Assembly: GCA_027262695.1 (NCBI GenBank)
Contig: GCA_027262695.1_4722.1
Length of the DNA: 64,000 bases
Source: a phage
Strand: one strand, 5' to 3'
The notes below the pieces were generated by a model. The model was not told where the DNA came from and searched no databases. It saw only the letters and a program-made list of their open reading frames with translations. Shown one piece after another: positions 1 through 64,000 of the stretch; positions within the stretch are counted from its first letter, which is position 1, and every line of letters starts with the position of its first letter. Both the position numbers and the translations under genes were made by a program.

Positions 1-490
1 CAACTGGCCAGTTGAAAAGGATTGTTTTATTAAGACAAACAATTGGGGTAATTTCGCCGATACTCCGTATCTTGACTGAGGGGCAATTGCACACATACGG
101 AACAAAAACATCAATATCGTTGGTCGCTTCTTCAAGCATGCTAGCATACGCCATTGCTTCGGGACGATCGGTGAGATGAATAACAGCATAGACGATATCG
201 TCTTTTAACCACGCACGTTTCACTCGTCCTATAACACGATTGATGTCTACAATAACTCTCTGAGCTTTCATCTCCCATTTTACTGCATCAGTACCACCCG
301 CAACCACGTTCGGTTTATCCGTGTTTACACGATGAAGGAAACTATTGATTATTTCCTCATCGATCTGGATATCCTTTCTCGCAAAATTCAACAACGGAAT
401 AACGAACTCATTGTTACCGCACTTCTCTGCTCCGCGAATGATAGGAGTACACTTCTTGTTCTCATCTGATCCCCAGATAACTTTAGTCAT
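1..490 (-). CDS. hypothetical protein, N-terminal part only (gene runs off the window start)
   Basis: Hand translation from ATG at 490 is open through position 2 (MTKVIWGSDENKK...); not in ORF track because truncated by window edge. Confidence 0.5.
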   Translation of the reverse strand, partial: MTKVIWGSDENKKCTPIIRGAEKCGNNEFVIPLLNFARKDIQIDEEIINSFLHRVNTDKPNVVAGGTDAVKWEMKAQRVIVDINRVIGRVKRAWLKDDIVYAVIHLTDRPEAMAYASMLEEATNDIDVFVPYVCNCPSVKIRSIGEITPIVCLNKTILFNWPV

Positions 491-523
491 TTTCTGTTTC
501 CTTCTTGGGTTTTGCACAAGTTT

Positions 524-1138
524 CTAACGGCGTTTTGTACCGACCTTCCCATTTCGATGGTCATCAAGAATACGCCATTCTTCGAACAGGAGTTCGGCTG
601 CGAAATAACCTACAGCGATGCTGTCTATCGCATGCTCATCAAGATTCGCTAACACAACACCGTTTCTGGGTGTGATGTTCATGAGGTTCAACACTTTCTG
701 GCGAACATCGTCCTTACCAACACGGGACGTCATAATCCCAACAGCGCGTTTTGCGCTTCGGTTATCAACCCCTAAGAAAGACACCGTAGGGTCAAAATCG
801 ATAACCGTTGTCTGAATCGCTGAAAACAGCTCGCTGAGCGCCATACCGCTTTGCTTGAAACGACCGATGAATGGCGTCTCACAAGCGACCGCTTGCGGCT
901 GGTACTCTTGCAATAACGTTGTCAGCGAACGACGGTGTTCTTGGATACGTGCGGCACGATTACCGTATCCAAGCGCAATATCGCCATCGGGATCATATCG
1001 ACGTGAAGCGTGCCATGTCCCTGCATACAGCAGTTCAATATCTTCGACACGCACGTCCAAACGTAGTAACGACGCACCGAGTGTATCGGTGCCAGGGTCG
1101 ATTGCCAGAATATCGTAAGCGTATTCTGGTGGGATCAT
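524..1138 (-). CDS. RuvC-like Holliday junction resolvase
   Basis: N-terminal YDILAIDPGTDTLG resembles RuvC ILGIDPG catalytic motif; C-terminal DEHAIDSIAVGYF acidic motif; start at 1138 overlaps upstream stop as ATGA. Confidence 0.6.
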   Translation of the reverse strand: MIPPEYAYDILAIDPGTDTLGASLLRLDVRVEDIELLYAGTWHASRRYDPDGDIALGYGNRAARIQEHRRSLTTLLQEYQPQAVACETPFIGRFKQSGMALSELFSAIQTTVIDFDPTVSFLGVDNRSAKRAVGIMTSRVGKDDVRQKVLNLMNITPRNGVVLANLDEHAIDSIAVGYFAAELLFEEWRILDDHRNGKVGTKRR

Positions 1139-1950
1139 GGTGTTACAACAGCCTCTACTGACCATGGGAAGGTTTTCGCAACAACACCTTCCAGGAAGCG
1201 TTCAACTTCCGATTGCTCATACACCGAAAGCTTTTCGAACGGCGTTTGGTCTTCGGTTAAACCTACCGCATGAATAGGACCCAGGTCTTTAACCAGAGTG
1301 ACTTCGCCTTTAACGCCTTCGCGTTTAACGATGATCGCATGATCATTAACCTTGGGATCATACAGCACGCGCATCATGGTTACCGCGTCATCCGGTTCAT
1401 GACCGAAATCGATGGCAACACGAGCATTCGTCCCTTCATCATCCAGAAGCTTGCTCAGCGCTTTACAACGGTCTTCAATCCAATCCAACGCAACCACGGT
1501 TTCTTGGCGTAGCTGAACCTCAACTTCTTTTCCTTGTTCGTCGATACGTTTCACAGTAACAAAATCGTGTAATAGGCGGTCAGGAAGGAGGGAAGCAATA
1601 AGCTCAATGTTGGGTTCAGGTTTTTCGTTTTCCAGAATGATGGTCGCTTGTGCGTCCAGATGTTCTTTAAAACGGATGTAGCGCGTTAATCGCAGAACCT
1701 CGTCTTGGGATTTTGCGTCTTCGGGAATAATCTCCGTCATGACGTTATAAATCTTTTCAGCGAACGTCGGAATTACGGTGATTGTAATTCGTGCTGGTGT
1801 ACCGCGCTCCTGATACTCATCGGCTAACTTCTTGGCCATCCCGTTAAAATAGGTCTGGAGAAACGGTTGTTGTGTTAAAAACATTTTCTCCAGATCGGAA
1901 TAGCGATGCTTGCGTGCATGGCCTAGCTTCTTCATAGGCTTTTTCATCAA
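1135..1950 (-). CDS. hypothetical protein, between SbcC-like ATPase and resolvase; no metallophosphatase motifs seen
   Basis: 271 aa ORF, translationally coupled to downstream resolvase. Confidence 0.5.
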   Translation of the reverse strand: MMKKPMKKLGHARKHRYSDLEKMFLTQQPFLQTYFNGMAKKLADEYQERGTPARITITVIPTFAEKIYNVMTEIIPEDAKSQDEVLRLTRYIRFKEHLDAQATIILENEKPEPNIELIASLLPDRLLHDFVTVKRIDEQGKEVEVQLRQETVVALDWIEDRCKALSKLLDDEGTNARVAIDFGHEPDDAVTMMRVLYDPKVNDHAIIVKREGVKGEVTLVKDLGPIHAVGLTEDQTPFEKLSVYEQSEVERFLEGVVAKTFPWSVEAVVTP

Positions 1951-1968
1951 CAGAAATCCTTATTTGTC

Positions 1969-4425
1969 TTAAATTATCGTGACATGTTCGTTATACGTTT
2001 CGGGGAGAATGATGTTCGTTTTATCAAGAACCATACACTCGGCTTTACGGAATGATGCATGGTTAATAACATAGTGGCTGATGAACCACACTTGGCTTAC
2101 GCGGTGACCATCAACCAAACGACGAACAAAATCCATGGCATTAGATTGGTGCTGCGGATCAAATGTTGATGCGAATTCATCTAACATCAACGGATAATCC
2201 GTGAACCCTTTGTAATGCATCATCGCGATGATGAACGCGATATTGATAATTTCCTTTTGTCCCTTACTCCCATAAACAATATCTTTTCGCGGTGTCGGAT
2301 ACTTCTCGGTTAAAAGTGGAAAACGATAGTTCAATCCTTGCGCATCGATAGCACATGGGAGTATCTGAAGTTGGTATTCCCAAATACTCGCAATGATACC
2401 GTTCATGTACTCAACGAACGCGTTGATTGGACCAGCGATTGTTTCGGCAATCAGTCCGTTAGATGGACTTAACTCATCCAGAACAAGTTGTGCGTAACTG
2501 AGCTGTTCTTCCACCTCTTTTTGTGTCGTTTCCAACTGAACCAGAAGCTGCTGGTCGGTTTTAGCTTCCTGTAGTTGCTGTTCGACATGACTTATTCGGC
2601 GAACTGTATCAGACATCGCAGCACGTAACGATTTCGTGTAGAGGTGTTGCAGATACTCTAACCACAGTTGCGTTAACGCTTTATCGCTGTTATCAGAACG
2701 TACCTGATCTTCCATAATCGACGTAATGGTTTCCAATCTACCTTCCGTAGCTGTGATGGCTTGTGTTAACCGCTCAACGGTTGTTAACAACTCTGTCCTG
2801 TTCTTATAAAGCAATTCTCGACGTTGCTGTAACGGTTCAACATCAACCGCTTGTACCCGTTCGAGCATACCTTGAAGATGCTTCCGTTCCTGTTCGGCTT
2901 GTGTGTAACGCGCAAGTTTCTCAAACGCAAGCAACCAATCGTTAATGATTCCAATGCTGCGGAATCCTAAACCGTTTTTACGTCCTTCTTCCAACAGATT
3001 ATCCCACATGGGTTTAATGGCGTAATAATCCTTCGTCCAACGCGTTAACTGACGATGTTGTTCCATCCAAAGCGTATAGCGCTGCACCTTCTCATTAAGT
3101 TCGGCTAACGATTTCTCCTGTTCTTCAACCCAAGCACGACCCTTCTGAATACGTTGTTCAATACCCGCTTTGCTGGTCTTTTCTGTCTCACCAACATGAA
3201 AGCGATAATTGCATTTTGGACAGCTGGTCTGGGGTTGATGGTTAAGGTGGTCGAGGTGCGCTTCTAAATCGGCTAACGCATGTTTCGCGTTACGCAAACG
3301 CATTCTTGCTGCCTCTTCCTCCTTGATGTAAGCTTCAGCGTCGTAAACATGATAGGTGTTGTCGGTATCAATCCATTCTTGGAGTAATTCCGTTAACGGA
3401 GCCTGAACTTGTGTGAGCTGTTGTAAACAAACCGCGGCGTCCAGATTCATTGTTAAAAGCTCACCTGGATGATCTTGCTGAAGTTGTTCATCCAAACAGG
3501 CAAGGCGGGCTTTAATCTGATCGATATCGCCTTCTCCAGACTGTTTCAACTGGTCAAGGATATTATCGATACCCAACAGCTCGTCAACCTGACTTTCGAG
3601 TTTCGCATTCGCATTCGCGAGTTGCTCTCTTAGTTCAGCCAGATTCTGCTGTTCTTGTTGCGATGTTCCTCCTTGGTAACGAACAACCGCGCGAAGAAGT
3701 TCGCGATTAAAATGATGGGCACGTTGTGCGGATTCCAGAAGCTGTCGTTGATCAACGTCGCTATCGAATAACGGCAATCCCATCATCGCTTCGAGCGCTG
3801 AGCGTTGCTGCTTTAACTCTGCTTCCAATCCCTGGTGGTCGGTTCCGGTGTATTTCGCTTCAATACGCTGTGATGTTTCAACCAACTTATTCAGTGTATG
3901 CTCATTCACCGCTTTCAGTGAACGTACTTGTTGCTTAACAACCTGAAACAACTCGAGCGCATAATCGACGTTAACCGGACATATCTGTGTTAATCGTTCG
4001 CGGCGTTTCATCGGTCCCATTTCGGTGAACTGATAAGCCGTTTCGTAACCTAGCAACAAACGAATGGTGTCATCATTAAGTTCGAAATGTTCTTCAATCA
4101 GTTTCCATTGGGCCGGTTGTGTACCACCACCGTTCAGGTTCTCGCTGTCGTTAACGTAGAACTCATGCTTAAACCCTTTTTCTAAACGACTGATAAGACG
4201 GTATTGCTTATTACGGTGTTCGCAGCGGTACTCGTAATACCCGTCTTTATCAAAATCAGCACGCTCAGGAACGGTCGGATACAGCAAAGGCAATAGACTA
4301 CTCTTACCGGAACCATTACTGCCTAAAATGAGTTGTACGGGATTATCTGGCCGGATGACCAGCTCCCGAATCATCCCGGTATCAAAACGATTGAATCCAC
4401 GTAAGTGGAGATAGGTGCATCGCAT
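1969..4425 (-). CDS. SbcC/Rad50-like ABC-type ATPase with long coiled coil (recombination/repair)
   Basis: Walker A GSNGSGKSS near N-terminus, long Q/E/L-rich middle, C-terminal signature-like GSKGQKEI, Walker B YPLMLDEF, H-loop FISHY; start placed at ATG 4425 (AAGGA upstream), ORF extends to 4488. Confidence 0.65.
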   Translation of the reverse strand: MRCTYLHLRGFNRFDTGMIRELVIRPDNPVQLILGSNGSGKSSLLPLLYPTVPERADFDKDGYYEYRCEHRNKQYRLISRLEKGFKHEFYVNDSENLNGGGTQPAQWKLIEEHFELNDDTIRLLLGYETAYQFTEMGPMKRRERLTQICPVNVDYALELFQVVKQQVRSLKAVNEHTLNKLVETSQRIEAKYTGTDHQGLEAELKQQRSALEAMMGLPLFDSDVDQRQLLESAQRAHHFNRELLRAVVRYQGGTSQQEQQNLAELREQLANANAKLESQVDELLGIDNILDQLKQSGEGDIDQIKARLACLDEQLQQDHPGELLTMNLDAAVCLQQLTQVQAPLTELLQEWIDTDNTYHVYDAEAYIKEEEAARMRLRNAKHALADLEAHLDHLNHQPQTSCPKCNYRFHVGETEKTSKAGIEQRIQKGRAWVEEQEKSLAELNEKVQRYTLWMEQHRQLTRWTKDYYAIKPMWDNLLEEGRKNGLGFRSIGIINDWLLAFEKLARYTQAEQERKHLQGMLERVQAVDVEPLQQRRELLYKNRTELLTTVERLTQAITATEGRLETITSIMEDQVRSDNSDKALTQLWLEYLQHLYTKSLRAAMSDTVRRISHVEQQLQEAKTDQQLLVQLETTQKEVEEQLSYAQLVLDELSPSNGLIAETIAGPINAFVEYMNGIIASIWEYQLQILPCAIDAQGLNYRFPLLTEKYPTPRKDIVYGSKGQKEIINIAFIIAMMHYKGFTDYPLMLDEFASTFDPQHQSNAMDFVRRLVDGHRVSQVWFISHYVINHASFRKAECMVLDKTNIILPETYNEHVTII

Positions 4426-4539
4426 GCTATGATAATCCTTCTTCGATACCTTCTGAACCACGGGTTCAGAATGCGAAGCTGAAGCCATACTTCAGCGTTA
4501 TTTTCTATATCGTTATTTAAATCAGTAGGAGATTACAGC

Positions 4540-5628
4540 ATGAGCGACCTGGCAACAGACAATCGCACAAAAGGGAGTCAGCTAGCTCCAGACAACAACG
4601 TAAGCGTTTTCCGTATCTATGCCTTGGGTACTGTTGCTGCCGACTTTTCCAATAAAAGTCTGGAGGAAGATCCTAACCAAACGCTGGAGGTCTTTCTTGA
4701 TGAGATGATGTCAGGCGCTGATGGGAAAGTTGAAGCGGCGGGAAGCGTTAAAGAAGTCAGTGCAACAGACGCTCAAGGGAACAGTTATACGGCGAAAGCG
4801 GCAACAACAACCAGCGTACAGTGTTACTGGTTACCTTTCGGTAGTAACCGGATGACAGCACCTAACTTGAGGAAAGGTCAGCGTGTGGTGGTCTGGCGTA
4901 CTGCTGATGAAGAACAACTCTATTGGCAGCCCAAAGGAGGGGATAGTGAGCTGATGACCATGGAATCGGTTATCCTCACCGTCAGCGCACGTCCTAGCGC
5001 TAAGAAGGACCGTAAATCGATTTCAACGGAAGACTGCTATTACCTAATGGTTGATACCTTTCTTAAGAAAGCGGTTATCGGTACAAGCGCACAGCTTGGT
5101 GAAGTTACCCAAGTCTACATGGAACTTAATCTGGACGAGGGTTACCTACAGGTTGCGGACAGCGTCCATCAAAATCTGCTGTTACTCCATTTCGTTGAAC
5201 ATATGCTGCGTTATCAAAACCAGGACGACAGCATCATCGACGTGACAAAAAAGAACATCACATTCCAGTGCGAGGATACGCTCAAAGCCATCGCTAAGAA
5301 CGATATCCGAATGAAAGCAAAAAACATTTATACCGAATGTGAGAACTTCGAGCGTACCAGCAAAACAGAAAGCGTTACGAGTCAGAATGTTTCTTTGAAG
5401 TGTGACCGCTACACCGCGCAAGTATCAGGACAAACCACGTTCAAATGTCCTAATACGGTATTCACCGGAGCTGTAAGCTTCACAGGTGAGGACGGAAACA
5501 CGATGACGTTGAATGGGAACTTCGTACATGTTGCGGGCTCTTGGCGTTCACCAACCGGAACAAACGTATACACCCACGATCATGGTGGTGTAGATCGTGG
5601 TAGCGGTCGTACAGACCCGTTCCAATAA
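4540..5628 (+). CDS. hypothetical protein, possible virion protein
   Basis: 362 aa ORF with GGAG-type RBS (gtaGGAGattacagcATG), divergent from SbcC-like gene. Confidence 0.55.
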   Translation: MSDLATDNRTKGSQLAPDNNVSVFRIYALGTVAADFSNKSLEEDPNQTLEVFLDEMMSGADGKVEAAGSVKEVSATDAQGNSYTAKAATTTSVQCYWLPFGSNRMTAPNLRKGQRVVVWRTADEEQLYWQPKGGDSELMTMESVILTVSARPSAKKDRKSISTEDCYYLMVDTFLKKAVIGTSAQLGEVTQVYMELNLDEGYLQVADSVHQNLLLLHFVEHMLRYQNQDDSIIDVTKKNITFQCEDTLKAIAKNDIRMKAKNIYTECENFERTSKTESVTSQNVSLKCDRYTAQVSGQTTFKCPNTVFTGAVSFTGEDGNTMTLNGNFVHVAGSWRSPTGTNVYTHDHGGVDRGSGRTDPFQ

Positions 5629-5650
5629 ACAAAAAAGAAATGCAACACAA

Positions 5651-5684
5651 CCTCCTTCCCCGGCCTGATGGCTAGGGAAGGAGG
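5651..5684. terminator. GC-rich hairpin, CCTCCTTCCC / GGGAAGGAGG stem, at convergent gene ends
   Basis: 10-bp inverted repeat read directly; member of recurrent hairpin family. Confidence 0.5.
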
Positions 5685-5699
5685 ATTATGGTTTATTTA

Positions 5700-6089
5700 T
5701 TAACGGATTGCGTTTTGGATGATTTCTTTTCCGATCGTAATCAAAGCAGGTATCTGTACTGCGGTTGCGCCTTGATGACGAAACGCGGTCGTTAATGCGG
5801 TATCGATGCTCACAGCACGTCCGTGAAGACGATCGAAATAGACTTGAGTGATAGCAGCGGCATACTCTTTTCGCTGTTTCTTGGTTTGGTTTACCATCGT
5901 CGCACTACTACCGACGATGAAATAAGCGATTAAGAAGAATGCGGCTGACCGTGAGCCGGGTAGAAAGCCTTGGCGTTTAGGAAGCATTTCACAATCACGA
6001 ACAGTAATACTGTTCGTGAGCTTTTCCATGTCGACATGGCATAATTTTGCATAGGTGTGAAGATGATGGGTAAAAGTTGAATTTAACAT
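5700..6089 (-). CDS. hypothetical small protein with one hydrophobic segment
   Basis: 129 aa ORF; AAFFLIAYFIVGSSATMV looks like a transmembrane helix. Confidence 0.4.
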   Translation of the reverse strand: MLNSTFTHHLHTYAKLCHVDMEKLTNSITVRDCEMLPKRQGFLPGSRSAAFFLIAYFIVGSSATMVNQTKKQRKEYAAAITQVYFDRLHGRAVSIDTALTTAFRHQGATAVQIPALITIGKEIIQNAIR

Positions 6090-6193
6090 TTCTTTCCTCG
6101 GTTACAATGAGTTCAATGTATGGCGTAAACGTCACAGAACGACGTATAACAGTTTGTTTTGATTTCTAAGGTGTTTCCCTATCTAAGAGTGAA

Positions 6194-6556
6194 TTAAAGC
6201 GTTCTGAAGAGTTCTGTGGCGTTCTCAGCACGTAAACATGCTTCGTTCAACAACTCCGCTAACAACTTCGATCTAACTTCAACGAATGTCCTGGTACGAT
6301 GCTCCCAGTCTAAACGGATGGTGTAAGTATCATCCATGTTTCTGTGGTCAACAACAGATGTTGAACAACGTGTTTCTTGTTTATTCACAGCACTCCAGAC
6401 ATCACGGATAATCGTCATGCCTTTCTTGGTGCACGTAAACGTCAAGATACAACGATTATTCGCTGCTTCTTCACAAACGTGAATAAATTCGCTTCGTAGC
6501 GATGAGGTCTTGGTCAATCGATCGATAGCAAGCGATAACCCAATACGTTGTTGCAT
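6194..6556 (-). CDS. hypothetical protein
   Basis: 120 aa ORF in same-strand gene array. Confidence 0.45.
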   Translation of the reverse strand: MQQRIGLSLAIDRLTKTSSLRSEFIHVCEEAANNRCILTFTCTKKGMTIIRDVWSAVNKQETRCSTSVVDHRNMDDTYTIRLDWEHRTRTFVEVRSKLLAELLNEACLRAENATELFRTL

Positions 6557-6557
6557 A

Positions 6558-6971
6558 TCAAATTCCTTCTTTCAAAATCTCATTAAGGCCGTCTGCAACC
6601 GCGTCCAAATGGGCATCCATATCCGTTACGGTGTCAGCGGTAACTGTCCAGACGTGCTGTATTAATGTCTCACCATTCGTACATTTTACCATTTCCATCG
6701 CCAACTTTGTTTGTCCTGACGATGGTGAGATCTCATTGCTCCGCCAAAACGCAGCCTCGAGTAATGTTTTACCTAACGCTGTACACACAAAAGTAAATTC
6801 TACTTGACCAATACCTACCACCGAAGCGGATAACGGTTGGATATGTTCGCGCAGCTTATCATCTTCACGTAGGAGCAGCAGTGTACGATGTAAGTGTGTA
6901 CGGTGGGTAACAATAGCGTCGTAATGACCGATGCGTACATCGGCTACTGATTCAGGCCAGTTAATTTTCAT
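6558..6971 (-). CDS. hypothetical protein, paralog of 6987-7430
   Basis: Shared motif ALGKTLLEAAFWRSNE vs QTGKDVLENIFWSAEH. Confidence 0.5.
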   Translation of the reverse strand: MKINWPESVADVRIGHYDAIVTHRTHLHRTLLLLREDDKLREHIQPLSASVVGIGQVEFTFVCTALGKTLLEAAFWRSNEISPSSGQTKLAMEMVKCTNGETLIQHVWTVTADTVTDMDAHLDAVADGLNEILKEGI

Positions 6972-6986
6972 GTTCGATTCCTCGTA

Positions 6987-7430
6987 TTAACACTGTGTTC
7001 CATTCGATAAGCGGGTGGTATCAAAACGATCCAGTTGGTGTACAATGCTATTAGCAACACGATGCAAATAGTGTATTTTGTCCATTCGTGAAATCGCAGA
7101 AATCGTCCAGCAAGCCTCTGACGTCCAATAGGTGCCGTCTTCACTAAGGCTAACGTTATAAACTAACTTCGTCATCACATTTCTCGCCTTATGCTCAGCA
7201 GACCAGAATATGTTTTCTAACACATCCTTCCCCGTTTGTGAAAACACGAACCCAAGCTTCACGTCGAGGTCGGATGCTTCAAGATTAACGAAGTGAAGAT
7301 GATTCTCCAAAGGCGCAAAAGAGGCTAAACGTTCCAGCGCGTTTTGCAGCGTGGGATGATCGAGCTTTTCGAGATCATCCACAGGTTGTTCAGGTACAAT
7401 CGCGATCGATTTACAGAATTTAATTTCCAT
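6987..7430 (-). CDS. hypothetical protein, paralog of 6558-6971
   Basis: 147 aa ORF; tandem duplicate. Confidence 0.5.
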   Translation of the reverse strand: MEIKFCKSIAIVPEQPVDDLEKLDHPTLQNALERLASFAPLENHLHFVNLEASDLDVKLGFVFSQTGKDVLENIFWSAEHKARNVMTKLVYNVSLSEDGTYWTSEACWTISAISRMDKIHYLHRVANSIVHQLDRFDTTRLSNGTQC

Positions 7431-7460
7431 GGTAGGTTCCTCTTGATAGATGGTAGTAAC

Positions 7461-7480
7461 GGGGATACCGCGGTATCCCC
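7461..7480. promoter_or_regulatory. perfect 20-bp palindrome GGGGATACCGCGGTATCCCC (terminator or operator)
   Basis: Read directly; intergenic between 7488-7958 and 6987-7430; GGATACC/GGTATCC core recurs at 23135-23152. Confidence 0.4.
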
Positions 7481-7487
7481 TAAGTCT

Positions 7488-7958
7488 TTATAACACGCCC
7501 CAAGCCATATTGGGTACAGGCTCGTTACGTTCGATGTAATACATCAAGCGTTCTTTAAGTTTGGTTAACGCCTCAGCAACGATGTTCTCCATGGCAATCA
7601 CCTTTCCAATGTAATCCATGGTATCCTGCCACGTAAACCATTCGACGGTATTGACGATGTAAAGGGTTTCATCGTCGTCGGTCATGACCTTGGCATTTTC
7701 ACGATGATCGCGGGTCGCGTATAACGGTGTTTTTAGATTCGCTCTGATACGTACCCAGAGCTTCTCCAGGAAATCGCTCGGTTGACTATCTGTCGTGATG
7801 ATAAGTTCACTCCGTACTGAACGCTCTCCACGCTTTTCAATAACAAGTAAACCATCGTAAGTGATGTTCATCAAGTTACGAAGGTCATCATTGCTATTCC
7901 AGTCTTTTACAACAGCAGGAAGTTGGCTATTGTACTCTTCAGGTAATCTCTTAAGCAT
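7488..7958 (-). CDS. hypothetical protein
   Basis: 156 aa ORF, 8-nt overlap with upstream gene. Confidence 0.5.
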   Translation of the reverse strand: MLKRLPEEYNSQLPAVVKDWNSNDDLRNLMNITYDGLLVIEKRGERSVRSELIITTDSQPSDFLEKLWVRIRANLKTPLYATRDHRENAKVMTDDDETLYIVNTVEWFTWQDTMDYIGKVIAMENIVAEALTKLKERLMYYIERNEPVPNMAWGVL

Positions 7959-8403
7959 CGGTTTCTGCTCCTATATCACGTTTGAGTTCGGCGACCAGTT
8001 TGTCGTAATGGTCTTTTATCACATTCGCCATAACGAATTGCGCTTTTCTCACTAGCTGCTCATTGGCATCACTGAATGTAAAATACTCTCGCACTTCAAC
8101 CGGATGTGATACGCCACCGATATCGTAGGCTTTATTCGATGTGCGTTGAGCGATCACTGGGAGCGGTTTCGCGGCGTTCAGCGCAGTACAGATTTCCGTA
8201 ACGAGTTCTTGAATTTGGCTTTTCCCTTCGATGATAACGCTGCAACGATAAACATCCACCTCGTTAAGTTGTTCAACAACATCCGCCTTGATTTTGAATT
8301 GACCTACAAGCGCGCTTACTAAAGTGCGGTGCCAATTGTTCACCACTCCAACCAGCAATGGATGATTCTCAAGATCTCTTCTGTTCATTTCTGAGCTCCT
8401 CAA
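7951..8403 (-). CDS. hypothetical protein
   Basis: 150 aa ORF; GAGGAG RBS upstream. Confidence 0.5.
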   Translation of the reverse strand: MRSSEMNRRDLENHPLLVGVVNNWHRTLVSALVGQFKIKADVVEQLNEVDVYRCSVIIEGKSQIQELVTEICTALNAAKPLPVIAQRTSNKAYDIGGVSHPVEVREYFTFSDANEQLVRKAQFVMANVIKDHYDKLVAELKRDIGAETDA

Positions 8404-8425
8404 TCGCTCTATAACAAACTTTTAG

Positions 8426-8450
8426 AGGAAGGGAAACATATTCCCTTCCT
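8426..8450. terminator. hairpin AGGAAGGGAA-acata-TTCCCTTCCT
   Basis: 10-bp perfect inverted repeat between same-strand genes. Confidence 0.45.
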
Positions 8451-8467
8451 TGAGTTAGTTTATTGCG

Positions 8468-8743
8468 TTATACGTCTTTTCTGTGCGCGTAGAACGCCTT
8501 CGTTCCGTTGTTGATCGCCTCAACCACATCCGGGGTTAACACAACGGCGATATCGCTTCGAGATGACGGTGCGTAATACCCTTCACCGTTCTCGGTAATC
8601 AGGCGATAACGGACTAAGCCTATGTTCGGTTCAACGCGTACCACTCTTTCGAGTTTGTACTTGATGATCTTCGTCAGGCCGATAGTCTCTGATGCGTAGA
8701 TGGCTTTATAAACTTTGTTCTTTGCTGTCGTTTTCATCAACAT
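8468..8743 (-). CDS. hypothetical small protein downstream of paralog A
   Basis: Start chosen at ATG 8743 (AAGGA 10 nt upstream); ORF track extends to 8812, overlapping the upstream gene. Confidence 0.4.
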   Translation of the reverse strand: MLMKTTAKNKVYKAIYASETIGLTKIIKYKLERVVRVEPNIGLVRYRLITENGEGYYAPSSRSDIAVVLTPDVVEAINNGTKAFYAHRKDV

Positions 8744-9599
8744 GGTTTCTGTTTTCCTTGGTTTGTTGTGGTCCCAGGTCGGAGATATCCCAACGGATAT
8801 AACCAACATCACGGATTCGCTCGGCTGTTTCTTCGGATTGTGGATTACGACTGATAACCGGTAGCCATTCCCCTTCTCGGGTTATCTTAACTTCGGTGAT
8901 CTGTAAGCTCATGTTCCAACGAACGTCATAAACCAGCGCGTAACCAAGAGGATGAACAAGCCCATCTTGGTTATACATCTTCAAAAGACCTCTTACATCT
9001 TCGCTACGAAGTGATTTCATGGCTGGACGTACGCGTTGAAGTCTCTTTGTGATATCGTATCCCAACTTAATATCCTTCCAACCCGTCATGACGTAAGGAA
9101 CAACGTTGCGGCGACGGAGTTGATGGTTGTGAGTGGTTTCTTCGGCGGTAAGATGTACCCAACCGAGATCGCTGTACGCCACGAACCGCGCTCCTTCTCC
9201 ATCGAGCACTGTGTGCTCATCTAACGCTGCTGCAACACCATGGCCTGCGTAATACGACGGAAGAACGTTCAGCATTTTAATACGGCTTTCTTGACCGGTA
9301 TGGTCAGGGTCGATATGCGCGTAGTAATAATTACGGCTTACCGGACGACCTTCCGCCATACATCCACGGAAGACAGGGTCCTGCATTCCAAGCGGATGGT
9401 AATACGCGAGCTGTTGCTCGTCACCTTCCCCGATGACCAACAAACGATCTTCACGACTTGGTGTGCTAGGATCTTTCACCGTGATGTAGGTAACAATCAC
9501 TTTCAGATTGTCTAAAATGTCCTGTGGAAGTTTCTCTAAATCCCGTGCGTCGTAAATACGATTAACAACAACGTTTGCAATGTGTTTTGGTAAGCTCAT
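8706..9599 (-). CDS. hypothetical protein, tandem paralog A (YYHPxGMQ / DLGWxHL / GYxRWDISDL family)
   Basis: 297 aa; shares YYHPLGMQ, SDLGWVHL, RRNVVPYVM, HPLGY, GYIRWDISDL with the two neighbouring ORFs. Confidence 0.6.
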   Translation of the reverse strand: MSLPKHIANVVVNRIYDARDLEKLPQDILDNLKVIVTYITVKDPSTPSREDRLLVIGEGDEQQLAYYHPLGMQDPVFRGCMAEGRPVSRNYYYAHIDPDHTGQESRIKMLNVLPSYYAGHGVAAALDEHTVLDGEGARFVAYSDLGWVHLTAEETTHNHQLRRRNVVPYVMTGWKDIKLGYDITKRLQRVRPAMKSLRSEDVRGLLKMYNQDGLVHPLGYALVYDVRWNMSLQITEVKITREGEWLPVISRNPQSEETAERIRDVGYIRWDISDLGPQQTKENRNHVDENDSKEQSL

Positions 9600-9679
9600 T
9601 TTAGATCTCTCTTTGTTATCGGTAAAATAAATAACGGCATAAATGGGACATAACTGTCCCCGTGTTAAATATCAACTGT

Positions 9680-10522
9680 TCACGCTTTCAAGTCTGAAAT
9701 ATCCCAACGTACGTAACCTGTACGCTCAATGTCGTCAACCAGTCGCTCGGTTTGATTTTCAACGCCAACGACGGGCACCCAATTTAAACGCCAGCGTCCA
9801 CCGACATTAACCTCAACACGCTGCAGATCTTCATTCCAACAAACCCCATTCGGTCTCAAAAAGCCCATCGGATGGATGTAGTCCTCATCGTAATCTTTCA
9901 ATAGCGCGAGAATATCGCTTCGGCTATAAGTCTTCACGCTTGCTAGATGTACGCTTTGTAGCTTATCACGCAGACCCCAACCGTACTCACTATCACGCCA
10001 TTCAGGCATGACAACCGGCAGTACATTCCGATGACGGATGTATTTTGCCGCTTCAGCAATATCAGCTGGGAGATGTATCCAACCTAAATCGCTGTTAGCG
10101 ACAAAATCAGGACTATCCATTTCATGGATGTAACGATCGTAAAGCGTAGCAGCGAGTCCTTCAGCAAGCACGTTTGTTGGAAGGAGGCAGTTGGCGCTTA
10201 TCTTGAAATCGAATACATCGGCATCAGGATCCACGTATGCGTAAAACCCGCGCGCAAAAGCACCGCCATGCTCTTTGAAGTAGTATTGGAACACAGCGTT
10301 TTGCATTCCGATGGGGTGGTAGTAAGCCAACACACGTTGTTCGCCGTCCGTGATTTCAATGAGCCGATCTTTCGGCTTCGGCCAGGTGATCTTCTCAACA
10401 TCGCAAACGCTGACGATCTTTCGTAGATTCACCTTGATATGTTCCGGGAGATGCCCGATTTCATTTTCATGATAAACACGGGTGATGACGTGATGAATAA
10501 CAGATTGTGGTTTAGCTGTCAT
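9680..10522 (-). CDS. hypothetical protein, tandem paralog B
   Basis: 280 aa; YYHPIGMQ, SDLGWIHL, HRNVLPVVM, HPMGF, GYVRWDISDL. Confidence 0.6.
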   Translation of the reverse strand: MTAKPQSVIHHVITRVYHENEIGHLPEHIKVNLRKIVSVCDVEKITWPKPKDRLIEITDGEQRVLAYYHPIGMQNAVFQYYFKEHGGAFARGFYAYVDPDADVFDFKISANCLLPTNVLAEGLAATLYDRYIHEMDSPDFVANSDLGWIHLPADIAEAAKYIRHRNVLPVVMPEWRDSEYGWGLRDKLQSVHLASVKTYSRSDILALLKDYDEDYIHPMGFLRPNGVCWNEDLQRVEVNVGGRWRLNWVPVVGVENQTERLVDDIERTGYVRWDISDLKA

Positions 10523-10554
10523 TTGACGTCTCCTTTTCGTTTGTTGGTGATGGT

Positions 10555-10854
10555 TTAGGGTTTAGGTTCCGTTTTGTATTGTGCGAGTAATGCGTTGATC
10601 TGCTCCCGTTGTTCTTTTAAGCATGTGGGAAGCTGGTCTTCCCGTACCGTTCCGATTTCCAACGTGATGTACCAACGTTGTTCGGAAGCCTGCCATTGAA
10701 AACTGCTCTGTAACCGAAGGATGTTGGGATCGCGTACCTTGCTTGCGCTGTAGCGATCGAACCAATCCAGATAAGCGGCTTTTCCTTCCTCGTCGGCAAC
10801 GTAACGCTGCACGCTGTTCTTGCCTTTGTTCTCGTATCCCGTGATGCGGATCAT
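10555..10854 (-). CDS. hypothetical small protein coupled to paralog C
   Basis: Start at ATG 10854 forms ATGA overlap with stop of 10851-11627. Confidence 0.4.
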   Translation of the reverse strand: MIRITGYENKGKNSVQRYVADEEGKAAYLDWFDRYSASKVRDPNILRLQSSFQWQASEQRWYITLEIGTVREDQLPTCLKEQREQINALLAQYKTEPKP

Positions 10855-11627
10855 GCGAACGTTTCTCCTGTAACGTGTTGCGGATAGCGTAGCATGGTAA
10901 CATCCCATTGTACGAATCCCTGCTGTTGGAGTTGTTGCATAACCGCTTCAACGTCTTGTCCTGGATGCGCAACCGGCAACCAACGTGTATCCAGCACCTT
11001 CGCTTCAAGGCGGGCTTTGCGCTTGTTCCAACGTACCTCGCTGATCCATGCGAAGCCAAGCGGATGCACCACCTGCGGGTAATGCACGCGCAGCAGGTTC
11101 TTCATCCGGCGAAGGATTGCAAGCCTGGCGTCAAGCGCGTATGGTTTCACCTGGTTAAGCTTGCGGGTGTAATACGTTCCCACGGTTTGGTTCGCCCAAC
11201 CAGGAAGCGCATGATGGGACCCAGCCTGCAATGTATTGTCCCCGTTCGTCTTCAACCAACCGTATTGCCCTGCCGCACGTCCTTTCTCATGTTCAACTTG
11301 TACCAGCTGATCGATGAACGAAGCATCAACGATACCGTGATCCACCTCATCCAACGCATAGCGCACCACCAACCCGCTCGCGCTCATCCGTGCGGGATGC
11401 TGGCTCCGATGCGCGTACCAAACCCTATTAACATGCAGCCGAGAAGGATACGTGTGTGCGCCACGCCAAAACACTTTTCCGAGAACACGTTCTCCACAGT
11501 ACACCATCACCCCTTTGTGATCGATTAGGTAATCCAACACCTTCATGCATTCCGCTTTGATGCTATCCGGTAATGCTAAGTATTCCTCTTCGGTGAACAC
11601 GGTATCAAAAATGATTTCATCGCTCAT
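10851..11627 (-). CDS. hypothetical protein, tandem paralog C (more divergent)
   Basis: 258 aa; HPLGFAWISEVRWN and GFVQWDVTML correspond to motifs in A and B. Confidence 0.55.
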   Translation of the reverse strand: MSDEIIFDTVFTEEEYLALPDSIKAECMKVLDYLIDHKGVMVYCGERVLGKVFWRGAHTYPSRLHVNRVWYAHRSQHPARMSASGLVVRYALDEVDHGIVDASFIDQLVQVEHEKGRAAGQYGWLKTNGDNTLQAGSHHALPGWANQTVGTYYTRKLNQVKPYALDARLAILRRMKNLLRVHYPQVVHPLGFAWISEVRWNKRKARLEAKVLDTRWLPVAHPGQDVEAVMQQLQQQGFVQWDVTMLRYPQHVTGETFA

Positions 11628-11677
11628 GGATAAAGTTCCTTGTTTTCACGTTGTTTGATTAACGTATTGATTTCTGA

Positions 11678-11712
11678 TGATGATAACATCGATATGTTTG
11701 CTGTTATCAAGA
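11678..11712 (-). promoter_or_regulatory. candidate sigma70-like promoter for the minus-strand early gene array
   Basis: On minus strand TTGATA, about 17 nt spacer, then GTTATCAT about 50 nt upstream of the 11627 start; by eye only. Confidence 0.25.
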
Positions 11713-11879
11713 AGGTAATATAGCCGTGAAAGGATTTGTATTACAGAAAGGATATTTGTTTTTAAGAAGGGACGATGGTTATCAGGAAGGAGGTTATCGG
11801 TAGGTGTAGGAGAGGGGATTTCAAGGAAGGTTTAAGAGGATAGTTATGTTGTTTAGTTGAGAGTTTGCTAAAATAGCTT

Positions 11880-12070
11880 TATCGTTATCTTAGTTTATCT
11901 GTGTATTCGTTAGGTATCTTGATTTATCTTCTTAATGATCTTTTCAAAAGTGTTATCATGGTTATCTTAGGTTATGTCTTAATTGTTTTATCTTGGTATG
12001 TTTAAGTTGTTTTAAGTTATCTGTTTATCTATCTTGTTATCTTGTTTAAGTTGTTAATGGCTTATCTTCA
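11880..12070. repeat. iteron-like cluster: at least 9 copies of TTATCT plus two copies of GTTTAAGTTGTT
   Basis: Direct repeats read from sequence inside a roughly 950-bp ORF-poor AT-rich island (11628-12584). Confidence 0.55.
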
Positions 12071-12073
12071 AAA

Positions 12074-12130
12074 CAATGGATAACATGTGTTTACTACGCT
12101 CGTTGAGTTATAACTCAACGGTAACACATG
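12074..12130. repeat. nested palindrome ACATGTGTT...CGTTGAGTTATAACTCAACG...AACACATGT
   Basis: Perfect 20-bp palindrome CGTTGAGTTA/TAACTCAACG flanked by 9-bp outer inverted repeat. Confidence 0.5.
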
Positions 12131-12536
12131 TCATCTGTGCATTACACTACGTTACATGCTTATCAACGTTTTGTGAAGACAAAACGTTCAACTCTAAAAA
12201 ACCATTTGTGATACTCTTCTTCACGTTGTTCATCAGAGTATCTCGTCTATCCTCACTGCGTTCGCATACGACATCACCGTTATACGCTAACGCTACGCTT
12301 ATAGCTTATAACTCTAAGGATAAAAACATAAACTCGCTTCGCTCGTTTAGTTTTTCTTTTTCTTAGAGTTATCATGTTGCTCGTCTCTAAAGGACTTCGC
12401 TCCTCCCCCGTCCCCCGAAGGGGCCGAGGTCGTGGAAATTTTACTTTCCAAATACATTTACAACGTCTGTAAACTTTTACCGACACATACCTAATCTTAT
12501 ATTTAAAATTAGAAAAAGAGAAAATACGAACATAAC

Positions 12537-12566
12537 CCTCCTCCAACCCGGAAGGGAAGGAGGAGG
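12537..12566. terminator. hairpin CCTCCTCC-AA-CCC-GGAA-GGG-AA-GGAGGAGG (canonical family member)
   Basis: Read directly; immediately downstream of stop of 12585-13478. Confidence 0.55.
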
Positions 12567-12584
12567 TGATAACAGTCTATTTAA

Positions 12585-13478
12585 TTAATCGGAAGTGTTA
12601 TAACCGAATACTGCTTTACCGTAGGTGTGAGTACCATCACTGAGTGACAATACTAATACGTGGTTATACGCATCGTTAACACCCTTGTCGGTAGAATCGG
12701 TGGTAACACCGTTGTAGACAAAGGTAGCTGATTGCAGATTGGTTTTCAGTTCATTGATGATATCATCACTTACACCAGTCTGCTCTTTAATCAGAGTAGT
12801 CAGGTTACCTGCTAAGCTTGCGTCGAGATTTACTTCGTTGCCAGTAATAGCTTGTAAACCTGAAGCGTAAGTACTGAAGTCTAACGGATAGGTTAACAGA
12901 CGTGCTGACGTTTTGGTACCATTGCCTTCATCAACGTAGGTTAAGTTACCCAGGTTGGTAACCTTGATAATGTTAGACAGATCCAGCGTTGTGTTATAAA
13001 CTTTAACTTGAACAGAACCATACCAAGCCAACGAATCTTCTTTGGCTTCCAGGGTAACGGTTTGGATACCTGACTGATCAAAGGTAACGGGATTAGATAA
13101 CGTTTCAGCTTTGATGTCTTTTGTTTTATCCAGGAACTTCTCGCCGGAAGGCGTAACCATACCGTAGCGTTGAGCTACGAGGTCGACCACGTCACCGATG
13201 GTGGTGTTTGCTTCAACACTAACGCGCACCGCGATCTTCTGGAACCATTTAGCCAGATCCAGACGATGATAGGTGACATCGCGGGTATTGAAGTACGGTG
13301 TACCATCACCCGGACTGAGTGTTAATGTTGCTGCACTATCAGAATCGCTTTTGGATTTAAGAACGTATTTGAGATCAGTGTATTTGAAACTGGCTCCCGT
13401 ATCGGCGTTAAGCTGGTTGATCTCATCAACGATAAGTTGCCACGGTGTTTTCAAAGTAAGTGATACTCGACTTGACAT
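12585..13478 (-). CDS. putative tail/baseplate-associated structural protein, member of 4-copy paralog family
   Basis: 297 aa; shares Y-x-R-[IL]-D-L and LAW-[YT]-GSV motifs with 24541-25446, 26363-27214, 27225-28160. Confidence 0.55.
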   Translation of the reverse strand: MSSRVSLTLKTPWQLIVDEINQLNADTGASFKYTDLKYVLKSKSDSDSAATLTLSPGDGTPYFNTRDVTYHRLDLAKWFQKIAVRVSVEANTTIGDVVDLVAQRYGMVTPSGEKFLDKTKDIKAETLSNPVTFDQSGIQTVTLEAKEDSLAWYGSVQVKVYNTTLDLSNIIKVTNLGNLTYVDEGNGTKTSARLLTYPLDFSTYASGLQAITGNEVNLDASLAGNLTTLIKEQTGVSDDIINELKTNLQSATFVYNGVTTDSTDKGVNDAYNHVLVLSLSDGTHTYGKAVFGYNTSD

Positions 13479-13620
13479 TTTTTTACCTCGATGGTTGTTA
13501 CATCACTCTCAAAAGATGTAAATGTTTACAGAAAATAATATATTTTATATTTAATGTAAATGATATGGAGAACGACTCCGAATCTCCTTTTCGACCATCA
13601 AAATCAGAGGACACACAGTC
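13479..13620. promoter_or_regulatory. AT-rich divergent intergenic region, likely divergent promoters
   Basis: 142 bp between divergently oriented starts; contains TATATTTTATATTTAATG. Confidence 0.3.
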
Positions 13621-14163
13621 ATGGCCTTAGACTTTAACAAAGCAGCGAAATCCCTTCTGCTCGATCTTATCAACACCAAAGCAACTCGCACACTGACCGA
13701 AGAAGAACTGCAGTTCGGTACTCCGGGGGCATCTTCCGAACATTCTAAGAACACCGTTATTCAGCTGGATGCTGCGGATGAAGCAGAAAACCTGCAGGGT
13801 ACTCAGCAGTTCTACTACGATCGTCTGGCTCTATCTGACGTTTTCGCTGATGTAACCGGCGATGTTACTTTCGAACTGCCGCACGGTACTGAAAGCATCC
13901 AGGCTTCCGAGCTGGTAAGCAAGCTGGTCACCAAATTCGGCCTGGCTTCCCTGACCGGTGAAATCAAAGAAGAAACCTTCCAGCTGTCTGCAGGTACTGT
14001 TGGTCAGGTAACTCTGAGCGCGATCGAGAACGGTCTGGTATATACCGGCACTCTGCAGGTTGCTCTGACCTATGCAGCAGCACCGAAAGACGAACTGGCA
14101 ACCGTTCTGGCGAATAACGTAGCTGAAGGTTTCGTGAAACCTGAAGTAGCTGTCGTTGGCTAA
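13621..14163 (+). CDS. abundant small virion protein (decoration or tube-like; function not resolved)
   Basis: 180 aa ORF with strongly host-optimal codon choice (CTG, CGT, GGT, GAA, AAA) unlike neighbours. Confidence 0.55.
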   Translation: MALDFNKAAKSLLLDLINTKATRTLTEEELQFGTPGASSEHSKNTVIQLDAADEAENLQGTQQFYYDRLALSDVFADVTGDVTFELPHGTESIQASELVSKLVTKFGLASLTGEIKEETFQLSAGTVGQVTLSAIENGLVYTGTLQVALTYAAAPKDELATVLANNVAEGFVKPEVAVVG

Positions 14164-14362
14164 TAAGCACGTAGAGCAATAGTATGGGTTTTGTACAGCT
14201 CGGCTATTGCTCTTCTACAATTTGGTTGTAACAATCTGCGTGGTTGCACGCTTATCTTTCTCATTGAACGCTTCGTATGATGCGTGGTGTTGAAAGGGTT
14301 GTGGATCTCCTCAAGCGGCCAGGGACCCAGACCAACCTGAATAAACACAAACACATGTTAAG

Positions 14363-14394
14363 CCCCTCCTCATCCGTTATTGGGTGGGGAGGGG
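14363..14394. terminator. hairpin CCCCTCCTCATCC / GGGTGGGGAGGGG
   Basis: 13-bp stem with two G-U pairs at convergent ends of 13621-14163 and 14458-15093. Confidence 0.45.
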
Positions 14395-14457
14395 TCTTAT
14401 ACGTCTTTATGCGTTCCGTTCGTTCTGGAGCGTTTTAGAACGGTTTACGACAGGGTT

Positions 14458-15093
14458 TTATTCAGCACTGAAACCGTTCAAACGGATAGCTTCGTAACGT
14501 TTACGTTCACGACGTTTACGCGCCTGCCAACCGTAAATGAACTTCTCGTCTTTCTCACGACGTTCAGCTAATTCGATGTAATACATGCTCTGCATATCCA
14601 GCATCGCGTCGATAAGGTAATCTTTACCTTGCTCGCCACGTTTTGCGATATAAGCGTCCAACGCACCTAAGGTTTTAGGTCCCATCCCACCATCAGCGTC
14701 AATATCTTTCCAGTAAGTTTGACGGTTGTTCATGACGTTGAGGTAACGCTGGAGGTTCTTAACGGCAACGGATTTGCCTGCATTGATACCCAGATCAAAG
14801 AGACGGTCAGCTAAGAACACGGAACGCTTCATGACGTCATCAAGCTTCATCTTATCCCAGAAGTGGGTTTTGTAGATGAAGAACGCCATGTCGTAGGTCA
14901 GATTGCGCATATTACCATTCCAACCGAATTTCGTTTTCAGCGTGGTTTTGTATTGATCGGCGAGCGCTTTCGTAATTCCCATCATGGTTTCATTACCGCT
15001 GTCATCTGGGTCGTTGACGTATCCCGCCTCGATGTTGGTTTTATCACGAATGATGAATTCGCAGGTAAAATCTTTTTCAGTAATCTTGGTCAT
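14458..15093 (-). CDS. endolysin, GH108-type N-acetylmuramidase with C-terminal peptidoglycan-binding region
   Basis: N-terminal EAGYVNDPDDSGNETMMGIT matches GH108 signature EGGYxxDPxDxGGxTxxGIT. Confidence 0.7.
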   Translation of the reverse strand: MTKITEKDFTCEFIIRDKTNIEAGYVNDPDDSGNETMMGITKALADQYKTTLKTKFGWNGNMRNLTYDMAFFIYKTHFWDKMKLDDVMKRSVFLADRLFDLGINAGKSVAVKNLQRYLNVMNNRQTYWKDIDADGGMGPKTLGALDAYIAKRGEQGKDYLIDAMLDMQSMYYIELAERREKDEKFIYGWQARKRRERKRYEAIRLNGFSAE

Positions 15094-15195
15094 TAGAACT
15101 CCTCGTTTAGATAACGATTTAGAGGAACAGGAAGGCCCTAGAACGCGATAAACGATTTAAACCAGGCAAACCCTAGATTAAACTTTTCGAAGCGT

Positions 15196-15209
15196 TAGAA
15201 CGCGTTCTA
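15196..15209. promoter_or_regulatory. palindrome TAGAACGCGTTCTA upstream of endolysin, with additional CTAGAACGCG half-site at 15136-15145
   Basis: Read directly; located 100-130 bp upstream of the endolysin start. Confidence 0.35.
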
Positions 15210-15219
15210 GAGCGTGAAA

Positions 15220-17268
15220 TTAAATACCCTTGGTTCCTTTCACGCGGTGCGCAATTTCTTCAACCATTGCACGCAAGGCACGAAGCTGTTGGTCGTGTTC
15301 GTACCAACCGCCTAACAGAACCCCGCTATACACCATGGTGTCCAGACTTAACAGTCCTTTATCTGATACGTTGATCATTTCAGGGAACTGTTCTTGTACA
15401 CGTTGTGCGATAACACCGATCTTCTCAACATCAGGATCGTAGTCGTGACGGAAACGGGCAAGCCCGGTGTATGCCATTTCACGTAAACGATCACTGAAAG
15501 ATTCTGGATGGTCTTTCAGATAACGGATGTCGTGTTTACTACGCTCATCTGAACGGATGTATGCGTTAGGAACATCGATGTTGCTGTTGAAGTACAACGC
15601 GCTACCACCACCTGCAGAGTTACCCCAATAGAAGCTAGTAAGAATGCTACCGCCATTACCTGTAACATGCACGGTGCTTCCCACCCTCGTTCCACCGCTA
15701 CCATCAACGAAGACCAGTTTGTTTCCGCTGTAAGAACCCCAGAACAGACGACTATCGATGATGTTGGTTGCGGCGAGGCGGGCGTTACGTGGTGTAGAAT
15801 AGACGGTGTTGATATCTTGCTGCGCCTGTGCGTCAGAAGCGATACCGTAGTTCTGCACATTACCTAAACCTACTTGGGCTTTTGTAACAGCGTGAGGGTT
15901 GTCTCGACGGTTAGCGTGATTGTTAACCAGATCGCCCGCCAATTTCTGAATTGCCCAGTTGGTAGACTGTGGCGTCATGTAACGGTTAGTTGCAGAACCA
16001 CCTTGCGCCTCAGCTTGGTTAGCGGTTGGGTAGTTCTCAACGCTTCCTAACCCTACTTGTGCCTTAGACACTTGGTGCGGGTTATTCTTGTCGGCAATAT
16101 GTGCATTAAGCGGAACTAACGCGAAGGTCTCGATGGACGCTTTGGTTGTGTTCGGTGCCATTAATCGGTTAGCTGCAACCCCAGCACGTGCTTCATCCTC
16201 CGAAGCCATCGGATAGTCTTGCACATTACCTAATCCTACCTGCGCTTTGGTCACCTTGTGCGGGTTGTTGTAATCGGTTTTATGTGCGTTAAGCGGAATC
16301 AATGCGAATTGTTCAATCGCTGCAACGGTACGTAGCGGCGTCATGAATCGGTTATTCGCTGTTCCGTCCTTCGCCTCGCTATCCGAAGCGGTCGGGAAGT
16401 TATCAACGTTCCCAAGGTTAACCTGTGCTTTGGTAACGCTATGTGGGTTATCTTTACGATTAGCGTGAGCGTCGACTAGATCCCCACCCAGTTTAGCAAT
16501 CGCCCATCCAACCGTTTGTGCGGTCATGTATCGGTCAGGTGCTGTACCGGCTTCTGCCTCCGCCTTGTTTGCGGTAGGATAGTTCTGTACATTACCTAAA
16601 CCTACTTGGGCTTTTGTGGTTTCGTGCGGGTTATCGGTACGGTTAGCATGCGCGTAATGCAGATCGGTAAGGTCTTTATCCGCCGCTTGCATGTCTTTAC
16701 GTAGCTGATCGATTGCCGCCCAGAGACGGTTATCGGACGCAGCATCACCGATAAGTATTGCGGCTTTCAGCGAATAGATCGCTAAGCAAAGATGTTCGGT
16801 ACCGTAGATAGCACTAACATGGTGGATGTGTGGTTCAGGCGGATAAAGTTCCGGTTTGTTCTTGATGTCGTCCCAGTTGATCGGACGATCGTCAAGTTTG
16901 AGTTCTTCGATAGCCTGATATAACGCGTCAATAAGACTTACGTAAACACCACCGATGATACGATAGTCGTTAATTAACGTCCCCTCGATATCATCGTTGA
17001 TGATGGCGATCGCCGCACAGATTTCTTTACCTGCGTAAAGCGTCGCATCCTGATACAAGAAGATGGGTTTATAATCCACGCCTCGTACCAGTGTCTTACC
17101 GGTAAGCTTTTCAGTGATGACCAGACTTTCGGTAAAGAACGGTCCGCCATCAAGGGCGTAACATTTATTCTCGGTTCGTGGAACGGTATGCTCTTCACCA
17201 ACGATGTGGTTGCTGGCGAGTGTACCGGTCCAGTCCTCGGGGTACTTCAGGGTAATTGGTGTCGACAT
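15220..17268 (-). CDS. tail fibre protein with five NPH-x-VTKAQVGLGNV repeats and C-terminal S74-type intramolecular chaperone domain
   Basis: Repeats DNPHETTKAQVGLGNVQNY etc.; C-terminal IRSDERSKHDIRYL matches S-D-x-R-x-K auto-cleavage motif. Confidence 0.7.
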   Translation of the reverse strand: MSTPITLKYPEDWTGTLASNHIVGEEHTVPRTENKCYALDGGPFFTESLVITEKLTGKTLVRGVDYKPIFLYQDATLYAGKEICAAIAIINDDIEGTLINDYRIIGGVYVSLIDALYQAIEELKLDDRPINWDDIKNKPELYPPEPHIHHVSAIYGTEHLCLAIYSLKAAILIGDAASDNRLWAAIDQLRKDMQAADKDLTDLHYAHANRTDNPHETTKAQVGLGNVQNYPTANKAEAEAGTAPDRYMTAQTVGWAIAKLGGDLVDAHANRKDNPHSVTKAQVNLGNVDNFPTASDSEAKDGTANNRFMTPLRTVAAIEQFALIPLNAHKTDYNNPHKVTKAQVGLGNVQDYPMASEDEARAGVAANRLMAPNTTKASIETFALVPLNAHIADKNNPHQVSKAQVGLGSVENYPTANQAEAQGGSATNRYMTPQSTNWAIQKLAGDLVNNHANRRDNPHAVTKAQVGLGNVQNYGIASDAQAQQDINTVYSTPRNARLAATNIIDSRLFWGSYSGNKLVFVDGSGGTRVGSTVHVTGNGGSILTSFYWGNSAGGGSALYFNSNIDVPNAYIRSDERSKHDIRYLKDHPESFSDRLREMAYTGLARFRHDYDPDVEKIGVIAQRVQEQFPEMINVSDKGLLSLDTMVYSGVLLGGWYEHDQQLRALRAMVEEIAHRVKGTKGI

Positions 17269-17281
17269 AACCTGGAGGTCC

Positions 17282-19879
17282 TTATAACGTGACTGTACCT
17301 AATTTGGTTGTCTTATTGAGATTAATGACAGAGATCTGGGTATCGCTGGTCGTAATCGTTCCGATATTAACGCGCTGTCCTTTATCATCTTCTTGCTTGT
17401 AGATGGTTAACTCCAGTTCTAACTGGTCGCCATTAGGAACAACGGAAACGTACCATGTTTTATTACCTGGTGAACTATTATAGTCTTTTAGGTTATAATG
17501 GCCTTTAGGTAAGGTCATGGCCTTACCGGCAAACAAACATGAAATGTCCTCGTTGATATAAACGTCGAAACCGGAAGAAGCGATGACTGTTGAGGCCATT
17601 ATTCGAGACGCGACGATACCACGATTATAGTCGTCGATTGTGGTACCTATGACATTGAATACTTGCCCCCCGTTACCCATAATGGTCGATTCGCTAGTGT
17701 TTACGTAGCCGATACCCCAAGTCGGATGAATGTTCCAGCGGTACCCACTGTTTTGTAAATATGTATACATGTCCTCATAGGCCGCATTCACCCAACTACC
17801 ATCACTTTTTCGTCCAGCCCTAAATTGGAATGTGTTGCTATTTCCAGATGTCCCTCGGCCAAGCGGGACATGTCCCGCTACTAACCAACCATCCGTACTT
17901 TGCATATATGCGAACGAACCGTACGCTCTGTTATCAGCCCAAATATTCACGGTATCAACACGCTCAACGTAGGCGATTACCTTTTGTACGCCAGTTATAG
18001 CGATTGAACCCTTGCGTGCCGACAAATTAACTTCTGCGATTACAACACCCATTTTACGCTGGCTGCCACTAAACCCCAATACAACCATTAAACACGGTGC
18101 GTTTGTTGCTTCAGGAGGGATTGTTATCGATTGTTTCCAGTCGGTGATTCCGTTGAGTTTTGTTCCAGTGTATGCGTTCCAGACGGTTTGTCCAGCCGAT
18201 TTCAGATTCTGTTCAGAAATAGAAATGCTATCGCCCTCAGGGATTAACGTGTCGTAATTAAGACCGATGTTACTGGATAGACGATTGTCATTTAAGTAAG
18301 ATCCACTGAGTGTGACGTTATTGTTACGATATATTGTCAAGAATGGCGCAGCCAGAGCGTCTAATACCGTAAAGTTACTTGATGGCATGAAACCATAGAC
18401 ATCGATACCATTACCGTGGTAATGGTAGTTTGTCCAACTACCTTGATAACTTACGGTACGCCCATCGTAGTGACCTTGTTCACCGCCACTGCTAGACAAC
18501 GTGTATATCTTGGTTGCTGATAGAAATGCGAGATACCCATGAGCCGCCAAAGCTCCAACAACCCTGTCTTTTATCTTTAACCAATCTGAAGTATATAACG
18601 TACTGTCGGGATTCATTTTGGCTATTTCATCGTAAGCTGTGCCTGCGAAGTTTCCGATAGTGTACGTACGTATATCCGGCTGTCCGTTATTGTCGTTCTG
18701 TACAGCAATTACTTGCCCAGAATCATTGATATCGATATTACCGATACAGTTGTGAGGCCCCCACACCCAATATCCATCTTTATAATTGGATTCTCCTTGT
18801 GTGAATGTTGATGGTCCTCGCCACGCGATGCCGTTCGATTCGGCGTAGTAGGTCGCTTGCCCCGATCCGGGATTCATGGCGTATTTGTTATTGGTTGGGT
18901 CAAAATCGATGTAAAAATGATGCATTCCTTGACGTTGATGATTGTTCTGATCATTTGTCCACCACGATGAACCGACCAGAATTCGCGCTTTACCATTTTT
19001 TACAGTGGACCATAAACGTATTGCAGCGCGCCAGATGATTTGACCGATCCCGTTAGACGGGAAACTATTCGCACTTATACGGTTACAGACTATGAGTTCG
19101 CTGCTATTGTTTACTTGAGTCCCTTCAATTGTGACACCGTTTATGTTAGTGATCAGTGTTGCCGATACACTACCCCCTGTAGGGGCGATAGAGGAACGTT
19201 GAACGGTGTAAATTTTTAGTGATAATTTATAGCCGTCCCTAACAGCAATCCCAATGTAAATAGTCCCGTTAATTTCCCAACAACAAACATCGGGCATCGT
19301 TTCTTTGAAATCGGATAAAGCACCATCGATATACATTGCAACGTGTTTACTGGCATCGAATGTACCATCCGTTAACGCGATGAACATTTTGGCGTTATTA
19401 CCGTTGATATCAGCCGCTAATCCGAGTAGTATGTTGTTCTGATGACAGTAGATGGCTTTAGGTGCTAGATCCAACATAGCCGGTTGGTACTGTCGGCTTG
19501 TCGGTATTACGCTAGTAACTGCACCATTTTGATCCGTTTTACAAATAACGTAATATACGCCATGTATGATGCTGTTTGTCGCCGACCTTAGTAGGACAAT
19601 CGTCCCGTCAGATTCACGACATATACCGTAATGACGATAGTCGGTGATTAAGCCGATAGCACCATCAGCAGAGCCTTCAATTGCCAGAGGAAAATAACTT
19701 TGGTCCCCAACCTGTTCGATATCGGTTGCGCCAATATCGATGTATTTTTCCATCTCAGTGTTGAACTCAGCGGTACTGTAGGCACCGAGATCGCTCGCCT
19801 TTAGTCCCGTTGGGTTGTCGCGACTGGCGATACGCGTAGTAACGCTACTCACCAGTTCGCTGAACTTTTTCATTGCCAT
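17282..19879 (-). CDS. putative tail fibre / tailspike protein
   Basis: 865 aa, Gly/Ser/Thr/Asn-rich; N-terminus RDNPTGLKASDLG resembles the fibre repeat; in tail-fibre operon. Confidence 0.5.
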   Translation of the reverse strand: MAMKKFSELVSSVTTRIASRDNPTGLKASDLGAYSTAEFNTEMEKYIDIGATDIEQVGDQSYFPLAIEGSADGAIGLITDYRHYGICRESDGTIVLLRSATNSIIHGVYYVICKTDQNGAVTSVIPTSRQYQPAMLDLAPKAIYCHQNNILLGLAADINGNNAKMFIALTDGTFDASKHVAMYIDGALSDFKETMPDVCCWEINGTIYIGIAVRDGYKLSLKIYTVQRSSIAPTGGSVSATLITNINGVTIEGTQVNNSSELIVCNRISANSFPSNGIGQIIWRAAIRLWSTVKNGKARILVGSSWWTNDQNNHQRQGMHHFYIDFDPTNNKYAMNPGSGQATYYAESNGIAWRGPSTFTQGESNYKDGYWVWGPHNCIGNIDINDSGQVIAVQNDNNGQPDIRTYTIGNFAGTAYDEIAKMNPDSTLYTSDWLKIKDRVVGALAAHGYLAFLSATKIYTLSSSGGEQGHYDGRTVSYQGSWTNYHYHGNGIDVYGFMPSSNFTVLDALAAPFLTIYRNNNVTLSGSYLNDNRLSSNIGLNYDTLIPEGDSISISEQNLKSAGQTVWNAYTGTKLNGITDWKQSITIPPEATNAPCLMVVLGFSGSQRKMGVVIAEVNLSARKGSIAITGVQKVIAYVERVDTVNIWADNRAYGSFAYMQSTDGWLVAGHVPLGRGTSGNSNTFQFRAGRKSDGSWVNAAYEDMYTYLQNSGYRWNIHPTWGIGYVNTSESTIMGNGGQVFNVIGTTIDDYNRGIVASRIMASTVIASSGFDVYINEDISCLFAGKAMTLPKGHYNLKDYNSSPGNKTWYVSVVPNGDQLELELTIYKQEDDKGQRVNIGTITTSDTQISVINLNKTTKLGTVTL

Positions 19880-19891
19880 TATTCACCTCGA

Positions 19892-20377
19892 TTAAATAGG
19901 CGAGTCGGGTAGCTGACCATCATCGATCTCGATGGTGGCCACCTTACGTGTTGCAGCAAGATGTGATGTACCCTGGATTTTGTTCCAGGTGCCGATACGC
20001 ATGGCGTTTTTGTAGCTGCTATCGCTATCGTTCAGCGTGTAAACAAAACCGCTATCGGTTACGGCAAGATAGATCCAGCCTACAGACTCACTGATGCCTG
20101 ACACGTCCAAAGTTGCTGCTGGCACCGTCCCTACCACCGTGTTGTATTCCGCTGTACCTTGACCAATGCTGATCCGTCCGTTGCTGTAACTGGCTGCTGG
20201 AAGCGTTTTATTTCGACTGAAGAAAAGAAACGGAAGGTAACGCTGGGTAACAAGCGGTGCAAGTTTAGGAGCCACTTCGGTCTTAACGTAGACATCTGTT
20301 TGTGCTGGCGTTACCTCGTGAGGGTTCTTTTGGGTAAGATACGTCCCCCATTCAGAAAGCAGTGTTGATAGCTTCAT
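19892..20377 (-). CDS. small tail-fibre-associated protein
   Basis: 161 aa; N-terminus QKNPHEVTPAQTDV is a single copy of the fibre repeat. Confidence 0.45.
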   Translation of the reverse strand: MKLSTLLSEWGTYLTQKNPHEVTPAQTDVYVKTEVAPKLAPLVTQRYLPFLFFSRNKTLPAASYSNGRISIGQGTAEYNTVVGTVPAATLDVSGISESVGWIYLAVTDSGFVYTLNDSDSSYKNAMRIGTWNKIQGTSHLAATRKVATIEIDDGQLPDSPI

Positions 20378-20381
20378 GCGG

Positions 20382-20897
20382 TTACCCCATGTAACGTTTT
20401 TGGCCGAGGATGAAGACTTTGTTAAATACCACCGAAGTGATTCCTGTTGCGTTACAGCTCACCTGCCCGACGCGAATTGCTGTTGACGTATCGACCCCAG
20501 CACTACTCTGCCAGATCCAATCGATCGATCCGTCTTTCTGACGAATGAAAAGATAACCGGTTTTGTTCGCCCAGTCGGAAGTAAGTTTTTTGATGTCTAG
20601 CGTTCCCTTCGCCAGAATATAGTCGGTACCGGCGATCATGACGGGTATTTCAGGATACGAGATTACCGTACCGCTGGCAGTAACGTTGCTGATGCGTTCG
20701 CTACGAATATCGGTACAGTCACCGAAATACGCTACGGGGAGTATCCCCTTAGGGAGCTTTTTGCCGATTCTCGTATCGATCGTGTTTTTATCGGGTGCGT
20801 CGATTTGCGCTGCGGTGACTTGGTTAGGGTTATCCTTCCTTGCGTACCATGTCGTCATGCGAGCACCCAATTCACTCATTTTTGTGCCCATTTTCAC
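20382..20897 (-). CDS. small tail-fibre-associated protein
   Basis: 171 aa; N-terminus RKDNPNQVTAAQIDA is a single copy of the fibre repeat. Confidence 0.45.
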   Translation of the reverse strand: MKMGTKMSELGARMTTWYARKDNPNQVTAAQIDAPDKNTIDTRIGKKLPKGILPVAYFGDCTDIRSERISNVTASGTVISYPEIPVMIAGTDYILAKGTLDIKKLTSDWANKTGYLFIRQKDGSIDWIWQSSAGVDTSTAIRVGQVSCNATGITSVVFNKVFILGQKRYMG

Positions 20898-20948
20898 ATC
20901 CTATCGAAAAATAAAAAGAAGGAAAGGTGGGTAGAACCCACCCATCCG

Positions 20949-23102
20949 TTATAACGTTTCGAAGTCGGTTGCTTTGATAACCGCGTTGAAGTTGGCAAGG
21001 AATTCCTTAAGCAACGCTTGGAAGACATCACGGAACGCCGTGTTCGTCTTCAAACTGGTTAAATAATCGTTCTTAAGGTAATCGCTCAGCTTACCGATCT
21101 TCTGCATCTTCTCGCCGTCTTCGTTCTCTCCAGGTTCTTGGCTGTTGATGTTAACCCATTTGATCCCTTCGAGATCGCCATCGGCAAGGAAGTTAGCGGG
21201 CGTCTCATCGTCGTTCAGGATTTTAATTGTGTCGCTGGATTCAATGCCACCGTAAGCTTCCAGAAGCTGGTTGACTGTTAGCGTGTTGGTGTTGATTGAA
21301 CCATTGACACCATCAATACCGATGCCTGCACCTGTGATGGATGTCGCCGAAAGATCGATCGGCCCGGTTAACTTACCACCGTTGATCGGTAACGCACCAA
21401 CTTGCTCTGCGGTGTGTGTGTGGTTGGCTAACGCCGCAAACGCCGCGATAGACTTATATGTCGAATACGGCGTCATGTACGCTGATTGGTTGGTGTTGTC
21501 AGCGGCTTCAGTATCGGTAGCGACATTAAAGTTCTGCACGTTGCTGAGACCGACCTGCGCCTTCGTTACTTCATGCGGGTTGCTCTTATCGACAACGTGT
21601 GCTGCAAAACCGTCACCGGCTAAAGCGGTGATTGCTGCTTTTGTCGCAGCCGGTGTCATATAGCGGTTGGTTGCTTCACCTGCCTGTGCTTCCGCATCAG
21701 AAGCAACAGGATAGTTCTCAACGCTCCCCAAACCGACCTGAGATTTTGTTACTTGGTGTGGGTTTTCGGTATTCGCGATATGGCTACTGAATCCTTGACC
21801 AGCCAGTTGCTCGATTGCGTAACGAACAAGTATTGGCGTCATGTACTTGTTGTTAACCTGACCATCGATGGCTTCTTGGGTGGTGGCAACCCCGAAGTTT
21901 TGCACGCTCCCCAACCCAACTTGCGCTTTCGTAACAGCGTGGGGGTTATTGGTGTTACCGATGTGATCGGTAACCGTTGGGGTGATTAATCCTGCGATAG
22001 CGGCTGCCGTGGTCGCAGGGGTCATGTATTTATCGTTAGCAACACCCGCAGCAGCTTCTACGTTAGATGCTACACCGTAGTTCAATACATTTCCTAACCC
22101 AACCTGCGCCTTGGTTACCCCGTGGGGGTTGTTCTTGTCTCCGGTATGGGTTGTCAACGTAGCGTTAACGTTATCGATACGCGTGCTTAAGCTATCAGTG
22201 ATTGCTTTGATTGCGGCTCGTACACCCGCTGGTGTTGTGTACAGATCTGTGGCCGTACCGGTAATGGTTGTATTACTATCGGCTACACCGTAGTTCTCAA
22301 CGTTTCCGAGTCCCACCTGGGCTTTCGTTACCTTGTGTGGGTTGTTGTAGTTGCTGATGTGCGCAGCAGCACTATCACCACTCAGGTTAGCGATCATCTT
22401 ACGCGTCATCGCCAACGTCATGTACAGATTTTCACCGATGGTTTCCAGATCGCTCTCGGTCGCCGTTGTGAAGTTCTGCACATTCCCCAATCCAACTTGA
22501 GCCTTGGTTACCCCATGGGGATTATCGCGACGATTCTCGTGCTGCAGCAATGCGGTCATTGCTTTATTGAACCCTTCTTCAAGCGGTTCTTTCAATGATT
22601 CGATTGCAGCCACCACATCGTCCCACGTCATTGTGTCGGTTTCGACATTATGCTGGTGGTTGATTGGCGGGAATACGGAAGGAACGTCGGCAACCTTTTC
22701 CCAGAACGTAACGCGGGGATCGTAAAGGTTGTTGGCTAAAACGTTAAGAATTTGTTGTTGATCAAGTGTAAACTCACCCCCCAGTGAATAGTAGTTCAGT
22801 TGCAACTGTCCACTGAATGCGGTGTCCAACAGCATGATGGAACCGTATAATTCCAGGCCGGTCAGCGCAGCCATGGCACGGAAGGGGTGAGTGCATAAAA
22901 AGTCAACGCCTTCTTCCAGATACGCGTTTGTTTCCGGGTTGTAGATCTTTAATCCATTACGAAAATATGGCGCGTATTTAGGAACGAGAAAGTTAAATCC
23001 GGTCCCCGTGGAAGGACGGACAGTGACGAGTTCTTCTGGAACCCATGCGCCATCCAAATTCCCCTGCGGGTTATACGGAAGGCGTTTAATTTCATCTGTC
23101 AT
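20949..23102 (-). CDS. tail fibre protein with six NPH-x-VTKAQVGLGNV repeats
   Basis: 717 aa; repeats about 45-50 aa apart; C-terminal HTHTAEQVGALPINGGKLTG. Confidence 0.65.
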   Translation of the reverse strand: MTDEIKRLPYNPQGNLDGAWVPEELVTVRPSTGTGFNFLVPKYAPYFRNGLKIYNPETNAYLEEGVDFLCTHPFRAMAALTGLELYGSIMLLDTAFSGQLQLNYYSLGGEFTLDQQQILNVLANNLYDPRVTFWEKVADVPSVFPPINHQHNVETDTMTWDDVVAAIESLKEPLEEGFNKAMTALLQHENRRDNPHGVTKAQVGLGNVQNFTTATESDLETIGENLYMTLAMTRKMIANLSGDSAAAHISNYNNPHKVTKAQVGLGNVENYGVADSNTTITGTATDLYTTPAGVRAAIKAITDSLSTRIDNVNATLTTHTGDKNNPHGVTKAQVGLGNVLNYGVASNVEAAAGVANDKYMTPATTAAAIAGLITPTVTDHIGNTNNPHAVTKAQVGLGSVQNFGVATTQEAIDGQVNNKYMTPILVRYAIEQLAGQGFSSHIANTENPHQVTKSQVGLGSVENYPVASDAEAQAGEATNRYMTPAATKAAITALAGDGFAAHVVDKSNPHEVTKAQVGLSNVQNFNVATDTEAADNTNQSAYMTPYSTYKSIAAFAALANHTHTAEQVGALPINGGKLTGPIDLSATSITGAGIGIDGVNGSINTNTLTVNQLLEAYGGIESSDTIKILNDDETPANFLADGDLEGIKWVNINSQEPGENEDGEKMQKIGKLSDYLKNDYLTSLKTNTAFRDVFQALLKEFLANFNAVIKATDFETL

Positions 23103-23134
23103 GATGCGCCCTTTACAAGTTGTTAGTAAGTGTG

Positions 23135-23152
23135 GGATACCCTGGGGTATCC
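23135..23152. promoter_or_regulatory. inverted repeat GGATACC-ctgg-GGTATCC in divergent promoter region
   Basis: Same core as palindrome at 7461-7480; followed by CTATAAAATA at 23181-23190 (T4 late-promoter-like TATAAATA) upstream of 23207. Confidence 0.35.
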
Positions 23153-23206
23153 TGTGTTAACAGCGGTAAAATATTACTGTAACTATAAAATAAGGGGGCC
23201 TCTCCC

Positions 23207-24484
23207 ATGTATACATTGGTAAAAACTTACGGATTACCCGTAGGTTCCGGCACGGCCTGGACAGCACTTGAAGCGGGTGAAAGCGTCCTGAGCACGTTGT
23301 TCGCAACGTATCAAAAACTCAATATCCAGGTCCATGAAAGTTATACTGACCAGCAGCAGGTTATCGATCTTTATACGTTTCAATCCGAGCTTCAAAACAG
23401 CAGCGATACGCTTAATGCTTGGCTGAAGGCGAAGTCGGATGCCCACACCAACCTTCGTGGTCAACCGGGTGAACTCTCGATTAAAGCCCACAAGCTCTAT
23501 TGTCACGACGTTATCACGGTAGGCTTTCTTCCTAAAGTCGGTAATAGTGGATATCATCCAAGCAACGCGATTCCTGAATCGGAACGTACCGATATTCTCC
23601 TAACAAAAGCGAACACGAATTACGAGAACATCGGCAAGCACTGCTTGTTCACGGTAGGGGGTTACGTACACCCTCACGTTTACGGTAAGGATGTTGGTGT
23701 TTATATCCAGGGTGGATTCAAGACAGCCCAACGCAGCCAGGAAAACGATATCGGGATGATCGATTTCAGCTGTATCGGAAGTTTGGAGATTCATGCGATC
23801 ACAGAAGACATGATTGCGGATTCCACGAAGCTTTTACCGTACAAAGATGAGATGTATCTGCGCTTACCCCGTAAAGTCGCGGAAGATGAAACGGTCGCAT
23901 TAGTGTTCGGAGGTTACTTACATCTCCTCGATGACTGTTACACGATCGTTAGTGATACGACAGCAAAAATAAACTGCATTAACATGTTCTTGTACGAAAG
24001 GTATTTTCGTTCTCGTGAATATCTTGACTTAACCTCCCTCGGTATTCTCTTGGACGAAGAAAACCCACAATCGGATATTGTTGCGAACCGTTTGCTGTCC
24101 GATAAAGCCTTGAAAGCTTGGGTGACCCATCCATGCAGCTTTTGGGTTTATATCAAAGCAACCTCGATTCAAGTTACGCAAGAACCGCTACCGCGCAGTG
24201 GTGTGCCAGGACAGTATTTCTTAGGCAAGAAACCGGAAGGATTAATTCGCGCGGATCTTGGAGAACTACCTGCGTACGTACAGACTTACGAGAAACCACT
24301 GTGGGTACTTCATTCACGATGGGGACTTCGTAAGAACATGCTGTTTGAAAACACGTTATACAAACACACACGTGTTAAACGCCTCAATGATACACCGTAT
24401 CTCCATCAGGTATGGTTGGAAACGCATGCGACGTTACAAACCGTACACAAGCTGGAACTGATCGATTCCAGTCAGAAAAAATAA
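23207..24484 (+). CDS. hypothetical protein
   Basis: 425 aa ORF, divergent from tail-fibre operon. Confidence 0.55.
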   Translation: MYTLVKTYGLPVGSGTAWTALEAGESVLSTLFATYQKLNIQVHESYTDQQQVIDLYTFQSELQNSSDTLNAWLKAKSDAHTNLRGQPGELSIKAHKLYCHDVITVGFLPKVGNSGYHPSNAIPESERTDILLTKANTNYENIGKHCLFTVGGYVHPHVYGKDVGVYIQGGFKTAQRSQENDIGMIDFSCIGSLEIHAITEDMIADSTKLLPYKDEMYLRLPRKVAEDETVALVFGGYLHLLDDCYTIVSDTTAKINCINMFLYERYFRSREYLDLTSLGILLDEENPQSDIVANRLLSDKALKAWVTHPCSFWVYIKATSIQVTQEPLPRSGVPGQYFLGKKPEGLIRADLGELPAYVQTYEKPLWVLHSRWGLRKNMLFENTLYKHTRVKRLNDTPYLHQVWLETHATLQTVHKLELIDSSQKK

Positions 24485-24499
24485 ACACGGCAAACATAA

Positions 24500-24531
24500 C
24501 CCTCCTCCAACCCATCAGGGAAGGAGGAGGG
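24500..24531. terminator. hairpin CCCTCCTCC-AA-CCC-ATCA-GGG-AA-GGAGGAGGG
   Basis: Family member at convergent gene ends. Confidence 0.55.
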
Positions 24532-24540
24532 CATATGCCG

Positions 24541-25446
24541 TCAGGCTACGTATAACGTTAGATAACCTTCAATGAGGGTGTTCATTACACTGAGTTGGAG
24601 AACGACAGCTTTACTAACATCCGTACGCACCCCGAACGGTAGCGTTTTGAAGTGCTCTGGATCCGTAATAACTTTCGCGTTTTGTAGGTTAAGCGATCCT
24701 GGTATCGCTGACAATACCCAACGATCGTTAACCGTCAGACCAACGATCTCTTCAGAAAGTCCTAACTTCAGAGTGTTCATTTCTGCAATCAGGGCTTCTG
24801 AATGCGCATCGCCCGATGTTAACGTGTAACCATCGGTTAACGCCGTCAACACCGCATCCGATACGAACCAGTTGTACGATACGATCGCACCTGGTAGCTT
24901 ATCGCTATCCCGATCGATGATGTAGTTAAGACCAGCTAACATGTTGTTACGGATGAGGTTGTTCAGGTCGTTATGACCTGATGTCAACTCAACAAGCAGT
25001 TGACCGACCCAGACTTGGTTACCGGGTTTCGGTGTTATTACAACCTGTATCGGCTGTCGGGATTTGTCCAGATCAGCATCAACGATTTCGGTTTTATTCA
25101 GCAGGATACCGTACGTTGAGGCTAAGACAGGCAATACCTCAGAAACCTTGGTCAGTGTATCTAAGGTTTCGATTTCTATCGGCCAACGATGTTGCCCACC
25201 AGACCAAATACCGAGTTTGCTAAGATCGATACGGTTGTAATAGATGTCGACGGAGTTCACGAGCCCGGAACCCGGTTGTGGGTGCACGGTCAACATACTG
25301 TTGCGTTTGTATCCCGTGCTTTCAGAAGCCTCACCGATAACCAGCTTATCCAGCGTCACACCCCGAGCATCGAAATCGCTATGTTTTCGAATCAGTCGGA
25401 AGAGAATTTCCTTTGATTCTAGCCCCAGGATTTCACTGTACTCCAT
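24541..25446 (-). CDS. structural paralog family member
   Basis: 301 aa; YYNRIDLSKL and QVWVGQL motifs shared with 12585, 26363, 27225 genes. Confidence 0.55.
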   Translation of the reverse strand: MEYSEILGLESKEILFRLIRKHSDFDARGVTLDKLVIGEASESTGYKRNSMLTVHPQPGSGLVNSVDIYYNRIDLSKLGIWSGGQHRWPIEIETLDTLTKVSEVLPVLASTYGILLNKTEIVDADLDKSRQPIQVVITPKPGNQVWVGQLLVELTSGHNDLNNLIRNNMLAGLNYIIDRDSDKLPGAIVSYNWFVSDAVLTALTDGYTLTSGDAHSEALIAEMNTLKLGLSEEIVGLTVNDRWVLSAIPGSLNLQNAKVITDPEHFKTLPFGVRTDVSKAVVLQLSVMNTLIEGYLTLYVA

Positions 25447-25461
25447 TTAACACCCCTTAGG

Positions 25462-26346
25462 TTACGGTAGGATTTCTGCACCGGTTGGACCTGCCTTACG
25501 GGCTTCCAACGCACCAAGGTCGTATTTCAACGTTAACGTATCGTTGGTGGTGTAGAGGTTGTGGTACGTTGAAATCAGGTCGGTAACTTGAGCTCCTACG
25601 ATTTCGTTCATATCGAAGTTGGAACCTTGACCGTCATCAGCACGAACGATTTTATCGCCCGCAGAGACTATTCCAATTTCAGAAATAACCGCGTACTCTT
25701 CACCACCCTCGGTGAGCTTAGCCACATTGCGGTATTCGTTAATATCCCACGGTGTCCAAACCAGAGACACCTTGCAGCTGTAATCGTAATACTCACCTGT
25801 CGCCACTAAAATTCCGGTGGTCGGAATATCCGGTCGTGGCGGGTTGAGGTTCACATCGGTGGGATGCCATTCGATGGTCTGAGCAACACCATCAATGTAT
25901 TTGGTATAACGCATGGAGCGGACAACGTTATCGAAATCGATGCGGCGACCGTAATAACAGATGTACTTTTTACCGCTTTCCAGCGTCTCGATACGCCGTA
26001 ACCCAAATTTAGCACGTTCGTCCGTGGTTAAATCGTTACCCACTTCACGCATTACAAATGGCTTGATCTTCCACGGTGAAAGATTGCTTGCTTCATGGGC
26101 GATCGGCATCGAGGAAGGGATACCGTTCGCATTACGGATGAATTCATGACCCAGGTTACCGATACAGAAGTAACGTACGGCAGGATTACCTTCAGGGTAG
26201 ATCTTCGCTTGGATCTGAAGTTTTTCGTTCAGGGTGCTATGTTCTTCCCACGCGTGAGGAAGTCCCAACGTCAGGTTGGTTTGTACTTGACCACCGATAA
26301 TCGTACGAACGATACGATCGGTAGCACGGATTTGTGTAGAAGCCAT
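25462..26346 (-). CDS. hypothetical structural protein
   Basis: 294 aa ORF inside paralog cluster but not visibly related to it. Confidence 0.5.
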   Translation of the reverse strand: MASTQIRATDRIVRTIIGGQVQTNLTLGLPHAWEEHSTLNEKLQIQAKIYPEGNPAVRYFCIGNLGHEFIRNANGIPSSMPIAHEASNLSPWKIKPFVMREVGNDLTTDERAKFGLRRIETLESGKKYICYYGRRIDFDNVVRSMRYTKYIDGVAQTIEWHPTDVNLNPPRPDIPTTGILVATGEYYDYSCKVSLVWTPWDINEYRNVAKLTEGGEEYAVISEIGIVSAGDKIVRADDGQGSNFDMNEIVGAQVTDLISTYHNLYTTNDTLTLKYDLGALEARKAGPTGAEILP

Positions 26347-26362
26347 GTCTTTTCCTATTTAA

Positions 26363-27214
26363 TCAGTTATATTGCATCAACAGGATACCGCCGTAGTTCG
26401 TGCAGTAATCTTGACTTAGTGTAACGATAACCGCATTAGCGAATGCTGGGTTAACCGGATAGCCCTGGGCGATAAGGTCGGTTGTTTTACCTGTTGCGAG
26501 CACGGTTGCCCCATACAGGTTGTTTTCGTCCTCACGACCGTTATAAACCCAAGGGGTTGGTGCAACGTTGTTGAATAAACTCACCAGTGCGCTTAAGTTA
26601 CTACCAACCTTTAATCCAGCAAGATCGGAACGGATGGCTGTACAATCAATAGCGTAACTGTAAACCAATGCCTGGATACGATTTGCGGTGTAGTACGGGA
26701 AATTGAGGCCGGTCATCACCGTGGTCTTCATCATCCCTGCAATATCGCGTGCGCTATCGAGAAGATAAAATTTAACACTCCCTGTCCAGGCTAATCCGGT
26801 TGTTTTCAATTCTACGACATGAGGGAACGGATATTCATCACCTCGAACAATCGGAGAATCAACGCAGCTTTCCTGATCGATAACGATTCCGTACGTTGAT
26901 TGGATCAGCGGGATAAGATCGTGCGTGGTTTTAACACCGGCATCGATTGCAAGCTTCGGCTCCATTCCCAAGAAGAAATCCTGGATTGGAATACGATCGT
27001 ACCATACGTAGCTGCTTTCACGGTACTGCGCTGGTGTTACGGTTGCCGAAGGCGATACTTTAGCGCGGGTATTTCGATTATACGCGTGGTTTCCGTTTTC
27101 AGCAACATCCGTGATATCAAGTGCATCGAAGTTAAAGTCGAAGTCAGGATTGGCTACCTGAATAAGTTCGGCGACCAGTACTTTAGGACTTTTGTTTAAC
27201 AATTTCTGACTCAT
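26363..27214 (-). CDS. structural paralog family member
   Basis: 283 aa; YVWYDRIPIQDF and LAWTGSVKFYL. Confidence 0.55.
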   Translation of the reverse strand: MSQKLLNKSPKVLVAELIQVANPDFDFNFDALDITDVAENGNHAYNRNTRAKVSPSATVTPAQYRESSYVWYDRIPIQDFFLGMEPKLAIDAGVKTTHDLIPLIQSTYGIVIDQESCVDSPIVRGDEYPFPHVVELKTTGLAWTGSVKFYLLDSARDIAGMMKTTVMTGLNFPYYTANRIQALVYSYAIDCTAIRSDLAGLKVGSNLSALVSLFNNVAPTPWVYNGREDENNLYGATVLATGKTTDLIAQGYPVNPAFANAVIVTLSQDYCTNYGGILLMQYN

Positions 27215-27224
27215 TGTTTATTCC

Positions 27225-28160
27225 TTAGCCTTGTTCTTTCGGGGAACGGCCCTGAAGGCTTGCGGTATGCCCGTCGACATTATAATAGAAAATCAACGGA
27301 CCGCCAACAGCAGTACAGTAGTTTTCATCCAGACTGATTTCGATGCCGTATTGGTAACCTGCGCGAGCCGGGATACGTTCGCCTAACTCACCGTTGAAAT
27401 CCACCTTCGCGTTATACAGGTTGTATGGCGCTGTGTTATCGGTTAATACCCAACGATCGGTGGTCATTTCAGCCAGAAGGTCAGCAACCATCACATCGCT
27501 AACAACGGTACCTGTTACCAGCGAAGCCAAAAGCTCACCGTACTCAGACGTATCGCGACTGTAACTGTAGATTTCACCGCTTGCACGTACACCCTGTCCA
27601 AAGAACTTAAGACCGTCCAGCTCTTTGATCGCGATGATATCATCAAGATTCGGTACACGCGATTTCATCAGGATACGAACGCTCCCCGTCCAAGCCAGGC
27701 AACTAGATACGACGCGAAGCAACTGTCCGTTAACGGTATCCCAGTTAAGTTCATCGTTGACGATTTCTTCAGCTGTAAGGCCAAGACCGAAACGTTCCTT
27801 GATGATAGGCCAGATATCACGCATCTTGGTGGCGTCTGGCGCATCAATAAGAATAGGCGCTACGTTACGCAGATACGCGCCGATATTAATACGATCGTAA
27901 TACAGCGTCGTCGAACCTTCATAATCGTCTAACTCAGTAAGCTTAGCGGTTGCCGTTGCCGTAATCTGGGTGTCGCGCTCGTAGGCGCTTTGGTTAGTGG
28001 TTGGTGTTCCTAAAACCAATAATTCAGGTGTCAGGACGTGTTCTCCGTTCTGAGGTGGGTTATCGTGGTTGATAAGACCGTACACGAGATCGGATGAAGG
28101 TAAAGAGACGTCAACCGGGTAAAGTTCGGTGCCGTCAGTAGTTGTTACCGTATCACTCAC
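27225..28160 (-). CDS. structural paralog family member
   Basis: 311 aa; LYYDRINIGAYL and CLAWTGSVRILM. Confidence 0.55.
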   Translation of the reverse strand: MSDTVTTTDGTELYPVDVSLPSSDLVYGLINHDNPPQNGEHVLTPELLVLGTPTTNQSAYERDTQITATATAKLTELDDYEGSTTLYYDRINIGAYLRNVAPILIDAPDATKMRDIWPIIKERFGLGLTAEEIVNDELNWDTVNGQLLRVVSSCLAWTGSVRILMKSRVPNLDDIIAIKELDGLKFFGQGVRASGEIYSYSRDTSEYGELLASLVTGTVVSDVMVADLLAEMTTDRWVLTDNTAPYNLYNAKVDFNGELGERIPARAGYQYGIEISLDENYCTAVGGPLIFYYNVDGHTASLQGRSPKEQG

Positions 28161-28219
28161 GGTGGCCTCCTCGCCAGAAATTAGTTAAAAAAGAGTTTGC
28201 GATATGCTGCGCTATCACG

Positions 28220-30511
28220 TTAAGCATCCTCGGTAGGTAATGGTTTCACAATCAAACGATTGAGCGGATTCGATAGGCGCATACTGATAGGCTTATACGC
28301 AGCATGATTCGTTTCGCTCAATACAGCGGATCGGAAGCGACCTTCAACACGTTTATAGATTGGGTTTATCCAAAGACCCTGAAGACCCGGTTGACGGAAA
28401 CGTTGTTCGATAGGTTTAATCGGTTTCACGGTCAAACCACGTACCGCTTCTGACGGTATACGTTCGCTGATGTCGCGAGGCGCTCGACCTGGGAATGGAG
28501 CCAACCAGAGACCATCCAGCGGGTTCTTACGGAAACGCAACGAGATAGGATCGCTGATAACCTGCGCCCAGTATTGCGTGCTGAACCGTACCGTCTGGGT
28601 ATTCTCGTAACCGCTGCAATCGCACCAGGTGGGTTTCGGCGGGGCTTCTAAGCTCTCAACCGCGGATTCACGCCAGTTCGTCATTGGATTGTTATCATGG
28701 ACGAATTTGATAACTTCCGTAGCCTGGTTATCCGTATCGTGAACGTTTGCTTGTGCCCAGTCCTCCCACAGTTCTTCACTGCCGCTTACCAAACTTGAAC
28801 CGAGTCGAACGGCAATTTTGTTCAGTGGTTTGATCGGATCACTGTTGATTGTCTGGATAAAATGGATGGTGTAACTGCTCAGTGTCTTAAGCAGCTGTAG
28901 CATCCCGTATTGAATATCCTTAAGACTGGTAACGTCTTCCAAGTCTTGACCGGTGGCCTTCGTGAAGATATCGAGAGCCAGAATCCCTGCTTCTTCTTGA
29001 CTGATTGCGTCAAGTTCCCAATCCATCGCTAAGAACCATTCCTTGTAAAGCTGTCCAATACCGAAATCAACCCCAACGTCCATGTAGAAGTTTTCAACGA
29101 TCGCTTCAGCCATACCTCGAGCCTGGTAATGCTCCTGGAGCTGATACATGAACTGATGACGACGCCAACCCTGGTAAATTTCGGTAACGATGTTAAGAAA
29201 TTCCTCAGTACTGACGATAGGACGTAATGTCACCTGTTTATCTAAACACCACCAGATCAGTTTGTCAGGAATGATAACCGGATCGGTAATGCTACGAAGA
29301 TGCTCGAATGTCGGTAACGTTAAAACGCGGACGTGGTTAGCATGGATCTTAGGCACTTCAATCAGCGTCATACCCATCGAATAGTTCAGCAAATACAAGA
29401 ATAGCTTGTAGGCATCTTTCATCGACATGGTCATGGTATCACCCGTCACCGGGTTGGTGGTGGTTAACCGTGACTGATACATGCCGATGGAACTCAGATG
29501 GATCCATTCGTTGAGCAAGAAATCGTATTTCGGGTATAACTCACTGTCGGTAAGATCTTCCGCTTCACTTTCCAATACCTTGGTTGTTAAGGTATTATTG
29601 TCATGCATCGACATCTTCTCTATTGTGCGGTTAAGCTCGGTATAATACTCCGCTTCGTTATCCCGCGCTAGAGGGAACTGTTGTTGCATTACGGTGGTGA
29701 CCTTACGACGTACCGTCCCGTTACCAACGATCTCTTGAAGGTTAAGCGGTTTACGTTCCATGTAAACAGTGGGTTTTAACGTCTGAGGTATTTCGGAAGC
29801 GTCTTGTTTGATCGAAAACGCACCGATTGGAATGCCACGATCGGTTAATACCTTTTGAATGAGCTTATCGTAGTTTTCCGTTCTACCCATGTTCCTTTCG
29901 ACGTAAGCGATGTTACGATAGAACCAGAGCATTTGGGATTCTGTCATGTATCGCTTGAATCGATCAAGACCTTGATGGCTTGCCAGATAACTCCAGATAT
30001 GGAAGCTATGGGCATAATGGGTATGACAGTTTTCCCAACGAATACCTTTTATCATCTCAGGTATTTGTGTGAATAGAATAGCATATAACGCAGGCCAATG
30101 AAGCATATCGACGCTTTCATATGCCGGATGTTCCCAGCGTCTGAAGTAGTCGTCGATTTCTTGCTGTAATCGTGGAATAAGGTTGGCTTCGCGTGATTCA
30201 ACCTCACGGGTATCGTACCAGAGAATCTCGTGATTGCGTGCAGCAATGGCTTTCTCGATATCGATGGGGTTAAGGATACCCAAGATCAACATACGTTGTT
30301 CCGGGTACCGTGCAATTAGACGATTGAAATAATCTCCGCCGTACGCGTATTCCCTTGCGGTCATGCGGTGCCGTAGCATGTTTTCCTTGGTGAACTCGAT
30401 CTCTTCGAGCGTATCCAGGGAATTGACGGTCATCATTGTCTGACAAGGATGATACTCGCCAGCGAGATTCATGTAGTATAACCACGTGCGTGGGTCGTCC
30501 CCGACGGCCAT
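28220..30511 (-). CDS. hypothetical large protein with C-terminal tandem R-F-R / NPL / GLW repeats
   Basis: ORF track extends to 30700 but would overlap the divergent gene start at 30659; internal ATG 30511 used; start uncertain. Confidence 0.5.
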   Translation of the reverse strand: MAVGDDPRTWLYYMNLAGEYHPCQTMMTVNSLDTLEEIEFTKENMLRHRMTAREYAYGGDYFNRLIARYPEQRMLILGILNPIDIEKAIAARNHEILWYDTREVESREANLIPRLQQEIDDYFRRWEHPAYESVDMLHWPALYAILFTQIPEMIKGIRWENCHTHYAHSFHIWSYLASHQGLDRFKRYMTESQMLWFYRNIAYVERNMGRTENYDKLIQKVLTDRGIPIGAFSIKQDASEIPQTLKPTVYMERKPLNLQEIVGNGTVRRKVTTVMQQQFPLARDNEAEYYTELNRTIEKMSMHDNNTLTTKVLESEAEDLTDSELYPKYDFLLNEWIHLSSIGMYQSRLTTTNPVTGDTMTMSMKDAYKLFLYLLNYSMGMTLIEVPKIHANHVRVLTLPTFEHLRSITDPVIIPDKLIWWCLDKQVTLRPIVSTEEFLNIVTEIYQGWRRHQFMYQLQEHYQARGMAEAIVENFYMDVGVDFGIGQLYKEWFLAMDWELDAISQEEAGILALDIFTKATGQDLEDVTSLKDIQYGMLQLLKTLSSYTIHFIQTINSDPIKPLNKIAVRLGSSLVSGSEELWEDWAQANVHDTDNQATEVIKFVHDNNPMTNWRESAVESLEAPPKPTWCDCSGYENTQTVRFSTQYWAQVISDPISLRFRKNPLDGLWLAPFPGRAPRDISERIPSEAVRGLTVKPIKPIEQRFRQPGLQGLWINPIYKRVEGRFRSAVLSETNHAAYKPISMRLSNPLNRLIVKPLPTEDA

Positions 30512-30658
30512 CTGGTAGACTTCGGAAACCTTGAGGTTTAACCGTTCTGCCGTGATGTCGCTTTTAATAATCAGGGTGTCCGTTAGACGCTGCACGCTTT
30601 CCGAATAAAGCTGATAGTCAGTGTTGGACACGATCGGTCCTCCAAGGAGCCAGTGTAA

Positions 30659-33577
30659 ATGAACGATATAAATAAAGGGCGCGTCGCCCTCGAACGTCAA
30701 ATGAGCAATAATGACGTTGCGAAGGCACTCATGAACAAATTTGTCGCTCCTGCTCCGCAGTCACGTCTTTATAACACACGTGAAGCGGAAGGAGCGAGCG
30801 GTCGTTTCGGGTTAGTTGTTCCCGACCAGATGACGATGAACACGGTGACGCGTGCGACCGCAACAAACGTCGAGGATAATAAAAACATCCTCGAGTTGTT
30901 CCCTGAACTTAAACGCGTGATGCAGATCTATGTTGCCGCGTTGACGAACCCTAACGATCTTAAGACGGTCGAGATGTTCATCGACAGCGAAGATTTCCCC
31001 GGCAGAGTCGCAGAAATCGTTCAGCCGATGATCGATACCATCGACACGCATTTTAAGAATATCTATAAAATAAAGACGCTTATCCCTCGTATCATCGAAG
31101 ATGTCTTCTTTATCAAGGGCAGCTATAACTTCGTTGTTCTGCCTGAAAGCACGCTCGATCGTGCTATTAACGGCAACGGCCAACTGAAACTCGAAGAATA
31201 CGGATTTAAAAACAATCATTTCGCCAGCTGGGGGCTGCTGGGGAATGACAGCCGTATACGCAGTCAACATCAGTTACCGACAACGGTTTCGATGGAAGAT
31301 TATTTTTCAGGCGTTAACGAAACCATCCCGTACGATCCGGTTGTCCGTATCGATAGCATCAAGTTTACCAACACGATGCTCCGTGATAAAGACGGTAAAT
31401 TCATTGAAGCGAAGGTCGATATTCCGGATATGGTTACGGTTGTTGATAACCCAGACATCCTTCGCATGCCGATTTTACACCAACGTCGTGCGTCAACAGC
31501 CGTGCAACGTGCATTACGTGCAAACACCTTAGGCGGTAACGGCCTGGTGACGTTATCAGGCGATCCGACGCAAACCGCGAATCGACGTGAGCTGACACAA
31601 GAGCAAGTTAATGAGATCTGGAATAAACTAAACATCCAACGTCATACCAAGGTATCGCCTGTGTACGCACTAGCAACCCCGGATACCCTTGACCGTCAAA
31701 GTGTCGGTCATCCTGGTGTGATGCACGTACCACCTGAGTCATTAGAACCGGTTCATGCGCCTGGCGATCCAGAGAACCATATCGGTTATCTCGTCCAGCT
31801 GGATGAATTCGGTTACCCAGTACGTTTGGTTGAAGATGCTGCGTATTACAAACAGCTGGAAGGTCGACTGTCGAAGATCACGGCGGATATTGCCGGTACA
31901 TCAAGCAACGGAATGGCGAGTGAGATGATCGGGGCAGCGAAGAACATGGTTCAAGGTACGTCGTGTAACCAAGTCGATATGTCAGCGTTTGTCTCGTCGT
32001 ACGAATCACTGATGCAACGTTATATCGTTGAACGTATCGTTAACGGTTACCTCGGCAGTGCGGTAGAAATCGGTGCAACGTCGTCGTTCTATCTGTCGAT
32101 GCTTGCCCGCAGTCTTGCTCACAAGCAAACCCGTGTTTTGTTTATTCCTCGTGAGATGGTGACATACATCGCCTACGAATACAACAAATACGGGATTGGA
32201 CGTTCCTTGCTTGAAAGTACGAAGATGATCTCTTCGCAACGCGCGATGCTCATGGTTCAGGAACTGATGGCGAAAATCAAAAGTTCGTTGAACTATACGA
32301 CGCTGAGCGTGATGCTCGAAGACACCGATAGAAACCCGGTTGATACCGTTGAGCAGGCATTGCACAGTTTTGCTCGTGTTTATCAATCTGGTTTCCCGTT
32401 GGGTGAAACCAACCCAATGGATATCATCAATGCATACGAACGAAGCTCGATTCGATTGAAGGTTGAAGGGAACAACCCACGCTTCCCGAAACTGAACACC
32501 GACGTTAGCGTTGAACAACGTAACTACCAATCCCCGGATGATGAGCTGATGGATCGTTACCGTCGTGATCATTTCATGGGTCTGGGTGTTTCTCCAGAGA
32601 TCGTTGATACGTCCTATCAATCTGAATTCGCGGCGTCGGTGATTACGGCTAACGCGATGCAAGAGAAACAGTTCACGGTTTGTCGTGAGGTCGTCACGAA
32701 TGGCTTAACTGATCACATCAAGAAGTATACGGCTTACAGTCCTGTGCTTCTGACGTCGTTACGCAATACCGTTCGCGCGAATATGTCAAAGCTCTCTCAA
32801 GCGCAGCTGCAACAGCTCTTTGGTAGCGACTTCGAAAACGGTGTTATTCGTAACGTGAACGCGTATCAGGAGATTGATGATCGATCGGTGACAATGGATC
32901 TGGATTACACCAAACCGGAAGTCCAGGAAGTGATTGCCGACGCTTATGTCTCCATGTTCTTAAACAGCTTGCAGGTACGTTTACCGGATAGCAACGCGCG
33001 TCGCCTTGAAGATCAGGTACGTGAATATAATCAGTACAAGGAAGCGATTACAGCACAACTTGATGATTATTTAACACCGGATTATGTCATGGGTCTGGGT
33101 GGGGTCGATGAAACAACCCTGCAGATGATTCGAGCGTGCATCATTGGTACGGCGATGAGGACATGGGCGAAAGAAAACAACTTCAATCAGGAGCTGGCTG
33201 ATCTCTTTAGTCTCGACGATAAGAAGAATGCCGTCCAGGATTGGAAACGTGCATCCATGGAGCATATTGAAATCATGGGTAAATGCATGGGTGATTTCGC
33301 ACTCTATATCCAAAACCTGACGAAGCAAATCGAAGAGAAGATGGGCGACCAAGCACAAGACGGTAGCGTTTCATCTGACGGCTCATGGTCATCGGATTCC
33401 GGTTCGGATAGCGGTTCTTCCGATGATTTCGGTGGTGGTGATGACTTTGGTGGCGACGACGATTTCGGAATGGAAGAAACCGAAGAATCCACCGAGGAAA
33501 CCACTACGGAAGAAACAACCGATGAAACTGGTGATAATGCCGCATCAGAAGACGATACCGCAGGTGATATTGTCTAA
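30659..33577 (+). CDS. portal-like protein with acidic low-complexity C-terminal tail (call from size and context only)
   Basis: 972 aa; AGGAG RBS 9 nt upstream; C-terminal DDFGGGDDFGGDDDFGMEETEESTEE. Confidence 0.35.
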   Translation: MNDINKGRVALERQMSNNDVAKALMNKFVAPAPQSRLYNTREAEGASGRFGLVVPDQMTMNTVTRATATNVEDNKNILELFPELKRVMQIYVAALTNPNDLKTVEMFIDSEDFPGRVAEIVQPMIDTIDTHFKNIYKIKTLIPRIIEDVFFIKGSYNFVVLPESTLDRAINGNGQLKLEEYGFKNNHFASWGLLGNDSRIRSQHQLPTTVSMEDYFSGVNETIPYDPVVRIDSIKFTNTMLRDKDGKFIEAKVDIPDMVTVVDNPDILRMPILHQRRASTAVQRALRANTLGGNGLVTLSGDPTQTANRRELTQEQVNEIWNKLNIQRHTKVSPVYALATPDTLDRQSVGHPGVMHVPPESLEPVHAPGDPENHIGYLVQLDEFGYPVRLVEDAAYYKQLEGRLSKITADIAGTSSNGMASEMIGAAKNMVQGTSCNQVDMSAFVSSYESLMQRYIVERIVNGYLGSAVEIGATSSFYLSMLARSLAHKQTRVLFIPREMVTYIAYEYNKYGIGRSLLESTKMISSQRAMLMVQELMAKIKSSLNYTTLSVMLEDTDRNPVDTVEQALHSFARVYQSGFPLGETNPMDIINAYERSSIRLKVEGNNPRFPKLNTDVSVEQRNYQSPDDELMDRYRRDHFMGLGVSPEIVDTSYQSEFAASVITANAMQEKQFTVCREVVTNGLTDHIKKYTAYSPVLLTSLRNTVRANMSKLSQAQLQQLFGSDFENGVIRNVNAYQEIDDRSVTMDLDYTKPEVQEVIADAYVSMFLNSLQVRLPDSNARRLEDQVREYNQYKEAITAQLDDYLTPDYVMGLGGVDETTLQMIRACIIGTAMRTWAKENNFNQELADLFSLDDKKNAVQDWKRASMEHIEIMGKCMGDFALYIQNLTKQIEEKMGDQAQDGSVSSDGSWSSDSGSDSGSSDDFGGGDDFGGDDDFGMEETEESTEETTTEETTDETGDNAASEDDTAGDIV

Positions 33578-33611
33578 CCGTTCGTAAAAAAAAAAAATAA
33601 CACATAGTTAA

Positions 33612-33645
33612 CCTTCTCCCCAACCCGGAAGGGAAGGGGAGAAGG
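33612..33645. terminator. hairpin CCTTCTCCCC-AA-CCC-GGAA-GGG-AA-GGGGAGAAGG, preceded by A11 run
   Basis: Same core as canonical copy with compensatory stem changes; A-run at 33586-33596. Confidence 0.55.
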
Positions 33646-33662
33646 GCTATGCGCTATTTAAC

Positions 33663-33938
33663 TTATCTCGAGTTTAACCACGATTCAATTGTGGTGAGGT
33701 TGCTTCGCAATACGCGCCAACTAGGGTGTGGTGGGATCACAGCACCTTTGTCGATTACGGTTAGCTGAGCCTGGTACTTCTGTTTCATACGGGCTACCGT
33801 AGCGCTTACCGAAAGGAAAAGCTGGTAACGTTCGTACACCGTCAGTTCATCTTCCCGTCGAACTGCTCCTGTTGCTAACGTAATTTCGCGTAAGTCCTTT
33901 GCGTCCATCGGGACAGTAATGAGTTTATAATGACTCAT
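33663..33938 (-). CDS. hypothetical small protein
   Basis: 91 aa ORF. Confidence 0.4.
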   Translation of the reverse strand: MSHYKLITVPMDAKDLREITLATGAVRREDELTVYERYQLFLSVSATVARMKQKYQAQLTVIDKGAVIPPHPSWRVLRSNLTTIESWLNSR

Positions 33939-33988
33939 AGGGGTTTCCTTATCAACCAGGGTATTGCGTTAACAATACCCATCGTCAA

Positions 33989-36580
33989 TTACTGTTCGTC
34001 GCGTTCCAACAGGTACTCGGAAGCCGTAACACCGTTTACAGTACGGATGGCTTTCAGACGTGTATCATCGTTCAGAATCACGGTAACAGACTGCAGACCT
34101 TTTACCTTGGTTTCGAAGGTTTTGAATACCTGGTCTAACATACGTGCGATGCTTGGGTTGGTGGCAGCTGATGCGTGGGTATACCCACTCTGATTAAGTT
34201 TCAGAATCTTCGCGTTGGTTGGTACACGAACGATAACATGCGGACGCATAGCGAACACGCTGTGGTTGAACCAGTACGCATCCGGGCTGTCTTCATCGGT
34301 CACGAGGTCTGGATGGGTCTGCATATCTTCAGCTGCAGCATCCGCCAAACGACGTTCGATTTCGTCAGCATCCAGAGAACCATCTTTCTCCAGCTCGGCA
34401 CGATACTCATCCATGATTGCTGCACGACGCTCTTGATTTGCGACCATCTTATCATGAGCCGCATTCAGGTAGTCGTTCATGCTGTAAAGCTCTGCCATGG
34501 AAAGACGGATGTTCCACTGACCACCACCGTCACGATTGCAGTAGAGGCATTTCAACATATTGCCCCAGGTGTGATAGCAACGGGTGAACTCGTCTTCGAT
34601 GAACTTCTGATCCATTTTAAGTTCGTTGATCAGCCAGCTATACAGCTCACCGACATCATCTACGAAGCTTGCAATGGTGGTTTCAGAGAAGTTCTTAGGT
34701 ACAACACGCTTGATCCATTTGTTGATGTCTTTGGTCATGCTGTCGTTCAGGAAATGCCAGATACGCAGAGGGATAACCTCTCTGTGTTGTTGCATGACCT
34801 GACGATAGGCTGACACACCTTCAATATGACCTTTATCAATAGACAGGGCATCCAGGAATTCCTGGATAGCATCAAGCTGTTTATCGGTGTAGGTTCCCAG
34901 GTAGGAATTGACTGTGGTCAGGAACGCCAAAGCATCGTTCTGGTTGACGTCGGTATTGGTCTGCTGGATGATCGCAACCGTCGCTTTGGTTTCAGCGTCT
35001 TCGATGCTGGATGCCGGAACCATGTCAGTGACAGTGAACAGTTTCATCTCACGCTGTTCGCCAACAACAATCGGTTCACGTCTAACCGGTTTGTTCAGGC
35101 TAACACGCACAACTTCTGCTTGCGCGATACGATCCCATTCTGCCATTTCCAGCTCCGCCATACGACGTGCGGTTGGATCTGTTTCAAGTTGAATGTATTC
35201 CATTTCTTCCACCGTAAGTGAGGTAATATCAACAATGGTTTCATGAAGAATTCCATTTTCGTCGATGCGAGCACGACGAGCGAATTGCCTGAAGTCATAC
35301 GCGGTTGGCCAACGGCTATCAGGTGCGTAGTCTTTGGCTTTCAGACGCATTTGCATGAATTCTTCATGGTGAACAACACGACCGTATTGCTTCGCATCTT
35401 CGGTCGCATCAAGAGGGTCAACCGTTTTGGTTACCGTTGCAGGACGTACGCTACGTACCGGCTCAGGTTTTACCTTCACGGTTTCAGGTTGAGTAGGCGC
35501 TTTCTGCTCAGCCTTAACATGCCATTTCGGTTCTTCGTACTGCTCAGCGAATTGCTCAGCTACCGCAAAGATATCGTTGATACCGCCGATATCTCCATCC
35601 GGATGGGTTGAGTAAATACGCGTTTGTGGTGCTTCCCGACGTGTTGCTGCCGGAGCAGGTTTATCGTCAACTGGGTCATCATCACCAACATCGTACAAAC
35701 GGTTGAACGCACACTCCTTCGAATCCATATACGAAGGTGCTTGCTGCTGAACAACCGTTGGTCGAGGTTGTGTGCCGTATCCTGGCATTGTCGGAGCCAT
35801 ACCACGCATAACCGCTGGATTAGGTTGGTACTGCGGCTGAGGATAAGCTCCACCGTACGTGTTATACACAGGTTGTTGAGGTTGACCGTATCCGGCGTTG
35901 ACCATCGCGTTTGCTTGCGGTCCGCGATAGGTCATTCCCAACTGCGTTACCTGCGCTTTTAACGCACGTGTCTTCTGCGCGATTTGATTCAGAGTCCCAC
36001 CTTGATTCAGTTGTGTATACTTATTCGCTGCTTCCGGGTTAATGCGCGTTAATTCCTTTGCACGATAATACTCAGGATATTGATTGGCCTCAAAGAGCCA
36101 CTGTACAAGATGCATAAGTATCGTTGTACGTACCGCGGTGTCGATAATCTGATCGACTGAAGCATTCTGAGGCGCTGGGTTGATGTAAGAGAATACGTTC
36201 CAGCAGCAGTCTTCAACAAGTGACTCCATCGCCTCGTTGTTATTGGCGTAACGTGCCACGAACTGTGTTTGAATATCGTCTTGCTGGGCATGCTCTTTCA
36301 GGATAACAAAGATAGCCTGACGGATTTTGACGATATTTCCTTCGTTGGTGATGAACTGGTAGTTCTGCTGATATGCTGGATTAGGTTGGTATTGCGGTGG
36401 TTGTTGGTAACCGCCCCCGTATTGTGGATAAGCCGGTTGCTGGGGTTGGTACGGAGGTTGTTGATATTGCGGTTGCTGGTACTGTTGTTGACGCACCTGG
36501 TCAGCTGCAAATCGAACCGTGCTTGCGTACGGGTTCTCGCTATAGCCCATTTGTTGGTAAATGTTGTTACCGTTATACAT
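33989..36580 (-). CDS. hypothetical head-module protein with Q/P/Y-rich low-complexity N-terminus
   Basis: 863 aa; N-terminal QQQYQQPQYQQPPYQPQQPAYPQYGGGYQQPPQYQPNPAYQQNYQ. Confidence 0.55.
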   Translation of the reverse strand: MYNGNNIYQQMGYSENPYASTVRFAADQVRQQQYQQPQYQQPPYQPQQPAYPQYGGGYQQPPQYQPNPAYQQNYQFITNEGNIVKIRQAIFVILKEHAQQDDIQTQFVARYANNNEAMESLVEDCCWNVFSYINPAPQNASVDQIIDTAVRTTILMHLVQWLFEANQYPEYYRAKELTRINPEAANKYTQLNQGGTLNQIAQKTRALKAQVTQLGMTYRGPQANAMVNAGYGQPQQPVYNTYGGAYPQPQYQPNPAVMRGMAPTMPGYGTQPRPTVVQQQAPSYMDSKECAFNRLYDVGDDDPVDDKPAPAATRREAPQTRIYSTHPDGDIGGINDIFAVAEQFAEQYEEPKWHVKAEQKAPTQPETVKVKPEPVRSVRPATVTKTVDPLDATEDAKQYGRVVHHEEFMQMRLKAKDYAPDSRWPTAYDFRQFARRARIDENGILHETIVDITSLTVEEMEYIQLETDPTARRMAELEMAEWDRIAQAEVVRVSLNKPVRREPIVVGEQREMKLFTVTDMVPASSIEDAETKATVAIIQQTNTDVNQNDALAFLTTVNSYLGTYTDKQLDAIQEFLDALSIDKGHIEGVSAYRQVMQQHREVIPLRIWHFLNDSMTKDINKWIKRVVPKNFSETTIASFVDDVGELYSWLINELKMDQKFIEDEFTRCYHTWGNMLKCLYCNRDGGGQWNIRLSMAELYSMNDYLNAAHDKMVANQERRAAIMDEYRAELEKDGSLDADEIERRLADAAAEDMQTHPDLVTDEDSPDAYWFNHSVFAMRPHVIVRVPTNAKILKLNQSGYTHASAATNPSIARMLDQVFKTFETKVKGLQSVTVILNDDTRLKAIRTVNGVTASEYLLERDEQ

Positions 36581-36614
36581 CTTCTTACAATCCTTTTATT
36601 TATTCGATTAGGTG

Positions 36615-38414
36615 TCAATCGATTATGTCACGATCGTTAATTTCTACAATTTCTTCATCGAATCGACCGACGTCTTTCTTCAAGCCTGCGTTTGTTGCTG
36701 CAACGTCATTTGCGATTTGTGGGGTAACGATTAACCGACCACGATCGTCAATCGGTGCGTACATACTGAACTTCTGGCGTCCGGTTGGTTCGGAGTGCGG
36801 AAGATTCAGATAGCTCGCGCAGAACGGGATGGAACCGCTCACCAAACGACTCTCGTCAGCCAATGCGGCACCGCCCGCATTTTGACTCTGGAGAACAACA
36901 TGTGTACTTACTTTGAACAGCATGCAGTCACCAGGTGATTGAATCGAGGTTGCCACTTTCTCGCGTTTATCACGATTGCTCTGGATGTTGAGAATCGCTT
37001 CTGTTGCAACTTGATTGCGTAACGCTTTTTGTACATCGCGATTGGTCATCTCTTTCCGGTTGTTCTGTCGTTTACCACGTTCAGTGGTTTTAAGATGGAA
37101 CCCCAGTTTAAAGATGCTCTTACGCACATCCTCCATGACGTATTCCAACACCATCAGTTCCTTACCGAACATCGTCGTGGTGTCGACACGACTCATTTCG
37201 ATAGTGACGTTATCAATCAAATACGCCATGAATTCGTAGAAGTCGTCGCACGGAATATTTTCCTGTTTGAACTTCTTCTGTTGAATTTCGTCAACGTAAA
37301 GATCGAGGCTGTCGATGTGGTGGTTTACATCACGCAACAAACGCGCATCCGCGTTGTTGTTATTAAAGATAATCAAACCGAGTAGCGTACGCCAGTGGTC
37401 TGGCGCATTCGCGAACTCTTCAACCGGATAGTCTTCTGGAAAACGATCGTAATAACGGTCGATGAGATAGAGGAACGCACCGACAAGACCGAGCACAATA
37501 CGTTCCGTGCCGCCACGTCTTACCGCGATTTGAATATCAGGATGTTTATAACGTACCGCGCTAACGCTACGACTCTTACCGCTTTTGCTAATACTAAAGC
37601 CTTTAGGAATAACGCCCATGGTGCGATAGATTACCCATTGGTCGCGCGGAAAATCACGTTCAGCGAGATTCCGTCCGGTTATTGCTTCGACGCCTGCAAA
37701 ACGCCGGAAACATTCACCCACGCCATATTTCGCAAAGAGATAATGGCCCAACGTGGTTACGCTGGTGTGGTTGATGTTGTCCCCGTTCACCTTGCTTTGT
37801 TTGGTAAGGTGATAGATTTGCGACCAGGGCAATGACAAGTAATGTCGATAATCATTACCGGTTGGTGTATCATTGCTCAGGAACTGATACGGCGTACGCT
37901 TAACGGTGATTTTGTCACGCGGAAGCATGATGAACGCCATGTCTTTCGTGTAACTGATTACCGGGTCAGCAAGCACCGCACTGAGAATGAAGTTCGCACC
38001 ACGTAGACGCATCTTGCCACCCTGACCTACCGCAGGCAATAGGAGAGGATGCCGGATGATGCAGTAATCCTTGCCGGGTTCACGACGGTCACCTGCTTCC
38101 ATCGCGCCATACCAGCGGAATTCCAGCATCACCATGAACACATCGGAAGGCGCAAGGTCGAACGTCAGCTTACCGCTATCCTTCCCTTTGGTTTTCTTTC
38201 CTCCGCTTAAGTAGTGAAACTGTTCGCGGGCCATACAACGACGTAGGCCATGATACACCAGATCCTTAGGTAAACTATCTTTGCTGTTCCGCCAAAGACG
38301 ATCGACGTAGGACTCAACATCTTGCATCTTATCGACAACGATGTTGCGTGCTATCTTCTCGTTCATCTTCGGTGCAAGCTCAGCGACAGCTTTGCAGAAT
38401 CTAGGATCCATCAC
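36615..38414 (-). CDS. hypothetical head-module protein
   Basis: 599 aa ORF. Confidence 0.5.
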   Translation of the reverse strand: MMDPRFCKAVAELAPKMNEKIARNIVVDKMQDVESYVDRLWRNSKDSLPKDLVYHGLRRCMAREQFHYLSGGKKTKGKDSGKLTFDLAPSDVFMVMLEFRWYGAMEAGDRREPGKDYCIIRHPLLLPAVGQGGKMRLRGANFILSAVLADPVISYTKDMAFIMLPRDKITVKRTPYQFLSNDTPTGNDYRHYLSLPWSQIYHLTKQSKVNGDNINHTSVTTLGHYLFAKYGVGECFRRFAGVEAITGRNLAERDFPRDQWVIYRTMGVIPKGFSISKSGKSRSVSAVRYKHPDIQIAVRRGGTERIVLGLVGAFLYLIDRYYDRFPEDYPVEEFANAPDHWRTLLGLIIFNNNNADARLLRDVNHHIDSLDLYVDEIQQKKFKQENIPCDDFYEFMAYLIDNVTIEMSRVDTTTMFGKELMVLEYVMEDVRKSIFKLGFHLKTTERGKRQNNRKEMTNRDVQKALRNQVATEAILNIQSNRDKREKVATSIQSPGDCMLFKVSTHVVLQSQNAGGAALADESRLVSGSIPFCASYLNLPHSEPTGRQKFSMYAPIDDRGRLIVTPQIANDVAATNAGLKKDVGRFDEEIVEINDRDIID

Positions 38415-38450
38415 ACACTCCTTACAGAAAGTTGCTTAAGCAGATTAAAG

Positions 38451-39833
38451 TTATTTCTTCGATGACGCCTTCTCAAGAATCTTGAAAAAGGTCATACCTA
38501 TACCGACAACGGCTGCGGTGATGCTTGCTGCAGCTTTCCAGACATCGACGTTACGTTGACGTCGTGCTTCTTCCGCCTCACGTTGTCTTTTTGCCTCTTC
38601 ATCACGTCGGCGTATTTCAGCAGCGAATTCCTCATGCTTACGTTTCGCGTCTTCGTCTCGGCGACGCATTTCAGCGATAAGTTCATCGTGCTTACGTTTC
38701 GCGTCTTCATCGCGACGTTTGAGTTCAGCCAGATGGTCATCTTGCATTTGTCGCCGAAGTTCGTCCTGACGTTTTATTTCGGCTCTATGCTGCTCATCAC
38801 GCAGTTTTGCTTCAGCGCGATGGGTCTCTTGCATCCGTTCGATGACGTCTTTATGTTCATCCGCCATACGTCGCATTTCAGCCATCACCCCTTTAAGGGT
38901 TTCTTCTGATGACTTACGTTCGTAGCTACGCTGGTCGAAATCATTTTTGTAGGCTTCCTTCTGGATGGGATCGCGCCAATGCAATGCCGATTCGCGGGTT
39001 GGAAAAACATTGTATTTCCACATTTCTTTTTCCAAATCTTCTACCGGTACGAAGACGGAATCATTATTCCCGAAGGTAACCAACATCCCTGGAGCACCTG
39101 CCCCGTTCGTTGGTTTTATTTCGAACGCTTTCCCCAAGACGTTAACCCATAAGCTGTACGGATTATGGAAGTCTGGTGGCGTCCAATGGATGGTGAGCTG
39201 TGTTCCGAGAATCCGGAACCCCTCTGGTTTTCCTGTTAAACTTCGCGCACATGTTGCGATATAGGGGTGATCAATCCCTTTCGTAACATGGTCAGCGCTT
39301 TTGTATTCTCCTTTAACTTTTACGATTGCCACGTTAATTTGCGCGACATACACAGGTTGATTAAAATTTAAGGCTGTTAGGTCTATTCGACATATCTCGT
39401 CCAAGGTGTCGTACCAATCTTCCTGGTCGAGCAACCTGGGTTTTCTCTCGACGCACGTAATGCGTCGGATATGGGGTTTTCTTACCGCATAACCGCTTCG
39501 GTTTTTAACGCCCAGTATATCCCGTCGTCTACCGTCGTAGACGAAGTTCTTGAACGCGCCATTCGCATTAGATATGTCATGGCTGTCAACTATTACAGGA
39601 CTACGAAATTTTGAACGTCGTACGATCCTGAATGTGTTACCCTCTTCGACCCTACCTGGAATGTATTGGAACATATTGTCGGATGTAATGACCAATACCG
39701 TATGCCCAGACTCATTAATACAACCCCACCCTAACTCTAAGTCATATAACGGTTCCTGGTATCCGTCGATGCTATACGTGCCTGTGCCATCCCACGGCTC
39801 AAACGGCGTATCGCAAACCGGCATAGAGGACAT
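38451..39833 (-). CDS. hypothetical protein: globular N-domain, E/R/K-rich repeat helix, C-terminal hydrophobic anchor
   Basis: 460 aa; repeats RRDEDAKRKHDELIAEMRRRDEDAKRKHEEFAAEIRRRDEEAKRQ then AAASITAAVVGIGMTFF. Confidence 0.55.
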   Translation of the reverse strand: MSSMPVCDTPFEPWDGTGTYSIDGYQEPLYDLELGWGCINESGHTVLVITSDNMFQYIPGRVEEGNTFRIVRRSKFRSPVIVDSHDISNANGAFKNFVYDGRRRDILGVKNRSGYAVRKPHIRRITCVERKPRLLDQEDWYDTLDEICRIDLTALNFNQPVYVAQINVAIVKVKGEYKSADHVTKGIDHPYIATCARSLTGKPEGFRILGTQLTIHWTPPDFHNPYSLWVNVLGKAFEIKPTNGAGAPGMLVTFGNNDSVFVPVEDLEKEMWKYNVFPTRESALHWRDPIQKEAYKNDFDQRSYERKSSEETLKGVMAEMRRMADEHKDVIERMQETHRAEAKLRDEQHRAEIKRQDELRRQMQDDHLAELKRRDEDAKRKHDELIAEMRRRDEDAKRKHEEFAAEIRRRDEEAKRQREAEEARRQRNVDVWKAAASITAAVVGIGMTFFKILEKASSKK

Positions 39834-40045
39834 TGATTATCCTCCCTCAAACAGACAACATACATGCATAATGCACGTCCCTTTTCTTGTTATCATCACA
39901 ACGACAGTCGACGGTTTCAGCATCATTCTTAGCGCGAGAACGACCTTACGTGTTGTCTATGCCTTTTTTCATTGAAGGCTTCTGTCACCTAGGTAATGTA
40001 AGCGTCAAATTTTTTCTAATCTAACCCAGCATAACAGCATAATAA

Positions 40046-40074
40046 CCTCCCTCAGCCCGTAAGGACCGAGGGAG
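40046..40074. terminator. hairpin CCTCCCTC...GAGGGAGG downstream of putative capsid gene
   Basis: 8-bp outer stem with inner CCGTAAGG. Confidence 0.45.
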
Positions 40075-40174
40075 GTTGACTTATGTATCACGGTGCCGGA
40101 TGAATGTCCGGTGTAATGAAACCATCCGCAACGTTGTTTTCAAGAACTTCATCCAACGAAGCAGCTCCGGTATT

Positions 40175-42397
40175 TCAGTTAGTCTGAACCGGCAGCTTGA
40201 TGTTTTCAGTGTAGACCTTACGCAGGTTCACAACGTTGATCAGACCCAGCAGCGGGCAGTTGTTCACGAAACGGCAGCGCGGCTGAACCATGGTTTCTTT
40301 AGAAACCTGACCGTTACGAGTAACCTGAGCAACGGATACCAGTTCCGGTACGTACAGGAACATACCGAAGGTCAGCGGATCCGGAGAACCCTGGATACCA
40401 CGAGACAGGGTCACGAAGATCTTGTCGCGCAACATGACGTTCGGGTTGTCTACAACCACGAAGTTGAAGCTTACACCCACGGTGCGGAAGTCACCGTCGG
40501 TCTGCAGGAACTGCGGGATGTAGTTGTCGGTTGCTACTACGCAACGCGGTTTCTCATCAGCGTTGGAAGACAGCAGCTGCAGAGCTGGCTGATAACCAGA
40601 CTCGGAGTACATGCGGTACGCCATTTCACGAATCACGTTCATGATCGCAGCGGATACTTCAGCACGACGTTCTGCAGTGGTGGTACCCTGAACGGATTTC
40701 TCCAGGTCCAGATCGATTTCTTCGAACCACGGACGAATCAGGTAACGACCGAAACCTTCGATCTGAATGTCACCGAACTGACGGAAGCGAGAAGTTGCAA
40801 CCGCTTTCAGGGCGTCTTTGTAGCTGAACAGTTTCTCAACCATCAGGTTGTCGAAACGTGCGTTAGCTGCTTGGATCAGAACATCCAGGTCAGCAGCGTT
40901 TTCTTCCCAATCCAGCGGACGAGGAATGGAGAACGGAGCCAGCAGGCCGATTGCGTAACGTTCTTGCTTCATGTTGAAGTCAAGATGTTTACCGCGTTCA
41001 CGACGGTTGCTGTTGTTACGACGGATACGCAGTTCGTAACCCACCAGTTTGAAGCTCAGGTCTTCAGCCAGATCTTTGAATTCCTGGCTCTTACGCGGTT
41101 GTTCGATGTTGTCCTGGTCAACCAGACGATACAGTTCAGCGGTAGCGCCATTAACACGCAGACCCGCTTTCTCTACGTTGGAAGAACCGTAAACTTCGAT
41201 CGCCAGCTGAGCAGCAGATTTCGCATCGATGATGTCCTGCAGCGCTTCAGCTTTCGCACCTTTAACGTCAACGGTGTTCTCATCAACGAAGATGGAGTGG
41301 GTGTCGAACGCCAGGGTCATTTTGCGGAAGTCGCCTTCCAGGGATTTCTGGAAACCGTTGGTGATCAGACCGGATACGTCGAACGGAACGTAAGAGGTTT
41401 TGCTGTGCTTGGTGGATTTAATTTCCACCAGGATTTTGGTCAGCGTGATCTGAGCATCCAGCGCGTCAGTGTTGTCGCTGTAACCGTTAGCCAGAATGCT
41501 ATCGTCTTCAGCGATACCGATCATGTCGATCAGTTTATCAACCGCCAGGTAAGACGTTTTGTAAGTAACGCCTTTGATTTCGATGTCGCGCGGAGCAACG
41601 ATGGTTTTATCAACGAAGTACTGCGCGTTAGCATCGTCAGCACGGTAGATCGGATGCAGATCGGTCACGTCGTTGGACAGAACGTCGTTGTACATGAACG
41701 CATCCAGCAGCGGACGACGTACCCAATCAGCCGGAGTACCATCACCGTTACGACGCAGGTGGTTGAACACCAGCGGACGACGGAAGGAAACGTCATAACC
41801 GATCTGGTTCGGAGCCAGAACGATGGTGTTGTACAGTTCGTTACCCATGCGGCTCAGACGAGACGCCTTCACGTTGAACACAACGGAGTACGGCATCATG
41901 TCACGCAGTTCTTTCTGGTCGTAGGACAGCTGAACCAGTTCTTCAGATTCACAACCGCAGGAATCCGCAGCCATCATGACGAAGTTAGCGCTGTCAACAT
42001 CACGGCCGGACGGCGAGGTGCTGATGTTCATGGAACGTGCTTGTTTAGCATATTCCACCGGGTTGCCATGTGCCAGCATGATCAGCGCTGCAGCGCGAGC
42101 CTGCTGTGCGTTCATGGTGAACAGCTGTTCTTCAATACGTTGCTTCTCTTCCGGAGTTGTGGTTTCGAAGCCCAGCATGGACAGAACCGGTTCTTCAGCT
42201 TTACGGATGTCGCTGCTGAAGCTCTTAACATCCATTTCGTTAACCAGTTTGTCCATGGATTTGAAATCAACCTTAGAAGCAGATTCCATAGACAGGAAGG
42301 TGTTTTCCAGACCTTTGTCTGCTGGTTTGCTACCATTAGCGGTCAGGAACTGGCGAGTGGCCGCGACCTGTTGGCTAAGAAGGGTTTTATCATTCAT
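40175..42397 (-). CDS. putative major capsid protein (large HK97-fold type, by size and codon usage)
   Basis: 740 aa; strongest host-optimal codon bias in window, producing a 774-codon stop-free antisense ORF; AAGGA RBS. Confidence 0.45.
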   Translation of the reverse strand: MNDKTLLSQQVAATRQFLTANGSKPADKGLENTFLSMESASKVDFKSMDKLVNEMDVKSFSSDIRKAEEPVLSMLGFETTTPEEKQRIEEQLFTMNAQQARAAALIMLAHGNPVEYAKQARSMNISTSPSGRDVDSANFVMMAADSCGCESEELVQLSYDQKELRDMMPYSVVFNVKASRLSRMGNELYNTIVLAPNQIGYDVSFRRPLVFNHLRRNGDGTPADWVRRPLLDAFMYNDVLSNDVTDLHPIYRADDANAQYFVDKTIVAPRDIEIKGVTYKTSYLAVDKLIDMIGIAEDDSILANGYSDNTDALDAQITLTKILVEIKSTKHSKTSYVPFDVSGLITNGFQKSLEGDFRKMTLAFDTHSIFVDENTVDVKGAKAEALQDIIDAKSAAQLAIEVYGSSNVEKAGLRVNGATAELYRLVDQDNIEQPRKSQEFKDLAEDLSFKLVGYELRIRRNNSNRRERGKHLDFNMKQERYAIGLLAPFSIPRPLDWEENAADLDVLIQAANARFDNLMVEKLFSYKDALKAVATSRFRQFGDIQIEGFGRYLIRPWFEEIDLDLEKSVQGTTTAERRAEVSAAIMNVIREMAYRMYSESGYQPALQLLSSNADEKPRCVVATDNYIPQFLQTDGDFRTVGVSFNFVVVDNPNVMLRDKIFVTLSRGIQGSPDPLTFGMFLYVPELVSVAQVTRNGQVSKETMVQPRCRFVNNCPLLGLINVVNLRKVYTENIKLPVQTN

Positions 42398-42546
42398 TGA
42401 AAGTATCCTTTACAGATTTAACTTATATAAGTCGGTCGATAGACCATAGCGTACACGCGTGCATGCGCCACTATAGTATCAGTAAACACTTACCGTTATT
42501 GAGGTTGTGATACAACACTAAAAATGCCGCATAACTTTTCCCTACG
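42398..42546 (-). promoter_or_regulatory. upstream region of putative capsid gene with TTATATAAGT motif
   Basis: Minus-strand TTATATAAGT about 25 nt upstream of start; late-promoter-like by analogy only. Confidence 0.25.
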
Positions 42547-43167
42547 TCACAAACGACGCAGGCGATAATGGATGGAACGATTGGTGCAATATGAACGGAA
42601 CAGCGGTAATTGCGCAACTTCCGCAAGACTCATATTAATTCGCAGATGTTCGATAACCGCGCTGTAGTTATCGGCGATACGATCGCTCAGTAACTCTTCT
42701 GCCAATAAAGGAAGACAATCGACAACGATGGCGATCACATCCTCATTAACATAACGCACCCGAACATTGAGTGGACGTTTGTCTGGGCCGTAAGTTGGAT
42801 CCGCCAAACGACGTTCAATATCGCGTGGATAGCTCGTCAGTAAATGGTAATAACCATTGTCATAACGATTGATGTACTCACACAGCACATCAACATTCTT
42901 CTCTGGCGGCAAACCTGTTTCGTCATAGTGATACGCAAACATACCACCAAGCAGGTTGTTAAGATGAACAGCCGCATTCGTTTGTTCGTGTTCTTTCGTA
43001 ATGAAGAAAGGCACGTTCTGAGCTGCGAAATAAAAACCTACATCATTGGGCGATAGTATGCCGAAAAGACTTTTAGGATCCAACAGCACCTGTAAGTCAT
43101 CACGCGCATTTCGCATAATCGCGTGTTCTACCCAATTCGGAACGACGAGATATCGGAGTTCCTTCAT
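42547..43167 (-). CDS. hypothetical protein
   Basis: 206 aa ORF divergent from 43207 gene. Confidence 0.5.
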   Translation of the reverse strand: MKELRYLVVPNWVEHAIMRNARDDLQVLLDPKSLFGILSPNDVGFYFAAQNVPFFITKEHEQTNAAVHLNNLLGGMFAYHYDETGLPPEKNVDVLCEYINRYDNGYYHLLTSYPRDIERRLADPTYGPDKRPLNVRVRYVNEDVIAIVVDCLPLLAEELLSDRIADNYSAVIEHLRINMSLAEVAQLPLFRSYCTNRSIHYRLRRL

Positions 43168-43206
43168 TATGATTACCTCTTTGTAAGTATCGAAAGGATT
43201 GAGTCG

Positions 43207-44817
43207 ATGGACCCAAAACAGATAGCCATTAAGATTATTACGTTACTGTTTCGTAATGCACAATTGAACCATCCCGATCCCAGTACGATCGAACATGTTA
43301 AATCCGTCTTAGATAAAATCGAACCCCCGAAAAACCATCTCACCGTTGATGTGGATAGAGAGGTTTTCAACAACCTGATGAACACCATTCATTGGATGTT
43401 GGAACAACCGTTATCGGAACCTTTCGATAAACAACAGTTGCTACAAAGGATACGTTTAGATTGCCTGGAACAAAGCCACGTTTACGAAATTCTCGCCGAC
43501 GGATTGTACGATATCGAAGACGATGCTCATATCAGTAAGGTCTGTTCGCTTTACTACAATGAATTACGTAATCTGATTACCCGTCGTCGTGTATTTGAAA
43601 CCTTTAAAAACACGTACATGGATATCAGTAACGGCCGCCTTGGGGACAAAGAATTTTTCGACGCGATGGCGAATTTGAAACTATCGCTAGATACCATCGA
43701 AATGGATACTGAAAACCCCGAAGAAATGTCCTGTATGATTGACGGCTTCATCGCTGATAGTGAAGACGATATTGAAAAAGTCGAACGTATGTTCGTTAAG
43801 GCGATGGAGCGTAACAGTCCTGAAGGGGGATTTGTCACCGGCTGGCAGGGGTTTAATAAAATGTTGGGGTCGGTCGGCGTATTACGTCGTGGTACTCTAG
43901 GATTGATTGGTGCGATGCAACACCGTAATAAATCAGGGGTGTTATTAAAACTTTTCACCCACCTGGCGTTGTACAATAAACCCCATTTCTTTTTTCCGGA
44001 GCGCGCAAAGAAAGCCTTATTGATTCATCTCTCAACAGAGAACGAAGTTGAAGAAAACACGCTTCAAATCTACAAGAACATGCGAGAACAGGAAACAGGT
44101 GAATATGTCGATATTCGTAAGATTGACCCACGTGAAGCTTCACGCTATGTACTGAACGTTTTCAATAATGCGGGGTTCTCTGTCTGCATGCGTCGTGTTG
44201 ATGGAATGAGCTATAAACAACTTGCTAACCTTATCGACCATTTTGAACGTATGGGTTATGAAGTTATGGCTTTGTTCATCGACTATCTAAAAATGTTCTC
44301 GTCAGAAGGATTAGATAGGAATGGGCCTACGGGCGCTTGGCTGCAAGAACTCTTCAACAAAGTACGTAACCTCTGTAGCGTTAAACGTATTTTAGGTATG
44401 ACCGTACACCAGTTGTCTTCTGATGCGAAGATGCGGGCACGTGATGGTAACGATGAAGAATTTGTTGACCAAGTCGCCGGTTTAAGTTACTGGGATGGAT
44501 GTAAAGGGATTGACCGTGAGATTGACCTTGAGGTAATTGTTGATATCGTTAAGGAACCTGGCAAACGTCAAAGCTGGCAGGTCTTTGCGCTAGGGAAAGA
44601 CCGTCAACCGGATAACGGCTCAACAAAACCTGAAGATAAACATTTTGCGATGCCGTTCCAAACCATCGGGATGCTTCCTGACGATTACGGTAAGAAAGCG
44701 GTGTATTGCCGCAAGGTTGGCGGACAACCGGTCTCTGAAGGAGGCAAAGGTCCGTGGAACAAGTTTGATGAACATGCCGCACCGAGTAATGAACTACAAT
44801 TTGATTTAGAATTCTAA
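43207..44817 (+). CDS. hypothetical protein with degenerate P-loop-like segment
   Basis: Start moved to ATG 43207 (AAGGA 9 nt upstream); ORF track start 43123 is GTG and overlaps the divergent gene. Confidence 0.5.
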   Translation: MDPKQIAIKIITLLFRNAQLNHPDPSTIEHVKSVLDKIEPPKNHLTVDVDREVFNNLMNTIHWMLEQPLSEPFDKQQLLQRIRLDCLEQSHVYEILADGLYDIEDDAHISKVCSLYYNELRNLITRRRVFETFKNTYMDISNGRLGDKEFFDAMANLKLSLDTIEMDTENPEEMSCMIDGFIADSEDDIEKVERMFVKAMERNSPEGGFVTGWQGFNKMLGSVGVLRRGTLGLIGAMQHRNKSGVLLKLFTHLALYNKPHFFFPERAKKALLIHLSTENEVEENTLQIYKNMREQETGEYVDIRKIDPREASRYVLNVFNNAGFSVCMRRVDGMSYKQLANLIDHFERMGYEVMALFIDYLKMFSSEGLDRNGPTGAWLQELFNKVRNLCSVKRILGMTVHQLSSDAKMRARDGNDEEFVDQVAGLSYWDGCKGIDREIDLEVIVDIVKEPGKRQSWQVFALGKDRQPDNGSTKPEDKHFAMPFQTIGMLPDDYGKKAVYCRKVGGQPVSEGGKGPWNKFDEHAAPSNELQFDLEF

Positions 44818-44843
44818 AACGCAAAAAAAAAAATCGTACGGTT

Positions 44844-44874
44844 CCCTCCTCCAACCCGGAAGGGAAGGAGGAGG
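44844..44874. terminator. hairpin CCCTCCTCC-AA-CCC-GGAA-GGG-AA-GGAGGAGGG, preceded by A11 run
   Basis: Canonical copy; A-run 44823-44833 gives a U-run after the hairpin for minus-strand transcripts. Confidence 0.6.
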
Positions 44875-44892
44875 GTTATGACCGTTATGGTG

Positions 44893-45219
44893 TTAACTTA
44901 TCGTCATGAATTCCGTAGGTGAGAATTTCCAACCGTTTTCATTGAGAAGCGTGTTAAGTTTCGCTGCAACGATAAGCCATGCGTGCATGGCTGTCACATC
45001 GTATTGGCGATTAACACGGCGTTGGTTTTCGATATCGATTTGCTCCCGTTCGGTGATGTTTGGGTAGAGCGCGACGGCGCTGGGCTTCCCTAACGCATCA
45101 CTCATTACCGCCTGACATTCACTGATGATGTTATTGAGATGATAATTGTAAACCGTTCCACGCATAACACGATGACGGCATTCAATAATAGCGTCGTAAA
45201 TAATTTCTCTTGTTGTCAT
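44893..45219 (-). CDS. hypothetical protein
   Basis: 108 aa ORF. Confidence 0.45.
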   Translation of the reverse strand: MTTREIIYDAIIECRHRVMRGTVYNYHLNNIISECQAVMSDALGKPSAVALYPNITEREQIDIENQRRVNRQYDVTAMHAWLIVAAKLNTLLNENGWKFSPTEFMTIS

Positions 45220-45225
45220 GATCGA

Positions 45226-45627
45226 TTAAAACACACGTTCGTTTTTAGCACGGGCATCCATAACCAAATCGTAGATACCAGCTGTTCGTAAACATTCTTC
45301 GTAATAACGGTGCGTACCTTCCTCCGCCATCCACGATAACCCACGACTATCGGCAACAATAACCAGTTTGTTATTGTTGAATGCGCATACCACACGGTAA
45401 GTCGCATTGTTGTTTGGATCACGTGTAATCAGTTCGTAAACACCATTAACCGGTTTACTGAATTCACCGTTCAGCGGAATAAGTTCCGTTGTACCTTCAG
45501 CAAACGTTACATTGATTGATGCTGGCTCTTTAGCAATGACGGTGTATTCCACGTTGTGTTCTTTACTGGTCATGATACCGAAATAAGAACTTACTGGAGA
45601 ACGTGGTACACTAAGAATATTAAACAT
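45226..45627 (-). CDS. hypothetical protein
   Basis: 133 aa ORF. Confidence 0.45.
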   Translation of the reverse strand: MFNILSVPRSPVSSYFGIMTSKEHNVEYTVIAKEPASINVTFAEGTTELIPLNGEFSKPVNGVYELITRDPNNNATYRVVCAFNNNKLVIVADSRGLSWMAEEGTHRYYEECLRTAGIYDLVMDARAKNERVF

Positions 45628-45690
45628 GAATGTTGTCCTCTTAATTGGATATAGATTGTTGGTATGTATTTGAATAAGGTTGGTTTACTT

Positions 45691-46260
45691 TTAGACGATG
45701 AGCGTCCAGGTGGTCAGTACACCGCTTGCGAATTCAAGCTTAAGACGTTTACCAATAAGCTGTTGTTGGATCATCTTTTCCGTGATCCGACGATCGTGTT
45801 GAACGGCTTTATCGAATGCCTCTTTTGCTTCGGCTTGATAAAAGTTCGTTTCTTCGTTCTCGTCGATATCTTCGAATGCATCATCGTCGATATCAGCAAG
45901 TTTTACACGGCCGTTTTCATCGGGTTGTTCGGCCGGTTCGTTGTCGTAAGGCGTGTCTTTTGTCGGTGCGACACGGTGCTGTAGTTCAACCTGGGTTAGC
46001 ATCACTTCCATCTCACCGTCGATAGGGATGATGTCATCAGCACTACCGTTTTCGGTTAGCTCTCGACTTTCCAGTAACGTCGTAGTAACAGTGAACACCT
46101 CCTCGACAGGAACCTCATCATCGTCGATGGTGTTAACCGTATCGCTGGTCACTTCGGCAACAACCATCAAATCGAATGCGTGAGGGTCGCCGGGCATTTT
46201 GATCCCAGGAAGTTTGTTGAGATACCAAGGATCAAGAATCATGATTTCGGGATTAAACAT
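45691..46260 (-). CDS. hypothetical strongly acidic protein
   Basis: 189 aa, D/E-rich (DDDEVPVEE, DIDDDAFEDIDENEE). Confidence 0.5.
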   Translation of the reverse strand: MFNPEIMILDPWYLNKLPGIKMPGDPHAFDLMVVAEVTSDTVNTIDDDEVPVEEVFTVTTTLLESRELTENGSADDIIPIDGEMEVMLTQVELQHRVAPTKDTPYDNEPAEQPDENGRVKLADIDDDAFEDIDENEETNFYQAEAKEAFDKAVQHDRRITEKMIQQQLIGKRLKLEFASGVLTTWTLIV

Positions 46261-46335
46261 CGTATTTACCTTTTTATGTTAGGTGGGTTGCGGATAGAAG
46301 AATCAATGCATAGTCTGATTTAAGTTTGTTAAGAC

Positions 46336-47169
46336 TTACTTAGCTTTCGGATTATACGGACTAACATGTTGCTGCATTCGTTGGATTGTTTCGTAGTACG
46401 GGTTATAATGAGTGAACATATTGTTGTATGGATGGTAGCCGTAAAGCGCATTTTGCCTTGCCGGTGAGAAACCTTTTTGAGAAGGACGATTTGAATTTAC
46501 TGCGAGCACGTAGTAAACCAAATTTTGATGGTCGAATGTTCCTTCGTTTTTGAAGGTGTCAGCATAGGCGCTTACCGCAGGAGCAAGTCTATCACCATCG
46601 GTTGTAATGATCGTACCATCCGGGTAAACTTCTCGAACGATACACCATGTTCCGATGAGAACATCTTCGGGTGTCTTATTACTGTATCCGACTGTAACGG
46701 TAAGGTAAGTATCGAATCCTCCTGAGCACTGCGGATGTCGATAAATTGGGCCAGTCGTTTCTGCTTTATCGGTTACGGTTTTTTCGTAAGGACACTTCTT
46801 GATTGCTTTGATGTAAATATCGGGAATCTCTAATACCGCCTTATCAGGATGAATTCTAAAATGATTCTTGAGTAAGCCCAAAAGGTTGGTTGCTACCACG
46901 TCGTGAGGTAGTACCCAATAACTGGTAGGGGAGTCATCGCCGTCTCTCTTGGAGAAGATGACTGCCTTGTTATCGTCGTCTGGTAGACTGAAGAAAACGA
47001 TTGACTCAATAGGCATAGCCAGCTCACCACAACAGGGGTCAGCGGATAACACCCAATTGTATTTGTTGTCCGTTTCGTATAAATGTTCTGTTCTGTCGAT
47101 ACTACGATCCTTCAATTGGATGTAGCGTTCACGTTGTTTCTTGGTTAATTTACGGTAGATAGTGGTCAT
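46336..47169 (-). CDS. hypothetical protein, paralog of 47255-48028
   Basis: YRHPQCSGGFDTYLTVTVGY...VREVYPDGTIITTDG vs YVHPECHTTYDRYLTITGGV...IREIYPDGRITTF. Confidence 0.55.
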   Translation of the reverse strand: MTTIYRKLTKKQRERYIQLKDRSIDRTEHLYETDNKYNWVLSADPCCGELAMPIESIVFFSLPDDDNKAVIFSKRDGDDSPTSYWVLPHDVVATNLLGLLKNHFRIHPDKAVLEIPDIYIKAIKKCPYEKTVTDKAETTGPIYRHPQCSGGFDTYLTVTVGYSNKTPEDVLIGTWCIVREVYPDGTIITTDGDRLAPAVSAYADTFKNEGTFDHQNLVYYVLAVNSNRPSQKGFSPARQNALYGYHPYNNMFTHYNPYYETIQRMQQHVSPYNPKAK

Positions 47170-47254
47170 GTTAAGCTCCTTGATTACGGTAAGGATGATT
47201 TCGGTTTTGTGATGATGGTAGGACCACTTTGTTTAGGATCCTACCAGTACGGGA

Positions 47255-48028
47255 TTATTCATGATCAGTGTAGAAATGGTGAGGATAGCCGGAGTACGAT
47301 CCTGCGTTACCGGCTATGGATTCTTTCTGGGAATCGACGACGAGCGCGTAGAACTGTCGGGAATTTGTTAACGTTGAGAAATAAGAGGAAAGGACTTTTT
47401 CGTTCAACGCATCGCACGGTAGACAGGTACGCCCACAGAACGTCGTAATACGGCCATCCGGATAGATCTCACGGATCATACGCCATTCACCGATATCAAC
47501 CGGCGATGGCGCTGCTACACCACCTGTTATCGTTAAATAACGATCATACGTGGTATGACATTCTGGATGTACGTAAATTGGCTTATTGGCCTCAACTTCT
47601 TCAGGAGCATAGCGTCGACCGAGAAGTTCAATAACCTCCAGATAGATTGTAGGCAGATCGCAAAGAACCCCTTCCTCTTTACGTTTCTTCGTGATTCGAG
47701 GACGAACCTCATTGATAACGTAGGCGAGTTCATTCAGCGCTTCTTGCGCTGGTAGCACGAATAAACGGTCCGGTTTGTCGGACAAGTCTTCATTTACGTA
47801 AACGTAACAAACATCGTCTTTAGGCGCGTAGAAGAAGCGAGAGACCTTAAAGGTTTCCGTAGTACGATAACCGAGACGCGTTTGGTCCTGCACCAGAGAA
47901 AATATCCAGCGACGTCCTTCGTCCTGTTCAATGATATCATTGAACATCTTTGTTTGATCAGGAAGTTGATATTCTTCCTGTAATTTAGCAAGTGCTTCAT
48001 TATCCAGTTTGGTGTAAACATCAGTCAT
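47255..48028 (-). CDS. hypothetical protein, paralog of 46336-47169
   Basis: 257 aa; motifs as above. Confidence 0.55.
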   Translation of the reverse strand: MTDVYTKLDNEALAKLQEEYQLPDQTKMFNDIIEQDEGRRWIFSLVQDQTRLGYRTTETFKVSRFFYAPKDDVCYVYVNEDLSDKPDRLFVLPAQEALNELAYVINEVRPRITKKRKEEGVLCDLPTIYLEVIELLGRRYAPEEVEANKPIYVHPECHTTYDRYLTITGGVAAPSPVDIGEWRMIREIYPDGRITTFCGRTCLPCDALNEKVLSSYFSTLTNSRQFYALVVDSQKESIAGNAGSYSGYPHHFYTDHE

Positions 48029-48055
48029 GATAGTATCCTCGATTAGTAAGGTTGG

Positions 48056-48460
48056 CTAGTCTATCTTAAGCCAGATTGATGGTAAATGGAAATAGACACC
48101 GTCGTCTATTTGTTTTTGTGTTAACGGGGTTGGAAGTTTAGTGATGATGTTGTCGATCGATTCCTCAATGTCACTTGTTAGAACGTCGATGTGGTAATAG
48201 CGAGCGATGCGTCCGTTACGTTCTAGCCAAAACAGACGAACGAAATCACTATTTTTATTAATCGCATTCATAAACACGATTTGATGAAGCAGGATCATTC
48301 TTGACGAGGGGTAATCGTCAGGACGCGGAGTCATCACCAGTTCCCAACGTTTCCGTCGCACGCCTTTTTTGAATTGACTCGTTACATTTGAACCACTTTT
48401 ACCTAAGTTTATAACAAATTGCTTTAGACGATACGGTGTATTTCTGTAAATATCGGTCAT
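48056..48460 (-). CDS. hypothetical protein, possibly truncated relative of the 46336/47255 family
   Basis: 134 aa; C-terminal DDGVYFHLPSIWLKID resembles family N-terminal region. Confidence 0.4.
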   Translation of the reverse strand: MTDIYRNTPYRLKQFVINLGKSGSNVTSQFKKGVRRKRWELVMTPRPDDYPSSRMILLHQIVFMNAINKNSDFVRLFWLERNGRIARYYHIDVLTSDIEESIDNIITKLPTPLTQKQIDDGVYFHLPSIWLKID

Positions 48461-48544
48461 TGATTATAGCTCCAGGTTATTATCACTAAGGTAATATAGT
48501 CGTGAAATAAACTGGAGTAATAGAAATAATAAGACGGCATAAGA

Positions 48545-48575
48545 CCCTCTCCCAACCCGTAAGGGAAGGGAGAGG
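48545..48575. terminator. hairpin CCCTCTCCC-AA-CCC-GTAA-GGG-AA-GGGAGAGG
   Basis: Family member with GTAA tetraloop and compensatory stem variant. Confidence 0.55.
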
Positions 48576-48580
48576 AAGTA

Positions 48581-49948
48581 TTAAACGGTTGGACGAACGG
48601 TGTTGTCTTTTTCCGGTGCAAGCCAGAGTGTGACGGTACCGTGGCAGGTCCATTGGGGTTCACGTACAGAAGAACCCGCCATCGTAACAGCGCAATCGGT
48701 ACGCATAACAACGCCGTAAGCTTCGCAAAGGTTATTGTCTTGCATCCAAACAACTTTAGCAGGCATGCCAGGATACAGTAAATCCATGTTGGCATGTTCC
48801 CATACCAACTGCATCGTTCGACCGCGTAACCCAGCAGTATTACTTAATTCCCGCCAACGGTTATCCGTTACCCGGCCCATCCCTTTTGCTACCTTCACGT
48901 TATCACTACGTTCTTCCGTCACATACTCGCTTACGTTCACGGTACGACTGATGATCGTATCACCGCCCTTCGATAACGTCATTCCCTGGCTCATCTGACT
49001 CGCTGAAACAAAGCGTCCACCCGCATTACCTAACAATGAAGCTGCGTTGCTGATATCGCTGACCGACGCACCTCGTGTACACGCGATCTCCACGTATTTG
49101 TCACGATTGATCCAGGTATTTTCCATGCCGGGAAACATATCGGCCGGATAATTGTAAAAAATCGCCGTACGTCGACCGTCGGAGAAACGGGTTTCGTCAT
49201 ACAGAGGGTAGATATACAAATACGGTGATTGGTAATAGCAACCAACGTCCGCTGAATAAATACCGACCTGGTTCTGGATCTTATCAACAAGATCCATCGC
49301 GTTGGTACCATGAGGAAGAATCAATAACTTGAACAAATCATTGTTATTCGGTGCGACAATATCAACACCCTGCATTTTGAAGCCGGTATCCGCTTCAACA
49401 GCAGAAAGGATTTTACTGAATTCGAGTCGCAGTACATCCAGAACTTTCGATCCAGTATAGTTCTCACCGGTTTCTGACTGCATGAAGCTTTCAAGAACAG
49501 GATCGAACAACTGGAATTGAAGATCGACCATCTGCTCGTAATCTTTCTTCGCAGAATCGGTTGCAGTACGTTCATCGGTTGCGGACATACGACTGTCTAC
49601 GGTGGTTAAACAAACTGCCCGATAGACATAAGCTTGTGCGGCATCGTCTACGGTTTGGCGTTGTCCACGCATCAGACTGTACGCCTGCACGATGACGCGC
49701 ATTTTAAGTTGTTGCTGGTACGGTAAAATGTATTTTCCGTAACTGCCCGGAGGGAACTTTACAGAGATATAAAGTTCATCTCCTGCGTTACGTTCATAGT
49801 CTCGATACGTGTGGACTTGAGTCACTAAAGGAACAGACACCGTCATTGACGGCGTGATTAATTCCGCGGTGACTTTATACGCAACAGCAACTGCTTCCTG
49901 CGCAAATGTACCGATATACCGTCCTAACGGCGTCTGTTTGTAATCCAT
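48581..49948 (-). CDS. hypothetical structural protein
   Basis: 455 aa; first gene of a tightly coupled minus-strand block. Confidence 0.5.
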   Translation of the reverse strand: MDYKQTPLGRYIGTFAQEAVAVAYKVTAELITPSMTVSVPLVTQVHTYRDYERNAGDELYISVKFPPGSYGKYILPYQQQLKMRVIVQAYSLMRGQRQTVDDAAQAYVYRAVCLTTVDSRMSATDERTATDSAKKDYEQMVDLQFQLFDPVLESFMQSETGENYTGSKVLDVLRLEFSKILSAVEADTGFKMQGVDIVAPNNNDLFKLLILPHGTNAMDLVDKIQNQVGIYSADVGCYYQSPYLYIYPLYDETRFSDGRRTAIFYNYPADMFPGMENTWINRDKYVEIACTRGASVSDISNAASLLGNAGGRFVSASQMSQGMTLSKGGDTIISRTVNVSEYVTEERSDNVKVAKGMGRVTDNRWRELSNTAGLRGRTMQLVWEHANMDLLYPGMPAKVVWMQDNNLCEAYGVVMRTDCAVTMAGSSVREPQWTCHGTVTLWLAPEKDNTVRPTV

Positions 49949-49950
49949 GG

Positions 49951-50556
49951 TTAACGGCCTCGTTGTTGCTGCTGAATGATAAACTCTTCGATTTTAGTTC
50001 CTTTGAACTCGCTATGGCGTACGGCTTGCAGCTGTTCTTCAACCGTCGGACCCGCATTGAGACCGCCGCGACGTGCACGGTGGATACCGATTTTACGTCG
50101 CTGACCGATTTCACGTAAACGTGAGGTTAACCCGCTCATTTCCGTCGGATCTTTAATACGTCCACGTGCAACGTTCCATAGACCACCCATGAACTCTTCG
50201 AGGATACGACTTGCTTCAAGCGAAGGCGCACGCGCGTTAGGATCGTTTTCAAGATTGTACTTTACATACTCCGTGTGCTCCAGAAGAAGCGTGAACATTT
50301 TCATCGCGTTGACATCAGGATTAGCGATACGCATCGGAACACCACGAGAGTGTTTTTCAGCGGCTTGTGGGATGGTAAGCTGTGCCGGTACCTCTTCGTT
50401 CATCGTCATATCGTCGATTTCTGCAACCCCTGACGAGTAGACACCACTGACTTCGTTGGTATAGTTATCCACCATGAATTTACGGGGGATCCAGAATTCG
50501 AATTTACGTTCGAAAAGACGTTTGGTTGGGGTATCTTTAACGTGTTGTAGACTCAT
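49951..50556 (-). CDS. hypothetical protein
   Basis: 201 aa; ATGA overlap with upstream stop at 50553. Confidence 0.5.
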   Translation of the reverse strand: MSLQHVKDTPTKRLFERKFEFWIPRKFMVDNYTNEVSGVYSSGVAEIDDMTMNEEVPAQLTIPQAAEKHSRGVPMRIANPDVNAMKMFTLLLEHTEYVKYNLENDPNARAPSLEASRILEEFMGGLWNVARGRIKDPTEMSGLTSRLREIGQRRKIGIHRARRGGLNAGPTVEEQLQAVRHSEFKGTKIEEFIIQQQQRGR

Positions 50557-51869
50557 GGTTCAATAGCTCCTGCTCGTAACAGCATAATAACGAACGGTGT
50601 GAAATAATAACGATCTAACGGAGAAAGCAGTGGTATAGCGTCAACCATCTGCTTCAGTGCCGGATGACTGATTGCCTTTTCATCAATCATGTCGCGCACC
50701 ATACTTTCAATAATCGTCATTGGCGCTTGGTTGCGATAGAACGCCTCGGTGAAAACATAGTACGGATCATCTACTACTGATGGAAACAACGGAACGCCGT
50801 CATACTCCATCGATGTAAGGTTGGTCACCAACGGATTTGTCGGTGGTGTGCTTTCAGGTACCGCCAACTCTTTACCGACGTCTTCACCGAGCGACGTGGT
50901 CACAGGCCACATACAGAACCGCGCACCACTAAAACGAATCCCGCCTGCAGCCGGGTATTGGTAGAAACGCTTTGTTGACAACAGTGTGAATTTCACCGTC
51001 AACCGTGCTTCGTCTTCCCGACGTCCGTCCATGACCCATTCAAAGACAGAAATCGCATTCGCTTCCTGGTTATCGTCTACGTTAAGGCGTCCAAAGTTCC
51101 ATGATGGCTTTCCTTCAAGCGACGACCATAATTTCGTAAACGCATTAACACACCAGGGATCGTAGGTTGCCGCATCCTGACCAGGAACAAGTAGTGTGTT
51201 TAATTCACGGCTGTAAAATTCGTGGTAATACGCGTGACAAAGTCCCAGTGCACGACGGAGATAATCGTACTTACGATTGTATTTCTCCGTTGCCATTACG
51301 GGATGTTTTCCGTGCTTTAACTGGTCTTGGTCGTATAGCGTATCCTCAACGATTTTCGCTTCCAGTTCGATAAGCTGTTTTTCGTCAAGAATACGTTGGA
51401 AGGAAATGTCGCATTCGTAAGCCGGTGCTAAGCTGATGTTCTTCGGCGTGATTCGGGTGATTGTGTACACCGCGATACGATGATCGAGACCGGAGATTAA
51501 CAGCATGTTACCTAAAAGAGGAACCGATACCGCCGGAAGTATACACGTACCCTCTGATTGAAAACGTGCGGTACCGTTGTCGTACGACGGCGTCAATGAC
51601 GACATTAACTTGATAGGGTAATGTCTGATGCGACGGTACTGCTGTTCAGCGATATCGCGGTTAGCTTGAAAACTGCTTTGTTCATCATCGCGACCGAGAA
51701 TCTGTTCGTAATAATCACATTCTACGGAATAACCGGATGCGTAATTCACTAACCCGATTTGACTATTGTATTGCTCATCCACCACCGCAGAACGATAAAC
51801 ATCGTCGCGAGCCTTCGCGGGTTGTTGGGGGTTGATGATGGGTTTCGCGGGCTTCTTAGCGAGCGCCAT
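50553..51869 (-). CDS. hypothetical structural protein
   Basis: 438 aa. Confidence 0.5.
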   Translation of the reverse strand: MALAKKPAKPIINPQQPAKARDDVYRSAVVDEQYNSQIGLVNYASGYSVECDYYEQILGRDDEQSSFQANRDIAEQQYRRIRHYPIKLMSSLTPSYDNGTARFQSEGTCILPAVSVPLLGNMLLISGLDHRIAVYTITRITPKNISLAPAYECDISFQRILDEKQLIELEAKIVEDTLYDQDQLKHGKHPVMATEKYNRKYDYLRRALGLCHAYYHEFYSRELNTLLVPGQDAATYDPWCVNAFTKLWSSLEGKPSWNFGRLNVDDNQEANAISVFEWVMDGRREDEARLTVKFTLLSTKRFYQYPAAGGIRFSGARFCMWPVTTSLGEDVGKELAVPESTPPTNPLVTNLTSMEYDGVPLFPSVVDDPYYVFTEAFYRNQAPMTIIESMVRDMIDEKAISHPALKQMVDAIPLLSPLDRYYFTPFVIMLLRAGAIEP

Positions 51870-53448
51870 AGCGTTTCACTCCTACGATGGTACCGACAAG
51901 AATTCTCGGTACGAATAAACTACGATGTTTGAACCACGAAGCGGTTGTCGGGATACGTTTGATGGCTTCGATAAGCCCGATTAGCGTATAGCACCCCCGA
52001 CTGTTCTTCTTAGGCCAGTACTTTTTATCTAGACCTAATACTGCAAACAGCTCATCCACCAGATTGGGATAACAACACAATGCTTCAAGTGTTTCAACCT
52101 GTAACTGACTTAAATCTAACAGTATCGCCAGACGAACGTGGTAATCACTCCGTAGGTCTAATGGATCTTTCGCTTCAAGATCGCCAACGTCGGTTAATGT
52201 CCACGCGTCTCTTGCGTAGCGGTATTTGCCCTTCCAAACTTCAAGGAAAAAAGGAGACTGGTAATGGCATTTTGACCATTCCGGGTACTCACGGAACCAC
52301 CGAACAAGATCGGGATGGAATTCACCTTCTTCGGCTAACGAGTCCAACGTCACCAACAGGTTAGGTTGTTCAGGATCGATAGCGAGCAGCGCGGTGAAAA
52401 GCGTGCTTGATGGAAGCTCGGTCTCTACGCTCGATGGAGGCAGCCATTCATCCAAATCGGGATACCGATACGCTTGAATCGACGCACCCTGTTCCGGCAA
52501 GAACGAATCACGAAGAATGTCCTGATACTGCACCACCATACCACCACGACGCGCACGGGATTTATCACGCACCGAAAGGCTCGGTTTGTAAAGGTACTCT
52601 TCGGGGAGTATCTGTTGGTGTACTTGAACAGGATACCGCGCTACGATGTGTGTTGGCGTGTCGTATGTGTAACGGTAAGAGAAGGTTGCGTTGTACGAAG
52701 AACTGTTCTCATTCTTCTCGGGTTTCGGAGCGTCGGTGAAATCAAATTGACCAGAGATCTCTTCTTGCATTTCCCTGATAACCAATTTAACGCTCTTACC
52801 GTCACCTGCAACCGTCGTCATGGTGGTTGCGCGGTTGTCGAACCCGTCTCTAAGGTATTCGCTGAACTTATCCCCGTAACCCGCTATTGCTTCCCGGTGT
52901 GTATGAATAACTTTTAACAACATGAGAAACTGTGTTGGGATCGCATAGCTGTATTCGGCGCTAAGGAAGGCAGCGACGTGCTGACTTGTCAGCAAACGTT
53001 TCATGTCGTACCACCAACGTTCGGCGGTGACCTGATCCTCGAACCGTTTGGTGATCTGCATGGTCGCAACCATCGTACTGTAAACAGGTACTAGCGATAC
53101 GCCAAGGTTACGGTCTTCAAATACGGGAAGACTGTTTCGTTTGTAAACGGTATCGTACATAGAGGCCTGTTCTTCAGGGACAATGTTAAGCTCAATTTGG
53201 ATAAACCCGTCAGCAGGCCCCTTTACATCCTGATCAACAACTTGCGGCGGTTGCTCGTTCGCAGCACTCATTTTAGCGTGAAGAGCTTCCCCTCGAAAAA
53301 GAATGTTCTCCCGACTATAATCCCACCCGCAAAGCTCGCTGATCTGCCGTAACACCGCGATTGCAACCGGACGTGTTACCGTCGCGTATACGTCATTGAT
53401 TTTTCGATCAAGTTTAGGCATCGGTGTCGTCCTCGCTAATTTCCCCAC
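51856..53448 (-). CDS. hypothetical structural protein
   Basis: 530 aa. Confidence 0.5.
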   Translation of the reverse strand: MGKLARTTPMPKLDRKINDVYATVTRPVAIAVLRQISELCGWDYSRENILFRGEALHAKMSAANEQPPQVVDQDVKGPADGFIQIELNIVPEEQASMYDTVYKRNSLPVFEDRNLGVSLVPVYSTMVATMQITKRFEDQVTAERWWYDMKRLLTSQHVAAFLSAEYSYAIPTQFLMLLKVIHTHREAIAGYGDKFSEYLRDGFDNRATTMTTVAGDGKSVKLVIREMQEEISGQFDFTDAPKPEKNENSSSYNATFSYRYTYDTPTHIVARYPVQVHQQILPEEYLYKPSLSVRDKSRARRGGMVVQYQDILRDSFLPEQGASIQAYRYPDLDEWLPPSSVETELPSSTLFTALLAIDPEQPNLLVTLDSLAEEGEFHPDLVRWFREYPEWSKCHYQSPFFLEVWKGKYRYARDAWTLTDVGDLEAKDPLDLRSDYHVRLAILLDLSQLQVETLEALCCYPNLVDELFAVLGLDKKYWPKKNSRGCYTLIGLIEAIKRIPTTASWFKHRSLFVPRILVGTIVGVKRYGAR

Positions 53449-53797
53449 CTCCTTGTTGTCGATATCCGGTATAATGAATCAGACTGCTCTGTAGAAGCTC
53501 TTTAACGAGCCCTAGACGCGTTTTATCTGTTTCATTGGACGTTTCCATTAATGTTTCTATTTCATTGTTTAAAACAGCGTATAGCGCTTCTAACGGCAAT
53601 CCTTGGATGATTGGTTTGATGGTACCTTCCGGTAGTGCCGCAACAGGAATCTGCACGACGGTTTCGTGTGCGGTATGTGGGTTAATACGGCAAATATACA
53701 TACCGGGTACTGAATGTCGCGGGCACGCCGCTACCAAGCATGTCTGTTGCTGCGCACCGTTAAGTGCGAGTGAAAGAAATTTTGCTTCACGTGTCAT
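53414..53797 (-). CDS. hypothetical small protein
   Basis: 127 aa ORF. Confidence 0.4.
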   Translation of the reverse strand: MTREAKFLSLALNGAQQQTCLVAACPRHSVPGMYICRINPHTAHETVVQIPVAALPEGTIKPIIQGLPLEALYAVLNNEIETLMETSNETDKTRLGLVKELLQSSLIHYTGYRQQGGGEISEDDTDA

Positions 53798-53885
53798 CGC
53801 AGATTCCTGTTTGAAAGATAAGATATCACATGATGGTCGACAGCATAAAGCCCACCCCGAAGGGCGGGCTGTTTATGCGTACGGA

Positions 53886-56800
53886 TTACTTGTAGGCACC
53901 GCAATGGGCTTTGATGAGGAAAAGCACCGCTTGCATCGGTTTATTGAACTGTTGCCATAACGTCAATGCCGGATGGAACAGCCAATCTTCCAGGCCAAGA
54001 ACAATACCGTAGTTAACGACATTATTAACATCATTCTCAACGTTGAGTTCACTGTCCAGGAATTTGTCGATGGAACGCAGGGTCTGCATGGCGTTATCAG
54101 CGATAAGCCAAGCTTCATGCGCTTCCCGAGCTGCACGCAGCAGTGCTTCCAGTTCGCTGGTGCTGGCAACCGGCAACTCTTCGCTGATGAGATCATCGGA
54201 CACCGTGAAGCTACGGTTGATACCGGTATAGATCCACTGCATCAGTTTCGCTGCTTCCTCGTTCGGGTTGTTGCGCGTTGTCGCATAGGTCGCGCTCATC
54301 TTCACGATATGCGTTTCACCAAGATACGCTTTGGACCCAACGCCTTTACGATCGCTGTCTTTCCACGGTTGTACGGCAGCAACCATAAGCTTATCCCATT
54401 TCTGAATAGGAATACGCTTCAGACCAACAACCGATCCGGCGGATGTTTCGGACTGGTTGCTCTTCCGCACGTCGCTGAGTTCACGATCGATAGCAACGAT
54501 TAATTCACGCGTCATGTTACCAAGCATTTTGATTTCACCCAACGCAGCGATGAGCTTCTTCACATCGGTAACAGGTTCACCACCGATGGTAAGATGACGG
54601 ATGAAACGTTTCAGAATAATCCGTTCTGCTGCTGGGTTGCCGCGACGCGCTTTAGCCAATGCTTGCTGCGTTTCGGCGAACAGCTTATCCCATGGAGCCG
54701 TAGCGGCGGTATAGTAACGGTGGTTGGTTTCAATCCAGTTACCGATACGGTTGACCGCGCTCTTAACGGTATCCATGAATCCTTCCATCGCAATTTCGGT
54801 AGCTTCGACGTTACCCTGGAAGTTATCAGGACCGATCTCACGTGCCGCTACCAGAATACCTTCCACCGCGCTCACCGCATGACGACCGATAGCCAGATTT
54901 CGCTGCGCTTCTTCAGCACGCTCAACGAATTCCACTACCGCAGGATCGTCAACGATTTCCGCCTCAGCAACAACACGAGTACCAGCATCGCCTTCCAGTG
55001 TCTCGATGGTGACAACCGGATCGTTTTCACCGGCAACATCCTGATACTCTTCCTGTTTGAGATCACCGTTATCAGCCGCTGCGACAGCGGTGAGTATACG
55101 AACGGTGACATCGCCCAGTTCTTTTGCAGCGAATCCGTAAACAGTACATGCGGTCGTTGCAAAGTTCATCAGGGTGCGTGTGCGCTGCGTGGTGTAACGT
55201 GCGCCTGATTCGTTTTCCACTTTGTCGAGATCACGGAGTAACTGCTCAGCCGTCTCCTGAAGTTGAGTAGCTGCTTTCAGGAGGTCTTCGTCGAACAGTT
55301 TTGTTGACGCATCGATCAGCATTTCAACGCTAACGTTGGACGGTACAGCATCATCCTGTTGTTTCATGGTGCTAAGTTCGTCACGGAACTCACGAATACC
55401 GTTTAACGCATCGTCGATGGAATACCCGAACGCTTTCACACCCGCCATTCCAAGAGCCGCTTTCATTTCACCCGGATGCTGAACTTGCTCGCCTTCCTTG
55501 CTGTTCTTTAACTCATCGAAATATTTCTTCGACGCGTCCGCAATACGTTTACTGTCTTTGACCGCGTTTACGATCTTATCGACAGATTTAGCATCGTTTG
55601 CGAGCAGAGTATCCAGTTTATTCCACTCAACGTCAACCTTCTTGGCATCGCTTGGTGGTGGAAGCAGTTTCATCACTGGTGTTGTGCGTTGTTCTTTGGT
55701 GAGCTTATCGGCCTTCTCATCGATTTTCTTTTTACTAACACCGAAGAGTTTTCTTAGGCGTGCCACGATTGCTTTTAAGAACTTCGCGACCGCTTCGTAA
55801 ACCGATTTCAGAATCTGTTTAAAGCGACCTGGCTGCTTTTCCCCGTCTTCCAGATTGAGATCGCTATTCAGTGCGACATCAAGCTGTTTGTACGATTCCA
55901 TGATGTATTCGTCTTTGATTTCAGGACGAATCTCGAAGCTTTCCATCGGACCTTCAGCCGGACGGAATTCCATTTTCAGTTCGCCTTGCAGAGTAGGGTC
56001 GACAATGGCGATCGCTTCACCCTGACCATCAGCGTTAAAGCGTTCAGCGTAACGAGTACGACGAACAATAACACTCTTATCCCCCTCAAGACGACGGACC
56101 ACCATGGTGCCAGGAATGTACGGTTGTTCTGTTTCGATGACGGTTACATCTGCCTCACCTTCGCCGAGAATAACCGATGCACGCTGTTCAACAACAGGAA
56201 CATCTAATACGCCACGTGCTTCCAGCTCTTGATGAATTTCGAACGACTCTTGTTTCAGATCTTCATCTTCTTCGTTTTCGTCTTCATCACCGTCACCTTT
56301 GGTGTCTTCATTACCCTCGGTGGTTTTGGTGTCGGTAGCATCAGCGTCGGCGTCTGTGTTGGTAGGTTCTTCGGACGCGGGTTCGGTGGTGCTATCCTCG
56401 GTGGACGTTTCGTCGGCGTTATCGACGTCAACATCACCTTGCAGCTCCGTTTCTTGAGCAACGGCGTCGGCTTTCTGCTCACCAGTATTGCCGTCATTAG
56501 CGTCGACAACAGGTTGTTCGTCAGCGACGGTATCTTCAACCTTTTCTACTTTCTCCACAACACGTTTAATCACGGTGACTTTGATGGGTTCTTCCGTCGT
56601 TTTGGTTTCTGGCGTCGCCTCGGCTACCTCAGCTGCTGTTTCAGCAACAGGTTCTGCTTTTTCCGGTTCGACGACATTGCCTTTAACACCTTCGGTGGTT
56701 TCTGCAGGTTGCGTCGCCTGTTCGATTTGTGCCGGATTGGTTGGATCGATGGCGTTAGCCGCATCCTGAATCTTGTTCTTCAGGTTGTCACGGTCAGCGT

Positions 56801-57260
56801 TAACGGTCGGATCATTGGTCACTTTCGGTGCCGGTGTTTCGGTCGGTGCGTTTGCTGGATATGGGTTCTTCGGCTCTTCACCAGGTGCGGTCGGTACGGC
56901 GATCAGCACGAACGGCTGCACGTCGTTACCGTCTTCCATGGTAACGCCACCGTTGCTCGGTGTGAAACGAATTCGTAAACTACCATCGATAGGACGGGTC
57001 ACAATAACAGCACGTACGACATCCTCGCCGTTCTCATCCGTGCTACGAATTACGCGAACGGCATCATCAACAGTAGCCCCTTCCTCGAGCGTATCTGATT
57101 CGATCGTCGCTTCGATGCTGTCTGGCCGTGCCGCTGTAGGTAATGCGATCACCTGCTCTTCTTTATCAGTAGAAAGCGTTGCTTTGACTTCGATCGGTGT
57201 ATCGCCGCTTTCCAGGTTAAGATGCGACTTACGCATCAGATCAGCTAACGATTTTTTCAT
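53886..57260 (-). CDS. large head-module protein with internal acidic low-complexity segment
   Basis: 1124 aa; DADADATDTKTTEGNEDTKGDGDEDENEEDEDLKQ around 56255-56540. Confidence 0.55.
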   Translation of the reverse strand: MKKSLADLMRKSHLNLESGDTPIEVKATLSTDKEEQVIALPTAARPDSIEATIESDTLEEGATVDDAVRVIRSTDENGEDVVRAVIVTRPIDGSLRIRFTPSNGGVTMEDGNDVQPFVLIAVPTAPGEEPKNPYPANAPTETPAPKVTNDPTVNADRDNLKNKIQDAANAIDPTNPAQIEQATQPAETTEGVKGNVVEPEKAEPVAETAAEVAEATPETKTTEEPIKVTVIKRVVEKVEKVEDTVADEQPVVDANDGNTGEQKADAVAQETELQGDVDVDNADETSTEDSTTEPASEEPTNTDADADATDTKTTEGNEDTKGDGDEDENEEDEDLKQESFEIHQELEARGVLDVPVVEQRASVILGEGEADVTVIETEQPYIPGTMVVRRLEGDKSVIVRRTRYAERFNADGQGEAIAIVDPTLQGELKMEFRPAEGPMESFEIRPEIKDEYIMESYKQLDVALNSDLNLEDGEKQPGRFKQILKSVYEAVAKFLKAIVARLRKLFGVSKKKIDEKADKLTKEQRTTPVMKLLPPPSDAKKVDVEWNKLDTLLANDAKSVDKIVNAVKDSKRIADASKKYFDELKNSKEGEQVQHPGEMKAALGMAGVKAFGYSIDDALNGIREFRDELSTMKQQDDAVPSNVSVEMLIDASTKLFDEDLLKAATQLQETAEQLLRDLDKVENESGARYTTQRTRTLMNFATTACTVYGFAAKELGDVTVRILTAVAAADNGDLKQEEYQDVAGENDPVVTIETLEGDAGTRVVAEAEIVDDPAVVEFVERAEEAQRNLAIGRHAVSAVEGILVAAREIGPDNFQGNVEATEIAMEGFMDTVKSAVNRIGNWIETNHRYYTAATAPWDKLFAETQQALAKARRGNPAAERIILKRFIRHLTIGGEPVTDVKKLIAALGEIKMLGNMTRELIVAIDRELSDVRKSNQSETSAGSVVGLKRIPIQKWDKLMVAAVQPWKDSDRKGVGSKAYLGETHIVKMSATYATTRNNPNEEAAKLMQWIYTGINRSFTVSDDLISEELPVASTSELEALLRAAREAHEAWLIADNAMQTLRSIDKFLDSELNVENDVNNVVNYGIVLGLEDWLFHPALTLWQQFNKPMQAVLFLIKAHCGAYK

Positions 57261-57275
57261 AAAGCGTTATTCCTC

Positions 57276-58382
57276 TTAAAAGTAATATTTCAGCGCCTCG
57301 CGAGAGACATCAAGCATAGCCGCTGTTGAATTCGTAAAGAACTCGGCATAGCCCACAAGCGGCACCTTGATCCACGCGGTATACGCTGTAAGGTATCGAG
57401 AAAGGGCTACCATAGCATCATCAGAAGCAGTAGCAACTGACAACTGACCTTGTTGACGATAAACGTCGTTAAGTTTTGCTTGTAGATTCCCTGCGATTTC
57501 GAGTAACTCGTTGGCGTACTTTTTACGATGGTAACTAACCAGCAAATCAACACCCGTATTTACAGACTCGAGTAGCACACCAACTTGTTCTAATGTTGGC
57601 ATTGTAACCACCATATCCCGTTCAACTGACGGTATATCCTGGACTTCAAACCGTGCGGATTGAATGGCGAGGGACTGTTGAATTGAACCGGAACCTGAGG
57701 CGGTAACCTGATCGAGTCGCAGCATACGGTTGCCCAGTAACGTTACGTTGGCGAGTTTCGATTCGTTCAGCGTACTGTAGACTTTATGCAATAACGTATA
57801 CGCATCACGGTTAATCACATCGATTAATGCGGTATCCGTCTGTTTTAAGATAATGTCGAGCGCTCTATCTAACGTATTAGCGAACTGCTTGAAATCATCA
57901 CGGAACGACGAAGACAAGAGATATTCAGCGATCGCTAAATTCTGCTTGTATAACGTATTCCCGGTGGTGAAATCGAACCCAAAACTGTTCCCATACCGTA
58001 GGTGTGGGGCCAGCGTCGACGAAGCTTCGAAGCTTTGCGCGATAGGTTTACGACCAACGGCTTTTGTGTAATGGCGGCGGATGTTACTGAGTTCGAGTTG
58101 TAGTGCGCGACTACGATCGATAAACCGTGCGATAAACGCGGTAATGTTCCGCAACGTTGTCCAGATTGCATCGATGATGGCTTTGATGATTTTCATCGCA
58201 AGCTGATTGTACGATTCCATCGTGAGGAGATCAGCACTTTCTGTGGTATAACTGGTTGCCAGCATCCCGCCCGCTTGCTGATAAATAAGCTGGTGAATTT
58301 GTCGTTGCGTTGCTGTCTCTGGTACAGGTAATGTCTTTAACAAGCTTAACGCTTGAATCTGTCCGTCATAGGTCTGCAGCAT
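57276..58382 (-). CDS. hypothetical protein
   Basis: Start at ATG 58382 (GAGGA 8 nt upstream); ORF track extends to 58445. Confidence 0.5.
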   Translation of the reverse strand: MLQTYDGQIQALSLLKTLPVPETATQRQIHQLIYQQAGGMLATSYTTESADLLTMESYNQLAMKIIKAIIDAIWTTLRNITAFIARFIDRSRALQLELSNIRRHYTKAVGRKPIAQSFEASSTLAPHLRYGNSFGFDFTTGNTLYKQNLAIAEYLLSSSFRDDFKQFANTLDRALDIILKQTDTALIDVINRDAYTLLHKVYSTLNESKLANVTLLGNRMLRLDQVTASGSGSIQQSLAIQSARFEVQDIPSVERDMVVTMPTLEQVGVLLESVNTGVDLLVSYHRKKYANELLEIAGNLQAKLNDVYRQQGQLSVATASDDAMVALSRYLTAYTAWIKVPLVGYAEFFTNSTAAMLDVSREALKYYF

Positions 58383-59667
58383 TGCTGGTTTCCTCAAGTT
58401 CGAGATGCGCGTCAAGATAATCATTAAGACCATCGATGACGTCACAGACAGTTAACAGGAATCGGGCAAAAGCAACCGCCTGGAAGCCGACGACGTTACG
58501 CGCGATACCCACACGTTGAACGATAGCGGATGCTGCGGTATCGTTGTTGTCCATCTGTTGTAGCAAACGTTCATACGGTTGAATCCATTCGTCCTGGTCG
58601 GCAAGGCTTGCTTCAAGACAACGTTTAAATTCCAACTGTCGTAGCGTAGACCATAACGTACTTAATGCGCTGATGATCGCGTTGGTTCCGTCGATAACAT
58701 CGTTTAACGGCAAGAAACGGAATCCGTCTTTTGCTGATTGGAAAGGTACAGCTTCCCATACAACACTGAACTGCGTTCCTGATGCGTCTTCGATGTTGTG
58801 TAATTTAAGATAGGAAGCACCAACAGGTACGTCAACGACCAGATCGTCTGTTCCGGTAGGCGTTAACGGCTTCTCGCATAACGCCTCGTTGATGACCTCG
58901 AGAATATTCTCCCAACAGGCCTCGTTTTCCGCAGCGATACCTTCTTTGTTATCCGCTGATGGTGCTTTTAGTAGCTGCATTAATAACGGATCAAGTTGAC
59001 GATGCCATGCTGCGAGGATTCCTGTGTTCGTTACGATGTTTTCTGCGGTTTGTCGTAAATCAGCAATACTGCTTACCGCACCGCCTTTCGGATGAAGATA
59101 TCGCCAGTTGTAGGGAAAGTTCTCCCAGAATGCGTTATCTTCATCGACGTCGTATTCGGAAATATTTTTCAACGCAGCCGCTTTCTTTAATAGCGGCTTC
59201 ACCTGACGAACGAATCGACGATAACAACGATTACAGATATCGATCGCATAGCGATACAATTCGTTCATGTAAAGCCATAACGCCCGGGTTGCTTCTTTCG
59301 CGGTTTTGTCAAAACTTTCCATGTTTAGGCTCATTCCGTTGGAAGTTTCCTCTTCCATCCCATCGATGATCTGATTGGGATCCATTCCCATCCCAGCCGC
59401 TGCGGTTGAAGCGATATGTTTAATCGTGCTGATATCACGTTCTTCAACTTCGGTCATGTTAGGGACAATATCTAACCGGAGTTTATTTAATGTTTGAAGG
59501 TGCTGTTCACCTTCCTTCATGACGGCGTTCGTTTCATCGAGTGAGTGAAGCTGATTTTCGATATTACCGACATCGAGAATGTTTCCAGCGATACCGAATG
59601 ATTCTACAGGTTCATCATCTATCCCTTGAAACAACGCGGTCATGGGTTGTTGCAACACGTTTTCCAT
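58366..59667 (-). CDS. putative internal head / ejection-type protein, paralog family member
   Basis: 433 aa; IASTAAAGMGMDPNQ and RALWLYMNEL resemble 59823 and 61125 genes. Confidence 0.5.
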   Translation of the reverse strand: MENVLQQPMTALFQGIDDEPVESFGIAGNILDVGNIENQLHSLDETNAVMKEGEQHLQTLNKLRLDIVPNMTEVEERDISTIKHIASTAAAGMGMDPNQIIDGMEEETSNGMSLNMESFDKTAKEATRALWLYMNELYRYAIDICNRCYRRFVRQVKPLLKKAAALKNISEYDVDEDNAFWENFPYNWRYLHPKGGAVSSIADLRQTAENIVTNTGILAAWHRQLDPLLMQLLKAPSADNKEGIAAENEACWENILEVINEALCEKPLTPTGTDDLVVDVPVGASYLKLHNIEDASGTQFSVVWEAVPFQSAKDGFRFLPLNDVIDGTNAIISALSTLWSTLRQLEFKRCLEASLADQDEWIQPYERLLQQMDNNDTAASAIVQRVGIARNVVGFQAVAFARFLLTVCDVIDGLNDYLDAHLELEETSNAADL

Positions 59668-59782
59668 TTAGGACTCCTACGTAGGAAAGATCATGGTGGG
59701 TGATCATGTCCACCATTGTGCGTGGTATGAAGCGTGGCTTCATACCCAAGTCAAAAGATAACCGGTCATCAACACCATAAAA

Positions 59783-59814
59783 CCCTCCTCCAACCCATTA
59801 GGGAAGGAGGAGGG
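59783..59814. terminator. hairpin CCCTCCTCC-AA-CCC-ATTA-GGG-AA-GGAGGAGGG
   Basis: Family member between same-strand genes. Confidence 0.55.
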
Positions 59815-59822
59815 TGCTTATC

Positions 59823-61115
59823 TTATTTTGCTTTCTCGGTTACCGCGTCGAAGTATTTTGCGGCAGCGAAGACAGCTTCGGCGTACTGGCGCACCGACAG
59901 ACGAAGTATTTTCGTGGAGATGGTCATGCCTTGACGTGCCATTTCTGAAACCGCTGCGATGTACGGACGTATGGTCTCTCGATCCACTTCCGGCATTCTA
60001 TCGAGTATATCACCCCATTTTGATTTAATTTTCATGCCAACTAATTTCGCGGTGCGTTCTAGCGTATTTGCCAGCATTTCAACTTCGCTATGATAAGTCG
60101 GCGGTACCTTATAAAACACCCCGAGGTATCCTGTCAAGCCGGTTTCCAGATCCTTCTCATTTTTGAAAATGTTCGGATCGGTAATATCACCTGAACTGAC
60201 GTCGGCTAGTTCGATAGTAATCTGTTTCACCAATTCACAAGCCTTTATTGGGTCGCTTTCTTTTACGACCGCATCAATGCCTTTAACGACGATATGTTTC
60301 CCGGCACTTTCAGGCGCATCAAAACGTTTCAGCGAGACCCTGATGGCTTCGAGGTATTTTACCAGAATAGCATCAAGGGAAGAGATATTTGTCAGTTTTT
60401 CCAGTTCACCGTTCAGGATGGCGATATCGCTCAGGAAATCACTGGAGGAGACCGCCATCTGCGCAAGCTGGCCAATATGCACACCCATGATGTACGCGTT
60501 TGCTGATTTCGCGTTCGGGAACATCGTGAGCATGTTGTCGGTAGGCTTCTCGATTTGCTTCAGTTTACGTTTGCCGTCCTTCACGTCATCTGCAATATCG
60601 TGGATTTTATTGTAAGCATACATCAGATTCTTGAACAACATCTTGAAGAATTTGAAAAGCGCCTCGGCGATATTAGCGATAATAATCCATACCGCATAGA
60701 GCGCTTGCGCCGCACGTTCCTTAAACCCTTCCAGCACGATGGCTTGCCCTTCGACTAACTTGTCGTTAGCCTGGAACATGTCTTCATCAGACATACCCAG
60801 ATTAGCTGCCGATGTTGATGCGATTTGGCGGATAAGCGCAACGTCGCTGGCGCGGGCTTCTGTGATCGTTGGTGCAATTACATAGGCGGTGTCTTCCAAT
60901 GTTGCTGCAGTGCGCAAAGCGATTTCAGCCAGTTCGCTGTTCTCATCGATGCTGTCGTCGGTGTGACGAATCACCAGCTCAACTTCATCTTCCTCAATTT
61001 CTGCGTTAGGATCTTGTTGCTCGGGTGAAATCGATGCAAGAACATCTTCAGCGCTGAGTAAGGCGAGTTCGAAAGCGTTTTTATTGATGTTATCAAAAAG
61101 AGAAATCCGGGCCAT
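59823..61115 (-). CDS. putative internal head / ejection-type protein, paralog family member
   Basis: 430 aa; APTITEARASDVALIRQIASTSAANLGM and VLEGFKERAAQAL align with 61125 gene. Confidence 0.55.
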   Translation of the reverse strand: MARISLFDNINKNAFELALLSAEDVLASISPEQQDPNAEIEEDEVELVIRHTDDSIDENSELAEIALRTAATLEDTAYVIAPTITEARASDVALIRQIASTSAANLGMSDEDMFQANDKLVEGQAIVLEGFKERAAQALYAVWIIIANIAEALFKFFKMLFKNLMYAYNKIHDIADDVKDGKRKLKQIEKPTDNMLTMFPNAKSANAYIMGVHIGQLAQMAVSSSDFLSDIAILNGELEKLTNISSLDAILVKYLEAIRVSLKRFDAPESAGKHIVVKGIDAVVKESDPIKACELVKQITIELADVSSGDITDPNIFKNEKDLETGLTGYLGVFYKVPPTYHSEVEMLANTLERTAKLVGMKIKSKWGDILDRMPEVDRETIRPYIAAVSEMARQGMTISTKILRLSVRQYAEAVFAAAKYFDAVTEKAK

Positions 61116-61124
61116 ATGGGTTCC

Positions 61125-62468
61125 TTAACCTTTAGTGTAGGCTTTAACGAGGGTGTTAATAAAAGAAGTTAGTGCACGAAGGTACTGATAAGCGAATTGG
61201 TTTTCAATACGTTGCTCTTTACTGCAAAGCATGATCGCCCGTTTCACCAGTTTAGGATATATTTCAACGTACGGTTTATAACTGTCGTCGTATTGCTGCG
61301 TATCGAAATTTTTCATGGCTTCATACTGCAGCTTTTCCATCTGACGAACACGAGCACGATCGAAGATCTTGGAGAACGCACGTCCGCGTTGGGTGATTGC
61401 AATCAGATCTTTCGCTAATGAAAGCGGTTTAACGCTACGGAAATCATCCGGTGTGGGTAACGTGTAGTTTTCTGGATCGCTATTCCATTCGGTCACCGCA
61501 TCTTCAACCACAACATCCAATTTCAGATAATTTTCAATCGCAGCAAGAACGTTGTCTTTTGCTGCATTGAATTCTTTTAAGAACACAGCAGCATTAACAT
61601 AACGAATACGTTTACCAGAAACCGCCGGTGTAACTACGTCACTCCCGTCGACGGAACCTCTGTTCTCCAACGCGGTTTTCAATGTATCCAGAAACGACAT
61701 GTAGTCCACAGGAAGTTGGTCAACACGATCTAAACGAAAATCGAATGTCTTCACACCAAGACCGGTGGTAAGGTCGTAACGTGCACCGCCCGCCATGATT
61801 CGGTTGTAGTTCTCAAGGTTCTTCTTAATTTCGTCAACACCACCGACATGATTGCGATTGGAGAAGAGGATACGCCAACCGGCTTTAAACGGCACGGTAA
61901 CCGTTTCTTCTTTACCTTTCGGAAGGTTTTCTAGCGCTTTGATCGCATTCTGGAAATTGCGGGTTTCATCATAGATGATCCGTGTTAATCCTTCCAGGAC
62001 AGCAGCCAGTTGCAGAACAATATCAACAATGATATCCCAGATCTTTTTCAACGCTCGAACTACGGTGTCTTTGAACCCTTCAACAACCAACGCTTCGCCA
62101 ACGGCGATGTTGTCGGTAGGACGAAGCATCGCATCGGAAGGTAAACCTAAAGCAATTGAAGCGGATTCTTGAACGTTACGTACCAGTGCAACGTCACTGT
62201 AATTAGCCGTCTCAATCGTTGGTGCAACATCAAAACTGATTTCTCGTAATGCTTCAACAGCGGGGAAAGCACGATCGAGTGCCTCCTCATGTTCATCGAT
62301 GTTCGCTAAACGGAGTTCAACGCCATCGGCGTCAATGACTTCGGTGGTAGGTTCTACGGCAAGCGCCTCGGCAACGATGGGATCCTTCTCAAAAGCTTCA
62401 AGGCTGATATCACCTTGTGTAGCAAATAGTGGTATACGTACCATGTGATGTCTCCAGTAATAATTCAA
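61125..62468 (-). CDS. putative internal head / ejection-type protein, paralog family member
   Basis: 447 aa; APTIETANYSDVALVRNVQESASIALGL and VVEGFKDTVVRAL. Confidence 0.55.
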   Translation of the reverse strand: MNYYWRHHMVRIPLFATQGDISLEAFEKDPIVAEALAVEPTTEVIDADGVELRLANIDEHEEALDRAFPAVEALREISFDVAPTIETANYSDVALVRNVQESASIALGLPSDAMLRPTDNIAVGEALVVEGFKDTVVRALKKIWDIIVDIVLQLAAVLEGLTRIIYDETRNFQNAIKALENLPKGKEETVTVPFKAGWRILFSNRNHVGGVDEIKKNLENYNRIMAGGARYDLTTGLGVKTFDFRLDRVDQLPVDYMSFLDTLKTALENRGSVDGSDVVTPAVSGKRIRYVNAAVFLKEFNAAKDNVLAAIENYLKLDVVVEDAVTEWNSDPENYTLPTPDDFRSVKPLSLAKDLIAITQRGRAFSKIFDRARVRQMEKLQYEAMKNFDTQQYDDSYKPYVEIYPKLVKRAIMLCSKEQRIENQFAYQYLRALTSFINTLVKAYTKG

Positions 62469-62492
62469 AAGATAAATCAGAGCAGCATAGAA

Positions 62493-62523
62493 CCCTCTCC
62501 CTTCCCTGACGGGTTGGGAGAGG
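62493..62523. terminator. hairpin family member in inverted orientation (CCCTCTCCC-TT-CCC-TGAC-GGG-TTG-GGAGAGGG)
   Basis: Reverse complement gives the AA-CCC-loop-GGG-AA core. Confidence 0.5.
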
Positions 62524-62546
62524 GAATATGTCAGTTTGCTAACTGA

Positions 62547-63878
62547 TTATTTCTGTGCTGCGTCAGCCGGTTTTTCAGCCGCCTGGCCGCCGTACTCTTT
62601 CAGCATTTTAGCAACGCCGTCCAGTACTGCGTTACCCGCCTGAACACCGTACTTCATCAGGCTAACCTGCGGGTTGATGTAGCAAGAACGTGCGTCTTTC
62701 AGTGCAGACAGCACAGTTTTAACACGCTGTTTCTCTTGAGCAGAAACTTCGCCTTTCTTAGCCAGTTCAGCTTCCATATCGTCGCCGAATTTAACAGCGT
62801 CTTTGAAGCCCTGGGATTTCTTACCGATGTTACCTTTCGCAGCCAGCAGTTTATCGGCCAGCGCTTCAACGCTGTTGATCACCGCAGCCATCTGGTTCGG
62901 GGACAGTACATCGGCTTCCTGTTCCATCACGGTGATTGCGTTATTGCCGCGTTCCCAGGTCACTTTACCGTCGGTGGTTTTGAATCCCCAACCGTTCGGA
63001 CCTTTCACATCAGCGATCGCAGGCGCGTTCAGTTTGTCGGTGTACTCAGTATGTGATTTAGACTTAACGAGTTCAACGAATTTATCCGCACGATCGTCAG
63101 CCGCCTTCATTGCTTTCTCGAAGGTATCTGCGATTTTGCTTGATGCACCAGCGATATCGATATCGCCAATATAACCGGTAACAGTGGTGCCCAGTTTAAC
63201 TTTCGCGTTCTTCGGAGAGCCTTTACGTTTGGCGATCATTTCTTTCAGTTTAGCCGCACGTGCTTTCAGCTTGGTTGCACCGTCGAAGATACGATCGATG
63301 AACTTCACGAAGTTGTCCCAGGTGGATTTCAGGAAGTTCTTAATTGCAGTCCACAGTTTCTGCCACCATTTCTGTTCTTCCAGGAAGATCATGTTGGTTG
63401 CATCATAACGGGAAGCGGAACCGCCGAAGCTTTCGAAGGAAGGCATGGTTTCCGGCAGTTTGAAGCCGATAGTACCACACAGACGTTTCAGATTACGCAT
63501 GTGTTCTTGCGCGGTCTGTGCAGACATACCACCGTCTTTCAGATAGCTTTCGGTCGCAACAACGGTTTCCGTCATTTCGTCCATGGCTTCGTCCATGGCT
63601 TCAGCGGTTTCGTCGTCTTTTGCGATTTCGATAACAACAGCATCAACCTGCTCGATGTCACCACGGACTTCGATAGCCAGTTCGGTTTCAGCAGCGGTGT
63701 CTTCAGCGATTTCAGCACGTTCGGTCAGTTCAGCCACAACGGTTTCATCGCCTGCAGCAGCATCGGCTGCCGGTTCTGCTTCAACGGTTGCCGCAGCTTC
63801 CGGATCGATCTCAGCAGCCAGTTGAACCAGCTGTGCGTTAGATGGATTTGCGACAAGACGATCAAAAATAGAAGGCAT
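62547..63878 (-). CDS. hypothetical head-module protein, possibly distant member of the 58366-62468 family
   Basis: 443 aa; highly expressed-type codons; acidic Ala/Glu-rich N-terminus. Confidence 0.5.
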   Translation of the reverse strand: MPSIFDRLVANPSNAQLVQLAAEIDPEAAATVEAEPAADAAAGDETVVAELTERAEIAEDTAAETELAIEVRGDIEQVDAVVIEIAKDDETAEAMDEAMDEMTETVVATESYLKDGGMSAQTAQEHMRNLKRLCGTIGFKLPETMPSFESFGGSASRYDATNMIFLEEQKWWQKLWTAIKNFLKSTWDNFVKFIDRIFDGATKLKARAAKLKEMIAKRKGSPKNAKVKLGTTVTGYIGDIDIAGASSKIADTFEKAMKAADDRADKFVELVKSKSHTEYTDKLNAPAIADVKGPNGWGFKTTDGKVTWERGNNAITVMEQEADVLSPNQMAAVINSVEALADKLLAAKGNIGKKSQGFKDAVKFGDDMEAELAKKGEVSAQEKQRVKTVLSALKDARSCYINPQVSLMKYGVQAGNAVLDGVAKMLKEYGGQAAEKPADAAQK

Positions 63879-63903
63879 AATTTGTTTCCTTTACAATAAA
63901 TTG

Positions 63904-63946
63904 CACATTAGCTAATGCGGCTTAAGCAAGCTGTAATCTTGCTTAA
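63904..63946. promoter_or_regulatory. two adjacent palindromes upstream of 62547-63878
   Basis: CATTAGCTAATG (perfect 12-bp) then TTAAGCAAG-ctgtaat-CTTGCTTAA, 25-70 bp upstream of the minus-strand start. Confidence 0.35.
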
Positions 63947-64000
63947 AAGCCCTTAAAACCCGGTGCCATAGGTTGCCCAAACACCGCATTTAAAGTACAT

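Follow-up and report, generated by a model that had tools for sequence, protein, structure and literature searches.

A core-family protein of Goslar-like jumbo phages with a charged helical stalk and a conserved C-terminal hydrophobic segment: a candidate link between membrane and phage nucleus

Introduction

Nucleus-forming jumbo phages transfer their genome from a lipid vesicle to a protein shell. In the 64,000-nucleotide stretch of phage DNA analysed here (the window; GenBank assembly GCA_027262695.1, contig GCA_027262695.1_4722.1), which is a close relative of the E. coli jumbo phage Goslar (~92% DNA identity), one gene raises the question of what a protein with a long, highly charged repeat helix and a hydrophobic C-terminus does beside the capsid gene. 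A preliminary description, made from the DNA letters, had offered two answers, a ruler or scaffold and a membrane-tethered factor.

Results

Identity and family membership

The 460-residue product of the open reading frame (Table 1) is 89% identical to Goslar gp040 (YP_009820725.1). The cg35 row of a published core-genome PSI-BLAST table equates gp040 with phiKZ gp122, and the family also contains PhiPA3 gene 138 (YP_009217217.1), 201phi2-1 gp202 and RAY gp001 (Prichard et al. 2023; Enustun et al. 2023; Gerovac et al. 2025). Residues 14-284 of the head match the orthologs of Eowyn, RSL2, RP12, LucasX and PCH45 with 98% probability (E 2e-13, hhalign) and this group in turn matches the phiKZ-like group (85%, E 6e-6, hhalign); compared directly by profile-profile alignment, the Goslar and phiKZ groups match weakly (7.8%). 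Foldseek against BFVD gave 30 matches at E <1e-3 (1e-10 to 7e-4); the named ones are without exception uncharacterized and come from jumbo phages or uncultured myoviruses, and those from RP12, 201phi2-1 and Eowyn have the lengths of the positional orthologs in these phages. The gene order DnaB, gp42, capsid protein, the gene studied here, non-virion RNA polymerase (nvRNAP), gp38 is conserved in Goslar, two metagenomic relatives, phiKZ, Eowyn, RSL2, PCH45, 201phi2-1, RP12, SNUABM_54, FBKp24, LucasX, Haymo, PDCC-1, BONAISHI and PhiPA3. Given this slot between the capsid and nvRNAP beta genes, on the same strand, and the homology of the head, the gene is, as judged from sequence and position, the Goslar-group member of the Chimalliviridae core family cg35.

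General searches return little with this protein. Pfam gave no match, and the sole match in PHROGs was a weak one to a family with no assigned function (phrog_7727, E 3.7e-5). Searching phage records with tblastn recovered Goslar alone, even at E = 10 with the head, and with the head as query a full HMMER scan across 1.84 billion representatives yielded just two distant relatives. Two alignment-seeded homology searches were dominated by word matches to the charged helix and added just three proteins. In the literature searched, the cg35 family has neither an assigned function nor a described architecture, and we found nothing relevant on Goslar gp40 or on a tail-anchored or transmembrane protein in the context of chimalliviruses or the phage nucleus; the "gp122" and "gp202" of several papers are unrelated genes of other phages.

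Table 1. Features of the gene and its surroundings, in window coordinates
Feature	Position	Strand	Basis or remark
CDS, 460 aa	38451..39833	-	ortholog of Goslar gp040, phiKZ gp122, PhiPA3 gene 138; Chimalliviridae core gene cg35
Shine-Dalgarno-like GAGGGAGG, ATG 7 nt downstream	39841..39848	-	read from sequence
N-terminal beta-rich head, aa 1-288, family-defining part	38970..39833	-	AlphaFold2 secondary structure (low confidence), hhalign, pN/pS
Charged alpha-helical stalk, aa 289-431	38541..38969	-	AlphaFold2 single helix, composition, salt-bridge counts
Six 18-residue (54-nt) units in a single register	38559..38882	-	repeat analysis
Two youngest 54-nt units	38613-38720	-	repeat analysis
27-nt repeat, copy 1	38637..38663	+	pattern search
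27-nt repeat, copy 2	38691..38717	+	pattern search
Indel junction between aa 353 and 354; Goslar has one extra 54-nt (18-aa) unit	38774..38775	-	Goslar alignment
Anchor, aa 432-450: W-K, then 17-residue uncharged AAASITAAVVGIGMTFF	38484..38540	-	hydropathy, conservation against Goslar
Basic amphipathic tail KILEKASSKK, aa 451-460	38454..38483	-	translation
nvRNAP beta subunit (phiKZ gp123-like), downstream gene, 37 nt past the stop	36615..38414	-	homology; nvRNAP in Goslar Table S4
Perfect 15-bp hairpin, UUAC loop, ~100 nt past the capsid gene stop	40044..40077	-	folding

A charged helix on a 54-nt repeat

The preliminary description had seen a globular domain carried on a long charged single helix that ends in a hydrophobic anchor and a basic tail, and this plan holds. 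AlphaFold2 predicts one continuous helix from residue 289 to 454 (pLDDT 83-90 over 320-400). Relatives that are 31-32% identical retain the architecture of head, stalk and anchor, as do positional orthologs throughout the family. The head itself is poorly modelled (pLDDT 60 in the full-protein run, 51 for the head alone), so that no fold can be assigned to it and no binding function read from it, and its Foldseek matches in the PDB (best E 0.24: NusG and small beta-barrels) were discarded as noise. Its pN/pS against Goslar is 0.095.

The stalk, some 140 residues, would measure about 21 nm if helical throughout. Residues 301-431 consist to 56.5% of D, E, K and R with a net charge of 0, and hold 41 opposite-charge pairs at i/i+3 and 37 at i/i+4, about twice the 20.6 +/- 3.5 expected from 2000 shuffles. 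Two marks of an ER/K single alpha-helix (SAH) are thus present: a long predicted helix in which about half or more of the residues are charged, and more opposite-charge pairs at i/i+3 and i/i+4 than chance would give. A hydrophobic patch, [LF][IA]AE[MI], recurs every 18 residues, and spectral power shows weak periodicities of 3.5 and 3.67 in the stalk (p 0.04 and 0.02), so that it may instead form a coiled coil; we infer that it is probably a single helix.

The C-terminal third reads ...LKRRDEDAKRKHDELIAEM RRRDEDAKRKHEEFAAEI RRRDEEAKRQREAEEARRQRNVDVWK AAASITAAVVGIGMTFF KILEKASSKK, and its repetition is visible in the DNA. The 64-kb window holds exactly two matches to the pattern CTTACGTTTCGCGTCTTCRTCKCGRCG, and 100 dinucleotide-preserving shuffles gave none; the two 27-nt copies agree at 24 of 27 bases. 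Tandem Repeats Finder places an array with a period of 54 nt at 38589-38745 (2.1-2.3 copies, 77-80% matches), the top-scoring tandem array of the whole window. The near-identical direct repeats described at first therefore exist as a 27-nt core in two copies, though spaced by 54 rather than about 70 nt, and the full units are less alike, the best two having 74% DNA and 72% protein identity. Older units, in the same 18-residue register, fall to 35-63%.

Stalk length varies while the capsid protein does not

Close relatives carry alleles of 460, 478, 489 and 507 residues, separated by stalk indels of 18, 11 and 18 residues. The spread is 47 residues (~7 nm); in the same relatives the capsid protein stays at 740 residues (98.1-99.5% identical), and the polymerase subunit is 99-99.8% identical. 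The extra unit of Goslar is bordered by direct repeats, GAACAACAYMAAGCCGAA. The recent expansion suspected earlier is thus partly borne out: length changes are ongoing, further upstream in the stalk, but the most similar pair of units is common to all Goslar-like relatives and only 74% identical, so that this particular duplication must be somewhat older. Stalks of the Goslar group exceed those of all measurable relatives by a wide margin, with 148-195 proline-free residues against ~45-90.

A conserved C-terminal segment

The uncharged segment spans residues 434-450 of 460, and the protein has no other hydrophobic segment and no signal peptide, the top hydropathy windows all lying at residues 429-438. 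Tail anchors are expected to lie like this, as the one hydrophobic segment of a protein and no more than about 30 residues from its end. The anchor is the most constrained part of the protein: together with the tail it differs from Goslar by 9 synonymous and 0 non-synonymous changes. The segment itself is real, then, but as a transmembrane helix it is just borderline, with a 19-residue Kyte-Doolittle maximum of 1.76, the 4th highest among the 53 ORFs of the window. Three others without further features of membrane proteins reach this value, for which reason we rejected hydropathy as sole discriminator. A simple Hessa sum gives +2.8 kcal/mol over 19 residues, and four lysines sit in the tail, which a spanning segment would need to carry across the bilayer. 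Since repeat number differs among relatives and the transmembrane prediction, though borderline, is not negative, we do not find the combination of constant repeats and a missing transmembrane helix that would speak against the preliminary description.

Every family member has a hydrophobic or amphipathic C-terminal helix after the charged one, usually K, 13-17 uncharged residues and K. In phiKZ, PhiPA3, 201phi2-1, PDCC-1, FBKp24 and Haymo it is amphipathic and not transmembrane-like (Hessa sums 5.9-9.9), so that the conserved property may be docking to protein rather than to lipid. In the protein studied here the anchor would probably sit in lipid.

Transcription and published data on orthologs

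The gene and the polymerase beta gene downstream of it probably form one transcription unit. On the capsid side lies a strong hairpin (-43.1 kcal/mol over 81 nt, z = -6.7), at whose position terminators are annotated in the records of FBKp24 and LucasX; it is likely a terminator or stability element that sets the late capsid transcript apart from the gene. A scan for sigma-70 promoters and simple terminators was uninformative for this phage.

Published data on orthologs agree with such a separation. Reads for phiKZ gp122 with a control antisense oligonucleotide (ASO) run 3405, 4255, 2580, 2200 and 945 between 5 and 30 min, and under ChmA knockdown they continue to rise, as do those of the polymerase genes and opposite to those of the capsid gene; gp122 is an early transcript that co-varies with the RNA polymerase gene (gp123) and not with the late capsid gene. 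Mass spectrometry of Goslar virions lists gp037, 038, 039, 041 and 042 and detects even trace polymerases, but gp040 is absent; in the record of 201phi2-1, gp200 is marked as a virion protein and gp202 is not. Both gp122 ASOs mildly reduced plaques, with "strong effects on phage transcription" at 30 min, and after selection zero transposon insertions were found in PHIKZ119-124. The phiKZ polymerase gene starts 10 nt downstream of gp122, however, so both phenotypes could be polar. The pulldown and proximity data come from PhiPA3 only: here the ortholog was pulled down with the nuclear-shell proteins ChmA and ChmB and labelled by ChmA-miniTurbo, though it is not among the 25 highest entries for ChmA labelling.

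Discussion

Comparison with known systems

The closest counterparts are the other cg35 proteins, which share the slot, the head domain (by profile and fold) and a charged helix followed by a hydrophobic C-terminus; within the family the Goslar group stands out by its longer stalk and by an anchor more transmembrane-like than that of the Pseudomonas phages. ER/K single alpha-helix domains, found for instance in myosin VI, myosin X and caldesmon, act as rigid spacers. The stalk resembles them in being more than 50% charged, in its dense i/i+3 and i/i+4 pairs of E/D with K/R and in its long unbroken predicted helix, and differs in being rich in arginine and aspartate rather than E and K, in its 18-residue repeat with a hydrophobic patch and in the hydrophobic anchor at its end. 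Rod-like tethers with a tail anchor include the golgins giantin and golgin-84 and the KASH/nesprin proteins, and ElaB and YqjD are tail-anchored proteins of bacteria. Shared with these are the one C-terminal hydrophobic segment at most 30 residues from the end, the lack of a signal peptide and the long helical rod whose N-terminal end would bind. There is no homology, however; compared with classic tail anchors the segment is short and weakly hydrophobic, many lysines stand in the tail, the rod is more likely a single helix than a coiled coil, and insertion is putative. Like ChmB (gp2), ChmC and PicA/Imp1, the family is early, non-virion, conserved and linked to ChmA by labelling or pulldown, but it has no similarity to them in Pfam, PHROG or homology searches, and their published descriptions contain no plan of stalk plus anchor.

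What the protein may do

The idea of a helix that measures or scaffolds the capsid, raised by the preliminary description, does not survive the comparison and is highly improbable. Just the adjacency to the capsid gene and the long helix speak for it; against it stand the absence from Goslar virions and the unmarked gp202 of 201phi2-1, the early expression, the hairpin before the gene and a stalk that varies by 47 residues beside a capsid protein of constant length and at least 98% identity, so that neither the virion or head co-expression nor the coupling of lengths to be looked for in a scaffold or ruler is seen. T4 gp40 and scaffold or tape-measure rulers share with the protein only the notions of a membrane protein near head genes and of a long helix, and are set apart from it by early expression, absence from virions and a stalk length uncoupled from the capsid protein. 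A membrane tether or initiator of procapsid assembly at the inner membrane, working with the portal much as T4 gp40 does, is very unlikely too, even though chimallivirus capsids assemble on the inner membrane, the gene adjoins the capsid gene and the ChmB pulldowns containing the PhiPA3 ortholog also hold capsid and portal proteins. The phiKZ ortholog falls as capsid transcripts climb, the hairpin stands between the two genes, knockdown alters transcription, which is not expected of a pure assembly factor, and Pfam, PHROGs and Foldseek against the PDB reveal no sequence or fold similarity to head-assembly proteins.

Another reading is an accessory factor of the non-virion RNA polymerase, which would help the beta subunit encoded next to it to assemble, to be retained or to reach the nucleus and would use its hydrophobic tail for transient docking only. 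The gene lies directly 5' of the polymerase subunit gene in all phages examined, the gp122 profile parallels that of gp123, and the gp122 knockdown groups with those of polymerase subunits, sigma factor, PicA and ChmA in its strong effects at 30 min. Adjacency is weak evidence, however, where core genes of the family occupy conserved blocks anyway; the authors' published cluster of ChmA, polymerase and PicA leaves gp122 out, the knockdown effect may be polarity on gp123, and a pulldown with the polymerase subunit gp62 fused to GFP was reported to recover the five polymerase subunits, with no mention of this protein. We regard such a factor as unlikely. A better candidate, though still somewhat doubtful, is a stalk integrated in the shell, whose C-terminal helix would plug into the ChmA lattice or ChmB instead of lipid and whose head, reaching 20-30 nm into cytoplasm or lumen, would capture cargo, ribosomes, mRNA or capsids in the manner of nuclear-pore filaments. 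Co-purification with ChmA and ChmB and ChmA-miniTurbo labelling in PhiPA3 would fit, as would the amphipathic C-termini of the Pseudomonas phages, the borderline transmembrane score with its lysine-rich tail, and early expression like that of other shell-associated proteins. In Goslar, Eowyn, RSL2, RP12, LucasX, BONAISHI and SNUABM_54, however, the segment is a stretch of 13-17 residues without charged or strongly polar ones, with many small residues and with lysines on either side, as is typical of lipid-embedded helices, and the published shell structures and interaction papers do not put the protein in the lattice.

The other suggestion of the preliminary description, a membrane-tethered factor, is plausible, and the protein is a good candidate for a link between membrane and phage "nucleus". 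Tentatively, and granting it somewhat less than an even chance, we propose an early, non-virion, anchored spacer-tether between membrane and chimallin shell that is needed for the nucleus-based transcription switch. It consists of three parts, a fast-evolving head predicted to be beta-rich, a presumably rigid ER/K-type stalk and a strongly conserved, lysine-flanked C-terminal hydrophobic helix. The last would attach the protein to a surface post-translationally; this surface would be a lipid bilayer, entered by a tail-anchor-like insertion that may be spanning or monotopic. The stalk would place the head some 20-30 nm off the membrane, where it would touch the chimallin shell (ChmA/ChmB), and the tether would be required for the change to the nucleus-based transcription programme. 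Lipid insertion and the tether role are what the composition of the segment and the data on orthologs suggest to us. Whole 18-residue units would be gained or lost when replication slips or recombination is unequal at the 54-nt repeats, so that stalk length would drift by 18 or 11 residues with the helical phase kept.

Implications for the phage nucleus

In Goslar some factor physically joins the lipid-bound early-infection (EPI) vesicle to the shell. It is conceivable, though we think it improbable, that the family is this missing link between the vesicle and the chimallin shell as it forms. The protein would be made early, from transcripts of the vesicle; its anchor would enter the vesicle membrane from the cytoplasm, and its head, ~20-30 nm away on the rigid helix, would recruit or hold ChmA/ChmB. 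If true, this would account for the nucleus assembling beside the vesicle, for the vesicle staying attached and co-rotating, and for the handover of the genome, and the polymorphism of stalk length would define the gap between membrane and shell. Reviews list the attachment of the compartments and the mechanism of transfer as open questions.

Most core genes of the family Chimalliviridae have no function; cg35 is core, early and apparently essential, with a PhiPA3 ortholog close to the shell, and its sequence points to a concrete physical role, that of an anchored spacer of defined length. It also offers a clean natural case of an ER/K-type helix whose length may evolve through whole-unit, phase-preserving indels driven by DNA repeats.

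A conserved protein with head, stalk and C-terminal helix

At the DNA level the window and the nucleus-forming jumbo phage Escherichia phage vB_EcoM_Goslar are about 92% identical, and the open reading frame (ORF) under study has Goslar gp040 as its ortholog (YP_009820725.1, 'hypothetical protein'; 89% identical over aligned positions). The features that the preliminary description had read from the sequence, a charged repeat helix, a hydrophobic end and a basic tail, are all present in its product, in which a head (residues 1–288) is followed by a stalk and by the segment AAASITAAVVGIGMTFF, with lysines on both sides and then KILEKASSKK.

Features in the window and in related phages
Feature	Position	Strand	Remarks
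ORF under study	38451-39833	-	460 aa
27-nt repeat, copy 1	38637-38663		pattern search of the window
27-nt repeat, copy 2	38691-38717		pattern search of the window
Major capsid gene, phiKZ-type	40175-42397		PF25620, E 4.5e-217
Non-virion RNA polymerase beta subunit gene	36615-38414		flanks the studied ORF on the side opposite the capsid gene
Perfect 15-bp hairpin, UUAC loop	40044-40077	-	about 100 nt past the capsid gene stop
Ortholog of Goslar gp038	33989-36580	-	863 aa
Small ORF	5700-6089	-	129 aa
Second tandem repeat	11962-12014		24-nt period, 2.1 copies, AT-rich
Gene of homolog P0009	L020:4071-5540		relative's DNA
Extra small ORF, phiKZ	L006:3500-3952		gp121
Extra small ORF, 201phi2-1	L010:970-1488		gp201
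Extra small ORF, PhiPA3	L018:1999-2532		gene 137

At the sequence level the family is narrow. Besides fragments, homology searches return Goslar-like proteins with lengths of 460, 478, 489 and 507 aa, and a full HMMER scan with the head adds just two relatives at 31–32% identity (P0015, 413 aa; P0016, 406 aa), whose genes lie in the same order as in the window. The slot between capsid and polymerase genes is occupied in all chimalliviruses examined, by proteins of 311–401 aa. In profile comparisons the Eowyn/RSL2/RP12/LucasX/PCH45 group is connected both to the Goslar group (98% probability with E 2e-13, over residues 14–284) and to the phiKZ-like group (85%, E 6e-6). Foldseek gave 30 matches with E < 1e-3 between our model and predicted viral structures; those with names are all uncharacterized jumbo-phage or uncultured-myovirus proteins, and include RP12, 201phi2-1 and Eowyn entries equal in length to the respective positional orthologs. 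Goslar gp040, phiKZ gp122 and RAY gp001 have been grouped as core gene cg35, 'hypothetical' (Prichard et al., bioRxiv 10.1101/2023.02.24.529968, Supplementary Table 3), and the PhiPA3 record annotates gene 138 (YP_009217217.1) as 'similar to gp122 in phiKZ'. All members follow a common plan of head, charged helix and, at the C-terminus, a hydrophobic or amphipathic helix; this end commonly reads W/x-K, then 13–17 uncharged residues and K, then a short basic tail.

The head, modelled by AlphaFold2 at pLDDT 50–60, is 91% identical to that of Goslar, compared to 98.4% for the capsid protein and 99% for the polymerase subunit; in distant relatives the corresponding figures are 32–36% against 67–71%. 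The gene thus evolves much faster than those adjoining it, an uncommon trait in a core gene and a hint that it co-evolves with some variable partner. Proteins 99–100% identical to the studied one (P0002, P0004, P0012 and P0013) are found on contigs bearing the labels Salmonella enterica and E. coli O157, some of 244 kb and with one variant on 29 contigs, and thus a Goslar-like virulent jumbo phage is carried along in assemblies of bacterial isolates. Goslar is named 27 times in a preprint on 'persistent virulent phages'.

A charged stalk of variable length

The gene holds the top-ranking tandem repeat of the 64-kb window, an array in the stalk DNA with a 54-nt period (2.1–2.3 copies, 77–80% matches by Tandem Repeats Finder); one other tandem repeat was found. 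The preliminary description was right that a 27-nt pattern is present in two copies, but placed them within about 70 bp where the measured spacing is 54 nt. The pattern occurs exactly twice in the whole window, with 24 of 27 bases shared, and in none of 100 shuffles of the sequence. The protein contains six 18-residue units in a single register (residues 318–425), of which the two youngest (372–389 and 390–407) have 72% protein identity and 74% DNA identity; the older ones decay to background similarity.

AlphaFold2 predicts an unbroken helix over residues 289–454, with pLDDT 83–90 across 320–400. Single alpha-helices of the ER/K type combine many charged residues with dense opposite-charge pairs at i/i+3 and i/i+4. 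Residues 301–431 have net charge 0, 56% D/E/K/R, and 41 i/i+3 and 37 i/i+4 pairs compared to 20.6 ± 3.5 in shuffles, and on this composition the stalk appears to bear the ER/K signature. A coiled coil is still conceivable, as a hydrophobic patch returns at intervals of 18 residues and the periods of 3.5–3.67 show weak power. Many orthologs (RSL2, RP12, LucasX, PCH45, Haymo and SNUABM_54) carry a conserved motif, K-x-[IVL]-P or similar, exactly at the junction of charged stalk and hydrophobic segment, suggestive of a kink or helix cap; in the Goslar group the proline is absent and one continuous helix is predicted.

Repeat copy number, proposed earlier as a point to compare across relatives, does vary: the Goslar-like proteins of 460 to 507 aa differ by stalk indels of 18, 11 and 18 residues. 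These correspond to five, three and five helical turns, holding phase to about 20 degrees, though with three events this arithmetic of ours is suggestive at best. In Goslar, the stalk unit missing from the window is flanked by 18-nt direct repeats, GAACAACAYMAAGCCGAA, as expected under slippage or unequal recombination. Among the same stalk-variable phages the capsid protein is constant at 740 aa (98.1–99.5% identical) and the polymerase subunit is 99–99.8% identical. Homolog P0009 pairs a head 99.7% identical to that of the window with a stalk 29 residues longer, resembling that of homolog P0011, and because of this pairing its lineage looks to have undergone a recent length change or within-gene recombination. 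Outside the Goslar group, relatives with a measurable stalk have shorter ones (about 45–90 residues), so that stalk length is only loosely fixed family-wide.

The C-terminal segment

AAASITAAVVGIGMTFF is the sole strongly hydrophobic stretch of the protein, and a borderline candidate for a membrane-spanning helix: its Kyte-Doolittle 19-residue maximum of 1.76 and Hessa sum of +2.8 kcal/mol are simple sums rather than trained predictions, and three other ORFs in the window reach similar hydropathy with no further membrane-protein features. What distinguishes it is its extreme C-terminal position behind about 140 charged helical residues, owing to which it could not be buried in the head. Compared to Goslar, the segment and tail have 0 non-synonymous and 9 synonymous changes, the strongest constraint within the gene (pN/pS is 0.095 for the head and 0.18–0.26 for the stalk). 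Similar or stronger segments are found in P0015, P0016, Eowyn, RP12, BONAISHI and SNUABM_54, while phiKZ, PhiPA3, 201phi2-1, PDCC-1, FBKp24 and Haymo have amphipathic C-terminal helices instead. Elsewhere in the window, the 129-aa ORF has the longest uncharged stretch (19 residues, SAAFFLIAYFIVGSSATMV) and outranks most ORFs as a candidate true membrane protein.

Transcription and expression

The gene probably shares a transcription unit with the polymerase gene rather than the capsid gene, since a hairpin follows the capsid gene and the distance from the ORF to the polymerase gene is just 37 nt. The hairpin (-43.1 kcal/mol over an 81-nt stretch, z = -6.7) was not picked up by a simple terminator scan of the window; phages FBKp24 and LucasX have annotated terminators at the equivalent position, and it is likely a terminator or stabiliser of the highly abundant late capsid mRNA. 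Where the window has a 341-nt non-coding gap, phiKZ, 201phi2-1 and PhiPA3 have an extra small ORF overlapping the 5′ end of the ortholog by about 30–45 nt. The N-terminus of the 863-aa ORF, by position the ortholog of phiKZ gp124, is strikingly rich in Q, P and Y and of low complexity, QQQYQQPQYQQPPYQPQQPAYPQYGGGYQQPPQYQPNPAYQQNYQ, with another such patch near residues 220–290. Goslar virions contain gp038 in low copy number (about 25; bioRxiv 10.64898/2026.04.21.720040, Table S4), and knockdown of phiKZ gp124, like that of gp122, strongly affected transcription.

Expression and phenotype data come from orthologs of low sequence identity to the studied protein. PHIKZ122 is an early gene in phiKZ, since its reads under control ASO (3405, 4255, 2580, 2200 and 945 at 5, 10, 15, 20 and 30 min) parallel those of PHIKZ123 and PHIKZ074, opposite to the capsid gene, whose reads climb from 21025 to 121458 and show no induction in the absence of ChmA, the shell protein of the phage nucleus; under ChmA knockdown PHIKZ122 rises to 5927 reads (Gerovac et al., Nature 2025, PMC12571901, Source Data Fig. 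3b). Both ASOs against PHIKZ122 lower plaque numbers mildly, and its depletion has 'strong effects on phage transcription' at 30 min. Transposon sequencing after selection gave 0 insertions in PHIKZ119–124 compared to 16 in PHIKZ125 (PMC12676376), though this and the PHIKZ122 knockdown may reflect polarity on the adjoining polymerase gene.

Possible function

The studied protein is thus a core protein expressed early, absent from virions and apparently essential, and its PhiPA3 ortholog (gene 138) co-purifies with ChmA and the shell-associated protein ChmB in that single phage (Enustun et al.). The preliminary description had offered a ruler or scaffold, or a membrane-tethered factor. A ruler or scaffold for the capsid is barely credible, being contradicted by the early expression of the ortholog, by a stalk length uncoupled from the capsid protein, and by absence from virions: the mass spectrometry suggested as a check has been published for Goslar, where gp037, 038, 039, 041 and 042 are present and gp040 is absent (bioRxiv 10.64898/2026.04.21.720040, Table S4), and the 201phi2-1 record marks gp200 as a virion protein but not gp202.

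We tentatively propose that the C-terminal segment would anchor the protein in lipid, with the head kept at a distance. This is favoured because the segment in most of the family resembles a lipid-embedded helix between lysines, because membrane is where a hydrophobic helix left exposed in the cytoplasm would partition by default, and because Goslar has a known membrane-to-shell link: its EPI vesicle, a lipid-bound vesicle of early infection, is associated with >95% of ChmA shells, rotates with the nucleus and is 'attached' by an unknown factor. Alternatively the helix might dock into the chimallin lattice or ChmB, the main rival to lipid anchoring, though on balance unlikely. An accessory role for the polymerase is improbable, and a procapsid membrane tether highly so.

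Both modules, a single helix of ER/K type and a C-terminus resembling a tail anchor, belong to known kinds, and the closest functional analogues are rod-like tail-anchored tethers such as golgins or KASH proteins, which have no homology to the studied protein. With this protein, the open question of how EPI vesicle and phage nucleus are joined and coupled becomes accessible to specific experiments. The cg35 family is already catalogued yet uncharacterised, and among the papers searched none was found on its architecture, stalk-length polymorphism or function.

Follow-up and report, generated by a model that had tools for sequence, protein, structure and literature searches.

Host-like codon usage in the major capsid protein gene of a Goslar-like jumbo phage and in two further virion protein genes, with a long antisense reading frame

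The codon usage of a 740-codon gene at 40175–42397 sets it apart from its neighbours in a 64,000-nucleotide stretch of phage DNA (the window), and the strand opposite it carries a still longer open reading frame. What does this gene encode, and what has shaped its synonymous sites? An earlier note had singled out this gene and a 180-codon gene at 13621–14163 as codon-usage outliers marking the most abundant virion proteins, and had favored a large HK97-fold major capsid protein for the longer one, with a contractile tail sheath as the alternative. Both open reading frames are present as described; the 740-codon gene lies on the minus strand, which the note had left unstated. Here, we propose that the outliers are genes for a capsid protein and two other high-copy virion proteins, that translational selection has drawn their codons toward those of the host, and that the antisense frame was left open by accident, an explanation to which, taken as a whole, we give a probability of roughly 90%.

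The window comes from an E. coli jumbo phage of the nucleus-forming, Goslar-like kind (Goslarvirus, Chimalliviridae). It shares 89% nucleotide identity with Goslar across 57 of its 64 kb and belongs to a separate species-level lineage. Comparison of the two reveals a visibly mosaic genome composed of recombination blocks. Five window-specific open reading frames (8706–9599, 9680–10522, 46336–47169, 47255–48028, and 48056–48460) gave no match in Pfam.

Identity of the 740-residue protein

We first list the features of the capsid locus.

40175–42397, minus strand: major capsid protein gene, Goslar gp41 ortholog with a predicted PhiKZ-type HK97 fold, 740 aa (open reading frame, PF25620, PHROG 3231, Goslar identity, and solved-structure matches)
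41927–42397, minus strand: putative N-terminal propeptide, capsid codons 1–157 (PDB chain 36za begins at query residue 158)

The 740-residue protein matched the Pfam family PF25620 (PhiKZ major capsid protein) with 722.6 bits (cut-off 27 bits; E = 4.5e-217), and the alignment spanned the whole profile, with protein residues 98–731 corresponding to profile positions 2–635 of 635. It also matched PHROG 3231, annotated as “major head protein” (E = 1.3e-163). Among solved structures, it aligned end-to-end with the Goslar major capsid chain (1622 bits), and further matches were obtained to PDB 8bfl, “Major head protein” (E = 3.4e-62), and to phiKZ gp120. These comparisons identify 40175–42397 as the major capsid gene, not a tail sheath gene, of a Goslar-like phage, and the capsid call made in the earlier note is borne out by Pfam, PHROGs, and the solved Goslar and phiKZ capsid chains. 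The result confirms the gene call for a protein whose exact sequence appears in the databases under no other name than “hypothetical protein [Escherichia coli O157]”.

The closest characterized relative is Goslar gp41 (YP_009820726.1; PDB 11bt, 36za). Both proteins are 740 aa long and align without gaps, at 98.4% amino acid identity, and the corresponding genes are 96.1% identical at the nucleotide level. Orthologs of the neighboring genes gp40, gp42, and gp43 are common to both phages. The differences amount to 12 amino acid substitutions, five of them within the N-terminal 157 residues, and 87 nucleotide changes. Goslar gp41 adopts the canonical HK97 fold and is found in the hexons as well as the pentons of a T=27 capsid, at 1,615 copies (Goslar cryo-EM preprint). 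From the 98.4% identity to this solved protein we infer an HK97 fold for the window protein, which would likewise build a T=27 head from about 1,615 copies. The relationship to phiKZ gp120 (PDB 8y6v) is more distant: the two share the PF25620 family, the HK97-fold architecture, and probably an N-terminal region removed on maturation, and window residues 56–731 align with gp120 residues 63–735 (E = 2.4e-55). In contrast, the Goslar protein is only ~26% identical to gp120 (Goslar preprint), and the host of phiKZ is Pseudomonas.

In the Goslar capsid, residues 1–157 are missing from the density, and the solved chains begin at residue 158. The same N-terminal region is present and conserved in the window protein, and by analogy its first ~157 residues are probably a propeptide removed during head maturation. 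The gene for the head maturation protease (Goslar gp212) maps outside the window.

The size of the protein, in the ~700-aa range, and its signature of high expression would also fit a T4 gp18-type contractile tail sheath; gp218, which forms the sheath in Goslar, has 690 residues. The database matches point firmly the other way. No sheath family appeared among the Pfam or PHROGs matches, whereas the PF25620 match covered the full profile and the solved Goslar capsid and phiKZ gp120 aligned end-to-end. A direct BLASTP comparison with gp218 yielded a best E value of 0.56 over 66 residues, and the Goslar sheath and tube genes (gp218 and gp217) lie ~150 kb away, outside the window. The earlier note had named a structural match to a sheath rather than a capsid as the observation that would overturn its call; the solved structures matched by sequence were capsid or head proteins. 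We consider a sheath extremely improbable. Structure prediction and fold searches were unneeded because the 98%-identical solved structure settles the choice between capsid and sheath.

Size and direction of the codon bias

To quantify codon usage, we calculated the codon adaptation index (CAI), a concept that reportedly goes back to Sharp and Li in 1987, using 30 E. coli K-12 ribosomal protein, tufA, and fusA genes as the reference. The capsid gene reached a CAI of 0.794 (Nc 30.9; z = +5.0 versus the other window genes) and the 180-codon gene, an ortholog of Goslar gp23, a CAI of 0.705 (Nc 36.6; z = +3.9). A third outlier of equal strength, missed in the earlier note, is the gp58-like gene at 62547–63878 (CAI 0.755, Nc 32.8). 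With these three set aside, the other 50 window genes have a CAI of about 0.39 ± 0.08, an approximate figure in that the mean was computed with the gp58-like gene still included. Portal, baseplate, and fibre genes in the window range from 0.32 to 0.48. On the host scale, fusA scores 0.792, tufA 0.836, and the reference set 0.68 on average, and the CAI of all three outliers falls within or above the reference set. The two additional outliers and an adjoining paralog are as follows.

13621–14163, plus strand: Goslar gp23 ortholog, a short DUF7941 protein consisting of the N-terminal module and linker (PF25613, PHROGs, ortholog mapping, CAI)
12585–13478, minus strand: Goslar gp22 ortholog, a full-length DUF7941 paralog adjoining the gp23-like gene (PF25613, E = 2.3e-51)
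62547–63878, minus strand: Goslar gp58 ortholog, a PF12699 phiKZ-like internal head protein (CAI; PF12699, E = 3.2e-19)

The gp23-like protein matched PF25613 with 74.6 bits (cut-off 27; E = 1.2e-20), residues 5–174 corresponding to profile positions 4–173 of 276; it was classified as “virion structural protein” in PHROGs and is 91% identical to Goslar gp23. Identity to the Goslar ortholog is 87% for the gp58-like protein and 85% for the gp22-like protein, whose gene has an intermediate CAI of 0.488. These matches, together with the domain matches and gene order common to both phages, establish the identities of the genes, although the three proteins are more diverged from their Goslar orthologs than the capsid protein is. 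In Goslar, gp23 is present at ~2140 copies per virion and gp22 at ~580 (LFQ-MS, Goslar preprint), and the Goslar authors propose that gp23 builds filaments tethered to the peripheral baseplate (the filament “cloud”). Goslar gp58 reaches ~2150 copies per virion and enters the host by injection (Goslar preprint); its function, as an inner body or injected protein, is only proposed.

We then re-drew the synonymous codons of each protein from the background usage of the window. Resampling gave an expected CAI of 0.389 ± 0.016 for the capsid gene (z = 25) and 0.375 ± 0.029 for the gp23-like gene (z = 11); the gp58-like gene deviated with z = 14.6. The direction of the bias was equally clear. The correlation of RSCU values with the high-expression set of E. 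coli was r = 0.96 for the capsid gene and 0.94 for the gp23-like gene (0.94–0.96 for all three), versus 0.66 and 0.57, respectively, with the phage background (0.57–0.70 for all three). The preferred codons are those of host ribosomal protein genes, amino acid by amino acid, and include both G/C-ending (CTG, CCG, AAC, TTC, CAG) and T/A-ending codons (GGT, CGT, GCT, GTT, GAA, AAA). The claim that the 740- and 180-codon genes are outliers is thus upheld by the comparison with host ribosomal genes, which placed both far above background, whereas the wording “almost exclusively host-optimal codons” was overstated: the single best codon occupies 74% of sites in the capsid gene and 67% in the gp23-like gene, and codons with w of at least 0.4 occupy 92% and 89%.

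Could the outliers instead be compositional islands, produced by recent acquisition or by local mutational, GC, or strand bias? The genome is mosaic, and the GC3 of the capsid gene (0.60) exceeds that of its neighbors (~0.48). However, GC3 is at background level in the gp23-like (0.50) and gp58-like (0.51) genes, and the three outliers are spread over both strands amid unbiased neighbors on the same strands. Each of the proteins falls into a family specific to chimalliviruses (PF25620, PF25613, and PF12699). Their usage fits highly expressed E. coli genes (r about 0.95) and not ordinary ones, the correlation with weakly expressed E. coli genes being 0.60–0.68. Furthermore, the bias of the capsid gene is maintained at a CAI of about 0.80 (0.788–0.805) across 24 distinct Goslarvirus alleles from E. 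coli- and Salmonella-associated phages. A purely compositional origin is, in light of these observations, very unlikely.

Virion abundance and a proposed role of translational selection

The earlier note had also held that the outliers mark the most abundant virion proteins, and the proteomics of Goslar agree: gp58, gp23, and gp41 rank first, second, and third by LFQ area/mass in purified virions. These figures describe Goslar virions, and LFQ reports virion content and not synthesis rate; by analogy, abundance in the window phage would equal that in Goslar. Across the Goslar genome, CAI was associated with LFQ abundance (Spearman rho = 0.63, p = 3e-26, n = 228 genes of at least 80 aa). The only other Goslar genes with a CAI above 0.69 are gp214 (LFQ rank 6) and gp246, which encodes chimallin, the non-virion protein of the nuclear shell. 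The association has exceptions, as the abundant gp66, gp158, and gp88 (LFQ ranks 4, 5, and 7) have moderate CAI values of 0.42–0.53. A simple CAI scan is enough to pick out the top three virion proteins by abundance in a jumbo phage, and two of these have no established function.

Searches of the window and of Goslar positions 3000–237307 turned up no tRNA genes, and the phage appears to carry none. Its mRNAs would then be translated on the ribosomes of the host with the tRNAs that the host supplies. Each of the three proteins would be needed at ~1,600–2,150 copies per virion, and the combination of high copy demand and a host tRNA pool would let selection for fast and accurate translation drive the synonymous sites of the three genes to the codons of highly expressed E. 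coli genes, while the remaining window genes would stay near the phage background. We infer translational selection as the cause of the bias. Selection for some other property, such as mRNA stability, avoidance of host nucleases or defense RNases, or export from the phage nucleus, might leave a similar trace; chimallivirus mRNAs, as described in published abstracts, must get out of the phage nucleus and persist in the cytoplasm, and some very abundant proteins (gp158 and gp88) are encoded without strong bias. Sequence analysis by itself cannot separate these causes from translation. Nevertheless, a match to host ribosomal protein genes per amino acid (r = 0.96 for the capsid gene) is the specific prediction of adaptation to the tRNA pool, and a like pattern is seen in many phages without a nucleus (Lucks et al. 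2008, PMC2266997). We therefore regard such other targets of selection as unlikely.

In many phages, head and tail genes favor the codons that the host prefers (Lucks et al. 2008, PMC2266997). As in those phages, in which virion genes are enriched in such codons relative to non-structural genes and the pattern is read as translational selection, the host-like codon usage in the window is genuine, a textbook effect that strongly expressed phage genes would be expected to show. Unlike in those phages, the bias here resides in a few genes and not in the whole structural class, scales with copy number measured in Goslar, and also flags chimallin. A limited literature search found no prior report of codon bias for Goslar, and neither the Goslar structure preprint nor the paper on phages in bacterial assemblies contains the word “codon”. 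The finding illustrates, cleanly and quantitatively, that codon adaptation follows the copy number of proteins in a nucleus-forming phage, and it leaves existing understanding unchallenged.

Next, we compared synonymous divergence from Goslar. It was 0.098 for the capsid gene versus 0.12–0.32 for the flanking genes, 0.110 for the gp23-like gene versus 0.18–0.31 in its neighborhood, and 0.197 for the gp58-like gene versus about 0.50; each outlier has the lowest value in its own local neighborhood. Over all ortholog pairs of the window, synonymous divergence showed no significant correlation with CAI (rho = 0.15, p = 0.31), a comparison in which the blocks of the recombination mosaic outweigh other effects. 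In a mosaic genome, the local dips could also reflect recent exchange.

A broader proposal, for which we see even odds, is that host codon adaptation in tRNA-less Goslar-type chimalliviruses may serve as a quantitative, sequence-only read-out of protein copy number, in which case depressed synonymous divergence would be direct evidence of ongoing selection at synonymous sites. If so, the read-out could pick out uncharacterized proteins of very high copy number, both in the virion (gp23, gp58, and gp214 orthologs) and inside the cell (chimallin). The Goslarvirus genomes that bacterial isolate assemblies have yielded, hundreds in number, would be open to the same approach, as would other jumbo phages.

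The antisense frame and flanking signals

Two further features concern the plus strand opposite the capsid gene and the region downstream of its stop codon.

40076–42400, plus strand: 774-codon antisense open reading frame in the codon-aligned frame (open reading frame list), a by-product and not a gene
40044–40077, minus strand: 15-bp G+C-rich hairpin followed by UUAUUAUG, terminator-like, starting ~100 nt beyond the stop codon of the capsid gene

The reverse complements of TTA, CTA, and TCA are the three stop codons. None of these codons occurs among the 67 Leu and 52 Ser codons of the capsid gene, where ~25.8 would be expected from background usage (P(zero) = 1.6e-13), and the antisense frame is open because they are missing; the stop-free stretch on the plus strand runs from 40046 to 42400. 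The earlier suggestion that the codon bias of the capsid gene is strong enough to leave this frame open therefore holds. Mechanistically, purging of the disfavored TTA, CTA, and TCA from the capsid gene would have opened the codon-aligned frame by accident.

A real overlapping gene that constrains the codon choice of the capsid gene would reverse this order of cause and effect. The antisense frame exceeds the capsid gene in length and contains no stop in the window phage or in 12 of the 23 other alleles. Against this, 11 of the 24 Goslarvirus alleles carry one or two stops in it, arising from TCA at codon 130 or from CTA at codons 240 and 504. In Goslar gp41 itself, whose CAI of 0.798 we call the same as the 0.794 of the window gene, the frame is interrupted by a single TCA codon at position 130, which is absent from the window allele. 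Between the window and Goslar, 74 of the 87 nucleotide differences fall at sense third positions; among the 81 changed codons, 77 are non-synonymous in the antisense frame versus 12 in the sense frame. Pfam returned no match for the antisense product, and the absence of the three disfavored codons fully accounts for the frame. An overlapping gene thus has a negligible likelihood, and the antisense open reading frame is a by-product of codon bias. Since the longest open reading frame at the capsid locus is the spurious antisense one, gene finders may be misled here.

Finally, we inspected the sequences flanking the capsid gene. A scan of 39700–42700 for sigma-70 promoters and intrinsic terminators returned no more sites than shuffled sequence, and reading upstream of the three biased genes revealed no obvious common promoter motif. 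Late genes of chimalliviruses are transcribed by a phage-encoded RNA polymerase, which makes the sigma-70 scan uninformative. The terminator scan passed over the strong hairpin at 40044–40077, which has no T-run. Folding of an 81-nt segment gave an MFE of -43.1 kcal/mol (z = -6.7), which none of 200 shuffles equaled, and on sequence grounds this hairpin resembles a terminator. The stop-free stretch of the plus strand ends at the same hairpin.

Host-like codon usage in three genes

The earlier note had singled out the first two genes listed here as extreme codon-usage outliers; the third was absent from its list.

40175-42397, minus strand: 740-aa ORF in the ORF listing, the capsid gene
13621-14163, plus strand: 180-aa ORF in the ORF listing, the gp23-like gene
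62547-63878, minus strand: gp58-like gene, ortholog of gp58 of the nucleus-forming jumbo phage Escherichia phage vB_EcoM_Goslar (Goslar), a PF12699 phiKZ-like internal head protein

To quantify the bias, we derived relative adaptiveness (w) from a reference set of 30 E. coli K-12 genes (ribosomal proteins, tufA and fusA; 4,894 codons) and scored the codon adaptation index (CAI) of 53 window genes. The capsid gene (CAI 0.794, Nc 30.9), the gp58-like gene (0.755, Nc 32.8) and the gp23-like gene (0.705, Nc 36.6) all lay far above the other window genes, which averaged about 0.39 ± 0.08 and among which the endolysin-like gp24 ortholog came next, at 0.555. On the host scale, the reference genes averaged 0.68, with fusA at 0.79 and tufA at 0.84. 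When the synonymous codons of each protein were drawn anew from window background usage, the genes stood out with z values of 25 (capsid), 15 (gp58-like) and 11 (gp23-like), indicating that the outliers noticed by eye are real and highly significant.

For one amino acid after another, the three outliers adopt the codons of highly expressed host genes. In the capsid gene, CTG accounts for 94% of leucine codons versus 22% in the background, and codons with w<0.1 occupy 0.7% of sites, compared with 13.3% in the phage background and 2.1% in the host reference set. The same shift was observed for Arg (CGT/CGC), Gly (GGT/GGC), Pro (CCG), Gln (CAG), Asn (AAC), Phe (TTC) and Ile (ATC). Relative synonymous codon usage of the three outliers correlated with that of the E. 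coli high-expression set at r = 0.94-0.96, whereas r fell to 0.57-0.70 against the phage background and to about 0.6-0.7 against weakly expressed E. coli genes. GC content, strand bias or acquisition from the host could in principle produce such outliers; the evidence argues against all three, as the preferred set includes numerous T- and A-ending codons, GC3 is at background level in two of the three genes, and the genes are spread over both strands amid unbiased neighbours. ARAGORN identified no tRNA gene in window positions 1-64000 or Goslar positions 3000-237307, so translation would be expected to rely on the host tRNA pool. Many other jumbo phages carry tRNA sets.

The bias is also conserved. 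Capsid CAI remained at 0.788-0.805 despite ~4% nucleotide divergence in a set of 24 distinct Goslarvirus alleles, in which 22 loci from E. coli and Salmonella-associated assemblies and metagenomes joined those of the window and Goslar. Synonymous divergence from Goslar, taken as the share of codons that encode an unchanged amino acid yet differ in sequence, was locally lowest in each outlier: 0.098 in the capsid gene versus 0.12-0.32 in flanking genes, 0.110 versus 0.18-0.31 near the gp23-like gene, and 0.197 versus about 0.50 near the gp58-like gene. These dips fit constraint on synonymous sites, albeit not conclusively, because the window appears to be a recombination mosaic and CAI showed no window-wide correlation with synonymous divergence from Goslar.

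Capsid identity and virion abundance

The match of the 740-aa protein to PF25620 (PhiKZ major capsid protein gp120; 722.6 bits, E=4.5e-217) covered profile positions 2-635 of 635, and the protein also matched PHROG 3231, major head protein (E=1.3e-163). Among sequences of solved structures, it aligned end to end with the Goslar major capsid protein chain (1-740 on 1-740, 1622 bits), while alignment to a second Goslar entry, the mature form, began at residue 158; further matches were 8bfl, "Major head protein" (E=3.4e-62), and phiKZ gp120, 8y6v (E=2.4e-55). Over its 2,223 nt, the gene shares 96.1% identity with Goslar 43439-45661, annotated in RefSeq as major head protein gp041. A cryo-EM preprint describes Goslar gp41 as a canonical HK97 fold forming a T=27 shell of 1,615 copies, with no density for the first 157 residues (doi 10.64898/2026.04.21.720040), an absence suggestive of proteolytic maturation like that in phiKZ. 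A tail sheath, the alternative left standing alongside the original capsid call, is excluded: Goslar sheath gp218 and tube gp217 are encoded elsewhere in the genome, and BLASTP of the 740-aa protein against gp218 gave no meaningful match (E=0.56). The capsid call was thus correct.

The 180-aa protein matched DUF7941 (PF25613; E=1.2e-20), covering only the N-terminal part of the profile, as well as PHROGs annotated as virion structural proteins; its ortholog is Goslar gp23 (91% amino acid identity). Ortholog mapping places a full-length paralog nearby.

12585-13478: gp22 ortholog, full-length DUF7941 paralog

Goslar virions contain an estimated 2,140 or so copies of gp23 and about 580 of gp22, and purified gp22 assembles into filaments; in the model of the Goslar authors, DUF7941 proteins make up a flexible cloud of filaments anchored at the peripheral baseplate, a role that is still a proposal (doi 10.64898/2026.04.21.720040).

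Independent mass spectrometry of Goslar bears out the inference that codon outliers point to the most abundant proteins of the virion. In label-free quantification (LFQ) of purified virions, the top three area/mass values of the whole virion belong to gp58 (229.7), gp23 (229.0) and gp41 (110.0) (Table S4; doi 10.64898/2026.04.21.720040). Pairing the CAI of 242 annotated Goslar CDS with this table yielded Spearman rho=0.63 (p=3e-26, n=228 genes, each 80 aa or longer) and rho=0.58 among the 160 detected proteins, in agreement with the enrichment of host-preferred codons in phage head and tail genes (Lucks et al. 2008). Only five Goslar genes exceed a CAI of 0.69: gp41, gp58, gp214, gp23 and gp246, the last encoding chimallin, an abundant nuclear-shell protein. 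The relation is imperfect, as gp158, gp66 and gp88 are abundant with only moderate adaptation. The gene, its structure and the codon-adaptation principle were already known; added here are a third codon outlier, a genome-wide quantitative correlation and a demonstration that the antisense ORF discussed below is spurious.

Three Goslar genes outside the window make up the remaining CAI outliers of note: gp214 (L006:33334-33813; 159 aa, CAI 0.72, LFQ rank 6), chimallin gp246 (L006:3003-4898; CAI 0.69) and gp097 (L004:42157-42414; 85 aa, CAI 0.56). The last is absent among the virion LFQ rows used and may thus represent an abundant protein outside the virion.

The antisense ORF and the capsid locus

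40076-42400, plus strand: 774-aa ORF in the ORF listing, its frame aligned codon-for-codon with the capsid gene
40044-40077: 15-bp G+C-rich hairpin, roughly 100 nt past the stop codon of the capsid gene (81-nt fold, MFE -43.1 kcal/mol, z=-6.7)

In the codon-aligned frame, the plus strand can gain a stop only from a TTA, CTA or TCA codon of the sense gene. None occurs among the 67 leucine and 52 serine codons of the capsid gene, against about 25.8 expected under background usage (P(zero)=1.6e-13) and about 4.2 under host ribosomal-gene usage (P=0.013); no other window gene has a full-length stop-free antisense frame. Among the 24 alleles, the frame is interrupted by TCA at codon 130 in Goslar and nine others, and by two CTA codons in one. 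Codon 130 (window 42008-42010), a serine within the presumed propeptide, is TCA in 10 of 24 alleles and another codon elsewhere, making it the single site that decides whether the ORF is open or closed in most lineages. Sense third positions hold 74 of the 87 differences between window and Goslar, and the changed codons comprise 69 synonymous and 12 non-synonymous in the sense frame versus 4 and 77 in the antisense frame. A Pfam search of the ORF product returned no match. The antisense ORF is therefore not a real gene but a spurious by-product of codon bias and, as the longest ORF of the locus, an annotation trap.

The hairpin lies with an A/T-rich stretch in a 341-nt non-coding gap (39834-40174) between the capsid stop codon and the start of the gp40-like gene, and probably acts as a transcript 3′ end or stabiliser. 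The genes around the capsid gene do not resemble a classical head module: the gp42 ortholog encodes a vertex-binding-complex protein, that of gp43 a DnaB-like helicase, that of gp40 an unknown protein and that of gp39 a non-virion RNA polymerase subunit.

Relation to Goslar and mosaic divergence

Blastn alignment to Goslar spans 57.3 of the 64 kb at a mean nucleotide identity of 89%, so the window belongs to a related yet distinct Goslarvirus lineage. Mapping the Goslar annotation identified 48 orthologs, gp010 to gp058, in conserved order at 39%-100% amino acid identity. Database entries identical to the capsid, gp23-like and gp58-like proteins bear the title "hypothetical protein [Escherichia coli O157]" (e.g., EKH6014606.1, locus tag O8H94_001168) and come from a bacterial isolate assembly, where they sit on a 248,055-bp contig. 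At 90% identity, the capsid cluster has 249 members, many of them from contigs of 235-248 kb that carry the label E. coli, Salmonella serovars or Shigella sonnei; lytic Goslarviruses inside enterobacterial isolate assemblies have already been described (PMC12768965; bioRxiv 10.1101/2024.12.31.630880).

Window segments 1-496, 6594-6825, 7632-8440, 8760-10530, 17894-18709, 46320-48479 and 60060-60493 had no blastn match in Goslar, and ORFs 8706-9599, 9680-10522, 46336-47169, 47255-48028 and 48056-48460 in such segments had no Pfam match. The 46.3-48.5 kb block stands in place of the 62-aa Goslar gp047. Synonymous divergence from Goslar is blockwise: 2-11% in gp010-013, gp017, gp027-029 and gp050-055, 23-43% in gp030-036 and gp043-049, and about 50% in gp016, gp018, gp026 and gp056-057. 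This pattern points to recombination among Goslarvirus lineages.

The low-copy internal head paralogs of the PF12699 family at 59823-61115 and 61125-62444 (minus strand; gp56/gp57 orthologs) have diverged unusually fast, with only 65% and 71-72% amino acid identity to Goslar, compared with 94-98% for the adjoining paralogs gp53-55. Likewise, the 865-aa gp26 ortholog (17282-19879, minus strand) is only 65% identical to its Goslar counterpart, with its central segment unaligned, and is flanked by tail-fibre genes (gp25 and gp29 orthologs) at 95-98% identity; it may be a host-range determinant.

Follow-up and report, generated by a model that had tools for sequence, protein, structure and literature searches.

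Two short intergenic elements, at 44823–44885 and 33586–33659 of a 64,000-nt stretch of phage DNA (the window; GenBank assembly GCA_027262695.1), have the layout of compact bidirectional transcription terminators between convergent genes of a Goslar-like, nucleus-forming jumbo phage. We give this reading a probability of roughly 0.8. Each element combines a long A-run with a stable hairpin of a single recurrent family. That transcripts end here, and which of the phage's two RNA polymerases would respond, is inferred; the anatomy of the elements, their RNA stability, covariation, conservation and recurrence are observed. The element type is most likely one already known, the conserved terminator of the Chimalliviridae used in both directions, here with a classical U-tract on one side.

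The window is approximately 92% identical to Escherichia phage vB_EcoM_Goslar (92% over positions 40000–46313), a 237-kb nucleus-forming jumbo phage of E. coli. The Goslar record annotates split RNA polymerase (RNAP) beta subunits, the nuclear shell protein and PhuZ, and its RNA polymerase subunits are phiKZ-like. By this identity and these annotations, the window belongs to a phiKZ-like phage carrying both virion and non-virion multisubunit RNA polymerases. Gene identities were assigned by synteny with the Goslar RefSeq record (Table 1); the Goslar portal, gp36, is identified as such in a cryo-EM preprint. Approximately 80% of the genes lie on the minus strand, which is the main coding strand. 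The portal and helicase genes, both on the plus strand and both ending in TAA (33575–33577 and 44815–44817, respectively), each face a small minus-strand gene, and the two elements therefore fill gaps of 70–90 nt between opposing stop codons. The gp037 homologue that faces the portal gene is the last gene of a minus-strand run that includes the major head protein gene, and the gp044 homologue is convergent with the helicase gene, its stop codon lying 7 nt from the hairpin base. The real start of the helicase gene may lie downstream of the first GTG. A 774-aa plus-strand ORF (40076–42400) was considered as a third long plus-strand gene and rejected, as it runs antisense to the annotated major head protein gene.

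Table 1. Coordinates of the terminator elements, related hairpins and flanking genes in the window.
Feature	Position	Strand	Basis or context
A11 run	44823–44833	+	Reads as U11 in minus-strand RNA; proposed U-tract for the minus direction
Full two-tier terminator hairpin (predicted)	44838–44885	both	Folding, covariation
TATG within TTATGACCGT	44877–44880	+	Putative phiKZ-type tail for the plus direction
A12 run	33586–33597	+	Reads as U12 in minus-strand RNA
Sister terminator hairpin including outer helix (predicted)	33595–33659	both	Folding
Family hairpin copy	12536–12566	+	After minus-strand gene 12585–13478; no long run
Family hairpin copy	24500–24531	+	Convergent gap between 23207–24484 (+) and 24541–25446 (−)
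Family hairpin copy	48545–48576	+	Between tandem minus-strand genes; minus-side tail TCTTATGCCGT
Family hairpin copy	59783–59814	+	Between tandem minus-strand genes; minus-side tail TTTTATG
Family hairpin copy	62493–62524	−	Between tandem minus-strand genes; core inverted relative to the Goslar orthologue
Pyrimidine/purine-arm hairpin, different core	5651–5684	both	Convergent gap
Pyrimidine/purine-arm hairpin, different core	14363–14394	both	Convergent gap
Pyrimidine/purine-arm hairpin	40046–40075	both	Directly downstream of the major head protein gene; tail TTATTATGCTGT
DnaB-like replicative helicase gene (Goslar gp043 homologue)	43123–44817	+	ORF list, synteny with the annotated Goslar gene
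Goslar gp044 homologue (108 aa)	44893–45219	−	Goslar synteny
Portal protein gene (Goslar gp036 homologue)	30659–33577	+	Goslar synteny
Goslar gp037 homologue (91 aa)	33663–33938	−	Goslar synteny
Major head protein gene	40175–42397	−	Goslar synteny

In the gap behind the helicase gene, five bases separate the stop codon from the A11 run, which is followed by a 10-nt spacer (TCGTACGGTT, 44834–44843) and by a plus-strand hairpin at 44844–44875 that reads CCCTCCTCC-AACCCGGAAGGGAA-GGAGGAGGG, then TTATGACCGT. The arms (44844–44852 with 44867–44875) enclose the 14-nt core AACCCGGAAGGGAA (44853–44866), which is made up of a 2x2 A.A internal loop, a CCC/GGG inner stem and a GGAA loop. Beyond the arms, 44838–44843 faces 44880–44885 in an outer helix of only five pairs. 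In the minus-strand RNA this helix is formed by ACGGU and ACCGU (within 44838–44885) and leaves four nucleotides, ACGA, before U11. Goslar has GCGGU/ACCGC here, so that the A-U pair of the window (44838/44885) becomes G-C, a compensatory change; in two other relatives this pair is an A/C mismatch. The plus-side tail reads GGG-TTATG-ACCGT (44876–44885). The hairpin folds at −31.2 and −30.4 kcal/mol on the two strands, a stability equalled by none of 200 shuffles.

The sister element behind the portal gene repeats this arrangement. Its A12 run is followed after 14 nt by a plus-strand hairpin at 33612–33646 that reads CCTTCTCCCC-AACCCGGAAGGGAA-GGGGAGAAGG(G), then CTATGCGCT, with arms pairing 33612–33621 to 33636–33645 around the core at 33622–33635. 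In the minus-strand RNA an outer helix (AAAUAGCGCAUAG/CUAUGUGUUAUUU, plus-strand coordinates 33595–33659) directly meets the U-run with a gap of 0 nt. On the plus side, TATG at 33648–33651 lies in a tail that reads GGG-C-TATG-CGCT (33647–33655). The hairpin folds at −32.0 and −36.1 kcal/mol on the two strands; values for this element reach −36 to −40 kcal/mol (z −6.9), the minus-strand RNA with its outer helix folding at approximately −40 kcal/mol.

The order of stop codon, A-run, spacer and family hairpin behind the plus-strand genes ending at 33577 and 44817 is thus as the original prediction had it, with spacers of 14 and 10 nt. It gave both runs as A11, which holds at 44823–44833; the second is A12, its end coordinate having been placed one base short. 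The stem-to-U-run spacer that it regarded as longer than in canonical intrinsic terminators proves to be mostly the 3′ strand of the outer helix, which leaves a real gap of 4 nt at the 44844 site and none at the 33612 site. Once this outer helix is recognised, the earlier interpretation is essentially right, and taken as a whole it is partly supported.

Both the runs and the hairpins stand out from the surrounding sequence. The only A or T runs of at least 8 nt in the 64-kb window are these two, and a stable hairpin in a convergent gap follows each of them after 10–14 nt. Under a first-order Markov model 0.2 runs of at least 11 nt are expected, and two were reached in 3 of 200 simulations. Two such runs are accordingly unlikely to have arisen by chance, the more so since both adjoin members of one hairpin family. 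Folding of both strands places the 44844 and 33612 hairpins at −30 to −36 kcal/mol, with z scores of −4.4 to −6.9 and no equal among 200 shuffles, so that the stable GC-rich hairpin of an intrinsic terminator (−30 to −40 kcal/mol across the two sites) is present at both. A simple consensus scan for terminators and promoters across 30–49 kb flagged neither site and returned counts no higher than in shuffled sequence; its stem and loop limits exclude two-tier hairpins, and it therefore says little here. An Rfam scan of the whole window at gathering thresholds returned no family, and a tRNA/tmRNA scan found none.

The two hairpins belong to a family defined by the core AACCC-N4-GGGAA between a pyrimidine 5′ arm and a complementary purine 3′ arm. 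The core motif occurs seven times in the window (0.4 expected) and 15 times in Goslar; the window copies start at 12536, 24500, 33612, 44844, 48545 and 59783 on the plus strand and at 62493 on the minus strand. More broadly, the window contains 10 perfect pyrimidine-arm/purine-arm (Y/R) hairpins where shuffles give 0.14, and Goslar contains 34. Such a hairpin is present at all five convergent junctions in the window and at all those examined in Goslar, and the non-convergent ones lie just after minus-strand genes. The Goslar record annotates some copies as "putative transcriptional terminator", among them 27746–27777 and 93445–93476; the orthologue of the 24500–24531 copy is one of those so annotated. 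The orthologues of the 33612 and 44844 sites carry no terminator annotation in that record.

Base pairing of the family hairpin is under selection. Among 15 distinct family sequences, 98.9% of stem cells are paired, and compensatory C-G/U-A double changes occur at six of the nine outer pairs, a result matched by none of 500 shuffles and with far lower values in slid controls. In every arm variant the 5′ side remains pyrimidine and the 3′ side purine. Because arms that run from pyrimidine to purine read alike on both strands, the hairpin would form in transcripts from either strand. An H-DNA or triplex role for the purine and pyrimidine arms was also considered and was dropped, since the arms form an inverted repeat rather than a mirror repeat.

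What usually comes next after a family hairpin is a short tail, (T)TATG-YYGT. TATG occurs within 10 nt of the hairpin in 50 of 88 tails, compared with 2% of random 10-mers, and many tails are exactly TATGCCGT or TATGCTGT. Between tandem minus-strand genes TATG lies on the minus, transcribed side of the hairpin, and convergent junctions usually have it to either side, as at the 24500–24531 copy, whose upstream run is only A6. Small ORFs starting at TATG, with the purine arm serving as a Shine–Dalgarno sequence, were examined as another explanation of the tail and rejected, those that could be compared showing no conservation: the 39-aa ORF at 33649–33768 falls within the conserved gp037 homologue in antisense orientation, and in Goslar a 2-nt indel shifts the frame of a 14-aa ORF at 44878. 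The phiKZ tail is moreover TATK, and so not always ATG (PMC10914365).

The closest experimentally mapped counterparts come from phiKZ and 201phi2-1. In phiKZ, 133 terminators were mapped by ONT-cappable-seq (Putzeys et al. 2024, PMC10914365), and most of the intrinsic ones share the motif 5′-BCCYCCCCHWWDGGGRRGGBYTTATKYYGT-3′, a hairpin with a Y-arm and an R-arm that leads into a TTAT region. Overlapping bidirectional terminators occupy six regions between convergent genes (PMC10914365). The 201phi2-1 map includes 59 terminators with a motif (motif A) described as strongly phiKZ-like (Poppeliers et al. 2024, PMC11512511); 15 transcription termination sites were classed as bidirectional, and eight terminators proved functional in vivo (PMC11512511). 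The elements described here share with this Chimalliviridae motif a C/T-rich 5′ arm and a G/A-rich 3′ arm (CCCTCCTCC/GGAGGAGGG and CCTTCTCCCC/GGGGAGAAGG), a (T)TATG tail often followed by YYGT (for example TATGCCGT and TATGCTGT), an intergenic position after stop codons and at convergent genes, and a phage with two split multisubunit RNA polymerases. The BY-TTAT-K-YY-GT tail is found on the plus sides, with one extra base relative to the phiKZ motif at the 44844 site; the minus side of that site has no TATG, and the U-run occupies its place.

The differences lie in the architecture of the hairpin. The arms in the Goslar clade are longer (9–10 bp), and whereas a simple 4-nt loop closes the Y/R stem in phiKZ, the Goslar clade inserts AA-CCC-N4-GGG-AA between the arms, so that an inner CCC/GGG stem sits behind a 2x2 A.A (or U.U) internal loop. 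A U11–U12 tract is also added on the minus side at both sites and replaces TATG at the 44844 site. Given the shared arms, tail and placement on one side, and the longer arms and inner stem on the other, the Goslar-clade hairpins are probably a structural variant of the Chimalliviridae terminator motif.

A second comparison is with canonical bidirectional intrinsic terminators (Ju et al. 2019, cited in PMC10204088; phage LUZ7 T50, PMC10204088). The features shared with these are a GC-rich hairpin placed in a convergent gap, a one-sided A-run that is the U-tract of the opposite strand, and compact spacing to both stop codons. The canonical pattern, however, is an A-tract and a U-tract flanking one hairpin, and here the plus strand lacks the matching U-tract: the plus-strand RNA has only U-rich TATG tails at both sites. 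The element is therefore asymmetric relative to canonical bidirectional terminators, with a TATG-type tail instead of a U-tract in the plus direction, and it may work like them with a different tail on one side. In the minus direction, folding gives the classical anatomy of hairpin plus U-tract. Textbook terminators have 0–2 nt between stem and U-run; the 33612 site, at 0 nt, matches exactly, and the gap at the 44844 site is longer, with 4 nt in the window and 6 nt in its Goslar orthologue. The responding polymerases are presumably the phage's own rather than sigma70 RNAP.

The runs themselves were followed into Goslar and other relatives. All eight Goslar runs of at least 9 nt are A on the plus strand (one is duplicated at the record ends), and every Goslar A-run of at least 8 nt is a minus-strand T-run that begins 0–6 nt past a stable hairpin where a minus-strand gene ends. 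These sites are at 36823, 48086, 108101 (with 108114), 146584, 200204 and the end of gp001, and the A8 at 86147 is arranged alike. No plus-strand gene is near the run at 108101, which is flanked by tandem minus-strand genes, and at the gp187/gp001 junction the run is located after, not before, the hairpin of the plus-strand gene. Only the reading of the runs as U-tracts for minus-strand transcripts fits all Goslar runs. An A16/17 at both ends of the Goslar record prompted us to consider a genome-end or packaging role for the A-runs, which was rejected; the two ends share approximately 55 bp, so that this is an assembly overlap cut within a homopolymer.

At the 44823 site the run is A11, A9, A10 and A8 in four genomes and uninterrupted in all of them. 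At the 33586 site it is A12 in the window, A9 in Goslar and T7 in IMG/VR contig 3300011560, again uninterrupted; the comparison at this site covers these three genomes, as a protein-seeded scan of the fourth relative, contig 3300045988, did not return it. Spacer bases beside the runs diverge among the relatives while the runs stay intact. Run length drifts between 7 and 12 nt, so part of the length may reflect neutral slippage. All five runs at convergent junctions serve the minus side, and among strict Y/R hairpins 4 of 18 at convergent junctions have a run, versus 0 of 15 in tandem contexts. The directional bias of the runs is statistically marginal, and since approximately 80% of the genes lie on the minus strand, we largely discount the genome-wide strand bias of the runs as evidence.

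An IMG/VR scan extends the pattern to other viruses. The core CCCC-AA-CCC-GAAA-GGG-AA-GGGG occurs in at least 25 unrelated viral contigs, where an A-rich run always adjoins the core on the motif strand and thus forms a U-tract on the other strand; in two of these contigs the core lies just downstream of a major head protein operon. These contigs follow the same orientation rule as the 44823 and 33586 sites. The comparative evidence taken together (the Goslar runs, their conservation and the hairpin class mapped in phiKZ and 201phi2-1) fits both the terminator reading and the proposal, made in the original prediction, that the A-run would act as a U-tract for minus-strand transcription. That prediction left open whether the elements are optimised for the minus direction or act in both; given the phiKZ-type TATG tail on the plus side, the bidirectional option appears to hold and the minus-only option does not.

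Together, these features suggest how the elements might operate. A polymerase leaving the helicase or portal gene would transcribe the hairpin and stop at the TATG-type tail, as mapped in phiKZ. A polymerase arriving on the minus strand would transcribe the extended hairpin and, 0–4 nt later, U11–U12, where the weak rU:dA hybrid would let the hairpin release the transcript. The 33612 site would in this way end the minus-strand run of genes to which the major head protein gene belongs, and both elements would halt minus-strand transcription before it could cross the portal and helicase genes in antisense. The published Goslar time-course RNA-seq gives per-gene counts only (bioRxiv 10.1101/2023.09.20.558163).

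TATG also has a second known role, and the tails could on that account be promoters. In phiKZ the late promoter is 5′-TATG-3′, whose G is position +1; promoter activity in vitro depends on this motif (Yakunina et al. 2015, PMC4666361; structure PMC12809450), and the beta-like subunit of the non-virion RNAP binds the non-template TATG at promoters (PMC4666361, PMC12809450). The TATG after each hairpin would then be a late promoter or start of the non-virion RNAP, and the hairpin–TATG module would end one transcript and start the next. The tails resemble that promoter in that TATG lies 1–6 nt after the hairpin and often upstream of the next gene, always so in tandem contexts, and TATG is 28-fold enriched right after hairpins. 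They differ from it in being tied to gene-end hairpins, in pointing outward on both sides at convergent gaps, and in that TATG can belong to the outer helix. Convergent gaps have no downstream gene in the direction of TATG, and at both of our sites TATG faces the 3′ end of the opposing gene. Promoters so placed would fire antisense RNAs with the U-run at their 5′ end. At the 33612 site, moreover, the two TATGs base-pair with each other inside the outer helix, and the minus side of the 44844 site lacks the motif; in phiKZ the hairpin-plus-TTATK motif came from mapped 3′ ends rather than 5′ ends (PMC10914365), and TATG alone is insufficient as a promoter (PMC4666361). We therefore consider this explanation unlikely for the two sites, although it could coexist with termination and may hold in tandem contexts.

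Two further explanations concern the run rather than the tail. The A-run could act in the plus-strand mRNA as an encoded 3′ UTR A-tract of the portal and helicase messages just past the stop codon, where it might strengthen plus-strand termination, bind proteins involved in stability or export from the phage nucleus, or stall read-through ribosomes. Five Goslar runs do start 0–10 nt after a plus-strand stop codon, and an A-tract upstream of a hairpin is a recognised feature of bidirectional terminators. However, there is no plus-side U-tract with which the A-tract could pair, and the Goslar runs at 108101 and at gp187/gp001 fit the minus-strand order of hairpin and then U-run instead. Nor is the layout general: the three other plus-strand genes in the window that face a minus-strand gene (ends 5628, 14163 and 24484) have the hairpin with A6 or no run, so that three of five convergent plus-strand genes lack a long run. 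A function in the plus-strand message is thus very improbable. Least credible of all is a DNA-level dispersed palindromic repeat (REP- or MITE-like, or a recombination, replication or packaging site) with no role in transcription, the homopolymer being a by-product of slippage. Its 14-nt core is near-identical in the 15 Goslar copies and inverted between orthologous sites, as exchange or recombination would produce, and run length varies between relatives. Against this, every copy is placed directly behind a stop codon, at all convergent junctions and behind many minus-strand genes, and none falls inside a gene; the tail motif follows the direction of transcription; arm changes are compensatory, as expected for RNA or hairpin function; the hairpin class is an experimentally mapped terminator in relatives (PMC10914365, PMC11512511); and the runs stay uninterrupted though neighbouring bases diverge.

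The preferred reading, bidirectional termination, can also be joined to a more specific proposal, which we hold to be quite doubtful. Most family copies lack a U-tract, and the hairpin with its TATG might address the phage polymerase specifically. In this scheme the non-virion RNAP, through its beta-like subunit, would re-recognise TATG past the hairpin, pause and terminate without a U-tract. The rare copies with a long U-run would be universal full stops, also halting the virion polymerase or the host RNAP, and would be sited where a busy minus-strand operon would otherwise meet an isolated plus-strand gene head-on. The hairpin–TATG unit might in addition double as a restart site for the next gene.

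If the two elements are bidirectional terminators, the Goslar clade would join the nucleus-forming jumbo phages whose genomes are punctuated by one conserved terminator hairpin, a signal that would be read by shared non-canonical RNA polymerases across host genera. The elements would also supply compact terminator parts, probably bidirectional and expected to function in E. coli. The A-run beside the hairpin would be an ordinary U-tract viewed from the other strand and opens no new question on its own. Of mild interest are the restriction of the U-tract to the side facing the main direction of transcription and the flipping of the 14-nt core.

At four orthologous sites among four genomes of approximately 90% identity, the 14-nt core appears in opposite orientations between arms and flanks that stay unchanged. 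The flip at 44844 is in contig 3300045988, as are those at Goslar 4151 and 174269; at 62493, the window and contig 3300011560 differ from Goslar and contig 3300045988. The pattern points to inversion or gene conversion among the copies as a frequent event, acting across the self-complementary arms. Either orientation of the core apparently works, consistent with a two-way signal.

At four orthologous sites across four genomes that are ~90% identical, the 14-nt core (AACCC-N4-GGGAA) of the family hairpin, a putative terminator with a pyrimidine 5′ arm and a purine 3′ arm, is flipped while the arms and flanks around it are the same. This inversion of the core between unchanged arms and flanks at four sites suggests either recurrent inversion or gene conversion between putative terminator copies, in both cases across the self-complementary arms.

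Sites in the core-inversion comparison and example loci of the two-tier core (L-numbers are loci from IMG/VR viral contigs)
Feature	Source	Coordinates
Core inversion	Window	44853-44866
Core inversion	Window	62503-62516
Core inversion	Goslar	4151-4178
Core inversion	Goslar	174269-174296
Core inversion	L034	8896-8930
Core inversion	L024	7885-7918
Core inversion	L048	6878-6911
Core inversion	L012	9533-9560
Core inversion	L032	6129-6156
Two-tier core	L051	3084-3105
Two-tier core	L029	10646-10667

The two-tier core (CCCC-AA-CCC-GAAA-GGG-AA-GGGG), in which an inner CCC/GGG stem sits behind an internal loop, is carried by over 25 unrelated contigs from IMG/VR (loci within L007-L057), and in every one of them it is adjoined by an A-rich run that forms a U-tract on the opposite strand. 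This core appears to be a widely reused putative terminator design. In L051 and L029, it lies immediately downstream of a major head protein/head-tail adaptor gene block.

For all pyrimidine-arm/purine-arm hairpins of the window (n = 10) and of the Escherichia jumbo phage Goslar (n = 34), 88 tails were compared, and 50 of them have the tetranucleotide TATG in the 10 nt that follow the hairpin; the background is 2%. Between tandem genes TATG is found on the transcribed side only, and it is the same as the phiKZ late-promoter/start motif. This placement and match raise the idea that hairpin and TATG together might act as terminator-promoter punctuation, or that TATG might induce pausing.

The window is depleted of A/T runs of 8-10 nt: a first-order Markov model predicts ~5 runs of at least 8 nt; none of 8-10 nt is observed, and only two longer runs (11 and 12 nt) are present. 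Homopolymers seem to be avoided throughout, except at the A11 and A12 putative terminators. The Goslar RefSeq record repeats ~55 bp at both ends (1-56 and 237244-237307; a hairpin, TTATGCCGTCAAGC and A16/17), which looks like an assembly overlap cut within a homopolymer and not a biological terminus.

A family hairpin (12536-12566) ends a stretch of ~900 nt (window 11628-12535; Goslar 14972-15825) where the Goslar annotation places no gene. This part of the window holds no ORF of at least 100 aa, no tRNA and no Rfam match, and could contain small genes or non-coding RNA. Elsewhere, a 774-aa plus-strand open frame (40076-42400) was rejected as a gene: the major head protein gene occupies the minus strand here (40175..42397), and the frame, exactly antisense to it, is a long shadow ORF. 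In Goslar, the annotated start of gp047 (49584-49772) is the ATG of a putative terminator's TATG tail, and its window counterpart (minus-strand ORF 48457..48795) differs from it in length; the gp145 CDS (134413-134640) crosses a hairpin (134585-134615). Both small genes are probably annotation artefacts.
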